Of a stretch of 45,718 bases of DNA, positions 1 through 45,718 are shown piece by piece (positions within the stretch are counted from its first letter, which is position 1; the number at the start of each line of letters is the position of its first letter). Below the pieces are notes generated by a model. The model did no database searches. It was given only the letters and a program-made list of their open reading frames with translations, and was not told the origin of the DNA. Where the stretch lies: NCBI GenBank assembly GCA_029568545.1, contig JAKQAH010000005.1:1-45718 (forward strand), in the 5' to 3' direction. The translations under genes were made by a program, and so were the position numbers. Source of the DNA: Candidatus Omnitrophota bacterium. GTDB taxonomy: Bacteria; Omnitrophota; Gorgyraeia; Zapsychrales; Zapsychraceae.

Positions 1-879
1 CCCGTCGGACGGGTTGACGGCAAACTGCACATTGGAACCGCCCGTTTCCACGCCTATTTCCGTCATCACCAGGCGCGCGGCGTCCCGTAGCAGCTGATAC
101 TCCTTGTCGGTCAGCGTCTGTGCCGGCGCCACCGTGATCGAGTCGCCGGTGTGCACGCCCATCGGGTCGAGGTTTTCGATCGAGCAGACGACCACGAAGT
201 TGTCCCGGCGGTCCCGCATGACCTCGAGCTCATATTCCTTCCAGCCCACAATGGATTCTTCAATGATGACCTCGTTGATAATGCTGCTTTCGATGCCAAG
301 CGAAGCGACACGCTCAAGATCGTCCATATTATGCGCGATACCGCCGCCAGTCCCGCCGAGCGTGAAGCTTGGGCGGATGATCAACGGAAAACCGATTGTC
401 TGCGCGGCCTCGTGCGCTTCTTGAAGATTATGAGCAAAGACGCTTTTGGGAACCTCCAGCCCCAGTTTCAGGATTGCTTTTTTAAAGCACTCCCTGTCTT
501 CGGCTTTTTTGATGACCTCATAGTTTGCGCCGAGCATCTTCACGTTGTATTTCTGAAGGACCCCGTTCTCGTGGAGCTTCATCGCAAGGTTCAAGGCGGT
601 CTGGCCGCCTAATGTCGGAAGGATCGCGCATGGTCGTTCTTTTTCAATAATGCATTCGATGAATTCCGGCGTCAACGGCTCAATGTAGGTGTGATCAGAG
701 AATTCCGGATCGGTCATGATCGTCGCTGGGTTCGAGTTCGCCAGGATCAGCTCGTAGCCTTCCTCTTTAAGGGCCTTGCAGGCTTGCGTTCCCGAATAAT
801 CAAATTCGCATCCCTGGCCGATGACGATCGGTCCGGCGCCCAGCAGCAAAATCTTTTTTATGTCATTGCGTCGCGGCAT
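1..879 (-). CDS. carB: carbamoyl-phosphate synthase large subunit, first 293 codons (gene runs off the left edge)
   Basis: Absent from the ORF track because it is open at the edge. My translation from ATG at 879 is [33 protein letters not shown]..., the canonical CarB N-terminus. It starts 4 nt after the carA stop and stays in frame to position 1. Confidence 0.9.
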
Positions 880-883
880 AGAT

Positions 884-1981
884 TTATTTTTTATTCGCTT
901 TCATCGTATCAATGAAATAATGGAACAAATATTGCGCATCGTGCGGCCCCGGCGAAGCCTCCGGATGGTGCTGAAAAGAAAAAATAGACCACGCTTTATG
1001 ACGGAGACCTTCGAGCGTCTTATCATTAAGATTCATATTCACGATCTCAACCTGATCCTTATCTAAGCTCGCGATATCGACGCAGAATCCGTGGTTCTGC
1101 GAAGTGATCCCGATGCGCGCATCTATCATATTCTTTGTGGGATGGTTGGCTCCATGATGGCCGAACTTCATCTTGTAGGTTTTCCCGCCAAGCGCCAAAC
1201 CCAAGATCTGATGCCCAAGGCAAATCCCAAAAACAGGGATCTTCCCAAAGAAGTATTTGACGGTTTCCGCTACATACGGCACGCCTGCCGGATCGCCGGG
1301 GCCGTTGGAAATAAAGAGTCCGTCCGGCTTGATCGCCTCGATAGCGCGCGGCGCCGTCTTCGCCGGGAAAACATGAACTTCGCATCCCAGCCCGGTTAAA
1401 ATCCTGAGAATATTGAACTTTATGCCGCAGTCGATGGCCGCGACCCTATACAGAGCCTTCGGGGCCCGTTCCTCTTTCCAGACATATGGCTTCTCGGCCG
1501 TAACCTTGCAAACCCAGTCGCTTCCCTCCATGGAAGGAATTTGTTGAAGTTTCTTGGATAAGCTCGCGGGGTCAAAATCTTCCGTCGAAATGATAGCCTT
1601 CATCGCCCCCTGAAGCCGCAAATGGCGGGTGAGCGCGCGGGTATCGATCCCTTCCATGGCCATGATTTTATTCTCGTCAAGATAATCGATCAGGCTTTTG
1701 GTGGCGCGATAATTGGAATGCGTCCGGCAGAATTCTTTGACAACAAAGCCCTGGACATGGATTTTGTTGGATTCGATGTCTTGATCATTAACGCCGTAGT
1801 TGCCGATCAGAGGATAGGTCATGGCCACGATCTGGCCGGCATAGGAAGGATCCGTGAGGATTTCTTGGTAGCCTGTCATGGCGGTGTTAAAGACGACTTC
1901 GCCCGCAGACTCTCCGCGCGTGGACAGCGATTGACCGAAAAAACCGGTCCCGTCCTCCAAATATAAAATCGCTTTGCTCAT
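884..1981 (-). CDS. carA: carbamoyl-phosphate synthase small (glutaminase) subunit
   Basis: 365-aa ORF with a typical CarA N-terminus ([16 protein letters not shown]). It has the class-I amidotransferase nucleophile elbow GICLGHQ and lies directly upstream of carB. Confidence 0.93.
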
Positions 1982-2043
1982 CTAAATACGGTAAAAATCC
2001 AATGAAGAATAAAGGCGGGACTGCCTCTCCTGCAGCCTGGATA

Positions 2044-2071
2044 ACTATAGCATCCAGCCCCTACTTGTCAA
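2044..2071 (-). promoter_or_regulatory. sigma70-type promoter candidate for carAB (TTGACA-16-TATAGT)
   Basis: Read on the minus strand: TTGACA at 2071..2066 and TATAGT at 2049..2044, about 60 nt upstream of the carA ATG. Confidence 0.4.
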
Positions 2072-2256
2072 GCACTAAAGTACCCTCAGCTAGACGGAAA
2101 GAAAGCGTTTTCCGGGAAAATTGAAAAATAATTTTAAAAAAGATTTTTCCGGGATTATTTAACTTTTCATTTGTCAATCGTTTACAACATTCTCAAAAAA
2201 TCCCCCTCCCCTTGCCGCGAGAAGGAAATGTGTTATCTTTGTCCGCGGAGATAGTC

Positions 2257-2679
2257 ATGCGGAAAAGAAAACTTGCTCTCCCAATTTTCGTGATGCTGTT
2301 AACCCTGCTGGCAACCCATACCGCACCCTACGCAAGCGCTTCGCAAATTGTTTACTTGCATTCGCCGGAACCGATCATCCAGATCGGCCAAGCCTCGTGG
2401 TATTCCCAACAGTCGCCCGGCATTAACAAATATACGGCCAATAATGAAATCTTTGATGACAGCGACTTTACAGCCGCCATGTGGGATGTTCCGTTCAATC
2501 AGAAGGTGAGAGTAACAAACTTGGCGAATGGAAAATCCGTGATCGTCCGCGTGAATGACCGCGGCCCGCATCAGCGCTTTGTCGAGGAGGGGCGCATCAT
2601 TGATCTCACAAAGCAGGCCTTTGCAACCATCGCTTCCCTCGACAGGGGATTGATCAACATCGAATTGGAAATCCTTTAA
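2257..2679 (+). CDS. rlpA: RlpA-like lytic transglycosylase / DPBB-domain lipoprotein-like protein
   Basis: Contains the ASWY...TANNEIFD...VRVTNLANGKSVIVRVNDRGP double-psi beta-barrel core. The Met at 2257 is followed by a signal-like helix and preceded by GGAG 6 nt upstream. The track start at 2212 is TTG without an RBS. Confidence 0.75.
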   Translation: MRKRKLALPIFVMLLTLLATHTAPYASASQIVYLHSPEPIIQIGQASWYSQQSPGINKYTANNEIFDDSDFTAAMWDVPFNQKVRVTNLANGKSVIVRVNDRGPHQRFVEEGRIIDLTKQAFATIASLDRGLINIELEIL

Positions 2680-2684
2680 CCCGT

Positions 2685-4190
2685 CTATACTCTTCTTTCC
2701 TTTAGAATCTTGCGGATCATTTCACGGCATTGCCCGTCTGCGCAATCAATATATCCGAGCATCAGGCGCCGCATCGCAATATCGTCTTCTGTACAAGCCA
2801 TTTCCCTCTCGATCGCATAAACAATTTGCGCACGGATGACGGATGAGCATGAGCAGATCGGCTGTTTTAGATCCCGGTCTTTATCTATAAACCCCAAGAC
2901 GTCTTTGTACCGCACGCCATAAAAATCCATCAGCCCTTGGATGACAGAAACATCCATTTCATGCTTTTTTGCAATATCGTCGGCCCCCTCTTCTATCGGG
3001 CCGCTGCCGTATACCGGAAATTCTTCCCGCGTATCAAGGAGAGGTTTTTGCGTTAACCGGCGCATAACATCTTCAGCGATCTTCCGGTAGGTCGTATATT
3101 TCCCTCCCATCACATAGAGAATCCCGGAATCGGACTTTTTGATAACATGTTTCCGGGAAATCTTCGCCGGCGCGCCGATCTTGCTGACAAGCGGCCGCAA
3201 TCCGGCGAATGTTGCGATAATATTTTCCCGCTTGAGTTCCGCGAAAGGCAAAACCCGCTTGGCTTCGCGGATAAGATAATCGACATCTTCCTGATCGACG
3301 GGAACTTCATCCGGAGAGCCGTGAAAATCCGTGTCCGTCGTCCCGATCAAAGAATGGTGCGCCCAAGGGAGGACAAAAAACACCCTCCGGTCCTCTTGGG
3401 CCGTGACCAAAAGCGCCCGGTTCGCCAATTGGCCTTTAACGATCATGTGGACGCCTTTTGTCGGCCGGACTTGGGGCAAGGATGGTGCCCTCTCTTTTTT
3501 CGCGAACATGTTTGTCCACGGGCCGACAGCGCACACAATATTTCTGGCCCTGACATCGAAGGCCATTTTCCCGATCCCGTCAAAAGCGTGAGCGCCAACT
3601 GTCTTGCCTTTTTCCTGGATCAGCGAACGGACTTCGACGTAATTCGCAACGCAAGCGCCCTTTTCCGCGGCGCTGAGAACATTTTCAAGACAAAGGCGCG
3701 CGTCGTTCATCTGCGCATCGCTGTATTCCACCCCGCCGATCAGGCCTTGCCTCTGGATCCCTGGGACCATTTGGCATATTTCTCCCGCCGATAAAGCGCG
3801 CCGCTTCTCGATCGCATATTTCCCGCTGAGAACATCATAGAGCCAGACACCGATCCGCATCATCCATAGCGGCCTTTTGTCGCCTCGATAAACCGGAATG
3901 ATAAACCGCTGCGGGCGGACCAGGTGCGGAGCGCTTTTGATCTGAACGTACCGCTCCCGCAACGACTCCCTGACCAGATCAAGCTCGAAATTTTCCAGAT
4001 AGCGCAGCCCTCCGTGGATCAATTTTGTGGACTTGCTGGAAGCGCCGCTGGCAAAATCGCCCTTTTCAAGAAGTGCGACCCGCAAACCGTTCAGGGCGGC
4101 CATATGCGCGATCGCCGCGCCGTTGATGCCTCCGCCGATCACGAGAACATCAAAGGGCCCCTCCGAAAATTTTTTTATGTCACGAACCAT
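2685..4190 (-). CDS. glpD: FAD-dependent glycerol-3-phosphate dehydrogenase
   Basis: DVLVIGGGINGAAIA dinucleotide fold and the SSKSTKLIHGGLRYLE motif. I chose the ATG at 4190 (MVRDIKKF...) because the track start at 4265 would overlap the glpK 3' end by 71 nt. Neither start has a clear SD. Confidence 0.85.
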   Translation of the reverse strand: MVRDIKKFSEGPFDVLVIGGGINGAAIAHMAALNGLRVALLEKGDFASGASSKSTKLIHGGLRYLENFELDLVRESLRERYVQIKSAPHLVRPQRFIIPVYRGDKRPLWMMRIGVWLYDVLSGKYAIEKRRALSAGEICQMVPGIQRQGLIGGVEYSDAQMNDARLCLENVLSAAEKGACVANYVEVRSLIQEKGKTVGAHAFDGIGKMAFDVRARNIVCAVGPWTNMFAKKERAPSLPQVRPTKGVHMIVKGQLANRALLVTAQEDRRVFFVLPWAHHSLIGTTDTDFHGSPDEVPVDQEDVDYLIREAKRVLPFAELKRENIIATFAGLRPLVSKIGAPAKISRKHVIKKSDSGILYVMGGKYTTYRKIAEDVMRRLTQKPLLDTREEFPVYGSGPIEEGADDIAKKHEMDVSVIQGLMDFYGVRYKDVLGFIDKDRDLKQPICSCSSVIRAQIVYAIEREMACTEDDIAMRRLMLGYIDCADGQCREMIRKILKERRV

Positions 4191-4194
4191 AGAA

Positions 4195-5685
4195 TCATTG
4201 ACCCTGTTGAACTTGCCGAACAGCTTTAAGCCATCCTCCGTACAGCTCCTTGCGTCTTTTATCATGCATTAGGGGGGCAAATGTGCGCTCTGTCTGGTGC
4301 AATTTGTTGAGCGCCTGCCTGCCTTTCCATAGCCCGATCGTTACGCCGGCCAGCTGGGCCGCTCCGAGCGCCGTCGATTCGATGATCCTTGGGCGAACGA
4401 TCTCGCATCCCAGCATATCCGCCTGAAACTGCATGAGAAAATTATTCCGGCACGCGCCGCCGTCGACCTTGAGCGATTTTATGCTTTTCCCCGATTCCGC
4501 TTTCATGATATCAAAAACATCCTTGGTCTGATAGGCGATCGCTTCTAGCGCTGCCCGCGCGATATGCGCTTTTTGGCTCCCGCGGGTCAACCCGCAAATC
4601 ATGCCGCGCGCCTGCGCATTCCAATACGGCGCGCCGAGCCCCGTGAATGCCGGAACAAAATAAACGCCGCCGGTATTTTCCATGCCCCTGATCAGCTGTT
4701 CCGTCTCGGCCGATTGCTTGATCATTCCCAGCTGGTCCCGGAGCCACTGCACGACGGCCCCGGCAACGAATATGGACCCTTCCATCGCATAAATGGGCCG
4801 GCCTTGCGCGTCGCTGGCAATCGTCGTGATCAGTCCTTTTTTGGAAAGGATCATCTTCTTTCCCGTATTTAATACAATAAAACATCCCGTGCCGTAGGTG
4901 TTCTTGACGGTCCCAGGCGCATAACATCCCTGGCCATAAAGAGCAGCCTGCTGGTCTCCCAAAACAGATGCTATGGGAATGCCGTCGGGTAATTGTATTC
5001 CTTGGACGTTCGTCTGACCAAAGATCGACCCCGAGTTCTGGACGCGCGGGAGCATAGAGGTGGGAATGCGTAAAATTCCTAAAAGCTCATGATCCCATGC
5101 CCGCGTGCGTATATTAAAGATCAATGTGCGCGAGGCATTGGTCATGTCTGTGACGTGAGACCGCCCTCCGCTTAATTTCCAAATAAGCCAGCTGTCGATC
5201 GTCCCAAAACAGATCTTTCCTGCCTGCGCGCGCTTCCGCAGTCCCTTGATATTATCCAAATACCATTTAATCTTCGTCCCGGAGAAATACGGGTCAAGCA
5301 CCAATCCCGTTCTTTGCCGGAACTTGGGCGCGTACGGAGATAAGTTTTTGCAAATTTCCGCCGTGCGGCGGCACTGCCAGACGATGGCCCGCGCAACGGG
5401 TTTTCCCGTCTTCCGGTCCCAGAGAACCGTCGTTTCGCGCTGATTCGTGATCCCGATCGCCGCGATCTTTTGGGGCGATATCCGCGATTTCCGCAACACC
5501 CCTTTGATCACATCCGCGCAGGATCGCCAGATTTCTTCGGCATCATGCTCGACCCATCCGGGCTTGGGAAAATACTGCTTGAACTCTTTGTAGTCGCTGC
5601 CGACGATCCGTCCTTGCCCGTCAAAAAGAAAAGCCCTTGACCCGGTCGTTCCTTGATCGATCGCAAGAATAAATTGATCTTTCAT
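4195..5685 (-). CDS. glpK: glycerol kinase
   Basis: 496-aa FGGY kinase with AIDQGTTGSRAFLF, GITNQRETT and GDQQAALYGQ motifs. AAGGAGA lies 6 nt upstream of the ATG. Confidence 0.95.
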   Translation of the reverse strand: MKDQFILAIDQGTTGSRAFLFDGQGRIVGSDYKEFKQYFPKPGWVEHDAEEIWRSCADVIKGVLRKSRISPQKIAAIGITNQRETTVLWDRKTGKPVARAIVWQCRRTAEICKNLSPYAPKFRQRTGLVLDPYFSGTKIKWYLDNIKGLRKRAQAGKICFGTIDSWLIWKLSGGRSHVTDMTNASRTLIFNIRTRAWDHELLGILRIPTSMLPRVQNSGSIFGQTNVQGIQLPDGIPIASVLGDQQAALYGQGCYAPGTVKNTYGTGCFIVLNTGKKMILSKKGLITTIASDAQGRPIYAMEGSIFVAGAVVQWLRDQLGMIKQSAETEQLIRGMENTGGVYFVPAFTGLGAPYWNAQARGMICGLTRGSQKAHIARAALEAIAYQTKDVFDIMKAESGKSIKSLKVDGGACRNNFLMQFQADMLGCEIVRPRIIESTALGAAQLAGVTIGLWKGRQALNKLHQTERTFAPLMHDKRRKELYGGWLKAVRQVQQGQ

Positions 5686-5711
5686 CGTTTTCTCCTTAAA
5701 GACCCGTGCGC

Positions 5712-5744
5712 AAATAAAAAGGGCAGCTTTGATAAAAGCTGCCC
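5712..5744 (-). terminator. intrinsic terminator inside the gltD-glpK spacer
   Basis: Minus strand reads GGGCAGCUUU[UAUC]AAAGCUGCCC followed by UUUUUAUUU. The U-tract ends 26 nt before the glpK ATG. Confidence 0.8.
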
Positions 5745-5783
5745 CACATATGATATGTTGTCCTTAGAATTCATATCATCCCA

Positions 5784-5812
5784 ATTCTATGACAACATTT
5801 ATCGTTCTTCAA
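5784..5812 (-). promoter_or_regulatory. sigma70-type promoter candidate (TTGAAG-17-TAGAAT) upstream of the glpK leader terminator
   Basis: -35 at 5812..5807 and -10 at 5789..5784 on the minus strand, immediately after the gltD stop. Confidence 0.45.
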
Positions 5813-5815
5813 TCT

Positions 5816-7261
5816 TTACTTTTCCAAAATAGCCGGCGGCATCAAATAGCGGTGAACTCCGTCCGCAGCCGCTCGCCCTTCATGGATGGCCCAGACCACC
5901 AGAGACTGGCCACGCGCCATATCGCCAGCCGAAAAAACCCCGGGAACGCTGGTCATCTTATTTTTGTCCGTCTTGACATTACCGCGGCCGTCCAGTTCCG
6001 TGCCTAATTCCTGGAGCATTCCGTTTCTGACCGGCCCCAAAAATCCCATGGCCAAGAGAACCAGATCGACATCAACAGAAAATTCGGATCCCGGGATTTC
6101 TTTCATGGGCCGTTGTCCTGTCCGGGCGTCCGGCGTCCCGAATTCCAAACGAATCCCATGAAGCTTCTTGAGTTCCCCTTGCTCGCCGCTGAACTTCTTG
6201 GTCATGATGCAATAATCGCGTTCAACGCCTTCCTCATGCGATGTTGATGTCCGTTCGATAAATGACCATTGCGGCCACGGATTATTCGGAGCGCGCTCTT
6301 TGGGAGGCCGCGGCAAAAGTTCAAATTGCTTAATGGATACAGCGCCTTGGCGGTTGGCGGTTCCGACGCAGTCTGATCCGGTATCCCCGCCGCCCAGAAC
6401 AATTACCCGCTTACCTTCGGCAGAAATCCTTTCTTCCTTTTCGATTTTCTTCCCACGATTAATAGCATTCTGCTGGGTCAAAAATTCCATCGCGAAATAA
6501 ACCCCTCTGAGATCCCGTCCTTCAACGGGTAAGTCTCTGGGCTGTTCCGCGCCGCCGCAGAGCGCCAGAGCATCATATTTAGTTTGCAATTCCTTCGCTG
6601 ATAAGTCCACACCCACGTGCGTTTTCGTCTTAAACTTGACCCCTTCTTTTTCCATGATCTTCAGCCGGCGTTCGATAACAGCTTTGTCCAGCTTGAAATC
6701 GGGAATGCCCCTGGCCAATAAGCCTCCGAGAATATCGCTCTTTTCAAAGACCGTCACCATATGGCCTTTTTTATTCAATTGATCAGCACAGGCAAGCCCG
6801 GACGGGCCCGATCCGATGACCGCAACTGTTTTTCCCGTACGGACCTTAGGGGGATTCGGCTTGACCCACCCCTCTTGATAGGCTTTTTCAACAATAGAAA
6901 CCTCGATGTTTTTGATCGTCACCGGAGGATGATTGATGCCCAGAACACAAGCCGTTTCGCACGGCGCCGGGCAGACGCGGCCGGTAAACTCCGGAAAATT
7001 GTTCGTCTTTGACAGCCGCTTGTGAGCGTCTTCCCACATCCCTCGGAAAACAAAATCATTCCAGTCGGGAATAATGTTCCCGATCGGGCATCCGCTCTGG
7101 CAAAAGGGGATGCCGCAATCCATGCACCGGGCCCCTTGCGTCTTAAGCGTTTCCTCCGGCATCTCCTTGATGAATTCTTTCCAATGCTTGAGGCGTTGCT
7201 CGACAGGTTCCTTTTCAAAATCCTTCCTGTCATATTTCATGAATCCGGTGACATCGCCCAT
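5816..7261 (-). CDS. gltD: glutamate synthase (NADPH) small subunit
   Basis: 481 aa with N-terminal Fe-S cysteine clusters (CMDCGIPFC, CPAPCETAC). It also has the VAVIGSGPSGLACA NAD(P)H fold and lies directly downstream of gltB. Confidence 0.93.
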   Translation of the reverse strand: MGDVTGFMKYDRKDFEKEPVEQRLKHWKEFIKEMPEETLKTQGARCMDCGIPFCQSGCPIGNIIPDWNDFVFRGMWEDAHKRLSKTNNFPEFTGRVCPAPCETACVLGINHPPVTIKNIEVSIVEKAYQEGWVKPNPPKVRTGKTVAVIGSGPSGLACADQLNKKGHMVTVFEKSDILGGLLARGIPDFKLDKAVIERRLKIMEKEGVKFKTKTHVGVDLSAKELQTKYDALALCGGAEQPRDLPVEGRDLRGVYFAMEFLTQQNAINRGKKIEKEERISAEGKRVIVLGGGDTGSDCVGTANRQGAVSIKQFELLPRPPKERAPNNPWPQWSFIERTSTSHEEGVERDYCIMTKKFSGEQGELKKLHGIRLEFGTPDARTGQRPMKEIPGSEFSVDVDLVLLAMGFLGPVRNGMLQELGTELDGRGNVKTDKNKMTSVPGVFSAGDMARGQSLVVWAIHEGRAAADGVHRYLMPPAILEK

Positions 7262-7291
7262 GGATGATCCTTCTCTATCTTTGGCGGCCGA

Positions 7292-10200
7292 TCAATTTCC
7301 ATCCGCCACAAGCGTCTCGGAAATAATTTCCGTCTCGCTCGGCAAATCGTCCTTCGTTTTATACGCTTTTGCTTCCTCAACAACCCGTCGGTAATCGTTC
7401 GGATAGACCTTGACGAATTGGGGCAATACGGCCTCCCAGCCGTCCAACACGCGCTTCGCCAGATCGCTCTCGGCGTACCGGTAATGTTTTTCTATGAGCT
7501 CCCGGAGCTCCGCAATGTCTTTTTCATCTTCAACGGGAAAAAGGCTGACCGTTCCCATGTTGCACCGGGATTTAAACGTCCCGTCCTTATCCCAGACATA
7601 GGCGATACCGCCGCTCATGCCCGCGGCAAAGTTCCGCCCCGTGCTCCCGAGAACAACCACGCGGCCTCCCGTCATATATTCGCAGCCGTGATCGCCGACG
7701 CCCTCGACAACCGCGCTCGCGCCGCTGTTCCGGACACAGAAGCGCTCTCCCGCGATGCCCCTGAAATACGCCTCGCCGAAGATGGCCCCATAAAGGACTA
7801 CGTTGCCGACGAGAATATTCTCTTCCGGAACAAACGTGGCTTTATAAGACGGCCGGGCGATGATCTTCCCGCCGGAGAGCCCTTTTCCCAGATAATCATT
7901 TGCGTCGCCGGCGAGCGTGAACGTCAATCCGCTGCAGAGAAACGCGCCAAAGCTCTGCCCCGCCGAGCCGATGAACTTGATTCTGATGGTATCTTCCGGC
8001 AGCCCGGCCAATCCGTAGCGGCGGACGATCTCGCTGCTGAGCATCGTCCCGACGGCGCGGTTCGTGTTCTTGATCTTGCAGTCAAATTGCCGCGGTCTCT
8101 TGCTTTCGATCGCTTCCTCGCAGCTTTCAATAAGCCTCATATCTAGCACATCCTCAAGGCCATGATCCTGACGCGTCATGTGCCGTATTGCTGTGCCTTC
8201 AGGAACATCCATCTTATGGAGTATGTTGGTTAAATCGATGCCTTTGGCTTTCCAATGGTCGACCGCTTCTCGTGTTTCAAGCATATCGACGCGTCCGATC
8301 AATTCCTCGAATTTGCGGATCCCCAGTTCGGCCATGATCTCCCGGACTTCTTCGGCGATGAATGTAAAGAAATTGATCACATGTTCCGGACGGCCAGTAA
8401 ATTTCTTCCTTAATTCTTTATCCTGGGTAGCAACTCCGACGGAACACGTATTCAGGTGGCATTTGCGCAGCAAAACGCATCCCATCGTTATCAATGCGGT
8501 GGTCGCAAAGCCGAATTCATCGGCTCCCAACATGCCAGCGATAATAACGTCTCTTCCGGTCTTTAATTGCCCGTCCGTTTGGACCCGGATACGGCCTCGG
8601 AGGTCGTTCATCACCAGGACTTGCTGCGTTTCGGCAATGCCGAGCTCCATCGGCAAGCCCGCATGCTTGATGGACGTTTGCGGAGAGGCGCCCGTTCCGC
8701 CCTCGCCTCCGCTGATAACAACATGATCGGCCTTTCCTTTTGAAACCCCGGCGGCAACGGTGCCAACGCCAACTTCAGAAACAAGTTTGACGCTGACATC
8801 GGCCCGAGAATTCGCGTTTTTCAAATCATAAATAAGTTGTGCGAGGTCTTCAATGGAATAAATGTCGTGATGCGGCGGCGGCGAAATCAGACCGACCCCC
8901 GGCGTTGTATAGCGTGTCGCGGCAATCTCGGCGCTGACCTTATGCCCCGGAAGCTGCCCGCCCTCGCCGGGTTTGGCTCCTTGCGCCATTTTGATCTGGA
9001 TCTGGTCCGCATTGACCAGATAATCGATCGTCACGCCGAACCGCCCTTGCGCCACCTGCTTGATACGGCTGCGGCGCCAATCGCCGTTCGGATCTTTTTT
9101 AAAGCGGGCCGGATCTTCGCCGCCTTCTCCCGTATTGGAAAAACCTCCCAAGCGATTCATCGCAATGGCCATGGTTTCATGCGCTTCCTTGGAAATCGAC
9201 CCGTAGCTCATCGCTCCCGTCGCAAAACGCTTGACGATCTCGGAAACAGGCTCCACCTCCTCGATCGGAACCGGTTTTCTCTTTTTGAATTGAAGAAGCC
9301 CGCGAATGCTAGCTAAATTTGTCTGCTGATCATTGAGGAGCTTGGTATATTGTTTGAATATTTGATAATCGCCAGAGCGCACGGCATGCTGCAGCAAGGC
9401 AACGGTCTGGGGATTCAGCTGATGATGCTTGCCGTCTTTGCGCCAACGATAATTCCCTCCCTCGTCCAGCATCCTTTCATAAACATCCTGCGGCGCGTAG
9501 GCGTCGCGATGTCGACGGTAAGCCTCTTCGGCAATAATATTCAGGTCGATCCCCCCGATGCGCGATGGTGTTCCCATGAAATAGCGGTCAATAAGCCTTT
9601 TTCCCAGGCCCACCGCCTCAAAAATCTGGGCCCCGCAATAGGACTGGATCGTCGATATGCCCATCTTGGAGATAATCTTAAAAAGGCCTTTGCGCGTGGC
9701 TTTGAAGAAATTCTTATGCGCCTGTTCATAGGGCAGGTCCGAAGGGTACGTTCCTTTATTGATCTGGTTTTCCAGCGTCTCGAAGGCAAGGTACGGATTC
9801 ACGGCATTGGCCCCGTACCCGATCAGGACCGCGAAATGATGCATCTCGCGGGCTTCGCCTGTCTCAACGATGAGGCTTACGCGCGTCCTGGTTCCTTGAC
9901 GGATCAAATGATGGTGCAACCCCGAGCAGGCCAACAAAGACGGGATCGGGATATGCTCGCTATCGACGCCCTGATCAGATAAAACAAGGATCGTATATCC
10001 TTGCGCGATGGCGTGGTCCGCCTGCTTAAAGAGATCGTCCAGGGCTTGCTTCATGGCTTTGCCGGGACTTTTTTTGTCTTCTTCATCGATCGAGCTTTTT
10101 GGAAAAACAATGGCTAGCGTCGTAGCTCTAAGATTCCCTCGGTCGACCGCGCGAATCCGCTCCAGCTCGTCGTTGGTGAGCATGGGCCGGGGGATTTTCA

Positions 10201-11890
10201 GGCGGTGGCAATGTTGGGGCGTTTCGTTGAGCAGATTGCTTTCGCCGCCAAGCATGATCGTCTCGTCCATGACCATTTCCTCCCGGATCGAATCGATGGG
10301 CGGGTTGGTCACCTGCGCGAACAGCCGTTTGAAATAATTAAATAAGATCTCGGGCCGTCGGGAAAGAGCGGCTATGGGCGTGTCATCGCCCATGGATCCG
10401 GTCGCCTCGAGGCCCTCGATGGCCATCGGTTTTAAAATCAGTTTGAGGTCCTCGATGGTGTATCCGAAAACCCTCTGGCGCTCCAATAGCGTCTGGGCGT
10501 CAAGACCGTGGATCTTTCTCGGGGCCGGCAGGTCTTTAATATCGACAATGTTTTCCTTCAGCCATTGTCCATACGGCTGCTGCCGGGCGCATTCTCGTTT
10601 GATCCTATCGTCGTCAATCACGGTCCCTTCCAGCGTATCGACCATAAATATCTTCCCCGGCTGCAATCTTCCCTTGACCGCGACTTGCGATTGGTCGATC
10701 GGAAGCACGCCCGTTTCGGAAGCCATGACGACGATATCGTCTTTGGTGATCAGATACCGCGACGGCCTGAGGCCGTTGCGGTCCAGAACGGCGCCGACAA
10801 TCCTGCCGTCGGTGAAAGCGATCGAGGCTGGGCCGTCCCACGGCTCCATCAGGCAGGAATGATATTCATAGAACGCTTTTTTCTCTGCACTCATATCGTC
10901 GCGCCCATTCCACACTTCCGGGATCATCATCATGATCGCGTGCGGCATCGACCGACCGGACAGCACGATCATCTCGAAGGCATTATCGAAGGTCGCGGAA
11001 TCACTGGCGTGAGGTTCCACAATCGGCAGGATCTTCTCCATATCCTCCCCAAAGGCTTCGGAAACAAACTGCATTTCGCGGGCCCGCATCCAATTGACGT
11101 TGCCGCGGAACGTATTGATCTCGCCGTTGTGCGCGATCATGCGGTAAGGATGGGCCAGCGCCCACGTCGGGAAAGTGTTGGTGCTGTACCGGGAATGCAC
11201 CAGCGCGATGGCCGAAACCATCATGGAATCGTCCAGGTCATAGTAGAACTCTTTTAATTGCCCGGGCAAAAGCTGGCCTTTGTAGACCATCGTTTTGCTG
11301 GAAAGGCTGCAGAAATAATAATAATTCCGTTCCCGCAAGGTCGATTCCTGGACGGTGTTGTAAAGCCGCTTGCGGATCACGTAGAGCTTTCGGTCGAAAG
11401 CGGCTTGCGGCGTGTGCGTGCCGCGCTGGATGAACACCTGCTTGAACGTCGGCATGACCGAGCGCGCGACCCGCCCGATCCTCGTTTCATCGTGCGGAAC
11501 GTCGCGCCAGCCAAGGAATTTCTGCCCCTCTTCATGGATAATATGCTCGAACCACTGCTCGATGATGTTGCGGTCCGACGGATTAAGCGGGAGAAAAACG
11601 ATCCCTGTCGCATAGTCCCCCAGCGCCGGCAATTGAATGTTAAGCTTTGCGCATTCTTTCCGCAAAAAAATATCGGGAGTCTGGATCAGGATGCCCGCCC
11701 CGTCGCCGGTCATGGGATCGCACCCGCACGCTCCCCGATGCGAAAGGTTTTCAAGGATCTTCAGCCCGTCGCGCACGATCTCATGCGATTGCGCGCCTTT
11801 CATGTGGGCGATAAACCCGACCCCGCAGCTGTCGTGCTCGAAAGCCGGATCGTACAATCCCTGTTTTTTAGGATAAAATATCCCGCTCAT
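7292..11890 (-). CDS. gltB: glutamate synthase large subunit
   Basis: 1532 aa with the Ntn-amidotransferase start HDSCGVGF, central, FMN and C-terminal GXGXG domains. GGAGAG lies 8 nt upstream of the ATG. Confidence 0.96.
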   Translation of the reverse strand: MSGIFYPKKQGLYDPAFEHDSCGVGFIAHMKGAQSHEIVRDGLKILENLSHRGACGCDPMTGDGAGILIQTPDIFLRKECAKLNIQLPALGDYATGIVFLPLNPSDRNIIEQWFEHIIHEEGQKFLGWRDVPHDETRIGRVARSVMPTFKQVFIQRGTHTPQAAFDRKLYVIRKRLYNTVQESTLRERNYYYFCSLSSKTMVYKGQLLPGQLKEFYYDLDDSMMVSAIALVHSRYSTNTFPTWALAHPYRMIAHNGEINTFRGNVNWMRAREMQFVSEAFGEDMEKILPIVEPHASDSATFDNAFEMIVLSGRSMPHAIMMMIPEVWNGRDDMSAEKKAFYEYHSCLMEPWDGPASIAFTDGRIVGAVLDRNGLRPSRYLITKDDIVVMASETGVLPIDQSQVAVKGRLQPGKIFMVDTLEGTVIDDDRIKRECARQQPYGQWLKENIVDIKDLPAPRKIHGLDAQTLLERQRVFGYTIEDLKLILKPMAIEGLEATGSMGDDTPIAALSRRPEILFNYFKRLFAQVTNPPIDSIREEMVMDETIMLGGESNLLNETPQHCHRLKIPRPMLTNDELERIRAVDRGNLRATTLAIVFPKSSIDEEDKKSPGKAMKQALDDLFKQADHAIAQGYTILVLSDQGVDSEHIPIPSLLACSGLHHHLIRQGTRTRVSLIVETGEAREMHHFAVLIGYGANAVNPYLAFETLENQINKGTYPSDLPYEQAHKNFFKATRKGLFKIISKMGISTIQSYCGAQIFEAVGLGKRLIDRYFMGTPSRIGGIDLNIIAEEAYRRHRDAYAPQDVYERMLDEGGNYRWRKDGKHHQLNPQTVALLQHAVRSGDYQIFKQYTKLLNDQQTNLASIRGLLQFKKRKPVPIEEVEPVSEIVKRFATGAMSYGSISKEAHETMAIAMNRLGGFSNTGEGGEDPARFKKDPNGDWRRSRIKQVAQGRFGVTIDYLVNADQIQIKMAQGAKPGEGGQLPGHKVSAEIAATRYTTPGVGLISPPPHHDIYSIEDLAQLIYDLKNANSRADVSVKLVSEVGVGTVAAGVSKGKADHVVISGGEGGTGASPQTSIKHAGLPMELGIAETQQVLVMNDLRGRIRVQTDGQLKTGRDVIIAGMLGADEFGFATTALITMGCVLLRKCHLNTCSVGVATQDKELRKKFTGRPEHVINFFTFIAEEVREIMAELGIRKFEELIGRVDMLETREAVDHWKAKGIDLTNILHKMDVPEGTAIRHMTRQDHGLEDVLDMRLIESCEEAIESKRPRQFDCKIKNTNRAVGTMLSSEIVRRYGLAGLPEDTIRIKFIGSAGQSFGAFLCSGLTFTLAGDANDYLGKGLSGGKIIARPSYKATFVPEENILVGNVVLYGAIFGEAYFRGIAGERFCVRNSGASAVVEGVGDHGCEYMTGGRVVVLGSTGRNFAAGMSGGIAYVWDKDGTFKSRCNMGTVSLFPVEDEKDIAELRELIEKHYRYAESDLAKRVLDGWEAVLPQFVKVYPNDYRRVVEEAKAYKTKDDLPSETEIISETLVADGN

Positions 11891-11908
11891 ACCAAGACTC
11901 TCCTACAA

Positions 11909-11950
11909 ACATAAAGGAGCTAAATGATCGCTCACTCAACTCCTTTATGT
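11909..11950 (-). promoter_or_regulatory. 11-bp perfect hairpin in the gdhA-gltB spacer (decoy-SD / anti-SD element or weak terminator)
   Basis: ACAUAAAGGAG[20 nt containing GUGA-GCGA-UCAU]CUCCUUUAUGU, then UUGUAGGAGAGUCUUGGU-AUG(gltB). Confidence 0.5.
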
Positions 11951-11997
11951 CCGTTTGCCTCTTTATGTTCTTCCTGTCGGATACACCGCTTTCTTTA

Positions 11998-13395
<1,398 letters not shown>

Positions 13396-13448
13396 TCACT
13401 CTTCTCCTTCTTTTTTATACCAACATTGTTTCAGCTTATTTTCTGGTT

Positions 13449-15071
13449 TTACCGTTCTTTATAACAGTTAGTGATCGGAAGGCGCCAGTCTTTGCCGAAC
13501 GCCCGGGGCGTGATCTTGATCCCGGGGGGCGCCTGCCGTCGTTTATATTCGCTGCGGTCCACCATCCCGATAATATTTTTGATGAGTGCTCGATCCCTCC
13601 TTCTTGCCATTTTCGCCAACGGCCACCGATGCTCAACATATTCTTTGAGCATCTCGTCCAAAAGCCCATACGGCGGCAAACTGTCTTGATCTTTTTGATG
13701 GGCTTTGAGTTCTGCCGTAGGCGCCCTTTTAAGAATGCTGGCCGGAATCATGTTCCCCTCCCGGGCATTCTTAAGCCTTGCCAAATCGTAAATCTTTGTC
13801 TTCGGAACATCCTTGATCACCGCAAATCCGCCGGTCATGTCGCCGTAGAGAGTGCAGTAACCGACGGCGACTTCGCTTTTATTCCCCGTCGTCAGAACCA
13901 GCCATCCGAATTTGTTCGAAAGCGCCATGAGGATATTCCCCCGGATCCTCGCTTGAAGATTTTCTTCGGCTAACCCCGCCTTCGTTCCCCGCCATAGCCC
14001 TTTGAGCTCGTTAAGATACACCTTGAACATCTTTTCGATCGGCGCCTCGATCAGTCTAATCCCCAAATTCCCGGCCAATTTCCGCGCATCCTTTTTCGTC
14101 CCTTGAGATGTATACCTGGACGGCATGGTCACGCCGATCACATTCTCCTTGCCAAGCGCGTCCGTGGCGACGGCCGCGACCAGCGCGGAGTCGATCCCTC
14201 CGCTCAAGCCCAAAACGGCTTTTTGAAAACCGTTTTTTTTCGCATAGTCACGCGTTCCCAAAACCAGGGCCCGGTAAATCCTTTCGTCTTGGCTGAAGGA
14301 GGCCGCACAGCGATTTTCGATGGGCCGTTTTTGTTTCAACCGGCCGATCGGCAGATCGACGATCACCAGATCTTCCTCAAATTGCTTCCCGGACGCGATC
14401 ATTTTCCCGGCGGAATCAAAGACCATGCTGCTTCCGTCGAAAACAAGCTCATCCTGTCCGCCGACAAGATTAACATAGCAGACGAAAGATTTCGTCTGCG
14501 CGGCCCTTTTCCGTAAAAGCTTCTCGCGCTCTTTGAGCTTCCCGACTTCATAGGGAGAAGAAGAAAGATTAATAAGCAATTTCGCCCCCCTGCGCGCTTG
14601 CCGCAACCAAGGGCCCTTTTCGACCCACATGTCCTCGCAGATACTTACGCCAACCTGAACGCCGTCCAGAACGAAATTCTTATTCCGCCGGCCGGAGCAG
14701 AAATACCTTTTTTCATCGAACACGCCATAGTTCGGAAGCGCTTCTTTGCGATAAACGCTTTTTACGCGCCCATCCCCGATAATGGCCGCAGCATTATAAA
14801 GCCTGCCTTTTCCATCCGTATCCGCAAATCCAACCACAGCTACAATGCCTTTGGTCTCGCTTGCCAAAGAACGCAAGACCTTTATGTTATCCCGCACAAA
14901 ATGGTCTTTTAGCAGCAAGTCTTCCGGCGGATAACCGCAAACCGCCAATTCCGGAAAAACGACCATGTCCGCTTCGCGCGCCTTGGCCCGACGGAGGCTC
15001 TCCGCGATCCTGGCCCGATTCCCTTCCAGGTCGCCTACCGTCACATTAATTTGAGCTGCCGCTATTCTCAT
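13449..15071 (-). CDS. nadE: glutamine-dependent NAD+ synthetase (CN-hydrolase + PP-loop synthetase fusion)
   Basis: 540 aa with an N-terminal nitrilase-like domain (VVFPELAVCGY) and a C-terminal GLSGGIDSALVA PP-loop. Confidence 0.93.
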   Translation of the reverse strand: MRIAAAQINVTVGDLEGNRARIAESLRRAKAREADMVVFPELAVCGYPPEDLLLKDHFVRDNIKVLRSLASETKGIVAVVGFADTDGKGRLYNAAAIIGDGRVKSVYRKEALPNYGVFDEKRYFCSGRRNKNFVLDGVQVGVSICEDMWVEKGPWLRQARRGAKLLINLSSSPYEVGKLKEREKLLRKRAAQTKSFVCYVNLVGGQDELVFDGSSMVFDSAGKMIASGKQFEEDLVIVDLPIGRLKQKRPIENRCAASFSQDERIYRALVLGTRDYAKKNGFQKAVLGLSGGIDSALVAAVATDALGKENVIGVTMPSRYTSQGTKKDARKLAGNLGIRLIEAPIEKMFKVYLNELKGLWRGTKAGLAEENLQARIRGNILMALSNKFGWLVLTTGNKSEVAVGYCTLYGDMTGGFAVIKDVPKTKIYDLARLKNAREGNMIPASILKRAPTAELKAHQKDQDSLPPYGLLDEMLKEYVEHRWPLAKMARRRDRALIKNIIGMVDRSEYKRRQAPPGIKITPRAFGKDWRLPITNCYKER

Positions 15072-15790
15072 CTTAGCCCCTTAGCGCTTCGCCGAGAGAT
15101 GATCCCGAGAAAGTTTTCATAAATCTTTTCGGCTGTCTGGCGGAACTTCTTTTGTTTGCGGGAATAATCTTTCAGCATGCGCTCCTTTTGCTTCATGAGA
15201 GAGAAATCGTCCGGAGAAAAATAAGCATCTGCCCATGCGCTAATGACCGGCTCCGTGACCTCGACATGAAACTGCAACCCGTAAGCGGCATCACCGACCT
15301 TAAAAGCCTGGTGCGGGCACGACGAAGAACTGGCCAATAACTGTCCGTCAGCGGGCACCTGAACCATATCCTCGTGCCACTGAAAAACATCAAAGCAGCT
15401 GTCTAAACCGCTAAATAAAGGGTCTCTCTTCCCTTCGTCCGTCAATCGCACCGGAAAGAACCCGACCTCTTTCTCGGGAGACCGCTCCACCTTTGCTCCG
15501 CAGGCTTTGGCTAGCAACTGAGATCCGAGGCAAATACCGAGCATCGGGATCTGCCGGTCCATGATCTTTTTCAAGAACGCATCTTCCGTCGCCAAGAAAG
15601 GATGCTTGCTCTCTTCATAAACGTTCATCGGGCCGCCCAAGCTGATGACAGCATCAAGAGAATCGAGGTCGCCGGGAAGAGCTGCCCGGTCGTACAATTC
15701 GATCGTTCTTGATTCAAATCCGTTTTCTTCAAAGAACTGTCCGAGCGTGCCAGGCCCTTCGATCGAGATGTGTTTGATAAAGAGAACCAT
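15068..15790 (-). CDS. stand-alone class-I glutamine amidotransferase (GuaA-N-like)
   Basis: 240 aa with nucleophile elbow GICLGSQLL and the His-Glu pair in LQFHVE. Its stop overlaps the nadE start (ATGA, 4-nt overlap). Confidence 0.8.
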   Translation of the reverse strand: MVLFIKHISIEGPGTLGQFFEENGFESRTIELYDRAALPGDLDSLDAVISLGGPMNVYEESKHPFLATEDAFLKKIMDRQIPMLGICLGSQLLAKACGAKVERSPEKEVGFFPVRLTDEGKRDPLFSGLDSCFDVFQWHEDMVQVPADGQLLASSSSCPHQAFKVGDAAYGLQFHVEVTEPVISAWADAYFSPDDFSLMKQKERMLKDYSRKQKKFRQTAEKIYENFLGIISRRSAKGLR

Positions 15791-15810
15791 CTTTTCCTGG
15801 GCCTGTTAAG

Positions 15811-15871
15811 AAAAAGCGGATAGCGTTGGACAAAACTGCGGGGCAATCCGATCAACACTATCCGCTTTTTT
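15811..15871 (-). terminator. intrinsic terminator after glnN (A-run/U-run flanked, so potentially bidirectional)
   Basis: GCGGAUAGUGUUG[24 nt]CAACGCUAUCCGC, a 13-bp stem with one G.U, followed by UUUUUCUU. It ends 20 nt before the amidotransferase ATG. Confidence 0.8.
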
Positions 15872-15888
15872 GTATCGTCCGACCCTTC

Positions 15889-18039
15889 CTACATCATGAA
15901 TAGCATTTCCGCGTACGAGGGCAGCGGCCAATCTTCCGCCGGAACCAAGCCTTCCATCGCGTCGATGATCTTGCGCAGCCCGGCCGCATTGTCTTTCATG
16001 TCTTTGGCAGAGCCGCCGGCAATAGATTTCTCAAGCTCTCCGATCGCTGACAGCGCCTCTTCCGTTTTCAGCGAAAGTTCTTTGAGAAGCTTCCGGCTTG
16101 CTGTTAACTTTGTCTTATTAATGCCTTCGACAGATTTGATCGTTTCGGCCAGCTCGATCTGATACTTCATCGCCGCCGGAAGGATCGTCGTCTTGGCCAT
16201 GTCGGCCGCCAGACCGGCTTCGTATTTGATAATCGTTTCATAAGCCTCGAGATAGACTTCATAGCGAGACATCATTTCTTTCTTCGTCAAAACGCCGTGC
16301 TTTTCACACAAAGCAAGAACGGCCGGCTCAAGGGTCGCCTTAAGAGCTTCCGGCGTGGTTTTTAAGTTCGGAAGTCCTCGTTTTTTTGCTTCTTTCACCC
16401 ATTCTTCGGTGTAGTTATCCCCGTTAAAGATGACCCTTTTGTGCTTCTTGATGATATCCTGAAGAATATTCTGGACGGCCTTGTTCATGTTCTTATCGGC
16501 CTTTTTCGCATCTTCCAGCTTTCCGCAAATTTCGTCCAGCGCATCGGCAACGATCGTATTGAGAACAACGTTCGCTCCCGACAGATTCATGGCTGACCCT
16601 ACCGCGCGGAACTCAAATTTCGATCCCGTAAAGGCGAAGGGCGAGGTCCGGTTGCGGTCAGAGGCATGGCGCGGCAGATTAGGAAGGGAATCCACGCCGA
16701 CTTCCAGAGTCCCGCCGTTTTTCGAGCTTTTGATGCCCGAGCCTTTTTCGATCTGCTCGATAATATCGTTGAGCTGGTCGCCCAGATAGACGGAAACGAT
16801 CGCGGGCGGCGCTTCATGAGAGCCCAGACGATGGTCGTTGCCGGCCGAGGCCACCGAAGCGCGCAAAAATCCGGCATGCGTATCAACCGCCTTGATGACC
16901 GCGCACAGCATGATCAAAAAGCGCTCGTTCTCATGAGGATTGGCGCCCGGAGAGAGCCAGTTCTTCCCGTCGGGACCGGTCACAGACCAATTGCAATGCT
17001 TGCCTGAACCGTTGACGCCGGCAAACGGTTTTTCATGCAGCAGACAAGCCAATCCATGGCGTTTTGCGACCTTCTGCATAACTTCCATGGTCAGCATGTT
17101 GTGATCAACGGCAATATTCTGATTCTCGAAAATAGGAGCCACTTCATACTGCCCCGGAGCGACTTCATTATGACGCGTTTTAAGAGGCGCGCCCAACCGC
17201 CACATCTCGCGGTCAAGATCTTCCATGAACGCGATGACGCGGTCCTTGATAGCCCCGAAATAGTGATCGGCCATCTGCTGGTGCTTGGCCGGCGCCTTCC
17301 CGAACAATGTCCTACCCGTCTGAACAAGATCGATCCTTTGATCATAAAATTTCTTATCGATCAGGAAATATTCCTGCTCTCCGCCGAGCGTCGCAAAAGG
17401 GCTCTGCGATATCTTGATGTTCAGGATCTTTGCCAGCCGCGTGATCTGCTTGGAAATCGCCTTCATTGAGCGCAGCAGAGGTGTTTTTTTGTCTAGGGCC
17501 TCTCCGTGCCACCCAACGAAATACGTCGGAATGCAAAGCGTGGCGCCCTGAGGACCCTCTTTAATGAAAGCCGGGCTCGTCGGATCCCATCCGGTATACC
17601 CGCGCGCTTCAAAGGTAGCGCGCAAGCCGCCTGATGGAAAACTGGAGGCATCCGGTTCGCCCTGGATCAACGCGCTGCCGGAGAATTCCAGAATAACGCC
17701 TCCCTCGTTGTCGAGTTCGATAAAGGAATCATGCTTTTCAGCGGTTAATCCGGTCAAAGGTTGAAACCAGTGCGTGTAGTGAGTGGCTCCTTTCGAGACC
17801 GCCCAATTTTTCATGGCTTCGGCAACTTCATCGGCAATGCTCGGATCAAGCGCCCCATTGTTCTTGATGGCCTCACTTAACGATTTATACGCTTTTTCAG
17901 ACAGATAATTGCGCATGATCTTAAGGCCAAATACGTTTTCGCCATAATAGTCGGGAACCGTTTTGCGTCCGTTCTCCGTTGTCATAATGTGTTCTCCTTT
18001 AATGCTTGGAATTCCGATTTCGCTTAATCTTGTTCTCAT
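15889..18039 (-). CDS. glnN: type III glutamine synthetase
   Basis: About 716 aa with the GlnN-type N-terminus (DYYGENVF, HYTHWFQPLTG) and a GS catalytic core. The ATG at 18039 has GGGAGGA 5 nt upstream. An in-frame ATG at 17985 has AAAGGAGAA 6 nt upstream and is an alternative. The track start at 18087 is TTG inside a hairpin. Confidence 0.9.
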   Translation of the reverse strand: MRTRLSEIGIPSIKGEHIMTTENGRKTVPDYYGENVFGLKIMRNYLSEKAYKSLSEAIKNNGALDPSIADEVAEAMKNWAVSKGATHYTHWFQPLTGLTAEKHDSFIELDNEGGVILEFSGSALIQGEPDASSFPSGGLRATFEARGYTGWDPTSPAFIKEGPQGATLCIPTYFVGWHGEALDKKTPLLRSMKAISKQITRLAKILNIKISQSPFATLGGEQEYFLIDKKFYDQRIDLVQTGRTLFGKAPAKHQQMADHYFGAIKDRVIAFMEDLDREMWRLGAPLKTRHNEVAPGQYEVAPIFENQNIAVDHNMLTMEVMQKVAKRHGLACLLHEKPFAGVNGSGKHCNWSVTGPDGKNWLSPGANPHENERFLIMLCAVIKAVDTHAGFLRASVASAGNDHRLGSHEAPPAIVSVYLGDQLNDIIEQIEKGSGIKSSKNGGTLEVGVDSLPNLPRHASDRNRTSPFAFTGSKFEFRAVGSAMNLSGANVVLNTIVADALDEICGKLEDAKKADKNMNKAVQNILQDIIKKHKRVIFNGDNYTEEWVKEAKKRGLPNLKTTPEALKATLEPAVLALCEKHGVLTKKEMMSRYEVYLEAYETIIKYEAGLAADMAKTTILPAAMKYQIELAETIKSVEGINKTKLTASRKLLKELSLKTEEALSAIGELEKSIAGGSAKDMKDNAAGLRKIIDAMEGLVPAEDWPLPSYAEMLFMM

Positions 18040-18045
18040 GTTATC

Positions 18046-18069
18046 CTCCCTTTTTTCTTGAAAAAGGAG
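18046..18069 (-). promoter_or_regulatory. hairpin masking the SD of the 18039 glnN start
   Basis: CUCCUUUUU[CAAGA]AAAAAG(G)GAG, 9 bp with one bulged G. The 3' arm contains the GGGAGG ribosome-binding site. Confidence 0.5.
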
Positions 18070-18099
18070 CGTTTCAGAGAATTTCAAGGAATATGCAAT

Positions 18100-18141
18100 A
18101 AAAAAGCCTCTTTGCGCAGTTTTACCCTTGCTAAAGAGGAC
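18100..18141 (-). terminator. intrinsic terminator in the glnN leader
   Basis: GUCCUCUUU(A)GC[14 nt]GCAAAGAGGC followed by UUUUUU. It lies between the predicted promoter and the glnN RBS. Confidence 0.7.
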
Positions 18142-18151
18142 GCCAGTGCCC
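18138..18151 (-). promoter_or_regulatory. ANTAR-type P2 hexaloop hairpin overlapping the glnN leader terminator
   Basis: GGGC[ACUGGC]GUCC with loop A1 and G4. The 3' arm GUCC is the first 4 nt of the terminator 5' arm. Confidence 0.55.
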
Positions 18152-18194
18152 TTGCACCCAACACCAAAAAAATCTTGTTCTCACGTCGGAGATC

Positions 18195-18221
18195 CCTTTT
18201 CAGACATCATTGCCTAAAAGG
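18195..18221 (-). promoter_or_regulatory. hexaloop hairpin (P1-like) at the 5' end of the glnN leader
   Basis: CCUUUUAGGC[AAUGAU]GUCUGAAAAGG. The loop has A1/G4 and resembles the amtB-leader loops GAUGAU and AAAGAU. Confidence 0.45.
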
Positions 18222-18232
18222 TGAGATAGATG

Positions 18233-18261
18233 AATATACAGCCGACGTATATTTTTGTCAA
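18233..18261 (-). promoter_or_regulatory. sigma70-type promoter for glnN (TTGACA-17-TATATT)
   Basis: -35 at 18261..18256 and -10 at 18238..18233, read on the minus strand. Confidence 0.6.
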
Positions 18262-18378
18262 GATTTTTCTAGAGCTAAAATCCCTTTGTTTTCTGAGGGA
18301 TACGGCCTTCCTTGACGCCCTGAACTTCCTTCCCCAAAGCCTTGATTTCTCAAGAGCTTCCAACAATATTGACCTTAT

Positions 18379-18720
18379 TTATCCTATAGCTTCTTTCCCT
18401 TCTTCCCCCGTTCGGATGCGGATGCACCGCGGCAGATCAAGGACAAAAATCTTTCCATCTCCGATCTGGCCCGTCCTGGCGCCTTTGATGATCGCATTAA
18501 TGGTCGGCTCGACAAAATCCTCATTAACAGCGATTTCAAACCGAACTTTTTTCAAGAGATTGACCTCGTGGATAACCCCTCGGTACGTTTCCTTGAACCC
18601 CCTTTGTTGCCCGCACCCAAGAACATTGGTCACGGTCATCTTATGAACTTCCGCATCAAACAGCGCCTTTTTGACATCCGGCATCTTGTGCGGCTGGATC
18701 ATGGCGACAATTAATTTCAT
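18379..18720 (-). CDS. glnB: nitrogen regulatory protein P-II
   Basis: 113 aa from the ATG at 18720 ([12 protein letters not shown]...) with AAAGGAGAA upstream. It has a T-loop with YRG and lies directly downstream of amtB. Confidence 0.93.
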
Positions 18721-18814
18721 ATCAATTCTCCTTTTTTTCTCATTCATCATTTAGATAAAATTGGGCTTCTGAAATTTTGAGAAAAATACGCGCATGGCGC
18801 CGTTTCTCCCTGTC

Positions 18815-20155
18815 TCACTGATTCAAGAAAATTTGAAATCCGGCGTAAGATTCCATCCCGTGTTCCCCAATATCCAACCCCTGCGTCTCTTCTTCTTTGG
18901 ATACGCGAATGCCGGTCGTCGCTTTTAAAACGCCGAATATGGCAAAGGCCGCTGCCGCCGCCGATAACCCGTAAGCGACTACGCCAATGAGCTGCACCGC
19001 AAAAGAATGCGCTGGATCTGTGCTGAAAATCCCGACTGCCAAGGTTCCCCAAACGCCGCAGACCAAGTGAACGGAAAGGGCGCCAACGGGATCATCGATC
19101 TTCAATTTTGTATCAAAAAAGATAACCGCCAAGACAACCAAAATGCCGGCAATCAAGCCAATGAGAATGGACGATAATATAGAAACCGTGTCCGCTCCGG
19201 CCGTAATGCCGACGAGACCAGCCAACGTGCCATTTAAAACCATGGACAGATCGGGCTTCTTCTGGATCCACTGAGACGTAAACATAGCCCCGGTCATCCC
19301 CGCACACGCGGCTAAGGATGTTGTAACCAGCACATAGGATACGGCCCCCGGATCGGCAGATAAAACAGACCCGCCGTTGAAGCCGAACCACCCCAGCCAC
19401 AGCATAAACACTCCGATCGTCGCAAGCGGCATGCTGTGACCCGGAATAGCTTTAATGGCTCCGTTGGCATATTTGCCTAGCCGTGGCCCAAGCAAGACTG
19501 CGCCAGCTAATGCCCCCCAGCCTCCAACAGAGTGAACCAGCGTCGAGCCGGCAAAATCATGAAATCCCATTTCGCTCAGCCATCCGCCGCCCCAATTCCA
19601 GCTGCCAAGAAACGGATAGACCAATCCGACAAAGAACACCGAGAAGATCAGAAAACTGTTCAATTTTACGCGCTCGGCAACGGCACCTGAAACGATTGTG
19701 GCTGCCGTTGCGGCAAACATCCCCTGAAATAAGAAATCCGTCCAGTAGGTATAATGCCCGTCCGCATAGGCGATGAGTCCGGCGGCTCCCTCCGGCGACG
19801 AGATGCCCCAGCCCGAAAACCCGAACCATTTCCCGAAAATCCAGGCATCCCCCGGATACATAAGATTGAATCCGCCGACCGCATAGGTCAGCAGCCCGAT
19901 ACCCACGATCGTGACATTCTTAAAGAGAATGTTGACCGTATTTTTAGATTGTGTGAGGCCTGACTCTACGGTGGCAAACCCCAAGCTCATGATAAAAACG
20001 AGAGCCGTCGAGATCATCATCCAGAGGTTATTAACCATGAACACCGCCTCGTCCGCAGTTGCCGCTTCGGCCAGGCCGTAAAACCCGCCGAAAAAAGCAA
20101 CCAGCCCGACGATTATCCCCATTTTTCCTACTTTCTTTAAAAAGTCGTCTAACAT
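18815..20155 (-). CDS. amtB: ammonium transporter
   Basis: The Amt/MEP core includes DFAGSTLVHSVGGW and is multi-TM. The ATG at 20155 (MLDDFLKK...) is preceded by GGGAGGG. The 71 extra codons in the track ORF cover the leader terminators. Confidence 0.93.
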   Translation of the reverse strand: MLDDFLKKVGKMGIIVGLVAFFGGFYGLAEAATADEAVFMVNNLWMMISTALVFIMSLGFATVESGLTQSKNTVNILFKNVTIVGIGLLTYAVGGFNLMYPGDAWIFGKWFGFSGWGISSPEGAAGLIAYADGHYTYWTDFLFQGMFAATAATIVSGAVAERVKLNSFLIFSVFFVGLVYPFLGSWNWGGGWLSEMGFHDFAGSTLVHSVGGWGALAGAVLLGPRLGKYANGAIKAIPGHSMPLATIGVFMLWLGWFGFNGGSVLSADPGAVSYVLVTTSLAACAGMTGAMFTSQWIQKKPDLSMVLNGTLAGLVGITAGADTVSILSSILIGLIAGILVVLAVIFFDTKLKIDDPVGALSVHLVCGVWGTLAVGIFSTDPAHSFAVQLIGVVAYGLSAAAAAFAIFGVLKATTGIRVSKEEETQGLDIGEHGMESYAGFQIFLNQ

Positions 20156-20185
20156 TTTTCCCTCCCGTTGAATGTGTTTTTGACC

Positions 20186-20229
20186 AAAAAAAATCCTCTC
20201 CGAAAACCCTTCAGGGCTTCCAAAGAGGA
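20186..20229 (-). terminator. amtB leader terminator 2
   Basis: UCCUCUUUGGAAGCCC[UGAA]GGGUUUUCGGAGAGGA, 16 bp including 4 G.U, followed by U8. It ends 30 nt before the amtB ATG. Confidence 0.8.
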
Positions 20230-20258
20230 CGTCACTGTCCAACAGCATCTTTGCTTTT
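20227..20258 (-). promoter_or_regulatory. ANTAR-type dual hexaloop element, unit 2
   Basis: AAAAGC[AAAGAU]GCUGUU is immediately followed by GGAC[AGUGAC]GUCC. Both loops have A1/G4, and the P2 3' arm overlaps the terminator 2 5' arm. Confidence 0.6.
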
Positions 20259-20315
20259 ATGTAAAAGCCGGCGATCTTTGAATAAATCCGGAACGTCCGA
20301 CTGTGATCTGGGCAC

Positions 20316-20355
20316 AAAAAAACCCGACTTCCACGGAACTCTGTGGTAGGTCGGG
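20316..20355 (-). terminator. amtB leader terminator 1
   Basis: CCCGAC-CUA-CCAC[AGAGUUCC]GUGG-AA-GUCGGG followed by U7. Confidence 0.7.
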
Positions 20356-20394
20356 CCGCGTTGCCCAAAAATTTTCTAAACCATCATCGGTTTA
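20353..20394 (-). promoter_or_regulatory. ANTAR-type dual hexaloop element, unit 1
   Basis: UAAACC[GAUGAU]GGUUUA, a 10-nt linker, then GGGC[AACGCG]GCCC. The P2 loop has A1/G4 and its 3' arm shares CCC with the terminator 1 5' arm. The P1 loop has G at position 1, a deviation. Confidence 0.55.
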
Positions 20395-20418
20395 ACTGCT
20401 TGCTTCTAAGACTCTGCA

Positions 20419-20447
20419 AGTATACAAGCCGTTTGTGCGCCTGTCAA
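20419..20447 (-). promoter_or_regulatory. sigma70-type promoter for amtB-glnB (TTGACA-17-TATACT)
   Basis: -35 at 20447..20442 and -10 at 20424..20419 on the minus strand, 12 nt after the regulator stop. Confidence 0.65.
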
Positions 20448-20458
20448 GAAATTATTTC

Positions 20459-21697
20459 TTATTTCTTTTTTTGAAACTCATCCATCAAAAGAATTGATTC
20501 CGCGATCTCTTTCATGGACCGGCAGGAATCCATACTTTTTTTATGGATCATTTTATGCGCTTCCTCCTCGGAGAGGCCGCTCAAGCGCATGAGCACGCCC
20601 TTGGCCCGCTCAACCAATTTTCTTGTCTCCAAAGCCTCTTTGGCGTTCAAGGCCTCCTGCATGAGATGCGTATTTTCAACCGCGATGGCCGCTTGATTCG
20701 CGACCATTTGCAGCACATTGATCTCTTCGCGAGTAAACGTGTGCGGCTCTTTGGTGTAAACGTTGACAACGCCGATGGAATGGTCTTTGACGACCATCGG
20801 CACGGAAAGCATCGAGGTCAGCCCCTCTCTGATCGCCAAATCGCGGAACCCGTATTTTTGCTCCGTGCGCACATCATCCACGGTGACGGGTTTTTTGGCC
20901 TTCATGGCCTCTCCGGCAACGCTGCCGTGCGCCTTGACGTTAGGTTTGTTCTTGTATTCCAGGCTCAAGCTCTGCGAAGCCTTGATGACAAGCTCGTCGT
21001 GCTTTTCATCCAGCAGCATAATGGAGCATATCTTGGAATTGAGCATCTCGGCCGTCACGACCACAATCAGGTTGAGGATCTCATCAATATAGTTCTCGGA
21101 AGTAATCGATTGGCTGACCTTCACCAGGCTGTCGAATTGCAAAGCCTTTTGCTTGATATCCTGGAACAGCCGCGCATGCTCGATCACGCCGCTGATCTGC
21201 TTGGCGATCAGCGTGATCATGCCGATCGTTGCGGGAGTATATTCGTGCGCTTTTTTGTGCTGGATATTCACGACGCCGATGGCTTCGTTATTATAGATGA
21301 TCGGGACCGAAAGAAAAGCCTCGTAGCGGTCTTCGGGCAGCACATCAAAACCCTTGAAACGTTTGTCCTGATAGGCATTTTCCTTAATCGCGACGGGCTT
21401 GTTTTCCCGGGCAACCCATCCGGTGATCCCTTCGCCGGCCCTAAGATGGATCTTCCCCAGCTCTCGGGAGTGCGGCGTTTTGGAAGCCATCAGGACAAGG
21501 TTTTGCTTTTTCTCATCAAAGAGGTAAATAAAGACGGAGTCCGCCTTGGTGGCTTCCGTCATGACGCCGACCACTTCGGACAGGATCTTAGGAAGATCGG
21601 GCTGTGCATTGGTGATCTCCACAATCTTGCGTAAAACCCCAAGCTCTTGGCTTTGGCTGATATTCAGCTTTTTATTTTTTTCTTTTTTTGCGGTCAT
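20459..21697 (-). CDS. GAF-GAF-ANTAR RNA-binding antiterminator-type regulator
   Basis: 412 aa with two GAF-like modules (roughly residues 20-180 and 190-350). The C-terminal ANTAR helix bundle reads ALETRKLVERAKGVLMRLSGLSEEEAHKMIHKKSMDSCRSMKEIAESIL. There is no receiver domain. Confidence 0.85.
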   Translation of the reverse strand: MTAKKEKNKKLNISQSQELGVLRKIVEITNAQPDLPKILSEVVGVMTEATKADSVFIYLFDEKKQNLVLMASKTPHSRELGKIHLRAGEGITGWVARENKPVAIKENAYQDKRFKGFDVLPEDRYEAFLSVPIIYNNEAIGVVNIQHKKAHEYTPATIGMITLIAKQISGVIEHARLFQDIKQKALQFDSLVKVSQSITSENYIDEILNLIVVVTAEMLNSKICSIMLLDEKHDELVIKASQSLSLEYKNKPNVKAHGSVAGEAMKAKKPVTVDDVRTEQKYGFRDLAIREGLTSMLSVPMVVKDHSIGVVNVYTKEPHTFTREEINVLQMVANQAAIAVENTHLMQEALNAKEALETRKLVERAKGVLMRLSGLSEEEAHKMIHKKSMDSCRSMKEIAESILLMDEFQKKK

Positions 21698-21717
21698 GTT
21701 TGCCTTATACTGCGCTT

Positions 21718-21885
21718 GTGAACTATCTTGCTGCTTTTCTTGTCTTTAGCCTTTGCTTTCTGGGCATGGCGCTCGGCCTGATCCTTGCCCGGAAAACTTT
21801 GCGCAAAGGATGCTCTCTGGACCCCGATTCCTGCGCCTGCCGCAGAGAAGGCAAAGACCCCTCTTCATGCGAACATGCAAATTGA
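21718..21885 (+). CDS. small single-TM Cys-rich protein, NqrM (DUF539)-like candidate
   Basis: VNYLAAFLVFSLCFLGMALGLILARKTLRKGCSLDPDSCACRREGKDPSSCEHAN, one TM helix then a basic stretch and C-x6-C-x-C-x9-C. It fills the nqrF/regulator spacer. The start is uncertain (GTG 21718, TTG 21700 or TTG 21688) and no SD is visible. Confidence 0.45.
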   Translation: MNYLAAFLVFSLCFLGMALGLILARKTLRKGCSLDPDSCACRREGKDPSSCEHAN

Positions 21886-21903
21886 AATTCCGATCTATAA
21901 AAT

Positions 21904-23142
21904 TTATCCGAACGAATCAAACGCGATCATTTCCGGCGGAACCCCGAGCGAATCCAGCATTTTCTGGACGGCGCTGATCATCATCGGCGGGCCGCAGAGA
22001 TAATATTCAACTTCTTCCGGCTGCTCATGATTCTTCAAATAATTCTCGTAAAGCACGCTATGGATAAACCCGGTATACCCAGCCCATTGATCCTCCGGAA
22101 GAGCCTCGGATAATCCTATATTATAAGAGAAATTGGGAAATGCGTTAGCAAGTTCTTTGAATTCGTTATCATAGAACATTTCTCGTTTCGAGCGCGCGCC
22201 GTACCAAAAACTTATTTTTCGATCGCGCGTCTTAAGCGTCTTAAGCAAATGGAACAAGTGGCTCCGCATCGGAGCCATGCCGGCGCCGCCTCCGACGTAA
22301 ATCATTTCCCGTTTTGTATCCTTGATAAAAAATTCCCCGTAGGGCCCGCTGACCGTGACGCGATCCCCCGGTTTTAAGTTGAATATAAAAGATGAGGCTT
22401 TCCCTGGAGGCAGGTGCATGCTGCCCGCCGGAGGCGTTGCAATACGGACATTCAGCATGATGATATCGTTTTCCGCAGGATAGCTGGCCATGGAGTAGGC
22501 GCGGAAAATGGGCTCGTCATTTTCCGCCTTCAGGTCCCAAAGACGATATTTATCCCAATCGGAACGATATTTCTCTTCAATGGCAAATTCCTTATAGCTC
22601 AATTTGTACGGGGGGATATCTATCTGGATGTAACCCCCGGCCTTAAAATCCAATTTCTGCCCAGCGGGCATCTGGAGAATGAGCTCTTTGATAAACGTCG
22701 CGACATTGTGGTTTGTCCGGACCGTACATTCGAATTTCCGAATGTTGAATATTTCCTCGGGAACATGGATCTTCATATCGCCGCGGACCTTGACCTGGCA
22801 CGCCAAACGGTAATGCTTCTTTTGTTCCCCGCGGGAAATGAGCCCTTTCTCCGTCTGCAATATATCTCCACCGCCTTCCAAGACCTGGCACTTGCACATT
22901 GCGCAGGTTCCTCCCCCGCCGCACGCCGAAGGAAGGAAAATCTTATTGTTCGAAAGCGTGCTCAGAAGGGATTTGCCTCCGGAGACAACGAGCGGCTCGG
23001 CTTCATCATTGATCAGGATCTTACACTCGCCTTTTTTAGCGACTTTTGATTCGACAAAAGTGAGCAAAAAGATCAGAATGAAAATGATCCCGACAAAAAC
23101 GCCTACACTCAATAGCACAAACGGAATAAAGCCCACGTTCAT
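21904..23142 (-). CDS. nqrF: Na+-translocating NADH:quinone oxidoreductase subunit F
   Basis: N-terminal TM helix, 2Fe-2S ferredoxin motif [12 protein letters not shown], and an FAD/NADH-binding domain ([15 protein letters not shown]). Confidence 0.95.
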
Positions 23143-23151
23143 TTTCCTTCA

Positions 23152-23763
23152 TTAAAAACTGATGCCCGCAAAACACAGAAAGCCCATCGCCATCAATCCG
23201 GTCATGAGCATCGTGATCCCCAGGCCCCTCAACGGCCTCGGAACATTAGAATATTGCAACTTTTTCCGTATCGCCGCCATGGCGACGATCGCCAAAGCCC
23301 AGCCGATGCCCGACCCCACCCCAAAAACAAGGGATTCCCCAAAGTTATAATCGCGCTCGTCCATGAGAAGAGACGCTCCTAAGATAGCGCAGTTCACGGC
23401 GATCAGAGGAAGAAAGATCCCCAAAGCGGCGTAAAGCGCCGGGCTATATCGGTCGATAACCATCTCGACGATCTGGACCATCGCCGCGATGACCGCGATA
23501 AACGCGATGAAACTCAGGAAGCTTAAATCCGCTTGCGGTAAGCCGGCCCATGCCAGGGCCCCCGGAGCCAGGAGAAAATGATTGATAGCCCAGTTCATCG
23601 GCGTCGTGATCGTCATCACAAAGACCACCGCGATGCCAAGCCCCACGGCCGTCTCGATCTTTTTCGAGCAGGCCAAGAACGAACACATGCCCAAAAAATA
23701 GGCCAGAAGAATATTTTCGACAAATATGCTTTTGATCGCCAAGCTTAAATAATGTTCGACCAT
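23152..23763 (-). CDS. nqrE: Na+-NQR subunit E
   Basis: 203-aa polytopic NqrDE/RnfAE-family protein, in operon order. Confidence 0.9.
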
Positions 23764-23781
23764 AAAAACCTTTTTTCCCTT

Positions 23782-24417
23782 TTAGGAATCTTCAGCATAG
23801 CCGCTGATGGCCCGCTGGATCCAAATAATGATCCCCAAAAGAAAGAACGCCCCCGGCGCAATGACCATGACGCCGCAATTGATATACCCCGCGTCATAAA
23901 AAGATTGCGGGATGACCGGCGCGCCCAAGAGCGTGCCGCTGCCGAGAATTTCCCGGATCGTCCCAACGATGACCAAAATGCCGCTATACCCCAGTCCGTT
24001 TCCAAGTCCGTCGAGAAAAGACTTCCACGGCGGATTGGCCATCGCGTAGGCCTCGGCCCGGCCCATCACAATGCAGTTGGTGATGATCAGCCCGACAAAG
24101 ACGCTGAGCTGCTTGCTGACATCGTACATATAAGCTTTCAGGAATTGGTCGGCCAAAATGACCAGCAGCGAAATGACCGAGAGCTGGACAATGATGCGTA
24201 TTTTCGACGGGATCCAGTTGCGCATAAGCGAGATCGCCACGTTGGACATCGCCACGACGAAGGTCAAAGAGGCGGACATGACAAGCGCCGTCTTAAGCTG
24301 CGTCGTGACAGCCAGCGTCGAACAGATCCCCAGGATCTGGAACGTGATCGGGTTATTGTCCCAAAGCCCGTCCTTAAAAACTTTTTTGTTCTTTCTTGAA
24401 AAAAGAGATTCTGCCAT
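23782..24417 (-). CDS. nqrD: Na+-NQR subunit D
   Basis: NqrDE/RnfAE family. The ATG at 24417 ([12 protein letters not shown]...) avoids overlap with nqrC. Confidence 0.9.
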
Positions 24418-24434
24418 TTTTTGATCCCTGGCCG

Positions 24435-25160
24435 CTAGAGTTCTTCCCGTTGCCTTATTTGCCCTAAAAACGGCTCGTAGGCGCGGACCCATTTGTCGAT
24501 CATCGCCGTCACCCCTTTCGAAGTCATCGTCGCGCCGGTGATCCCGTCAACATGGAACGGCGCGTTCTCCTCGGAAACACTATCGGCGACCTTTCCTTTT
24601 ATAACCTTGACCGGCGAAAGCATATTTTTTGCCGCATCCCAGATCTTTTTTCCTTTAAAATTGTTCTGAAACCAGCTCTTTTCGATCTCAGCCCCTAGGC
24701 CGGGCGTTTCCCCGTGCTTGTAGAACGTGATCCCTCTGACCGTGACCGCATCGGATTCCAGAGCAAAATAGCCGTAGAGCGTTGACCATAATCCTTTGCC
24801 GACAATCGGGAAACAATAGGCCATGATTTGCCCGTGCTCCTTATAAACATAAAGAGGAGAGAGGCCTTCTCCTTCCTTGATGTCGCTGGGCAACTTTCCC
24901 TCAACAAAAAGCCCCTGGCTATTTAAGACTTTTTCCTCGATCTTTTGCTTATAAATAGCCAAAACTTCCTGGGCTTTAGCTTCGGGAGGGATCGGGTCCT
25001 TTAGACCGACCGCCTTCAGGATGTTTTTCTTGATATCCAGGGCCACGTTCATTTCTTGCTTGGCTTTCAGCCCTTGGGAAACGGCGGACAGCGAAAGGCT
25101 GCAGACCACACAGACGGCAAAGGCAAACATGAACGTATAGCGGTTACTTTGCGGCGGCAC
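24435..25160 (-). CDS. nqrC: Na+-NQR subunit C (FMN-binding)
   Basis: Covalent-FMN motif [12 protein letters not shown] prefer the GTG at 25160, which has AAGGAGA 7 nt upstream and overlaps the nqrB end by 17 nt. The track start is 25196. Confidence 0.88.
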
Positions 25161-26313
25161 GGGTGATTCTCCTTCTAATATTCCGTCGGACAACAAAATG
25201 ATCGATCAGCGGCGCAAAGATATTCATGAATAAAATAGCCAGCATAACGCCTTCCGGATACGCCGGGTTCACGACGCGGATGAGAACAACCAAAAGGCCG
25301 ATCATGACCCCGTAGATCCAGCAACCGAGATCCGTTGCGCTCGATGAGACCGGATCAGTTGCCATGAAGATCGCCCCAAAAGCGAATCCTCCCAAAGCTA
25401 TGTGCCAATGCGGCGGCAAAGAAAAAAGCGCCAGCGTTCCGGCCCCATGCAGAAAATAAAAAACGGAGCTCATGGCTGTTAATCCCAAAAAGCATCCGGC
25501 GACAATTCTCCAGCTGGCAACACGCGTTATTAACAGAAACGCGAGGCCGATCAGACAGGCCAAGGTCGATGTCTCGCCGATGGATCCGGGAATAAACCCT
25601 AAGAAAATATCCTGGAACGTATAGCCGGCCTGGTGTAGCGCGGCAACGGCTGAGGTGCCCCGCTGCGCTGCCGCAGCGACCGCCAAAGGCGTAGCCCTGG
25701 TGAATCCGTCAACAGCGACAAAAACGGCGTCGCCCGACATTTGGGCCGGGTAGGCAAAGAACACGAATGCGCGGGCGGTCAACGCCGGATTGAGAACGTT
25801 CATCCCCGTGCCTCCGAAAATTTCCTTGCCGATCACGACGCCAAACGAAATGCCGACGGCCACTTGCCACAAAGGAATGGTCGGCGGTAAAACCAACGCG
25901 TAAAGAATGCCCGTCACCAGGAACCCTTCGTTGATCTCATGCTTGCGGACCACCGCGAACAAAACTTCCCAGAACCCGCCGGCCGCATACGAAACCAGAA
26001 TGATCGGCAGGACTTTTTGCAACCCTTGCCCAAAAGCCGTTGCCCATGAATGCTCCGCGGCGCTCGCCATCTGGATCTGATAGCCTGTATTGTAAATGCC
26101 CATCACGATGCACGGGAACAATGCAACGACAACGGAAATCATGACGCGCTTAAGATCGATAGCATCGCGGATATAGGGCGCCCTTTGTGTTTTCGTTCCC
26201 GGAGTTAACAGAAACGTGTCCAGCGCCTCATAAACGGGATACAATTTCGCCAGAGGCTTTCCTTTCGCGAAAAGCGTTTCAACCTTCTTCATTTGATTCT
26301 CCAAGAATCCCAT
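25144..26313 (-). CDS. nqrB: Na+-NQR subunit B
   Basis: 389-aa polytopic NqrB/RnfD-family protein, in operon order. Confidence 0.92.
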   Translation of the reverse strand: MGFLENQMKKVETLFAKGKPLAKLYPVYEALDTFLLTPGTKTQRAPYIRDAIDLKRVMISVVVALFPCIVMGIYNTGYQIQMASAAEHSWATAFGQGLQKVLPIILVSYAAGGFWEVLFAVVRKHEINEGFLVTGILYALVLPPTIPLWQVAVGISFGVVIGKEIFGGTGMNVLNPALTARAFVFFAYPAQMSGDAVFVAVDGFTRATPLAVAAAAQRGTSAVAALHQAGYTFQDIFLGFIPGSIGETSTLACLIGLAFLLITRVASWRIVAGCFLGLTAMSSVFYFLHGAGTLALFSLPPHWHIALGGFAFGAIFMATDPVSSSATDLGCWIYGVMIGLLVVLIRVVNPAYPEGVMLAILFMNIFAPLIDHFVVRRNIRRRITRAAAK

Positions 26314-26319
26314 AAGCGA

Positions 26320-27669
26320 TCACTCGTCTTTATCGATCAAAGCCAATCCGTCGTCAATAATGCTGCCTATATCCGTCTTGGACGGGCAGGCGAAAGAGCA
26401 CAAAGCAAAATCTTCGCCGTCGCATTCCAAAATGCCTAACGCTTCCGCTTCCTCGATGTCTTTGGCCAAAACCGCGCGCACAAGAAAATAGGTCATGATA
26501 TCCAGCGGGACCAAAGAATCATAAATGCCGTTGAGAACAATAGCGCGGTCGCTGCCGTGCTTGTCCGAATCCAGAGAACGTTCGCTCTCTCGCAAAAAAG
26601 ATGAAACGAACAGCCTCGAGAAACTGTATTTATTGATCCCGGGAGAAAGCCACCCCAAGAATTCTCTTTTCCCTCCTTCAGGAATAATCGTGACCTGCGC
26701 GTCGTAAAAACGCACGAACCCTTCTTCGCTGACATCTTTTCCGGCTAAAACACTGCCGGAAAGACACCGCATCCCCGAGGGAATATGTCCGCCCAGAAGG
26801 CTCCTCACCGGGGCGCCGATAACGGTGTTCGCATAACAATGATGCCCTTGCGCGCCCTCGCCTGTAACCGCAACGATCCTGTTAGATACGTGCACGCCTT
26901 CAAGAAAAAGCCGCGCCACTCTCAAAACATCCGCGGCTTCAATATACCAAACAATATCCCCTTTGCTGATCGGGTCCACCCAATGGATATGCGTACTCAC
27001 ATTGCCGGCTGGATGAGGGCCGGAAAAAGAGTGTTTTTGAACTCCGCTGGCCTGCGTCAGAGTTTTTGATTTGGCCTCCCCGCTGGTACATAGATGGAGT
27101 TCGCCGTCGGTCAATTTCTTTAAAATATGGAGACCGACCTGAAAGGCCGGTTGTTGGCCCTCAAGGATAACATCAAGATCAGGCGCCAGCGGTTCGGTAT
27201 TCATGGCATGAATAAAAATACTTTTGGGAGTGTCGTGCGGATCGGCAACTTTGGAGAACGGTCTCTGGCGGATCACCGGCCAGAGATTTCCATGCAGGAG
27301 AATCCGGATAACATCTTCTCTGGAGAGATGGCTGGGAAGGCCGGGGATCTTTTCGAAAGCCTCTTGCTCCTGTTTTCCGTCCGTCTCGACAACGACAGAA
27401 AGAAGCGCCCGTTTTTCTCCCCGGTTGATCGCCGCGACAGTCCCGCTTGCGGGGGAAGCAATACGGATTCCCGGACGAATCTTATCTTCGAGAAGCGGGC
27501 TCCCGACTTTCACCCGATCGCCAATTTTTACAACGGGCCGCAGCTTTAATCCTTTAAAATCGGACGGCTGGATGCCGATCTGCTTGGGAAGCGGCAGTTG
27601 GACGATTTCTTTTCTGGCGGCTCCTTTGATTCGGATATTCCGCCCTTTTCTTAAAGTAAACGTTCCCAC
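26320..27669 (-). CDS. nqrA: Na+-NQR subunit A
   Basis: 449 aa of soluble NqrA type, first gene of the operon. GTG start with AAGAGG upstream. Confidence 0.9.
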   Translation of the reverse strand: MGTFTLRKGRNIRIKGAARKEIVQLPLPKQIGIQPSDFKGLKLRPVVKIGDRVKVGSPLLEDKIRPGIRIASPASGTVAAINRGEKRALLSVVVETDGKQEQEAFEKIPGLPSHLSREDVIRILLHGNLWPVIRQRPFSKVADPHDTPKSIFIHAMNTEPLAPDLDVILEGQQPAFQVGLHILKKLTDGELHLCTSGEAKSKTLTQASGVQKHSFSGPHPAGNVSTHIHWVDPISKGDIVWYIEAADVLRVARLFLEGVHVSNRIVAVTGEGAQGHHCYANTVIGAPVRSLLGGHIPSGMRCLSGSVLAGKDVSEEGFVRFYDAQVTIIPEGGKREFLGWLSPGINKYSFSRLFVSSFLRESERSLDSDKHGSDRAIVLNGIYDSLVPLDIMTYFLVRAVLAKDIEEAEALGILECDGEDFALCSFACPSKTDIGSIIDDGLALIDKDE

Positions 27670-27743
27670 GCGCTAAAACCTCTTATAGATTTTGTGCTTT
27701 TTTCCAATCGTGACAGGTCCGCGTTCCAGAAAAATGAAGCGTT

Positions 27744-27772
27744 ATTATACGATTATTCTGGAAGCTTTACAA
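27744..27772 (-). promoter_or_regulatory. sigma70-type promoter for nqrA-F (TTGTAA-17-TATAAT)
   Basis: -35 at 27772..27767 and -10 at 27749..27744 on the minus strand, about 75 nt upstream of the nqrA start. Confidence 0.6.
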
Positions 27773-27818
27773 GATATTGTCCTCGTGCCTGCCGCCGGAA
27801 TCAGACGATGCTTTCCTG

Positions 27819-28373
27819 TCATTTGCTTTGAGGATTGTCCGAAAGATATTTTGCCAGCGCGCTGAGCGTCCGATACCCAACCTTCCCGTCCACCTTAAGC
27901 CCTTTGGCCTTTTGGAATGCCATGACGGCATTCTTGGTCTTTGCCCCCACTTTCCCGTCGATGGGTCCCGGATCGAAGCCGGCCTTTTTCAAAAGCGCCT
28001 GCACTCTTTCATTGTTCAGTTTTTGATCGACAATCAGCCCGTTATCCTTAAAAACGCAGAGCTTTTCCCATGTTGCGTTATCGGCAAAACGGGAGGGGTC
28101 CAAACCATTATCCTTTTGAAACCGCTCGATCGCATTGCGCGTTCTCAATCCCAGAATGCCGTCGATCACCCCCACATCGTACCCATAAAGATTGAGAAGC
28201 GTCTGAACTTCTTCTACTTTCGGGTTGTTCTCAAAAGGCGTGACTTCTCCGACCAGGACCTTTTCCTCAGCGCCCTGTTCGTCCAGAAGCCTATAGATCG
28301 CGTCGCACCCGCCAAGCCCTAAGCAGCTGAGAATCCCCAGAAAAAAGAAAATTTTATAACGATATCCCTGCAT
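27819..28373 (-). CDS. lipoprotein with two peptidoglycan-binding (PG_binding_1) repeats
   Basis: Lipobox LGLGGC after a signal helix. Two repeats of the L..LGYD.G..DG..G..T..A...FQ type are present. Confidence 0.8.
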   Translation of the reverse strand: MQGYRYKIFFFLGILSCLGLGGCDAIYRLLDEQGAEEKVLVGEVTPFENNPKVEEVQTLLNLYGYDVGVIDGILGLRTRNAIERFQKDNGLDPSRFADNATWEKLCVFKDNGLIVDQKLNNERVQALLKKAGFDPGPIDGKVGAKTKNAVMAFQKAKGLKVDGKVGYRTLSALAKYLSDNPQSK

Positions 28374-28502
28374 GAGCGATGATCCCGAGCCTGTCGCCTT
28401 TTTCCCCGGCCCTGATGAATATTAAAAAGCTATTGTCACTTTGTTGGCCATGTGTTATTTTGGAAATGTTTTATACGCGCCTTTTTCTCGGGAGAACCAA
28501 AT

Positions 28503-28880
28503 ATGCAGAAAAAAAACTCGCTTGTTGTCGTCGCGCTTCTTGTTCTTTTGCTCCTCTTGGTCGCGGGGAAATCCTATCTCCGCCAAAGGGACGCGATGAA
28601 AATCGTCCGAACCGTATTAACTTACTGGCAAAACAACGATCCCATTCCTGCCATGTCGTATTGGGAAAAAGAACTGGATTCCCCGCCCATTTATAATCTT
28701 TCGGCTTACGAAATCGGGGAAAAACATTTCGACAAAAACGAAGGACGTTACCGCGCCCATATTGATGTCACGCTTTATTTCCCGGACGACCATCATTTCC
28801 CATCGGGGAAAGAATGGCGTTTTGAATTGATCAAAACACGCTACGGGTGGAAAATCATTGGCTTGCAGCTTCAGGAATAA
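28503..28880 (+). CDS. hypothetical membrane-anchored protein
   Basis: ATG at 28503 with GGGAGAA upstream. It has an N-terminal TM/signal helix LVVVALLVLLLLLVAG and a soluble part of about 100 aa with no motif I recognise. Confidence 0.6.
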   Translation: MQKKNSLVVVALLVLLLLLVAGKSYLRQRDAMKIVRTVLTYWQNNDPIPAMSYWEKELDSPPIYNLSAYEIGEKHFDKNEGRYRAHIDVTLYFPDDHHFPSGKEWRFELIKTRYGWKIIGLQLQE

Positions 28881-28894
28881 GTCCGCTTTTAAAA

Positions 28895-30037
28895 TCAGAT
28901 CTCAAATTTACGCGTAAAAATATCGCGGCTGACCTCCGGCGCCGGCCGGGCCAACAAATACCCCTGAACAGCATCCACCCCCAGCTCATTGACCGCCTCC
29001 AGCTCTTTCTCCTCTTCGATCCCCTCCGCAACCGTCAGAACCTTGCTTTTCTTGCAAAACGATATGATCGCCTGCATAATATTGTATTTCAGATCGTCCT
29101 TGTGAAGCTCGCGCACTAATTGCCGGTCAATTTTCACGATGTCCGGACGTATCTCGACGACCGTATCCAGACTCGCGAACCCGCTGCCCACATCATCGAC
29201 GGCAATCTTGATACCGATATTGCGGAGCATATCCAGCTCTTTTAAGAAAACATTATATTTTTGGATGGCCGTGCGTTCCGTAATCTCCAGAACAATGCTT
29301 CCGGGGTCTATCTCAAGCCCGGCGATAAACCCTTCGTTGAGCCTCCCGCTTTCAATGAAATAGGGCGTGCAGTTCAAAAAAAGCTTTTCTTGATTGATCG
29401 TAGCTTTCCATCGGGCAACAGCCGTTTTCCAGCAAACCCTTTCGACTTCGGAATACATATCCAGAATAAGCGCCGTTTTAAACAAAAACTCGGCATTGTC
29501 GATCAATCCGCTGGTCGGCGGCCGACTGAGCGCCTCAAGCCCGATCGGCAAGCCGGTTTTCATCGAATAAATCGGCTGAAAATACGGCGTGATCATTTCT
29601 TCGCTGAGGATTTTTTTTAGTTCCGTGGCGAGGGCCCCCTGTTCCTTCTGAACCTGCTGGAACACCTGGTTTCTTCTCAAGACAGCTTCGATGCGCGCGA
29701 CGAGCTCCTCGCTGTCGATGGGCTTGGAGACGCAGTCATCCGCCCCGCAAGAAAACCCTTTGATCCTTTCGGAGGACACGTTTTGAGGCGTGAAAATAAT
29801 GATGGAGATGTGGTTTAACCGTTTTTCTCCCCGTATTTCTTGGCATACCTGCATTCCTGTGATGTCGGGGAGCTCTTGGTCGAGCAAAATCAGGTCGGGA
29901 TACTGATTGACTTTTTCCAGCGCTTCTTTGCCGCTATGAGCCACATCGATTCGATAGCCGCGGGATTGGAGCTGTTTTGTTGTCGATTGGACAAAGGCTC
30001 CATCCCTGTCAACCATCAATATGTGTTTTTGGGCCAT
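28895..30037 (-). CDS. response-regulator receiver + EAL domain c-di-GMP phosphodiesterase
   Basis: REC N-terminus (ILMVDRD...DLILLD). EAL-domain motifs are YFQPIY, LEALSR, DDVGSGFASL, VKIDRQLV and QGYLLARP. Confidence 0.88.
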   Translation of the reverse strand: MAQKHILMVDRDGAFVQSTTKQLQSRGYRIDVAHSGKEALEKVNQYPDLILLDQELPDITGMQVCQEIRGEKRLNHISIIIFTPQNVSSERIKGFSCGADDCVSKPIDSEELVARIEAVLRRNQVFQQVQKEQGALATELKKILSEEMITPYFQPIYSMKTGLPIGLEALSRPPTSGLIDNAEFLFKTALILDMYSEVERVCWKTAVARWKATINQEKLFLNCTPYFIESGRLNEGFIAGLEIDPGSIVLEITERTAIQKYNVFLKELDMLRNIGIKIAVDDVGSGFASLDTVVEIRPDIVKIDRQLVRELHKDDLKYNIMQAIISFCKKSKVLTVAEGIEEEKELEAVNELGVDAVQGYLLARPAPEVSRDIFTRKFEI

Positions 30038-30047
30038 AGAAGTATAT

Positions 30048-30069
30048 CTAATATTCCTATGAATATTAG
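30048..30069. repeat. perfect 9-bp palindrome CTAATATTC-n4-GAATATTAG next to the REC-EAL start
   Basis: Read directly. It ends 10 nt upstream of the ATG at 30037, and this start has no obvious SD. Confidence 0.6.
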
Positions 30070-30222
30070 TTGTCTCTTTTATGATACCGTGTTTTAAAGC
30101 CGCGTCTAGAAAAAATTAGAGAAAATTGCTAGAAAGAGATCTGTTTTGAGAAGCTATCTCTATGAAATGGTTGAGGATTTACCCTTGATGCCGCTTTCAT
30201 CTTTTAGACGAAAATCAAAAAT

Positions 30223-30250
30223 AAAGAAACCCCCTTAAGGGGGTTTCTTT
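30223..30250. terminator. bidirectional intrinsic terminator downstream of tRNA-Gln
   Basis: Perfect 12-bp stem AAAGAAACCCCC[UUAA]GGGGGUUUCUUU flanked by A/U runs on both sides. Confidence 0.85.
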
Positions 30251-30257
30251 ATTTATA

Positions 30258-30329
30258 CTGCCCCGTCTGGACTCGAACCAGAAATAACTGATCCAGAGTC
30301 AGTCGTGTTACCAATTACACCACAGGGCA
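30258..30329 (-). tRNA. tRNA-Gln (anticodon CUG)
   Basis: Hand-folded cloverleaf. Acceptor UGCCCUG/CGGGGCA with U1-A72, D stem GUGU/ACAC, anticodon stem ACUGA/UCAGU with loop CUCUGGA, and T arm UCUGG-UUCGAGU-CCAGA. CCA is not encoded. Confidence 0.9.
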
Positions 30330-30349
30330 AACCTACAATAGTTTTTATT

Positions 30350-30409
30350 CAGATACGGCTTGCCCAGTCCTCCCTCGGATCTCTTTCGGAGGACAGGAAG
30401 CCGTCTCTG
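30350..30409 (-). other. 60-nt extended hairpin in the tRNA-Gln 5' leader
   Basis: CAGAGACGGCUU-CCU-GUCCUCC[14 nt]GGAGGAC-UGGGC-AAGCCGUAUCUG, more than 20 bp. No U-tract follows it on either strand. Confidence 0.5.
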
Positions 30410-30454
30410 AAAACAAAGTGTCTCATCCTACCACAAACTTCCCGTTAAAACAAC

Positions 30455-30493
30455 TTTGCCCTGTTTGATCCGCGCAAGATCTAACAGGGCAAA
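30455..30493 (-). terminator. hairpin terminator after the small lipoprotein gene
   Basis: UUUGCCCUGUU-A-GAUC[UUGCGCG]GAUC-A-AACAGGGCAAA followed by GUUGUUUU. Confidence 0.55.
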
Positions 30494-30542
30494 ATGCCAC
30501 ACAATAAACCCGCCTGAATATTTCCGGGAAACACGCCGGGAC

Positions 30543-30692
30543 TCACCACATATTCTCTCGGATCCAGTCATCCGTCTTTTGAAGAGCTTTCCAGTCTTCT
30601 TTGAATCCCTCGCGGGCGCCTTTCAGCGTGCCGCATCCCTGCGCAAAAATAATTAAACCGAACATCAAGATCACCCACATTTTCGGCCGCAT
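30543..30692 (-). CDS. 49-aa entericidin-like small lipoprotein
   Basis: Below the ORF-track cutoff. MRPKMWVILMFGLIIFAQGCGTLKGAREGFKEDWKALQKTDDWIRENMW has lipobox FAQGC and GGGGGGAG 4 nt upstream of the ATG. Confidence 0.55.
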   Translation of the reverse strand: MRPKMWVILMFGLIIFAQGCGTLKGAREGFKEDWKALQKTDDWIRENMW

Positions 30693-30727
30693 ATTCTCCC
30701 CCCTTGACGCGCTATCGTAATCTCTGA

Positions 30728-32059
30728 CTACGCAAAAGCCTTCTTTAAACGTTCAACTGTTTTTTCTTTTCCCAAAAGAGCGATCGTCTCAAATAAGCTC
30801 GGCCCAACCGCGCGTCCCGTGAGAGCCACCCGTACCGGATGGACCAGATCAGAGGCCTCAAGCTTTAATTCCGCGACAACATCCCGGAACGCTTTCTCCG
30901 TCGAAGAAACATCAAACGGCTCGGTCCGCCCGAACCTCTCCGCCAGAACAGAGAATTCTTTCGTCCGTTTTACGGAAAGATGCTTGGCAACCGCCTCCGC
31001 GTCTCTTTTAAAGTCATCGATAAACGCAAAATCAGCCCGGTCCAGAAAATCAAGGAACGTATCCATCCGCCCTTTAAATAAGTCTACACTATTTTTTATG
31101 GCTTGCCTATCGAAATTCTCTTGAATATATTTTTTTTCTTTCAAAAAAGGGACCATCAGATCGACAAGGCGGTTGGTATCCGCCTGGCGGATATACTGGT
31201 TGTTCAGCCATTTAAGCTTGTCCATGGAAAAAGCCGCGGCAGCCTTGTTGATCTTCTTGATAGAGAACTTTTTAATCGCCGAAGCCATCGAAATCATTTC
31301 CTGGTCTCCGCCGGGAGACCACCCCAAGAGCATGAGATAGTTCATAATGGCCTCCGGCAGGAACCCTTGCTTGCGATAATCACTGACGGCAACAGCTCCG
31401 GTCCTTTTGGAAAGCCGCCCTCCTTCTTCGTCCATGATCAAGGGAAGATGCGCAAATTTGGGCGGCTTGATCCCCAAGGCTTGGTATATCAGAATTTGTT
31501 TTGGCGTATTGGAAATATGATCTTCTCCGCGGATGACACATGTGATCTCCATGAGAAAATCATCGATCACGCAGCAGAAGTTATAGGCGGGCGATCCATC
31601 AGCCTTGATCAACACTTCGTCTTTCAACAGAAGGGTTCCGTCTTTACCCGAAAGATTTTCCCCTTTTTCATCGCGCACGACAAAATTGGACGTATCAAAA
31701 ACAATCTCTCCCCGGATAAGATCGTACAATTTTATCTCTTGAGCGATCGTTTTTAAGAGAACGGCCCCGTTTTCCTGATACGCCTTTCCCTCATCGAGGA
31801 GTTTTTTTGCGTATTCCCGGTACAAGGAGAACCGCTGGCTTTGGTAATAGAGCTCATCCCATTCCATCCCCAGCCATTTCATGCTGTCGAGAATCTCTAG
31901 CTCAAATTCCTTTTTGGATCGTTGCTGGTCGGTATCTTCGATGCGCAGGACGAACGAGGCGCCGACGGATTTTGCGTACATCCAGTTAAACAAAGCGGTG
32001 CGGGCGCCCCCGATGTGCAGATATCCCGTGGGGCTTGGCGCAAATCTAACTTTGGCCAT
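30728..32059 (-). CDS. gltX: glutamyl-tRNA synthetase
   Basis: VRFAPSPTGYLHIGGARTALFN (HIGH motif) and RLSKRTG (KMSKS-type motif). Confidence 0.95.
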   Translation of the reverse strand: MAKVRFAPSPTGYLHIGGARTALFNWMYAKSVGASFVLRIEDTDQQRSKKEFELEILDSMKWLGMEWDELYYQSQRFSLYREYAKKLLDEGKAYQENGAVLLKTIAQEIKLYDLIRGEIVFDTSNFVVRDEKGENLSGKDGTLLLKDEVLIKADGSPAYNFCCVIDDFLMEITCVIRGEDHISNTPKQILIYQALGIKPPKFAHLPLIMDEEGGRLSKRTGAVAVSDYRKQGFLPEAIMNYLMLLGWSPGGDQEMISMASAIKKFSIKKINKAAAAFSMDKLKWLNNQYIRQADTNRLVDLMVPFLKEKKYIQENFDRQAIKNSVDLFKGRMDTFLDFLDRADFAFIDDFKRDAEAVAKHLSVKRTKEFSVLAERFGRTEPFDVSSTEKAFRDVVAELKLEASDLVHPVRVALTGRAVGPSLFETIALLGKEKTVERLKKAFA

Positions 32060-32139
32060 GGTTCCTTTCCGAAAGCGCTAATAGATATGAAATCTGAACC
32101 AACTTTTTCGAAGGGAAGGTGAATGGATCGGCAAGCGGG

Positions 32140-32523
32140 TTACACGGCATTTCTTACGAGGCGGTCAACAATTCTCTTCAGGCGCGCTTGATTATCCGGA
32201 GAAATATTCATAAATTCGATTCCGATATCAAAGAAGAGCGGTTTTTCGGCGGCTTCGCGCTGGCGCTGGACGTTCCAAACAACCTTTCCCCTGCAACATA
32301 TATGATCGCCCAAATCCAAAAGGTCCAGCTCCAGATCAACCTCGCTAAACATTTTGACGCTCTGTTTTAGAACAACGCAAACTCCGCCGATCCCGATGTT
32401 GTCCGTATGGGTCAGAATAACATTATCTTTCTCGTCGCCATCATCGCTTCTGTTGATGATCACCAGACACGGGTAATTGACCCGCGGGAATTGTCTTCGG
32501 TCCAACCCTTCCCATTGCCCCAT
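32140..32523 (-). CDS. single-domain PilZ c-di-GMP receptor
   Basis: RRQFPR (RxxxR) and DNIGIGG (D/NxSxxG-like) motifs in a 127-aa protein. GAGGAGG lies upstream. Confidence 0.75.
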   Translation of the reverse strand: MGQWEGLDRRQFPRVNYPCLVIINRSDDGDEKDNVILTHTDNIGIGGVCVVLKQSVKMFSEVDLELDLLDLGDHICCRGKVVWNVQRQREAAEKPLFFDIGIEFMNISPDNQARLKRIVDRLVRNAV

Positions 32524-32590
32524 GACTGCCTCCTCTGATCTTCCGCTCTGCCCTCTAAATCCAGCCGCGTTTCTTTGCTGTTTGGATTAT

Positions 32591-32619
32591 AGTATAACAA
32601 AAAATCTCCGACAAGCCAA
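32591..32619 (-). promoter_or_regulatory. sigma70-type promoter candidate for the PilZ gene (TTGGCT-17-TATACT)
   Basis: Read on the minus strand in the ymdB-PilZ spacer. Confidence 0.45.
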
Positions 32620-32627
32620 ATATGGTT

Positions 32628-33446
32628 TTAATTTTCTTCCTTTTCCGCCTCGCTTTTTTCGACCCAAAAAGGCCTTTGCAGGCGCTGGATCCGGCTCGCG
32701 TTCCCCGTTGTCTTATCGACGGCGACGACCATCCCGTGTAATCTAACATCGTCATGAGCGACTTGGAATTTGTGCGGCAGACTGGTCAAGAATCTGCGGA
32801 TAATATGTTCTTTGTTTTGCCCGATCACGGAATCGTAAGGGCCCGTCATCCCAAGATCGGTAATATACGCGGTCCCTTTAGGCAAGATCTTTTCATCGGC
32901 TGTTTGAATATGCGTATGGGTCCCGAATACCGCCGAGACCCGTCCATCCACATAATGGCCTACGGCCACTTTTTCGCTTGTCGCTTCCGCGTGCATATCG
33001 ACAATAATATTCGGCGTTTCCTTGCGAATCTCGTTTATGATCGCATCGGCCGCGCGAAAAGGGCATTCCAGATGATATCTCATGAAAACGCGCCCCATCA
33101 GATTCACAACGCCCACTTTGGCTCCTGATGCCGTTTTTTTAATACACCATCCTCTGCCCGGAGCTCCCGTTGGAAAGTTGGCCGGCCGTATTAAATATTC
33201 TTCCTCGTTCAGATATTCCTCGATCTCTTTCTGGTCCCAAACATGATCCCCCATCGTCAGGACATCGCAGCCTATCTCAAATAGCCGCTTGGCAATCTTG
33301 ACCGTGATGCCCGACCCGCCGGCAGCGTTCTCAGCATTGACAATAGTCAGGTCGATGTTGAACTCTTTTTTTAGATCGCCCAAAAGCCCTTCCACGGCTA
33401 ACCGTCCGGGTTTTCCAACGACATCTCCAATGCAAAGAATGTTCAT
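32628..33446 (-). CDS. ymdB: YmdB-family metallophosphoesterase (2',3'-cyclic-nucleotide phosphodiesterase)
   Basis: MNILCIGDVVGKPGR start and the GDH...GTHTH metallophosphatase pattern. It shows the conserved rny-ymdB linkage. Confidence 0.88.
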   Translation of the reverse strand: MNILCIGDVVGKPGRLAVEGLLGDLKKEFNIDLTIVNAENAAGGSGITVKIAKRLFEIGCDVLTMGDHVWDQKEIEEYLNEEEYLIRPANFPTGAPGRGWCIKKTASGAKVGVVNLMGRVFMRYHLECPFRAADAIINEIRKETPNIIVDMHAEATSEKVAVGHYVDGRVSAVFGTHTHIQTADEKILPKGTAYITDLGMTGPYDSVIGQNKEHIIRRFLTSLPHKFQVAHDDVRLHGMVVAVDKTTGNASRIQRLQRPFWVEKSEAEKEEN

Positions 33447-33506
33447 GATCTCCTTATTTTGTTCCTAATCGGCTGTTTGCTTCCCGTCACGACTTGTAGA
33501 AAATGA

Positions 33507-35084
33507 TCATTTGGCAAATTCAATGGCTCTTTTTTCGCGAAGGACAATCACCTTGATTTGCCCCGGATACTCCATGCCCTCTTCGATCTTTTTCCGGATA
33601 TCTCTCGCCATGACGATGGCTTCGTCGTCATTGATCTTATCCGGATCCACAATGATGCGGATTTCCCGTCCCGCCTGCAAGGCGTAGGTCTTGCTAACGC
33701 CCTTGAATGAATTGGCGATCTTCTCAAGACTTTCGAGCCTTTTGACATAGGTTTCGAGCGTCTCGGCACGGGCGCCAGGCCGTGCAGCACTGATCGCATC
33801 CGCCGCGCAAACCAGCGCGCCATAAATAGACGTCATTTCAACTTCTTCATGGTGGGATTCAACAGCATTAGCCACGTCCTCCGCCTCACCGTATTTGCGG
33901 CACAGATTCCCGCCCACAACAGCATGCGTTCCCTCTTCAACATCCTGGCTGACCACTTTGCCGATATCGTGCAGAAGTCCTGCGCGCATCGCAATTTTCG
34001 GATCGAGCCCAAGCTGCGAAGCCATGGATCCAATCAGCATCGCCACTTCTTTGGTGTGCTGAAGGCCGTTTTGCCCGTAGCTCGTCCGGAATTTCAGGCG
34101 GCCCACTAATTTTAAAAGCTCGATATGCATTCCGTGGATACCTAGGTCAAAAGCCGCTTTTTCGCCTTCTTCCTTGATGATCGTTTCCATTTCTTTCTTG
34201 GCGCGCTCGACAATTTCCTCAATGCGCCCGGGATGGATGCGCCCGTCGGCAATAAGATTCTCCAAGGCGATTTTGGCCGTTTCACGACGGAACATGTCAA
34301 AACCGGAAATCGTGACCGCCTCCGGAGTGTCATCGATAATAATGTCCACACCCGCCGCTGCTTCAAGGGCGCGAATATTCCGCCCCTCGCGGCCAATAAT
34401 GCGGCCTTTCATTTCATCGCTAGGCAACATGACGACCGTAACGGTCGAGGCTGCCGTATGCTCGGAAGCGCATCTTTGGATGGCGGTCCCAATAATGTTA
34501 CGGGCTTTTTTGTCAACATTGTCCCTGATCTCCTCTTCCATCTGCCGGATTCGGGAAGCCTTTTCCTGCAGCAAATCTTCGTCAACGCGGGAAAGAAGAA
34601 GCTTTTTCGCTTCCTCTTCGTTCATAGACGATATTTTTTGGAGGCGCTGCTTCTCCTCGGCAATCATTCTTTCGAGCTCTTCATTCTTTCCTTTGATATT
34701 CGCTTCGTTTTTCTGAAGCCCCTCAAGTCTTCCGTTAATATCTTTTTCTTTTCGCTCCAGCAGATCCAGGCGCTTGTCTAAATTTTCTTCCCTTTGCTGT
34801 AGCCGCTTTTCGTTGTTAACGATCTCTTCCCGGCGCTCTTTGCTTTCCTTCTCGAAGTCCTGGCGTAATTTAATCATCAGGTCTTTGGCCTGCAATTCGG
34901 CTTCTTTTTTCCTGTTTTCTACATCCTTTTGAGCCGAATCCCTTAAGGCTTTTGCTTTCATTTCTGCGTCTTTAATTCTTTTCCCGGCAAAAAACCACCT
35001 TAAGAGATACCCGGCAAAGAAGACAGCAACAAAAATCAGCCAGCTCAAGACGCTCTGAAGGTATATATGTTTTTCATCTATCAT
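33507..35084 (-). CDS. rny: ribonuclease Y
   Basis: N-terminal TM helix, long coiled coil, KH domain and HD domain (LLHDIGK). Confidence 0.95.
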
Positions 35085-35204
35085 GGGAATGCTCCTCTCT
35101 CGAAGATCTAGAATAATGGCCCCGGGATTGAGATACAGCAGGGCCCGATTTGATTTGGTTGCTCGACTGAGGAGGAATAATGCTGCGGAAGAAACAATGC
35201 GTTC

Positions 35205-35795
35205 TTAGTTGGAAAGAACGCATGAAACAGAAACATCATGCTTTTCTTGAAAAGGAAAGGAGTCCATGATTTGAAAATCATAAGCCAGGCCAACCGTTAC
35301 GGTGCGCGACGGCAAAGACTTCAGAAACCGGTCATAGTATCCCCCGCCGCGCCCTAAACGATTGTTTTTTCTGTCAAAGGCCACTCCGGGAACAACAACC
35401 ATATCAAGGGCCTCTTCGTCAAGAACCCGCGTCTGCGCCGGTTTCGGCTGTTTAATTCCGTAAGGACCCTCTTCGAGGCCTTCTTCTAAAGATGCCACCG
35501 CCATCGGGACAATTTTCTTTCTGTCCTTCAGAATGCTGGGCAACCCCACTGTTTTTCCTAGCTGATGAGCTTTCTTCATCATATCAAACGTTTCGACTTC
35601 TCCGTCAATTGAAGCATAAAACAGAACTGTTTCTGCCTTCTGGAACTCTTTCATCTTGAAAAGCTTGCCTGCAACAGCCAAGCTTTTGGCCAGCCGCTCT
35701 TCCTCCTTTTGATTCCGTAAAAGAGTTAATATCCTTTCTCTAACCGTTTTTTTTGTGAGATGGCACACCGCGTACGTAATGCTTTCCCAAAACAC
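35205..35795 (-). CDS. ygfA: 5-formyltetrahydrofolate cyclo-ligase
   Basis: VVVPGVAFDRKNNRLGRGGGYYDRFL signature. GTG start at 35795, or GTG at 35768. Confidence 0.88.
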   Translation of the reverse strand: MFWESITYAVCHLTKKTVRERILTLLRNQKEEERLAKSLAVAGKLFKMKEFQKAETVLFYASIDGEVETFDMMKKAHQLGKTVGLPSILKDRKKIVPMAVASLEEGLEEGPYGIKQPKPAQTRVLDEEALDMVVVPGVAFDRKNNRLGRGGGYYDRFLKSLPSRTVTVGLAYDFQIMDSFPFQEKHDVSVSCVLSN

Positions 35796-35949
35796 TGTGG
35801 CTTCTAATATAATCTTAAGGATTTATATTATCATTCTTTTGAGGAATATACAATCGGAAATTTCTTGTGCCTTTTGGGCTTGCGCGCCATTCCCCGTCAA
35901 GAAGGCGCCTCAGCCAAAAGAGCTTCGGAGAGCAGAAAAAAGGAACCAT

Positions 35950-36106
35950 AAAAAATCCCCGCTATGCCGTCGTGCCGGAGAATAAGCGAACCTTTCGCCA
36001 AGTGGGAGCCTCTCCGGAGCATCCGCAGATGTTCCGGAAGTTGAGCATCCCGTAGTGTTCAATTGGTTCTTTATAAATTGGGCACTAACGCGCACCGCAG
36101 GGATTT
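35950..36106 (-). ncRNA. ssrS: 6S RNA candidate
   Basis: The pheT/cyclo-ligase spacer has no credible ORF. The 5' AAAUCCCUGC pairs with the 3' GCGGGGAUUU and GUGCC pairs with GGCAC, forming a closing stem. A long apical hairpin spans 36051..36004, and asymmetric unpaired stretches form a central bubble. It sits in the classic position immediately upstream of, and co-oriented with, the cyclo-ligase gene. Confidence 0.55.
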
Positions 36107-36112
36107 GTTGTT

Positions 36113-36121
36113 ATTATACCA
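36113..36121 (-). promoter_or_regulatory. extended -10 promoter TGGTATAAT for the 6S candidate
   Basis: Perfect TATAAT with an upstream TG. The 5' closing-stem arm begins 7 nt downstream. Confidence 0.5.
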
Positions 36122-36143
36122 CTTTTCGTTCGGCAAGCATCAA

Positions 36144-38195
36144 TTATCTTTGGACAACACCCAGCTTTTTGATGAGCGTTGCGCAAACATTCTTGTGCAC
36201 CTCTGCGACCTCTTCGTCGCGCAGGGTTCTGGCGGCACGCGCGCCGTATGTCAGAGAAAAAACCATTCCCCGATAGCCTTGGGGAATTTTATCGCCTTCG
36301 TATTTCTCCACGAATTTGGTTTGCATTAATACAATATCTTTTTGCGCATTAATCGCCTGACGTATCTCCCGTTCAATATCGCGCGCCAAAACCGTTGGGG
36401 GGACCGCCAGGCTGATATCCCGGCTGATCGCCGGGAATTCCTGAACAGGAACATATTTACGGGGCGAGCTTTCTCGACGGAAGATCTCTTCCATGTCGAC
36501 CTGAGCAAATAAAACATTCTTTTGCTTAATATCCCATCGGTCGAGAATTCCGCTTTCGAGCTTGCCGGCAACTCCAGCCGTTTTCCCATTGATCAAAATG
36601 GCCGCGCTCTGTCCTTCTTCAAAAAAGTCTGTTTCGGCAGGTTGAAATTCGACCTTGCTGTTATCTATTTGTAGGCGGGCGAGCATCTGTTCCAGAACGC
36701 CCTTCAGATCATAAAAATCCGCTTCTTCTTTCTTCTCCAGGCGCCAATCATCCGTCCTTCGGCCCACGATCATAACTCCTACGGTTTCTTTTTCCCCGCC
36801 CATGCCATAAATCTTTCCTGTTTCAAAAACCCTAAAGTTTTTCTGGCCTTTGTTAACATTCGAAAGAGCTACGGACAAGAAGCCCGGCAACATCGACGGG
36901 CGCATCACCTCCTGGTCTTGCGTCAGCGGATTAATCAGGGCGACGGCAGGGAGCCTTTCCTGTCCGGACATCTCAAGGTTTTTGCGGCTGATCATCGTGT
37001 ACGTAATGATCTGATTGAACCCTTGCGCTAAAAAGAGCGTTTCTATTGTTTGTCTCGCCCGGCGGACCGGATCGGAAGAGATTGCCGAAACCTTGATTTG
37101 CGGGAAAGTCCCGGGCAAGCTGTCATATCCTGAAATCCGGGCGATTTCTTCGACAATATCTTCCGCGCCTTTAACATCGTTGCGGAAAGAGGGTGGCCGT
37201 ATTTTTAAAATATCTTTTTTACCGCGTGTAACGCCAAAATCCAGTTTTTTGAGAATATCCAGGCATTTCGCTGCCGTCAATGATGCGCCAATGCGCGCAT
37301 TAATCCAGCCTTGCGATACGACGATCGCTCTTCCGGGGCCTTTTTTACTTTTTGTCCGCATATCGGAACGCCCTATTATCTTCCCTTGGGCAGCCCGAAG
37401 AATCAGATCAATGGCCCGATCCGCCCCGGTTTGCACGGTGCCGTCATCCACCCCCCTCTCGAACCGATAAGAAGAGTCGCTGCTCAGTCCGAGCTTGCGG
37501 GATGCCCTCCGGATAATGATCGGATCAAAATAAGCGCTTTCCAGAAGAATGTTTTTCGTGCGCTCTGTAACTTCCGTATTCTTCCCTCCCATGACGCCTG
37601 CAATCGCAACCGGCTGTTTTGCATCTGCAATAATAAGGATCGACGGGTCGAGAGACCTTTCAACGCCGTCAATCGTCACGATCTTTTCTCCTTGTCTCGC
37701 CCGGCGAACAATAATTTTCCCGCCGCAGAGCTTGTCATAATCGAACGCGTGCATCGGCTGTCCGGTTTCCATCAAACAAAAATTTGTGACATCTACAACA
37801 TTATTGATGGGCCTCATGCCAATAGCGGTCAGTCTTTTCATCATGCCGGCTTCGGATCCTTGGATCTTCACGTCTTGAATCAAGGTTGCGATATAGCGAG
37901 AGCACGCTTGGGGGTCGGAAATTTCAATGTGACATCCCCGGCGCGGCCATGTGCGTTTTTTTATTTTTGGGAACGTTCGCGGAGCACCGAGAACAGCGGC
38001 TGTTTCGCGGGCCACGCCCAGCATGTTCAGGCAATCCGGACGGTTGGGGGTGATCTCCATCTCAAAGACGTCATCGTCTTTCGTCGACAGAATAGCCTCC
38101 ACCTCGTGTCCGGCCATGGTCAGCTCGCGGGCGAGGGCCGCCGGAGATATTTTGGTCGTTACATAATCTTTGAGCCAGTTGACGCTGATCTTCAT
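36144..38195 (-). CDS. pheT: phenylalanyl-tRNA synthetase beta subunit (short form lacking the N-terminal OB-fold tRNA-binding insert)
   Basis: 683 aa with MKISVNWLKDYV... and ...TPNRPDCLNMLGVARE. It has B3/4, B5 and FDX-ACB-like C-terminal regions and follows pheS. Confidence 0.93.
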   Translation of the reverse strand: MKISVNWLKDYVTTKISPAALARELTMAGHEVEAILSTKDDDVFEMEITPNRPDCLNMLGVARETAAVLGAPRTFPKIKKRTWPRRGCHIEISDPQACSRYIATLIQDVKIQGSEAGMMKRLTAIGMRPINNVVDVTNFCLMETGQPMHAFDYDKLCGGKIIVRRARQGEKIVTIDGVERSLDPSILIIADAKQPVAIAGVMGGKNTEVTERTKNILLESAYFDPIIIRRASRKLGLSSDSSYRFERGVDDGTVQTGADRAIDLILRAAQGKIIGRSDMRTKSKKGPGRAIVVSQGWINARIGASLTAAKCLDILKKLDFGVTRGKKDILKIRPPSFRNDVKGAEDIVEEIARISGYDSLPGTFPQIKVSAISSDPVRRARQTIETLFLAQGFNQIITYTMISRKNLEMSGQERLPAVALINPLTQDQEVMRPSMLPGFLSVALSNVNKGQKNFRVFETGKIYGMGGEKETVGVMIVGRRTDDWRLEKKEEADFYDLKGVLEQMLARLQIDNSKVEFQPAETDFFEEGQSAAILINGKTAGVAGKLESGILDRWDIKQKNVLFAQVDMEEIFRRESSPRKYVPVQEFPAISRDISLAVPPTVLARDIEREIRQAINAQKDIVLMQTKFVEKYEGDKIPQGYRGMVFSLTYGARAARTLRDEEVAEVHKNVCATLIKKLGVVQR

Positions 38196-38212
38196 TTTAT
38201 TTTAAGGGTCTT

Positions 38213-39250
38213 TTAGAACTGTTCGAGAAACCGCATGTCATTTTCAAAAAAGAGCCGGATATCCCGGATGCCGTGCTTGAGCATTGTCATGCGCTCAACC
38301 CCAAGGCCGAACGCCAACCCCGTATATTTCCCTTTAGGATATCCAACCGCTTCAAAAACTTTCGGGTGGACCATCCCGCAGCCCATGATCTCCAGCCATC
38401 CTTTTTTCCCGCACACAGAACACCCCTTGCCGTCGCAGATATAACACGAGATGTCAACTTCGGCGGAAGGCTCCGTGAATGGGAAGAAATGGGGACGCAA
38501 TCGCATTTTGATGTTTTCGCCAAACAGCTTTTTCAGAAAAACCTCCAAGAGCCCCTTCAAGTCGGAAAATCTGACATTTTCGTCGACCAACAACCCTTCT
38601 ATCTGATGGAACATAAAAGAATGGCTGGCGTCGACCGCATCCGGACGGTAAACTTTTCCGGGAACAACAACCGCCAAGGGCGGTTTGTGGGCTTGCATAA
38701 TCCGAATCTGCGCGGGTGATGTATGGCTGCGCAGCAAGAGATTTCCTTTTTCTCCGTCGGGATCCGGCCGCTTCAAATAAAACGTATCGAACCCATCTCG
38801 GGAAGGATGATCAGCGGGAATATTCAGCGCCGTAAAATTATTGAACTCTGTCTCAACCTCCGGCCCCTCTTGGACCGCAAAGCCCAGCCCTTCAAAGATG
38901 GCGCAAATCTCGTCAATCGTTTGCATTAAAATATGCTTGTGCCCAACGGGCGCGGACACGCCAGGAATGGTGACATCGATCGTCTCTTTTTTTTCCTGAC
39001 GCTTTTTATCGACAAGACTGTTTCTTTTGTCTTCGATCAGATGGAAGATGTGGCTGCGGAATTCGTTGATTTTTTTGCCCTCTTGGGGCTTGCGGTCATC
39101 GGGCAATCCTGCCAAGGCAGCGTACATCGCCGCGATCTTCCCTTTTTTGCCTAAATACTCGACACGGATCTCCTCGAGACCCTTGAGATCCGCTACCGCC
39201 GCAATCTTTTGTTGTCCTTCTTGCTGTTCGCTGTCGTAATCAAAGTTCAT
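38213..39250 (-). CDS. pheS: phenylalanyl-tRNA synthetase alpha subunit
   Basis: VEYLGKKGKI plus class II motifs (FRPDAVD-like, GFAFGLGVERM). I chose the ATG at 39250 because the track start at 39286 is TTG inside the upstream terminator stem. Confidence 0.93.
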   Translation of the reverse strand: MNFDYDSEQQEGQQKIAAVADLKGLEEIRVEYLGKKGKIAAMYAALAGLPDDRKPQEGKKINEFRSHIFHLIEDKRNSLVDKKRQEKKETIDVTIPGVSAPVGHKHILMQTIDEICAIFEGLGFAVQEGPEVETEFNNFTALNIPADHPSRDGFDTFYLKRPDPDGEKGNLLLRSHTSPAQIRIMQAHKPPLAVVVPGKVYRPDAVDASHSFMFHQIEGLLVDENVRFSDLKGLLEVFLKKLFGENIKMRLRPHFFPFTEPSAEVDISCYICDGKGCSVCGKKGWLEIMGCGMVHPKVFEAVGYPKGKYTGLAFGLGVERMTMLKHGIRDIRLFFENDMRFLEQF

Positions 39251-39278
39251 ATATCTTTCCCAGATCCGGAGCTTTGAC

Positions 39279-39326
39279 AAAAACAAGAGAGGCGCTCTTT
39301 CCGCGAACAGAAAGCGGCCTCTCTTG
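39279..39326 (-). terminator. intrinsic terminator between rplT and pheS
   Basis: CAAGAGAGGC-[inner CGCUUUC...GAAAG(A)GCG helix]-GCCUCUCUUG followed by UUUUUG. The U-tract ends 28 nt before the pheS ATG. Confidence 0.8.
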
Positions 39327-39335
39327 GCTTCGTTT

Positions 39336-39737
39336 CTATGCGCTTGCAGTTTTTGTCTTTTTTTCTTTCTTGGCAGATTTCCCGGAAGAGGCGTCTTGGG
39401 AAACCTTCACAAGCTTTTTGAATGCCGACGGCGAGCTGATAGCAAGATCAGCAAGCGCTTTTCGATCAAGACCGACATTCGCGCGCTTAAGGCCGCTCAT
39501 AAACTGGCTGTAGGTCACTCCCTCTTCTCGACAAGCCGCATTGATCCGAACGATCCAAAGCGCCCTGAAATCCCTCTTTTTAACCTTGCGATCGCGATAA
39601 GAATAGGCCATGCCTTTGACGACGGACCGCTTTGCCTGTTGATAGCGCGAATGCCGATGGCCAAACTGCCCTTTGGCCTTTTTCAGGACGCGCTTTTTTC
39701 TTCTTTTTGACGCAAGAACGCTTCGTACTCTAACCAT
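39336..39737 (-). CDS. rplT: 50S ribosomal protein L20 (with Lys-rich C-terminal tail)
   Basis: RVLKKAKGQFGHRHSRYQQAK...RDRKVKKRDFRALWIVRINAA. Confidence 0.95.
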   Translation of the reverse strand: MVRVRSVLASKRRKKRVLKKAKGQFGHRHSRYQQAKRSVVKGMAYSYRDRKVKKRDFRALWIVRINAACREEGVTYSQFMSGLKRANVGLDRKALADLAISSPSAFKKLVKVSQDASSGKSAKKEKKTKTASA

Positions 39738-39927
39738 ACGGCAACATCCTCCTTATCTGCTTTGCGTCGGTGCTTGCGACATAGGTGCTCCGGCGCAAAT
39801 TACGCTTCGCTTTTCTCGACATTTTTCCTAAAATATGCCCTCTGCGCGCGCTGCGTTTTTTTAGTTTCCCTGTTTTCGTCACCTTAAAACGTTTGGCGGC
39901 GGATTTGTTGGTTTTTAGTTTCGGCAT
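39730..39927 (-). CDS. rpmI: 50S ribosomal protein L35
   Basis: MPKLKTNKSAAKRFKVTKTGKLKKR. It overlaps the rplT start by 8 nt. Confidence 0.95.
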   Translation of the reverse strand: MPKLKTNKSAAKRFKVTKTGKLKKRSARRGHILGKMSRKAKRNLRRSTYVASTDAKQIRRMLPYG

Positions 39928-40003
39928 TTTCTCCCTTTCTCAATAAAACGTCTTCCCTTGCCGTTAAGGCTCTTCTTAACGTCTGGTTTTTATAAAATGG
40001 TCC

Positions 40004-40522
40004 CTACATTTTGCTCCCGATCGGATTGATCATCACGAACATGACGCGCCCTTCCATCATGGGAGACTTCTCCGGCTGCCCGTGTTTGGCCGTGTCCGCA
40101 ATCATTCTGTCCAGCACGCCTCTGCCCAGCTCTTTATGAGCCATTTCCCTCCCGCGGAAAAACATATTAACCCTGACTTTGTCTTTCTTTTCCAAAAATC
40201 CAATGACCTGTTTGAGCTTGATTTGATAATCGCCGCTTCCGATATTCGGGTTCATCCGTATCTGCTTGAGATGGGTCACGTGCTGATTCTTTTTGACGCG
40301 CCGTTCCTTTTTCTCCTGATCATATTTGTACTTGCTGTAATCCATGATGCGGCAGACCGGCGGTTTTGCCGTCGGAGCGATTTCGACAAGATCCAGCTCG
40401 TTTTCTTGGGCTAGGCTTAGTGCGCGGCTGATGCCGACGACCCCCAATTGCTCGGAGTTCGGGCCGATCACCCTGACTTCTGAAGCCCTGATGCGTTCGT
40501 TCACTCGAATAAATTTTGAAAT
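40004..40522 (-). CDS. infC: translation initiation factor IF-3, probable AUU start
   Basis: IRASEVRVIGPNSEQLGVV core. In-frame ATT at 40522 lies 5 nt after AGGAGGTG and gives (M)ISKFIRVNERIRA... The track start at 40504 is GTG without an SD. Confidence 0.9.
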   Translation of the reverse strand: MSKFIRVNERIRASEVRVIGPNSEQLGVVGISRALSLAQENELDLVEIAPTAKPPVCRIMDYSKYKYDQEKKERRVKKNQHVTHLKQIRMNPNIGSGDYQIKLKQVIGFLEKKDKVRVNMFFRGREMAHKELGRGVLDRMIADTAKHGQPEKSPMMEGRVMFVMINPIGSKM

Positions 40523-40537
40523 AGCAGCACCTCCTGT

Positions 40538-42271
40538 TTAATGTTTTTTTGTTCTGACCTCTTCGCAAGCCCTATCTGCAAAAGATCCCACGGAACATGC
40601 CCCTTGGTCGCCTTCGGCATATTTACGAATGGCGACCGTGCTGTCCTTAACTTCCTTATCGCCGATCACCAGCAAGTAAGGGATCTTTTTAACCGTACCT
40701 TCCCGAATCCTTTTGTTAAGGCTTTCATTTCTGTCATCAATCGTTACGCGTAGGCCTAGTTCTTGCAGCTGCTCTTTGACCGCGGCAGCATATCCGCCGT
40801 GTTCTGGGGCGATCGGAATAATGGCGGCCTGTACCGGCGCAAGCCAAACAGGAAATGCCCCGGCATAATGCTCGATCAATGTTCCGATAAACCGCTCGAC
40901 AGATCCTAAAATCGCCCGATGAATCATGATCGGCTGGGTCGTTTTTCCTTCGTCGTTGATGTATTCCATCTCAAATCGCTGGGGCAGGGCAAAATCACAT
41001 TGGATGGTCGCGCATTGCCATTCGCGATTCAATGCATCTTTCAGCTTCACATCGATCTTCGGCCCATAAAAAGCTCCGTCGCCTTCATTGATCTGATAGG
41101 CCAGGCCTTTTTCTTTCAGAGCCGCTTCGAGAGCCTTCGTCGCTGTCTCCCAGTTCTCAAGCGTGCCGATATAGTTCTCGGGCCGCGTGCTCAGTTCGAT
41201 ATTAACGTTGTTGAACCCGAAATCTTTCATGACATCAAACGTAAAATCGATCACGCTCATGACCTCTTGCTTCACCTGATCTTCTCTGCAGAAAATGTGC
41301 GCATCATCCTGCGTAAATCCCCGCACGCGCAAAAGGCCGTGCATGACGCCCGCTTTCTCCTTACGATAAACATTGCCCAATTCGAAAAACCGAACAGGCA
41401 TATCGCGGTAAGAACGTGTTTTGGATTTATAGATCAAGATATGCCCCGGGCAATTCATCGGCTTTACCGCATATTCCTCGTCGTCAACCTTAAAGTAAAA
41501 CATATTTTCCCGATAATGCCCCGAATGCCCGCTGATCTCCCACAATTTTCCTTTTAAAATATGCGGCGTTTGGACAAGCTGGTATCCCCGCTTGACGTTT
41601 TGCTCGACGACATATTCCTCGATCATCCGCCGGAGAATCGCTCCCGCGGGATGATAAAACACCAGCCCCGGGCCGGCCGTATCCTGATAAAAATTAAACA
41701 GGTCCAGTTGGGGGCCTAATTTGCGGTGGTCCCTTTTTTTCGCTTCTTCCAAAACTTTCAAGAACCCGTCGAGCTCTTTTTTATCAAAGAACGCCGTGCC
41801 GTAAATGCGCTGCAGCTGCGTTTTCTTCTCATCGCCGCGCCAATAGGCTCCAGCAACGCTCAACAATTTAAATGCCGTGATTTTGCCGGCGCTCTCGATA
41901 TGCGGCCCCTTACACAAGTCAAGCCATTCATTGCCCGTACGGCAAATCGAAACTTCGTCCTCTTTAAGATCCTCGATCAGCTCGATCTTATACGTCTCTC
42001 CCATTTTTCTGAACATCTCGATCGCGTCGCAGCTCTTCATACGAGACATGGTAAATGAAGGGTTCCGTTTGATAATCTCCTTCATCTTTTTTTCGATGGC
42101 CAGAAGATCCTCGTCGGTAAAAGATTCTTTCTTGTCGAAATCATAATAAAAGCCGTCTTCGATGGCGGGGCCGATGGTAACTTTTACCTCGGGCCAAAGC
42201 TCCTTGACAGCTTGCGCCATGATATGCGAACAGCTGTGCCTCAATTTGTCTAAATCAGTTTTATATTCCAT
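40538..42271 (-). CDS. thrS: threonyl-tRNA synthetase (short form without N-terminal TGS domain)
   Basis: 577 aa beginning at the editing/second-additional-domain motif LRHSCSHIMAQAV. It has a class II core and an anticodon-binding domain. Confidence 0.95.
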   Translation of the reverse strand: MEYKTDLDKLRHSCSHIMAQAVKELWPEVKVTIGPAIEDGFYYDFDKKESFTDEDLLAIEKKMKEIIKRNPSFTMSRMKSCDAIEMFRKMGETYKIELIEDLKEDEVSICRTGNEWLDLCKGPHIESAGKITAFKLLSVAGAYWRGDEKKTQLQRIYGTAFFDKKELDGFLKVLEEAKKRDHRKLGPQLDLFNFYQDTAGPGLVFYHPAGAILRRMIEEYVVEQNVKRGYQLVQTPHILKGKLWEISGHSGHYRENMFYFKVDDEEYAVKPMNCPGHILIYKSKTRSYRDMPVRFFELGNVYRKEKAGVMHGLLRVRGFTQDDAHIFCREDQVKQEVMSVIDFTFDVMKDFGFNNVNIELSTRPENYIGTLENWETATKALEAALKEKGLAYQINEGDGAFYGPKIDVKLKDALNREWQCATIQCDFALPQRFEMEYINDEGKTTQPIMIHRAILGSVERFIGTLIEHYAGAFPVWLAPVQAAIIPIAPEHGGYAAAVKEQLQELGLRVTIDDRNESLNKRIREGTVKKIPYLLVIGDKEVKDSTVAIRKYAEGDQGACSVGSFADRACEEVRTKKH

Positions 42272-42281
42272 TTTCTATAAG

Positions 42282-42358
42282 TGGTGGGGCCAACAAGGCT
42301 CGAACTTGTGACCTCTTCCATGTCAAGGAAGCACTCTAACCAACTGAGCTATGGCCCC
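42282..42358 (-). tRNA. tRNA-Val (anticodon GAC), CCA encoded
   Basis: GGGGCCA/UGGCCCC acceptor, anticodon arm CUUCC-UUGACAU-GGAAG, T loop GUUCGAGCC. 77 nt. Confidence 0.92.
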
Positions 42359-42378
42359 ACATATTAAATTTCATCCCA

Positions 42379-42461
42379 TGGGCAAGGTGGGAATCGAACC
42401 CACACAGCCTTTCGGCCACAGGATTTTAAGTCCTGCGTGTATGCAATTCCACCACTTGCCC
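42379..42461 (-). tRNA. tRNA-Leu (anticodon UAA), long variable arm
   Basis: GGGCAAG/CUUGCCC acceptor, anticodon arm CAGGA-CUUAAAA-UCCUG, variable arm GGCCGAAAGGCU. 83 nt, CCA not encoded. Confidence 0.9.
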
Positions 42462-42472
42462 AAATTTATTAA

Positions 42473-42544
<72 letters not shown>

Positions 42545-42551
42545 GTAATAT

Positions 42552-43097
42552 TTATTTTAAAATCTGTAAAACTGCCTTTACAATCGTCGTTTCGTCGGCA
42601 ATATGCCCTTGGCCCGTCGTTCCGCAGGCAAGCTTTCCCTCGATGGGCTCAATAAATCGAGCTCCGTTCTTTTTTAGCTTCTGGCAATTTTCTTGAACAA
42701 TCGGATTCCTGTACATTTGCGTATTCATCGCAGGAACAATGATCTTCGGGGCCTCCGTCGCAAGAGCAACGCAGGTGAGCAGATCGTCCGCGATCCCGTG
42801 AGCAAGTTTCCCAATCGTATTAGCCGTCGCCGGAGCGATCAACAGCAGGTCGGCTTCTCGGGCCAAATCGATATGCGGCATTCCGGCAGGAACGCAGGAA
42901 GGAGGGAACATCTCGCAAAAAACCGTTTCCCCTGACAGGCTGGCTAACGTCAACGGCGTTATAAAATATTCCGCCTCTTTTGTCATCACCACCGAAACAC
43001 GCATTCCGTGCTCGATCAACCGTCTTATGATCTCTGCCGCTTTATAAGCGGCGATGCTTCCCGTAACACCTAAAATGACCCGTTTCTTTTTCGCCAC
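42552..43097 (-). CDS. coaC: phosphopantothenoylcysteine decarboxylase flavoprotein (stand-alone CoaC half)
   Basis: ILGVTGSIAAYKAAEIIRRL...FITPLTL...PAMN motifs in 181 aa, with no CoaB domain attached. GTG start. Confidence 0.8.
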   Translation of the reverse strand: MAKKKRVILGVTGSIAAYKAAEIIRRLIEHGMRVSVVMTKEAEYFITPLTLASLSGETVFCEMFPPSCVPAGMPHIDLAREADLLLIAPATANTIGKLAHGIADDLLTCVALATEAPKIIVPAMNTQMYRNPIVQENCQKLKKNGARFIEPIEGKLACGTTGQGHIADETTIVKAVLQILK

Positions 43098-43113
43098 AAC
43101 TCTTGCTCTTTTC

Positions 43114-43371
43114 TTAGGCCGCTAATTTTTCTTCTTTGGGCTCTTCTTCTTTTTCTTTCGCGGCTCCCTTCTCCGTCGAGTCTTTAAGCTCTACCTTGCC
43201 TTGTAAAATCTCCTGAAGAGCCATGGTTGTGAATTTCTCTGTGTTAATATTCTCGGCCAGGCACCGCCGCCCTTCCGAAAGCTCTAGGGCGCGAGCTGAA
43301 GCCATGCTGACAAGCTTATAGATACTGTACTTCGCCCTGGGCAACAACTGTTCAATGGGTAAATCTGACAT
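43114..43371 (-). CDS. rpoZ: RNA polymerase omega subunit
   Basis: SIYKLVSMASARALELSEG core. The ATG at 43371 has GGAGGG 10 nt upstream. The track start at 43401 is TTG. Confidence 0.85.
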   Translation of the reverse strand: MSDLPIEQLLPRAKYSIYKLVSMASARALELSEGRRCLAENINTEKFTTMALQEILQGKVELKDSTEKGAAKEKEEEPKEEKLAA

Positions 43372-43546
43372 TTTTACACATCCCTCCGGATCATTGGCCA
43401 ATTTTTTTACGAAAATCCCATCCTATACACTATAAGAATAGGGATAATATATATCATATGCCGTATATAATGTCAAAAAGAATTATTCTCCTTTCCTTAA
43501 CGAATCCCATGCCTCATCTTTCTCTAACCCTAGATTTTATGAGAAC

Positions 43547-44167
43547 TTACAGCCGTCTTGCATTCTTCCGCCGTTTGAGAGGCTCCTTCCGCGGCGTTTT
43601 GCTTATTTCCGTAAAGACTATGGCTTCTAATTTTTTATAGGCATTCCTTAAAAGATCGTTAACAATGACGTGCTCATATGTTTTTGCCGCTTTCAGCTCT
43701 TCCCGGGCCGTTTTTAATCTTTCTTGAAGCGTCTTTTTCTCTTCAGAGCCCCGCGCCTTAAGACGCTGAGCAAGGGTTTTCAGGGATGGTGTTTTTATAA
43801 AAATGGTTACCGCCTCAGGGAACTTTCTACGAACAGTTTTAGCCCCTTTCACGTCAATGCACAACAAAACATTTTTCCCGGATCGCAAAAGCTCTCGAAC
43901 GCTTTTTTGAGGGGTTCCGTAATAGTTCCCAAAAACATTCTCGGATTCGAGAAAATGGCCAGAGCGTTTTTTGTGTAAAAACATCTTCGGGCTGACAAAG
44001 AAATAGTCGCCCCCGTGCTTTTCTCCCGGGCGCCGGGCTCTTGTCGTAAAAGAGATTGTTTTAACGAGGGTATTCTTGGCCTTGCGGCTTGCGAGAAGTT
44101 CCTTGTGAAGCGTGGTCTTGCCGGATCCCGACGGCCCCGAAAGAATAATGACCTTTCCCTTCTTCAT
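43547..44167 (-). CDS. gmk: guanylate kinase
   Basis: VIILSGPSGSGKTTL P-loop and the TTRARRPGE motif. Confidence 0.93.
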   Translation of the reverse strand: MKKGKVIILSGPSGSGKTTLHKELLASRKAKNTLVKTISFTTRARRPGEKHGGDYFFVSPKMFLHKKRSGHFLESENVFGNYYGTPQKSVRELLRSGKNVLLCIDVKGAKTVRRKFPEAVTIFIKTPSLKTLAQRLKARGSEEKKTLQERLKTAREELKAAKTYEHVIVNDLLRNAYKKLEAIVFTEISKTPRKEPLKRRKNARRL

Positions 44168-44185
44168 CGACGGCAGCCTAAATGA

Positions 44186-45007
44186 TTATTCAATGTTTTG
44201 CGATTGTTCACGGATCTTCTCGATCTTGCTTTTGAGCGAAATGACGGCATTGGACACAACCTTGTCCTGCAGTTTAGATCCAATCGTGTTTGTTTCTCTG
44301 AGCATCTCTTGCGCGATAAAATCAATCTTTTTCCCGACCGATGTCCCGTTTTTTAAAAGGGGCCTGATCTCGTCAATATAATGCAAAAGCCTTGTCACTT
44401 CCTCGTTCACATCCGCCCCTCGCTGAAAAGACCGAAATTCTTCGTTAGTCAATTCTGATTTCTTTTCACTAAGAATCGCCTGGGCTTTCTTCTGTATCTT
44501 CTTTATTTGCAAGGACATGCTTTTCAGCTTATCCAGAACATCTTTCGCTAGGCTGCGCCCTTCGCTCATGCGCATCAAAAGAAGACTTTTAATCGCTTTT
44601 TCGAATCCTTTGGAAAGGACAGGCCAGAGGGCTTCGGGACTTAGGTGCGTTTCCTTGATCTCCAAAACTCCAGGCAGCCGCACCAGATCGGAGAGCGAAA
44701 GGTCCCCTTTAATGCCGAATTCTTTTTTCAGCCGGGCCGCGTTGCGCAGATGTATCTGCGCAATGTTCCTGTTCAGCGTTGCCTCCTGGGTCTGCTTTTC
44801 AATGATCTTCAGCGAAACCGTCACCCGTCCGCGCTGGATCTCCTTTTGGATCATCTGGCGTATTTTGCTTTCCAAAGAGCCGAACCCGGGCGGCAAAAAA
44901 TAATTAACATCCAGATATCTCTGGTTAACGCTCTTGACCTCGATGATCGCCTTGATCTTTCCCGACGACAACTGCGCCTGCCCGAACCCCGTCATTCCTT
45001 TGATCAT
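44186..45007 (-). CDS. yicC: YicC-family stress-induced protein (TIGR00255)
   Basis: MIKGMTGFGQA N-terminus, 273 aa, with the conserved yicC-gmk-rpoZ neighbourhood. Confidence 0.85.
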   Translation of the reverse strand: MIKGMTGFGQAQLSSGKIKAIIEVKSVNQRYLDVNYFLPPGFGSLESKIRQMIQKEIQRGRVTVSLKIIEKQTQEATLNRNIAQIHLRNAARLKKEFGIKGDLSLSDLVRLPGVLEIKETHLSPEALWPVLSKGFEKAIKSLLLMRMSEGRSLAKDVLDKLKSMSLQIKKIQKKAQAILSEKKSELTNEEFRSFQRGADVNEEVTRLLHYIDEIRPLLKNGTSVGKKIDFIAQEMLRETNTIGSKLQDKVVSNAVISLKSKIEKIREQSQNIE

Positions 45008-45043
45008 AAGAATTCCTTCTTTGTTCGCATTTTATGCGGACGA

Positions 45044-45718
45044 TTATTTTTTTATCAAATGGATAATCCGATCCAAATCGTCCAGAGAATAATATTCGAT
45101 GACGATCTTGCCTCTTTTCTTTTGATGGATGAGCCGCACTTTGGTCCCAAGAGTTTTTTGCAAATCTTCCTCAAGGGCAATCACGTCCCGGTCTTTCGGC
45201 GTCTGCGCCTTGATTTTTCTTGCTCCTTTTTTGGAAGAGGACTGAATAAGATTTTCCAGCTCCCGGACTGAAATCCCTTTTTTGATCACGAGGGCAAAAA
45301 GTCTGTCTCTTTCCGTCGGCATCTCGACGCCTAACAGGGCGCGCGCGTGCCCGACAGAGATATCTCCCTTATAAATGCTTTTTCGGATATCCGCGGGAAG
45401 GTTCAAAACGCGCAGGAGATTACTGATTGTTGACCTGTCTTTTCCGACGGACTGCGCGATCTTTTCCTGGGTATATCCAAACTCTTCGATCAGCTTCCGG
45501 TAGCCTTCGGCTTCTTCGATAGGATTGAGCTCCTCTCTCTGGATATTTTCAATAAGGGCAATAATAAAAGCTTCCTGGTCCGTAACATCTTTTATGATGA
45601 CCGGAACTTTTTCGAGGCCCAAAGCCTGCGCGGCTTTCAGTCGCCTCTCGCCGGCAATAACCTCATACTGGTCTCCCTTTTTTCTTACAAGAATGGGCTG
45701 AAGCACCCCTTTTTCTTT
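45044..45718 (-). CDS. parB: ParB/Spo0J partition protein, C-terminal 224 codons (5' end beyond the right edge)
   Basis: LQPILVRKKGDQYEVIAGERRLKAA ParB box and the HTH region SVGKDRSTISNLLRVL. The reading frame stays open to position 45718. Confidence 0.9.
   Translation of the reverse strand, partial: KEKGVLQPILVRKKGDQYEVIAGERRLKAAQALGLEKVPVIIKDVTDQEAFIIALIENIQREELNPIEEAEGYRKLIEEFGYTQEKIAQSVGKDRSTISNLLRVLNLPADIRKSIYKGDISVGHARALLGVEMPTERDRLFALVIKKGISVRELENLIQSSSKKGARKIKAQTPKDRDVIALEEDLQKTLGTKVRLIHQKKRGKIVIEYYSLDDLDRIIHLIKK

Follow-up and report, generated by a model that had tools for sequence, protein, structure and literature searches.

How can amtB be transcribed in this Omnitrophota genome if 2 strong intrinsic terminators lie between the gene and its promoter? 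The leader in question is on the minus strand of the window (the whole 45,718-nt stretch analyzed here), between the gene of an ANTAR-domain regulator, which ends 12 nt before the -35 box, and the amtB start codon (ATG at 20155). Every leader element that the earlier note had listed was located on that strand by sequence inspection (Table 1). Its core reading, namely that 2 ANTAR-type hairpin/terminator switches stand in series in the amtB-glnB leader, was upheld by comparative evidence independent of it: the ANTAR domain recognized by Pfam in the neighboring gene product, conservation in the clade, a covariance model match, and orthologous leaders. The 2 serial switches probably constitute a transcription-attenuation leader under the control of the adjacent GAF-GAF-ANTAR protein. 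Of this reading, the presence of the elements in the sequence, the fact that hairpins and terminators exclude one another, their conserved and strand-specific occurrence, and the genes around them are shown here. For genome annotation, such leaders would account for strong terminators between a promoter and amtB.

Table 1. Features of the amtB-glnB leader and its surroundings, listed in the direction of minus-strand transcription.
Feature	Coordinates (strand)	Details
GAF-GAF-ANTAR regulator, 412 aa	20459..21697 (-)	Pfam GAF_2 1e-42 in two stretches; ANTAR 72 bits, residues 352-403
Sigma-70-type promoter TTGACA-17-TATACT	20419..20447 (-)	TTGACA 20447-20442; TATACT 20424-20419
P1a, upstream ("recruitment") hexaloop hairpin UUAAACC[GAUGAU]GGUUUAG	20376..20395 (-)	loop 20388-20383
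P2a, antiterminator hexaloop hairpin (UU)GGGC[AACGCG]GCCC(GA)	20351..20368 (-)	core 20366-20353
T1, intrinsic terminator CCCGAC..CCAC[8 nt]GUGG..GUCGGG + U7	20316..20355 (-)	stem 20355-20323; U7 20322-20316
Inter-unit spacer, poorly conserved	20259..20315 (-)	weak terminator-like hairpin 20300-20288; 5' half of alternative hairpin
P1b candidate (doubtful) AAAAGC[AAAGAU]GCUGUU	20241..20258 (-)	3+2 pairs, one A-G mismatch
P2b, antiterminator hexaloop hairpin GGAC[AGUGAC]GUCC	20227..20240 (-)	exact clade consensus GGRC[ANNGAN]GUCC
T2, intrinsic terminator, 17-bp stem + UGAA loop + U8	20186..20230 (-)	stem 20230-20193
amtB-glnB operon	18379..20166 (-)	RBS GGGAGGG 20166-20160; amtB 20155-18815; P-II gene 18750-18379
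Second leader, GSIII glutamine synthetase gene	18100..18261 (-)	TTGACA-17-TATATT promoter, two hexaloop hairpins, terminator

The operon products were recognized by Pfam as Ammonium_transp (1e-113) and P-II (4e-27). The promoter, which had been called near-consensus, matches 11 of 12 consensus positions, and its -10 block (CTTGTATACT) is invariant in the orthologous leaders L084 and L086. An ANTAR substrate consists of 2 hairpins of at least 3 bp with A1/G4 hexaloops, the second of which (P2) competes with a terminator (Ramesh et al. 2012, PMC3369931). In its predicted fold, unit 1 is a canonical dual-hexaloop substrate of this kind, with both P1a and P2a in the minimum free energy (MFE) structure. 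P1a has 7 bp, folds alone at -5.2 kcal/mol (z = -4.0), and fits the clade consensus RRCC[RNUGAN]GGUUU; its loop starts with G1 instead of A1, whereas the orthologous loops, AUCGAU in L084 and AGUGAC in L086, have A1/G4. A 9-nt linker connects P1a to P2a, the stem of which has 4–6 bp and is extendable to UUGGGC..GCCCGA at 20368-20351; the P2a loop is without the clade-typical A5.

In unit 2, P2b is one hexaloop hairpin with G4, and thus fits the single-hexaloop ANTAR site, recognized by an ANTAR dimer, that was described as the minimal ANTAR-binding motif, in a model in which P1 serves as the recruitment hairpin and P2 as the antitermination hairpin (Walshe et al. 2022, PMC8934654). Over the 4 loops of the leader, G4 is present in all and A1 in P2a, P1b, and P2b, so the earlier count of 3 A1/G4 loops and one G1 loop (P1a) holds. 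The hairpins and terminators are mutually exclusive, as had been proposed: the P2a 3' arm has 3–5 nt in common with the T1 5' arm, and all 4 nt of the P2b 3' arm lie inside the T2 stem. In both units the terminator is the more stable structure (T1, -17.7 kcal/mol vs P2a, -8.2; T2, -25.8 vs P2b, -4.0). The z-score of T1 is -2.35; that of T2 is -5, with no shuffle folding as well.

In the 45.7-kb window, there are 3 occurrences of the composite motif GGRC[RNNGNN]GYCC with a U5 run 15–45 nt further on, always on the minus strand and in the amtB and GSIII leaders; 0.07 occurrences are expected from 300 dinucleotide shuffles, none of which reached 3. The bare hairpin pattern GRRCRNNGNNGYYC gave 4 matches in the window against 3.2 expected, which is no enrichment. 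The signal sits in the fusion of hairpin and terminator and in its conservation, not in the bare hairpin.

The covariance model R1 is based on 28 dual hairpins, all taken from other genomes; this leader and its orthologues were left out. The scan with such a model, which the earlier note had suggested, recovered unit 1 at 35 bits (E 4.4e-8). Unit 2 scored a marginal 16.5 bits, no better than the 16.0 bits of a match at 38081-38049, which was rejected as chance because it is inside the pheT coding region; P1b thus adds little to the score. Across 100 loci, every one of the 115 R1 matches at E <= 0.05 falls on the gene strand, with no such match on the opposite one. Five of the 6 P1 pairs change on both sides and pairing reaches 99%, figures that are partly built in because the instances for the model and the pair counts were selected for pairing. 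Rfam returned no ANTAR or riboswitch family, either at gathering thresholds over the whole window or at E <= 10 over 20100-20500, so that no curated model was available for scoring; its sole match, of T2 to a Bacteroides sRNA (18.9 bits), is meaningless.

Nine close homologues of the regulator were looked up. amtB lies downstream only for P0002 and P0004 (loci L084/85 and L086/87), and the others are followed by GSIII, PtsP, or genes without an evident link to nitrogen metabolism; nucleotide-level covariation for the exact leader is therefore limited to 3 sequences (the window, L084, and L086). In this alignment, P1a, P2a, T1, P2b, and T2 are all kept, and the compensatory changes that the earlier note had looked to are present: A-U to G-C in the upper stem of T1, and 3 pairs of T2 changed on both sides. 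The inter-unit spacer varies from ~60 to ~190 nt among the 3 leaders. The weak spacer hairpin at 20300-20288 was considered as a possible degenerate middle unit; it is without a hexaloop and not kept in L084 or L086. From a metagenome scan came a single strain variant, L088, but no relatives of intermediate distance. Over the 303 nt of leader, L088 shows 2 differences, compared with 23 in the adjacent 5' end of amtB; the sole element-internal change in its leader, 20351 A>U, breaks a T1 pair.

About 120 Omnitrophota loci were compared, and the clade element that emerges is GGRC[ANNGAN]GUCC fused to a terminator. Counting on the gene strand over 83 loci gave 89 copies of the pattern GGRC[N6]GYCC with a U-run, compared with 3–9 in shuffles. 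Among these P2 loops, A1 occurs in 81% (72/89), G1 in 12 of 89, G4 in 97%, and A5 in 82%. In 73 of 88 units, 2 or more nt of the P2 3' arm are taken up by the terminator stem, and the median stabilities are -16 kcal/mol for the terminator vs -3.9 for P2; where dual hairpins are present, the P1–P2 linkers span ~6–20 nt. The element is positioned upstream of amtB, GSIII, and, in some loci, ptsP, and the gene order ANTAR-amtB-P-II-GSIII was found again in about half of 80 related loci. The earlier note had described the serial layout as not usual. It is the usual one in this clade: among 56 amtB leaders, 30 carry 2 or more units (22 with 2, 6 with 3, and 2 with 4), as do 8 of the 10 leaders of orthologous amtB genes (>=60% identity). 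In the clade arrays, 26 of 51 downstream units are placed too tightly to accommodate a separate P1, which implies that P1 is dispensable in this family.

These comparisons bear on the claim that the leader holds 2 complete modules, which stood for unit 1 and is doubtful for unit 2. The stem of P1b is limited to 3+2 pairs, of which 3 are contiguous, because of one A-G mismatch, and it is outside the MFE fold. The pairing of AAAAGC with an upstream GCUUUU, flagged in the earlier note as a caveat, is real and is the preferred fold: the hairpin GCUUUU[ACAU]AAAAGC (20268-20253), the 3' arm of which extends 6 nt into P1b, is the MFE choice at -4.3 kcal/mol vs -2.9 for the P1b fold. P1b is thus weak, outcompeted, and non-conserved, and the likeliest form of unit 2 is that of a P2-only, single-hexaloop unit or of one with a very weak P1.

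The alternative that both units are complete dual-hexaloop modules, with a functional P1b needed for antitermination at T2, is the less probable reading. The P1b loop does have A1/G4, and R1 aligns P1b as P1; low-scoring dual matches (18–25 bits) elsewhere in the clade likewise fall without exception on the gene strand, so weak P1s may be real. Zero-linker hexaloop pairs, in which a short hairpin abuts a terminator apex, occur elsewhere in the clade, and L084 and L086 also have a small A1/G4 hairpin 6 nt upstream of P2b. That hairpin (UACC[AYAGAYA]GGUA), however, is not homologous to P1b and has a 7-nt loop. P1b and P2b, moreover, abut with a linker of 0–3 nt, and cutting the eut linker to 3 nt abolished induction (PMC3369931). 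The mismatched stem, the more stable GCUUUU/AAAAGC hairpin, and the share of downstream clade units without room for a P1 likewise argue against a functional P1b.

The regulator is the natural candidate for control of the predicted P2-only unit and of unit 1. Its ANTAR region matches Rv1626, NasR, and EutV, and its first GAF domain (residues 14-178) has its best likeness in the GAF domain of PtsP/EI-Ntr (PDB 3ci6, E 2.6e-24). It has more than 7000 homologues, and every source-named one is labeled Omnitrophota. The 5' side of its own gene (21697-21904) was checked for autoregulation, and no hairpin/terminator unit was found there. The GSIII leader, 2 kb downstream of the amtB-glnB leader, is presumably under the same protein and in the same regulon. 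Its first hairpin, UUUUAGGC[AAUGAU]GUCUGAAA (18219-18198), is followed by a U7 run; its second, AGGGC[ACUGGC]GUCCU (18152-18137), overlaps a terminator with U6. R1 scores this leader at 10.4 bits with a long insertion, and related loci have GSIII leaders with AGGGC[A..GAA]GUCCU and a terminator.

The pairing of regulator and leader is presumed from gene neighborhood alone, and other ANTAR proteins may be encoded elsewhere in the full genome. Control by such a protein, by a different RNA-binding protein, or by a metabolite-sensing RNA is nevertheless unlikely. For an ANTAR target, the P2 stem GGRC/GUCC varies unusually little, which could mean a different recognition mode, and the close regulator homologues L081, L124, and L125 have neither the unit nor amtB downstream. 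Against this, the A1/G4 loop signature is that of ANTAR targets, units begin no more than ~100 nt past the regulator stop codon in dozens of loci, and no Rfam riboswitch matches; units of 14–45 nt are also too small for a ligand pocket.

For the preferred reading, attenuation by the adjacent GAF-GAF-ANTAR protein, we propose the following mechanism, in which the binding of the protein, the regulatory direction, the nature of the ligand, and the shape of the dose response are inferred. Transcription would start ~7 nt downstream of TATACT, near 20412, and would by default stop at T1, with escaped transcripts stopping at T2. In its RNA-binding state, the regulator would bind the hexaloops, in unit 1 P1a first and then P2a. 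Held closed, P2a and P2b would block the bottom 3–5 bp of each terminator beside the U-run, and RNA polymerase would read through into amtB-glnB. The signal is probably nitrogen status; our best guess is low glutamine, sensed through the PtsP-like first GAF domain. The likeness of that domain to the glutamine-binding GAF domain of EI-Ntr makes this ligand hypothesis testable. With 2 terminators under one regulator, the read-through fractions would multiply, and the series would be expected to leak less and to respond more steeply to the signal. The term "AND-like", which the earlier note had used for this response, is not apt, since both sites presumably answer to one and the same regulator.

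That the terminators are constitutive, with T1 ending the regulator transcript, T2 acting as an insulator, and the hexaloops incidental, is very improbable: T1 does lie ~140 nt downstream of the regulator stop codon, where it would also stop read-through from that gene, and the bare hairpin is unenriched in the window, but the conserved promoter, the only one that amtB has, lies 5' of T1 and T2, stops this strong would silence amtB-glnB, and the hairpin-terminator fusion exceeds its frequency in shuffles by more than 10-fold, keeps to one strand, and is confined to the leaders of nitrogen genes.

Among known systems, the eut leaders of Enterococcus faecalis, controlled by EutV/EutW, likewise have 2 A1/G4 hexaloop hairpins and a regulator with an ANTAR output, and their P2 3' arm is common to an intrinsic terminator, as here. 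The eut P1–P2 linker is 5–12 nt, and linkers of 3 or 14 nt impaired function (PMC3369931); the linker of unit 1 falls within this range and that of unit 2 outside. The differences are that (i) the eut sensor is a phospho-receiver, here replaced by GAF-GAF; (ii) the eut targets are eut genes, as opposed to amtB-glnB and GSIII; (iii) the 4 eut terminators precede 4 different genes, whereas 2 terminators here share one leader; and (iv) the P2 stem is nearly fixed here (GGRC/GUCC), and many clade members, probably including unit 2, have no P1.

ANTAR motifs upstream of amtB/P-II are widespread and were catalogued earlier (PMC3369931 and its Table S2). In Desulfotomaculum acetoxidans, hits at 34402-34448 and 34596-34642 (Ramesh 2012 Table S2) agree with the present leader in target operon and in RNA motif class. 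They lie ~190 nt apart on one leader, and the serial layout was therefore already in published tables, as were other two-hit leaders (D. acetoxidans nif and XRE, and D. carboxydivorans urea). D. acetoxidans belongs to a different phylum, and the ANTAR proteins noted beside some of its hits are response regulators; its tandem arrangement is listed without analysis and is known here from the table alone.

In Geobacter sulfurreducens, GnfK/GnfR is likewise a system in which an ANTAR protein antiterminates nitrogen-gene leaders, including glnK-amtB. The GnfR site CAGGC[AANGGC]GCC, which controls glnK-amtB (Ueki and Lovley 2010, PMC2995071), has a short GC stem and an A1/G4 hexaloop overlapping the terminator, and resembles GGRC[ANNGAN]GUCC. 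GnfR, however, is a phosphorylated response regulator in a setting of sigma-54/GnfM control, whereas here the promoter is sigma-70-like and the sensor GAF-GAF. The NasR/nasF and AmiR/amiE systems also use ANTAR antitermination of nitrogen-related operons through hexaloop hairpins, but they are proteobacterial, have one terminator per leader, and sense through NIT or an AmiC partner. Outside the ANTAR family, Welz and Breaker reportedly described, in 2007, 2 TPP riboswitches on one Bacillus anthracis leader. There, too, 2 serial terminator switches answer to one signal, which would make the response more switch-like with a lower leak, as is proposed here; in the riboswitches the RNA senses the metabolite directly, whereas here the protein would be the sensor.

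A switch of this type is already known for nitrogen genes, and the present leader is a clear further example. The literature search found no paper pairing ANTAR with tandem terminators and nothing on ANTAR in Omnitrophota; for GAF-ANTAR proteins, a common architecture, it found no characterized example, signal, or defined regulon. This locus and its ~120 relatives provide a clean pairing of regulator and target with an RNA consensus fused to the terminator, point to a coherent nitrogen regulon (amtB-glnB, GSIII, and in some genomes ptsP), and extend ANTAR attenuation to an uncultivated phylum. The more novel leads are the PtsP-like GAF sensor domain and the clade-wide arrays of single-hexaloop units. 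The latter are natural single-hexaloop units overlapping terminators, and they bear on the revised ANTAR model (Walshe et al. 2022).

For these arrays we tentatively suggest, without counting it as the probable outcome, that in Omnitrophota the regulator works on 2–4 abutting single-hexaloop/terminator units in a quasi-processive, glutamine-sensing antitermination. The recruitment hairpin would mostly be confined to the first unit, and the protein, loaded once, would be passed from hexaloop to hexaloop as the polymerase advances; the leader in the window would be a spaced-out two-unit version. If true, this would contradict the view that each terminator bypassed during transcription needs a P1 recruitment hairpin. 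For T1 and T2, the apices were also considered as ANTAR-type hexaloops and rejected, their loops being of 8 nt and 4 nt. In the sub-clade of L015, L030, L040, and L051, the terminator apex is itself an A1/G4 hexaloop hairpin, placed before the next unit.

The amtB-glnB leader, on the minus strand of the window, contains two intrinsic terminators in series (T1 and T2). The terminators belong to two units, each with a proposed upstream (recruitment) hairpin P1, a proposed antitermination hairpin P2, and a terminator: P1a, P2a, and T1 in unit 1, and P1b, P2b, and T2 in unit 2. Each terminator stem starts with the 3′ arm of the P2 hairpin in its unit. Our analysis confirms what an earlier note had observed in the sequence: both terminators, all four hexaloop hairpins, the shared arms, and the promoter, which agrees with 11 of 12 consensus positions, are present where they had been placed. 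The promoter is separated by 12 nt from the end of the open reading frame (ORF) of the GAF-GAF-ANTAR regulator, and the leader runs to the amtB ribosome-binding site (RBS) and start codon. Beyond the P-II gene, the gene order continues with type III glutamine synthetase (GSIII), an amidotransferase, and a glutamine-dependent NAD synthetase. Directly upstream of the regulator gene are NqrD/E/F-type genes (Rnf-Nqr membrane subunits and a Fer2/FAD/NAD reductase; 21904–24492, minus strand), a neighborhood kept in close relatives (L081–L086 and L122–L127); no ANTAR-type unit was found between NqrF and the regulator gene. The window also carries four tRNA genes, of which three form a cluster (42285–42544 and 30258–30329, minus strand).

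Coordinates of the leader elements and genes in the window and of related leaders and gene pairs in fetched loci of relatives (L numbers)
Feature	Location	Strand	Details
GAF-GAF-ANTAR ORF	21697-20459	minus	
amtB-leader promoter	TTGACA 20447-20442; TATACT 20424-20419	minus	17-nt spacer
P1a	20395-20376	minus	UUAAACC[GAUGAU]GGUUUAG
P2a	20366-20353	minus	GGGC[AACGCG]GCCC; extendable to 20368-20351
T1	20355-20323 + U7	minus	-17.7 kcal/mol
P1b	20258-20241	minus	AAAAGC[AAAGAU]GCUGUU; one A-G mismatch
P2b	20240-20227	minus	GGAC[AGUGAC]GUCC
T2	20230-20193 + U8	minus	17-bp stem, -25.8 kcal/mol
amtB RBS	20166-20160	minus	GGGAGGG
amtB ATG	20155	minus	
P-II gene	18750-18379	minus	after amtB
GSIII (glnN) leader, same type	18100-18261	minus	own promoter TTGACA-17-TATATT
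Daisy-chained leader	L015 5275-5430		
Daisy-chained leader	L030 5795-5900		
Daisy-chained leader	L040 5200-5300		
Daisy-chained leader	L051 5292-5450		
Daisy-chained leader	L063/L068 6790-6960		
Regulator, then GAF-PtsP	L126 2955-4071		
Regulator, then GAF-PtsP	L127 3886-6150		
Regulator, then GAF-PtsP	L002 5360-5540		

Folding, a covariance model, and orthologous leaders distinguish the two units, both of which had been claimed to be complete. Folded alone, the dual hairpin of unit 1 adopts exactly the proposed structure (−14 kcal/mol, z = −2.7). T2 is more stable than every shuffle. For P1b, a GCUUUU[ACAU]AAAAGC hairpin (−4.3 kcal/mol) is preferred over the hexaloop form (−2.9 kcal/mol), which bears out the alternative pairing that the earlier note had raised as a caveat. 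The covariance model of P1–P2 dual hairpins was trained on 28 instances from other genomes, with the window and its two orthologous leaders left out, and the window was scanned with filters off. Unit 1 (20394–20353) scored 35 bits (E 4.4e-8), and because of this score its prediction as a dual-hexaloop substrate is secure. Unit 2 (20258–20227) scored 16.5 bits (E 0.006) and was aligned exactly as originally drawn; this score is essentially due to P2b. A match at 38081–38049 (16.0 bits) lies inside the pheT coding region and was rejected as chance. Across 100 loci, all 115 matches at E ≤ 0.05 were on the gene strand, so the false-positive rate of the model is low. Pairing in the dual hairpins is 99%, and two-sided changes occur at 5 of the 6 P1 pairs; both counts partly reflect how the instances were chosen, namely for pairing.

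The closest orthologous leaders (L084/L085 and L086/L087), whose regulators are 82% identical to that of the window, retain the −10 box, P1a, P2a, T1, P2b, and T2 in unchanged order. T1 shows one compensatory change (A-U to G-C) and T2 has three pairs with both sides changed. The P1a loops of these leaders, AUCGAU and AGUGAC, both have A at position 1 and G at position 4 (A1/G4); by this comparison, the G1 of the window P1a loop is a local variant. P1b is replaced in L084 and L086 by a non-homologous hairpin, UACC[AYAGAYA]GGUA, with a 7-nt loop containing A1 and G4, 6 nt upstream of P2b. Unit 2 is best described as a P2-only unit, or as one whose P1 is weak. The stretch separating T1 from unit 2 (the spacer) ranges from about 60 to about 190 nt between the window and its orthologues and is unalignable. 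In the window it holds a weak terminator-like hairpin, UCGGA[CGU]UCCGG followed by AUUUAUU (20288–20300, minus strand), which is conserved in neither L084 nor L086 and could be the remnant of a middle unit or have arisen by chance. A strain variant on an activated-sludge contig (L088; 98.7% identical over 19376–22560) departs from the window at 2 positions of the 303-nt leader (20351 A>U, within T1, and 20160 G>A, within the RBS) and at 23 in the first ~115 nt of amtB, which suggests that the AmtB N-terminus may be recombined or fast-evolving beside a conserved leader.

At E ≤ 1e-20, homologues of the regulator number more than 7000, and those with a source name are labelled Candidatus Omnitrophota. 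We compared 80 loci from species-representative genomes, 34 from metagenomes, and 13 around close homologues; about half of the fetched loci have the order ANTAR-amtB-P-II-GSIII. Leaders of these relatives contain a short hairpin, GGRC[A-N-N-G-A-N]GUCC, whose 3′ arm starts an intrinsic terminator, and this predicted element is clearly clade-wide. The gene strand of 83 non-redundant loci carries 89 copies (3–9 in shuffles), with A at loop position 1 in 81%, G at position 4 in 97%, and A at position 5 in 82%; in 73 of 88 cases, 2 nt or more of the hairpin 3′ arm are part of the terminator stem. With a looser detector, the gene strand yields 179 units and the opposite strand 20. Within the window, the bare hairpin pattern is not enriched (4 matches versus 3.2 expected); GGRC[RNNGNN]GYCC with a U5 run within 15–45 nt occurs three times versus 0.07 expected from 300 dinucleotide shuffles, none of which reached three. 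All three composites are on the minus strand in nitrogen-gene leaders: that of amtB has two and that of GSIII has one. The hairpin scan also returned a hexaloop hairpin of 22 bp, ACGGACAUAAAGGAGUUGAGUG[AGCGAU]CAUUUAGCUCCUUUAUGUUUGU (11905–11954, minus strand). The GSIII leader, which scored 10.4 bits with the covariance model, is probably in the same regulon as the amtB leader. Its long hexaloop hairpin, UUUUAGGC[AAUGAU]GUCUGAAA, precedes a U7 run. The stem before this run is weak and interrupted, and AGGGC[ACUGGC]GUCCU, after the run, overlaps a second terminator, so that the GSIII leader may have one or two working terminators.

Median stabilities in the clade are −16 kcal/mol for the terminator and −3.9 kcal/mol for the hairpin; termination would therefore be the default. 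Strong default terminators, weak rival hexaloop hairpins, the conserved A1/G4, and the adjacent ANTAR gene together fit ANTAR antitermination at the sequence level, and the earlier interpretation of the leader is supported in this respect. In this mechanism, binding of the ANTAR protein to the hexaloop hairpin holds the terminator base open (PMC3369931); in a revised model, a dimer occupies one hexaloop at a time, with P1 recruiting and P2 antiterminating (PMC8934654). T1 and T2 are probably both under the same protein; total read-through would then be the product of two fractions, giving less leak and a steeper response. This would not be the "AND-like" response once proposed, because there is only one input. 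The closest match of the regulator GAF1 is the PtsP/EI-Ntr GAF domain (PDB 3ci6, E 2.6e-24), which binds glutamine (PMC4848567); GAF1 and the PtsP GAF domain share about 30% identity. Several relatives have a GAF-PtsP (EI-Ntr) gene, rather than amtB, after the regulator gene; the GAF-PtsP gene in L002 is preceded by GGGC[GGCGAG]GCCC and GGC[AAUGAA]GCC with a terminator. Because of this likeness and these neighbors, we guess that low glutamine might switch on RNA binding by the GAF-GAF-ANTAR protein.

The serial layout had been considered unusual. Among 56 amtB genes (700 nt upstream), however, 11 have no unit, 15 have one, 22 have two, 6 have three, and 2 have four, that is to say at least two in 30 leaders; of the 10 amtB genes at least 60% identical to that of the window, 8 have two or three. 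Serial terminators are therefore the normal amtB layout in the clade and no peculiarity of this genome. Published tables hold precedents as well: ANTAR motifs upstream of ammonium transporter and P-II genes have been known since 2012 (PMC3369931), and Table S2 of that paper lists two matches 190 nt apart (34402–34448 and 34596–34642) upstream of one Desulfotomaculum acetoxidans amtB-P-II operon, and motif pairs in the D. acetoxidans nif and XRE leaders and the D. carboxydivorans urea leader. Geobacter GnfR antiterminates glnK-amtB and nif leaders via CAGGC[AANGGC]GCC (PMC2995071), the same kind of hairpin as the Omnitrophota P2. Motif class, target operon, and doubled layout thus all have precedents; what is new is the phylum, the GAF-GAF sensor, and the near-fixed P2 stem. 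Neither the 2012 paper (PMC3369931) nor a 2025 review contains a characterized GAF-ANTAR example.

At the clade level, the new feature is the prevalence of arrays built mostly of single-hexaloop units, which directly overlap terminators and are common in the Omnitrophota clade. Some units have a second hexaloop hairpin, RRCC[RNUGAN]GGUUU, 6–20 nt upstream, a consensus with which the window P1a agrees. Such a P1 accompanies 33 of 89 units, more than the 8.4 expected from shuffles. Recognizable P1 hairpins are absent from most clade units; under stricter criteria, a P1 precedes 14 of the 44 units that open an array, 7 of the 51 that come later in one, and 12 of the 84 that stand alone. In L001–L127, 26 of the 51 later units begin at most 14 nt after the previous U-run and therefore have no room for a P1 of their own. 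In one sub-clade (L015, L030, L040, L051, L063, L068, L095, and L099), the terminator apex is itself an A1/G4-type hexaloop, and the hexaloop-tipped terminator is also the upstream hairpin of the next unit, as in a daisy chain. Loops with R at position 1 and G at position 4 tip 16 of 21 hexaloop-tipped terminators behind P2, versus 14 of 77 control hairpins. An example is CUCUUAAGACC[AAUGAC]GGUUUUAAGAG with a U-run, the first terminator of its leader; in the daisy-chained leaders, the first hexaloop-tipped terminator is overlapped by a GGGC[..]GUCC hairpin.

Follow-up and report, generated by a model that had tools for sequence, protein, structure and literature searches.

Antitermination by ANTAR domains is already known from several bacterial systems. 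The mechanism on which our proposal draws was defined for EutV/EutW from Enterococcus faecalis, where two hexaloop hairpins with A at loop position 1 and G at loop position 4 are bound by an ANTAR dimer and the second hairpin overlaps a terminator (PMC3369931, PMC8934654). For NasR of Klebsiella oxytoca, residue R340 is essential for RNA binding and W362 is an RNA-binding aromatic residue (PMC7496416). The receiver-ANTAR (REC-ANTAR) protein GnfR of Geobacter antiterminates nifH, and terminator-like signals have been reported in its glnK and amtB leaders (PMC2995071). Pfam catalogues the fusion of a GAF domain to ANTAR among its architectures (PMC3369931, 10.1101/660928, PMC12591593). GAF domains are also found outside ANTAR proteins, for example at the N-terminus of NifA (PMC2995071) and in PtsP, where the domain binds glutamine (inhibitory) and 2-oxoglutarate (stimulatory) and so reports nitrogen status (PMC13104625, PMC4848567). 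A search of the literature yielded no characterized GAF-ANTAR protein and no ANTAR work in the phyla described below, in agreement with the original prediction, made from the sequence alone, that this combination of input and output had not been dissected experimentally.

The window, a 45,718-nt stretch of DNA from a Candidatus Omnitrophota bacterium, encodes a GAF-GAF-ANTAR protein of 412 amino acids (20459..21697; ATG start; open reading frame list and Pfam). This gene and all other features located below are on the minus strand. Downstream of it are amtB, encoding an ammonium transporter (18815..20155; Pfam Ammonium_transp, 1.8e-113), with a probable ATG at 20155 preceded by a GGGAGGG ribosome-binding site as read from the sequence; glnB/glnK, encoding a P-II signal protein (18379..18720; Pfam P-II, 3.6e-27); and glnN, encoding a type III glutamine synthetase (15889..18039; Pfam GSIII_N, 1e-76, Gln-synt_C and Gln-synt_C-ter). 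We propose, with a probability of roughly 0.68, that the GAF-GAF-ANTAR protein is a one-component antiterminator that switches the amtB-PII and glnN leaders, the likeliest signal being glutamine/2-oxoglutarate sensed via the first GAF domain.

It had been predicted that this open reading frame ends in an ANTAR domain and carries two GAF modules in place of a receiver or NIT domain, and profile searches and structure prediction (Pfam, AlphaFold2, Foldseek) bear out both points. The ANTAR domain (20489..20644; residues 352-403) is a full-length match to PF03861, covering profile positions 3-54 of 54 with a score of 72.4 bits (cutoff 27.3). Two GAF stretches are recognized by Pfam (GAF_2, 7e-42), the second and best of which, GAF2, lies at 20675..21088 (residues 204-341), and the protein has no Pfam match to Response_reg or NIT. 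The AlphaFold2 model (mean pLDDT 82) contains two GAF folds that long helices connect to a C-terminal helical bundle, with helices at residues 323-373, 377-391 and 395-411 (pLDDT about 85-91 there), such that a long helix leads from GAF2 to the ANTAR bundle. In sequence comparison the ANTAR part aligns to Rv1626, NasR and the response regulator 6wsh; the PDB matches to Rv1626 and 6wsh are confined to this part, and the match to NasR (4akk) is confined to residues 341-405. The best Foldseek matches are to tandem-GAF proteins, namely CyaB2 (1ykd), PDE2A and PDE5A, and to phytochrome GAF-PHY. The window protein is probably dimeric, its predicted fold being like that of the dimeric tandem-GAF modules of CyaB2, PDE2A and PDE5A.

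Proteins of about 410 amino acids with this architecture are found in the Omnitrophota, Nitrospirota, Elusimicrobiota, Latescibacterota and Nitrospinota; WP_168062183.1 is the orthologue in Ca. Manganitrophus noduliformans. Giant multi-GAF proteins made up the bulk of the matches in a representative search of 1.84 billion proteins. The search returned only about a dozen full-length relatives of ~400 amino acids (40-52% identity), and a profile search started from these extended the family to other phyla. Conservation within the family is high, at about 50% identity between phyla, and homologues with 68-82% identity align with the window protein end to end. R359, the equivalent of NasR R340 in the alignment, does not vary among 37 family members. 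The position of NasR W362 is occupied by H381 in the window protein and by His in its four closest relatives in the family alignment (A2); the other aligned members have Tyr, Phe, His or Ser here, mostly Tyr or Phe. The histidine in place of the RNA-binding aromatic counts against the main reading.

Nitrogen-assimilation genes lie downstream of the regulator in 20 of 25 informative Omnitrophota loci. In the Latescibacterota, Nitrospirota and Elusimicrobiota the order is regulator, nadE, amtB, PII, with glnA further downstream in the first two. The co-occurrence survey thus finds, as had been expected, this architecture together with amtB, PII, glnN, glnA, gdhA, glt, nirB or nadE operons carrying hexaloop-terminator leaders in four phyla, the Omnitrophota, Elusimicrobiota, Latescibacterota and Nitrospirota. 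Where other genes intervene between regulator and nitrogen genes, as they do in some loci, these are unrelated ones (a TPS/ShlB secretion pair, HAMP-HD, AAA/DUF4143 and proteins with no Pfam match). At two Nitrospirota loci and about five Omnitrophota loci the regulator has no nitrogen genes beside it, which also speaks against the main reading. In the window, nqrA-F are encoded on the same strand and end 206 nt upstream of the regulator gene. The promoter search detected nothing sigma-70-like in this gap, and the regulator could be functionally part of the Na+-NQR operon, for example in redox or sodium sensing, with its nitrogen adjacency secondary. This is scarcely credible given the synteny counts: nqrF precedes the regulator at only 7 of 28 Omnitrophota loci and at no locus from other phyla, compared with the 20 of 25 for downstream nitrogen genes. 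Linkage to nqr rather than amtB across relatives, the pattern that the original prediction had named as contrary to its proposal, was rejected on these counts.

The first GAF domain, GAF1 (21152..21637; residues ~21-182), is of the PtsP/EI-Ntr type by NCBIfam, PDB and Foldseek. It corresponds to profile positions 4-164 of the PtsP model PRK11061 at 125 bits, matches the PtsP GAF structure 3ci6 with E=2.6e-24 and 33% identity in a PDB sequence search, and resembles it in fold with a TM score of 0.86-0.93, normalised to 3ci6. The window protein is nevertheless not a PtsP, since it has no Pfam match to the PEP-utilizer N, mobile or PEP-binding domains and its PRK11061 score is far below the cutoff of 583 bits. 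A true PtsP, with PEP-utilizer domains, is encoded at one of the relatives' loci. Residues 187-402, that is, GAF2 and the linker, match the N-terminal region of NifA (NCBIfam); only the N-terminal 212 of the 534 positions of the NifA model are matched, at 91 bits (92 in the comparison below) against a cutoff of 529, and the AAA+ sigma-54 interaction domain and HTH of NifA-type activators are absent from the protein. The GAF of NifA reports nitrogen status by 2-oxoglutarate binding or by interaction with PII, and it was on this basis that 2-oxoglutarate had been put forward as the candidate ligand. PtsP, and not NifA, is closest to GAF1, which refines this suggestion and does not contradict it.

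It is possible that the same protein acts on the same targets in response to a different input, such as PII docking on a GAF domain, or nitrate, ATP/ADP or a redox cofactor. In some proteobacteria GlnB docks on NifA, and nitrate is sensed by NreA. The presence of PII in the regulated operon of the window and most relatives, the NifA-like character of GAF2 and the linker, a weak NreA match at residues 82-158, and the location of nirBD directly behind a module at one locus are all consistent with such an input. However, the PtsP match of GAF1 (125 bits) outscores both NreA (38) and NifA (92), and four loci with glnN, gltA-like or gdhA targets have no PII gene nearby. Furthermore, the F-x3-D-E stretch of NKFDE (N-K...F-x3-D-E), the motif of cyclic-nucleotide-binding GAFs of the PDE/CyaB type, is absent in both GAFs (sequence and alignment A2 inspected), and this argues against a cyclic nucleotide as the ligand. 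A different input is thus unlikely in our estimation, though it deserves to be taken seriously beside the preferred signal, glutamine/2-oxoglutarate at GAF1.

The sigma-70-type promoter of the amtB-PII unit (20419..20447; TTGACA-17-TATACT, 11/12 consensus matches) lies directly downstream of the regulator, as the original prediction had stated, although the gap from the stop codon is 11 nt and not 12. The three ANTAR-type modules that had been placed immediately beside the regulator do exist, but only two of them, those in the amtB leader, are found there; the glnN module is ~2.3 kb away. Module 1 of the amtB leader consists of a P1 hairpin (20377..20394; UAAACC-GAUGAU-GGUUUA) present in the minimum free energy (MFE) fold, a P2 hairpin (20353..20366; GGGC-AACGCG-GCCC; module scan) with a folding energy of -8.2 kcal/mol when folded by itself plus two bases on either side, and terminator 1 (20316..20355; CCCGAC...GUCGGG + U7), whose 5' arm has CCC in common with the P2 3' arm and which is dominant in the MFE fold (-15.2 kcal/mol). 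In the closest relative the loop at the place of this P1 is AUCGAU. Module 2 consists of a P1 hairpin (20244..20255; AGC-AAAGAU-GCU) located 3 nt before P2, a P2 hairpin (20227..20240; GGAC-AGUGAC-GUCC; module scan; -5.2 kcal/mol alone) and terminator 2 (20186..20230; 17-bp stem + U8; terminator scan; -25.3 kcal/mol, z = -4.8), the 5' arm of which opens with the GUCC of P2.

The sigma-70-type promoter of glnN (18233..18261; TTGACA-17-TATATT, 11/12 consensus matches) is found 2.2 kb beyond that of amtB-PII, and a single module lies between it and glnN. This third module contains a P1 hairpin (18195..18221; CCUUUUAGGC-AAUGAU-GUCUGAAAAGG) present in the MFE fold, a P2 hairpin (18138..18151; GGGC-ACUGGC-GUCC; module scan; -5.7 kcal/mol alone) and a terminator (18100..18141; GUCCUCUUU...AAAGAGGC + U6) with a 5' arm that also opens with the GUCC of P2. 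In all three modules of the window, P2 is a hexaloop hairpin with the consensus GGRC-ANNGNN-GYCC, and its 3' arm overlaps the intrinsic terminator. G4 is present in 6/6 and A1 in 5/6 of the window hexaloops (P1 and P2 together). P1 is irregular: the loop in module 1 starts with G, the stem in module 2 has 3 bp, and P1 of module 3 is 45 nt from P2. This heterogeneity is a further point against the main reading.

A module scan of both strands of the window, defined as an ANNGNN hexaloop hairpin overlapping a terminator, gave four matches, where dinucleotide shuffles of the whole window gave 0.83 +/- 0.83; three of the four fall inside the two leaders, which together span 459 nt. No modules were found before the GATase-nadE-gdhA-gltBD unit of the window. 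Rfam scans (a gathering scan of the window and a permissive scan of 17900-20500) returned tRNAs and one chance match only; the leaders are accounted for by no known riboswitch and by no curated family of ANTAR RNAs. In folds of the free RNA the terminators (-12 to -25 kcal/mol) are more stable than P2 (-5 to -8 kcal/mol), which suggests that termination would be the default.

The same element is conserved at the relatives' loci, where the module scan matches 49 times in the gene orientation and twice in the reverse. Across the relatives P2 hardly departs from GGRC-ANNGNN-GYCC; P2 alone is too short for useful E-values, and P1-P2 spacing and stems are highly variable. A P1 hexaloop hairpin is found upstream of 44% of modules and 9% of controls. 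Since the scan demanded P2 pairing, P2 pair counts are not independent and were not used as evidence, which was instead drawn from strand bias, position, shuffles and terminator covariation. At six loci, one of them in Nitrospirota, visual inspection or a looser pattern brought up extra modules whose loops have 7 nt, whose stems contain mismatches or whose U-tracts are weak; the strict scan therefore misses real-looking modules, and the module counts are lower bounds. A near-consensus sigma-70 promoter is located upstream of 37 of 43 relatives' modules, as opposed to 8% of control positions, which fits control after initiation. Compensatory changes occur in five of the seven terminator stem pairs among 12 glnN-type modules from glnN and amtB leaders of the window and relatives. 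This preservation of the terminator stems bears on a further alternative, that the protein binds the leaders and controls translation or RNA stability. A precedent exists in actinobacteria, where ANTAR-RNA binding can repress translation (10.1101/660928), and such action has been proposed for ANTAR targets of mycobacteria in which the element overlaps the start site. However, every module ties P2 to a U-tract terminator 30-260 nt upstream of the start codon and not to the ribosome-binding site, and we consider control of translation or stability very improbable compared with antitermination.

It is also conceivable that the leaders answer to another ANTAR regulator, such as a GnfR-like receiver-ANTAR protein, whose gene lies elsewhere in the genome; the GAF-GAF-ANTAR protein would then act on other targets, and the position of its gene beside amtB would be incidental. 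Only 46 kb of the genome is in view, several ANTAR proteins per genome are common (10.1101/660928), and it is a two-component protein that does this job in Geobacter (PMC2995071). On the other hand, the layout of regulator gene, module and nitrogen operon is kept in at least four phyla despite rearrangements and unrelated insertions, and at three loci modules are found upstream of the regulator gene itself. No receiver-ANTAR gene was found among the window open reading frames examined, and the gene calls at the six non-Omnitrophota loci screened include no second ANTAR gene. A separate regulator is improbable on this evidence, and the reading of the GAF-GAF-ANTAR protein as the antiterminator of these leaders appears well supported by the comparative evidence.

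In the proposed mechanism, two strong, constitutive-looking sigma-70 promoters would drive transcription of the amtB-PII and glnN leaders. Unless the protein intervenes, the emerging RNA would form intrinsic terminators, two in series before amtB and one before glnN, and transcription would stop at their U-tracts (20316-20322, 20186-20193 and 18100-18105). Nitrogen limitation, as reported by the tandem GAF sensor, would lead the ANTAR domains to bind the P1 and P2 hexaloops. A stabilised P2 could sequester the first 3-4 bases of the terminator 5' arm, those whose pairing adjoins the U-tract, and RNA polymerase would consequently read through into amtB-glnB and glnN. The likeliest signal may be the glutamine/2-oxoglutarate balance at the PtsP-type GAF1, with 2-oxoglutarate switching the system on and glutamine switching it off. 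The adjacent PII protein could be the main alternative or an additional input.

To our knowledge, nitrogen sensing in the Omnitrophota, Elusimicrobiota, Latescibacterota and, largely, the Nitrospirota is essentially undescribed, and members of these phyla are mostly uncultured. A broader reading, doubtful as it stands yet a genuine possibility, is that the family is a master nitrogen regulator of the Omnitrophota, Nitrospirota (including Ca. Manganitrophus), Elusimicrobiota, Latescibacterota and Nitrospinota, coupling, within one polypeptide, direct glutamine/2-oxoglutarate sensing by a PtsP-type GAF to antitermination of a tentative regulon of amtB, PII, glnN/glnA, nadE, gdhA, glt and nirBD, with neither phosphorylation nor DNA binding. 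If so, it would take the place that NtrBC, GlnR, TnrA or NtcA has elsewhere and would be the first worked example of GAF-to-ANTAR signalling, and nitrogen regulons could be predicted from metagenomes via the conserved P2-plus-terminator element. The original prediction recognized no NtrBC-, NtcA-, GlnR- or TnrA-like gene in the window, an absence that in 46 kb carries no information on the genome as a whole. If GAF1 binds glutamine or 2-oxoglutarate, the PtsP-type nitrogen-sensing GAF would be a portable module, and this would provide a first mechanism for the large, uncharacterized GAF-ANTAR class. Such a compact metabolite-to-RNA switch could find use in synthetic biology. With a single soluble protein, short RNA targets and E. 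coli-like promoters, the system should be amenable to in vitro and heterologous work.

The closest relative of GAF1 in sequence and fold is the N-terminal GAF of PtsP/Enzyme I-Ntr (3CI6, 3TRC), which controls a PEP-dependent phosphotransferase, whereas GAF1 precedes a second GAF and an RNA-binding domain. The NifA GAF, like the window GAFs, feeds a gene-expression output, but in NifA this is an AAA+ ATPase and a DNA-binding HTH acting at initiation, neither of which the window protein has. Actinobacterial GAF-ANTAR and PAS-ANTAR proteins and PAL (PAS-LOV-ANTAR) are likewise one-component ANTAR designs; PAL, however, senses light, and the actinobacterial ANTAR targets studied act on translation. 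EutV/EutW differ in their receiver input, their ethanolamine-utilisation targets and a P1-P2 spacing more regular than in the window leaders. GnfR of G. sulfurreducens has the ANTAR output in common with the window protein, and its proposed recognition sequence, CAGGCAANGGCGCC, holds a GGC-AANGGC-GCC hexaloop hairpin very like the window P2 (PMC2995071). GnfR responds to phosphorylation by GnfK, its kinase, and stands under a sigma-54/GnfLM cascade (PMC2995071), whereas in the window protein two GAFs replace the receiver and the promoters are sigma-70 consensus-like. NasR (4AKK; PMC7496416) is also a one-component protein in which a ligand sensor is joined through helices to ANTAR, and it also acts on a nitrogen-assimilation operon via a leader terminator, with R340 corresponding to R359. 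It differs in its NIT sensor for nitrate/nitrite, in having the nas operon as its sole target, and in carrying W362 where the window protein has His381.

The regulator gene (20459..21697, minus strand, start codon ATG) encodes a 412-aa protein in which Pfam finds two GAF stretches (whole-protein E-values of 7e-42 for GAF_2, 6e-37 for GAF and 3e-29 for GAF_3), the second of which (GAF2) covers residues 204–341, followed by a complete ANTAR domain at residues 352–403 (72.4 bits against a cutoff of 27.3, profile positions 3–54 of 54). The same whole-protein search finds neither a receiver nor a NIT domain. The sequence of the first GAF (GAF1, residues ~21–182) clearly marks it as a PtsP-type (Enzyme I-Ntr) GAF: NCBIfam PRK11061 matches residues 21–182 with 125 bits and PDB 3ci6 matches with E=2.6e-24. 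The AlphaFold2 model (mean pLDDT 82, from a 37-sequence alignment) has two alpha/beta GAF folds connected by a long helix (155–199), and a second long helix (323–373) that leads into a C-terminal helical bundle. According to Foldseek, the whole model groups with the tandem-GAF modules of CyaB2 (1ykd), PDE2A and PDE5A and with phytochrome GAF-PHY, and GAF1 alone resembles the PtsP GAF structures 3ci6 and 3trc (target-normalised TM 0.86–0.93, 30–33% identity). In membership tests the protein falls within the ANTAR and tandem-GAF groups and outside receiver-ANTAR, NIT-ANTAR, PtsP and NifA. The original prediction had read the protein as two GAF-like modules plus ANTAR, with no receiver or NIT domain; Pfam, model and Foldseek agree on this, and the HMM search and structure prediction that it proposed as checks support both GAFs and the ANTAR domain. 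In the family alignment, the invariant R359 is the counterpart of R340, a residue that NasR needs to bind RNA (PMC7496416). Where NasR has its RNA-contacting aromatic W362, this protein (His381, codon at 20555–20557) and its closest relatives have His, and Tyr or Phe predominates across the family.

All relevant genes of the window lie on the minus strand. The nqrA-F genes (27669..21904) are upstream of the regulator gene, and no sigma-70 promoter is recognisable in the 206-nt gap between them. Farther upstream, a few kb from the nqr operon, are genes for a receiver-EAL (c-di-GMP phosphodiesterase-type) protein (28895–30037) and a PilZ-domain protein (32140–32523), and the same strand carries four tRNA genes (30258–30329 and 42285–42544), three of them tightly clustered. 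Behind the regulator gene stands the promoter TTGACA-17-TATACT (20447..20419), as predicted, at 11 rather than 12 nt from the stop codon. It is followed by a leader of ~260 nt, amtB (probable ATG at 20155), the P-II gene (18720..18379), a second promoter, TTGACA-17-TATATT (18261..18233), a leader of ~190 nt and glnN, which encodes a type III glutamine synthetase. Downstream of glnN are genes for a class-I amidotransferase (15068–15790), glutamine-dependent NAD synthetase (nadE, 13449–15071), glutamate dehydrogenase (gdhA, 11998–13395), gltB (7292–11890), gltD (5816–7261) and, farther on, carA (884–1981). The regulator therefore heads a nitrogen-assimilation supercluster (884–20155). No NtrBC-, GlnR- or NtcA-like gene is among the ORFs scanned or recognised in these 46 kb, a stretch that is not informative about the genome as a whole.

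Three modules of common design, all on the minus strand, occupy the two leaders: a hairpin with a six-base loop (P2) whose 3′ arm is the beginning of the 5′ arm of an intrinsic terminator. In the amtB leader, module 1 reads GGGC-AACGCG-GCCC, then CCCGAC...GUCGGG-U7, and module 2 reads GGAC-AGUGAC-GUCC, then a 17-bp stem and U8. Module 3, before glnN, reads GGGC-ACUGGC-GUCC, then GUCCUCUUU...AAAGAGGC-U6. A further hexaloop hairpin (P1) stands ahead of every P2; in modules 1, 2 and 3, respectively, its loop is GAUGAU, AAAGAU or AAUGAU and the distance to P2 is 10, 3 or 45 nt. Loop position 4 is G in all six hexaloops and position 1 is A in five; the A1/G4 combination is the ANTAR substrate signature defined for EutV (PMC3369931). 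A mechanical scan of both strands for an ANNGNN hexaloop hairpin with its 3′ arm overlapping a terminator gives four matches, three of them in the 459 nt that make up the two leaders, against 0.83 ± 0.83 in dinucleotide shuffles of the window. Scan and anatomy thus uphold the three predicted ANTAR-type modules, but not the placement of all three immediately behind the regulator, because module 3 lies about 2.3 kb away, before glnN. Folded as free RNA, terminators 1–3 (−15.2, −25.3 and −12.4 kcal/mol) outcompete the P2 hairpins (−8.2, −5.2 and −5.7 kcal/mol); termination would therefore be the default, and holding P2 would need a protein. Neither leader matches an Rfam family, riboswitch or other. 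Behind glnN lies a very strong hairpin terminator (~15790–15890; MFE of −40.6 kcal/mol over 121 nt), and the ~25 nt left before the amidotransferase start contain no module or promoter that we could find.

More than 7000 database proteins match the regulator. The best 120 of these are 68–82% identical, ~410 aa long and contain GAF and ANTAR, those that are named coming from Candidatus Omnitrophota MAGs, which assigns the window to an Omnitrophota bacterium. Among cluster representatives there are full-length relatives of 40–52% identity, and a profile made from these finds an equivalent architecture of ~400–440 aa in Nitrospirota (including Ca. Manganitrophus noduliformans), Elusimicrobiota and Latescibacterota; Nitrospinota contribute one locus (L030). 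The cross-phylum relatives are ~50% identical to the window protein, with invariant motifs in both GAFs and ANTAR. In their sources the proteins of the family have no more specific name than "GAF domain-containing", "GAF and ANTAR domain-containing" or "signal transduction protein with GAF and PtsI domain".

Gene order was compared in 32 species-representative loci, nearly all from Omnitrophota. Of the 25 loci whose sequence continues for 2 kb or more past the regulator, 20 have nitrogen-assimilation genes within 6 kb behind it. Most often these are same-strand amtB-PII and/or glnN; also found are a gltA-like glutamate synthase gene with gdhA (L012, L017, L023), nirBD (L019) and ptsP (L021). 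The unrelated genes in between vary by locus, which argues for selection on the linkage. Linkage to nqr, the outcome named beforehand as counting against the prediction, can be rejected as the main association: nqrF is upstream in only 7 of the 28 loci with enough upstream sequence. The L021 ptsP (8636–10906, 1.4 kb downstream of the regulator) is genuine, with GAF and PEP-utilizer domains, so that two PtsP-type GAF proteins occur in one genome. One contig each from Latescibacterota, Nitrospirota and Elusimicrobiota has the order regulator, nadE, (GerE-type gene), amtB, P-II, continued by (glnD) glnA in the first two; nadE, the first gene after the regulator in all three, is also part of the window supercluster. 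In a second Elusimicrobiota contig the regulator is preceded by a glutamate-synthase gene and followed, after 8 kb, by amtB. In two Nitrospirota contigs no nitrogen gene adjoins the regulator. An ORF of 260–290 aa with a signal peptide recurs between leader and amtB (or glt genes) in L002 (8088–8888), L014 (4530–5318), L017 (7644–8426), L021 (7421–8251) and L025 (8884–9765). It has no Pfam match in the four scanned (all but L025); its L036 equivalent weakly matches Gcw_chp, and it may therefore be an outer-membrane channel tied to ammonium uptake.

The modules recur with the protein. Across all fetched loci the scan gives 49 matches on the regulator strand and 2 on the opposite strand, nearly all directly behind the regulator gene or directly before amtB, glnN, nadE, glutamate synthase, P-II-glnA or nirB. 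Co-occurrence of the architecture with hexaloop-bearing amtB/glnN leaders, which had been proposed as a check, is thus found in Omnitrophota and in other phyla. Modules can also be seen by eye in loci with no strict-scan match; so read, the Nitrospirota nadE-amtB-glnB-glnD-glnA leader has GGGAGAC-AACGAC-GUUUCCC, then GGAC-GACGAC-GUCC, then a terminator. P2 is nearly invariant (GGRC-ANNGNN-GYCC), and in the terminator stems behind it 5 of 7 pairs have changed in a compensatory way across 12 modules, the pattern expected if a protein reads P2 and the terminator merely has to fold. An upstream ANNGNN hexaloop hairpin (stem of at least 4 bp) accompanies 44% of modules versus 9% of random positions. 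For 37 of 43 modules a near-consensus sigma-70 promoter lies no more than 220 nt upstream, versus 8% of random positions, which fits control after initiation. The regulator gene is itself directly preceded by a module in L021 (5917–5955; Omnitrophota), L035 (7865–7905) and L039 (7854–7891; both Elusimicrobiota), which suggests autoregulation there; the window has no module at this place. In some tandem leaders (L002 7800–7892, L009 8791–8882, L011 8793–8884, L028 ~7260–7340) the first terminator is capped by an ANTAR-like hexaloop (GUUGAA, AAUGAA or GGUGAA) 10–13 nt ahead of the next P2, so that this terminator may also serve module 2 as its P1. The glnN leader of L032 (~7267–7480) has three tandem modules (GGGCAAUGAUGUCC twice, GGGCAACGACGUCC once), each with its own terminator, where the window has one. 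In L004 (~7430 onward) and L010 (~7455 onward), the modules behind the regulator precede a signal-peptide protein of no assigned function, possibly an unrecognised regulon member; a similar-looking 440-aa protein holds this position in L005 (7391–8713), with no Pfam match and no module found in its leader.

The original finding is real, and its reading survives every computational test available: we give a probability of 0.75–0.8 that the amtB-glnB and glnN leaders are antiterminated by this protein. Strong promoters would fire constitutively and both leaders would terminate by default. Under nitrogen limitation, we infer, a regulator dimer would place its two ANTAR domains on the P1 and P2 hexaloops, and the bound P2 would retain bases otherwise paired beside the U-tract, allowing polymerase to read through. 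Of this chain, the protein architecture, the leader anatomy and the conserved linkage and element rest on observation, whereas RNA binding, the direction of control and the signal are inferred. This mechanism as a whole is probable, if a little less so than the antiterminator role.

As for the signal, the PtsP GAF of E. coli, Sinorhizobium and Caulobacter binds both glutamine, which inhibits, and 2-oxoglutarate, which stimulates (PMC13104625, PMC4848567). The predicted ligand, 2-oxoglutarate, is therefore reasonable, with PtsP a better analogue than the NifA first invoked, and by the same analogy glutamine would be an equally good candidate. Direct sensing of either through GAF1 is nonetheless a tentative proposal, and PII is a possible protein input. 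Inspection of the window protein and the family alignment finds the NKFDE motif of cyclic-nucleotide GAFs in neither GAF.

Nitrogen genes are known to be antiterminated by the ANTAR proteins NasR, NasT, AmiR and EutV. GAF-ANTAR is a catalogued architecture that was called uncharacterised in 2012; in 2020 NasR and PAL were the only one-component ANTARs listed as studied, and a 2025 review names GAF merely as an architecture. Our literature search found no paper on the tandem-GAF-ANTAR family or on ANTAR in these phyla, in line with the original claim that this input/output combination has not been dissected experimentally for nitrogen control. For Clostridia, Desulfotomaculum and others, Ramesh et al. 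(2012) predicted ANTAR sites ahead of genes for P-II, ammonium transporters and glutamine synthetase; GAF is not mentioned in their tables, nor is there an entry for Nitrospira, Elusimicrobium or Thermodesulfovibrio. Since the link between ANTAR and nitrogen metabolism and the architecture were both already known, the result should not come as a shock to specialists. Its novelty lies in the conservation across phyla of a one-component system that combines a plausible metabolite sensor with simple RNA targets and E. coli-like promoters, features that make the working mode of GAF-ANTAR proteins and nitrogen sensing in these phyla directly testable. A precedent exists in GnfR of Geobacter: it acts as an antiterminator at nifH, terminators are also present in the leaders of glnK and amtB, and the GGC-AANGGC-GCC within its proposed site bears a striking resemblance to the P2 hairpins of the window (PMC2995071).
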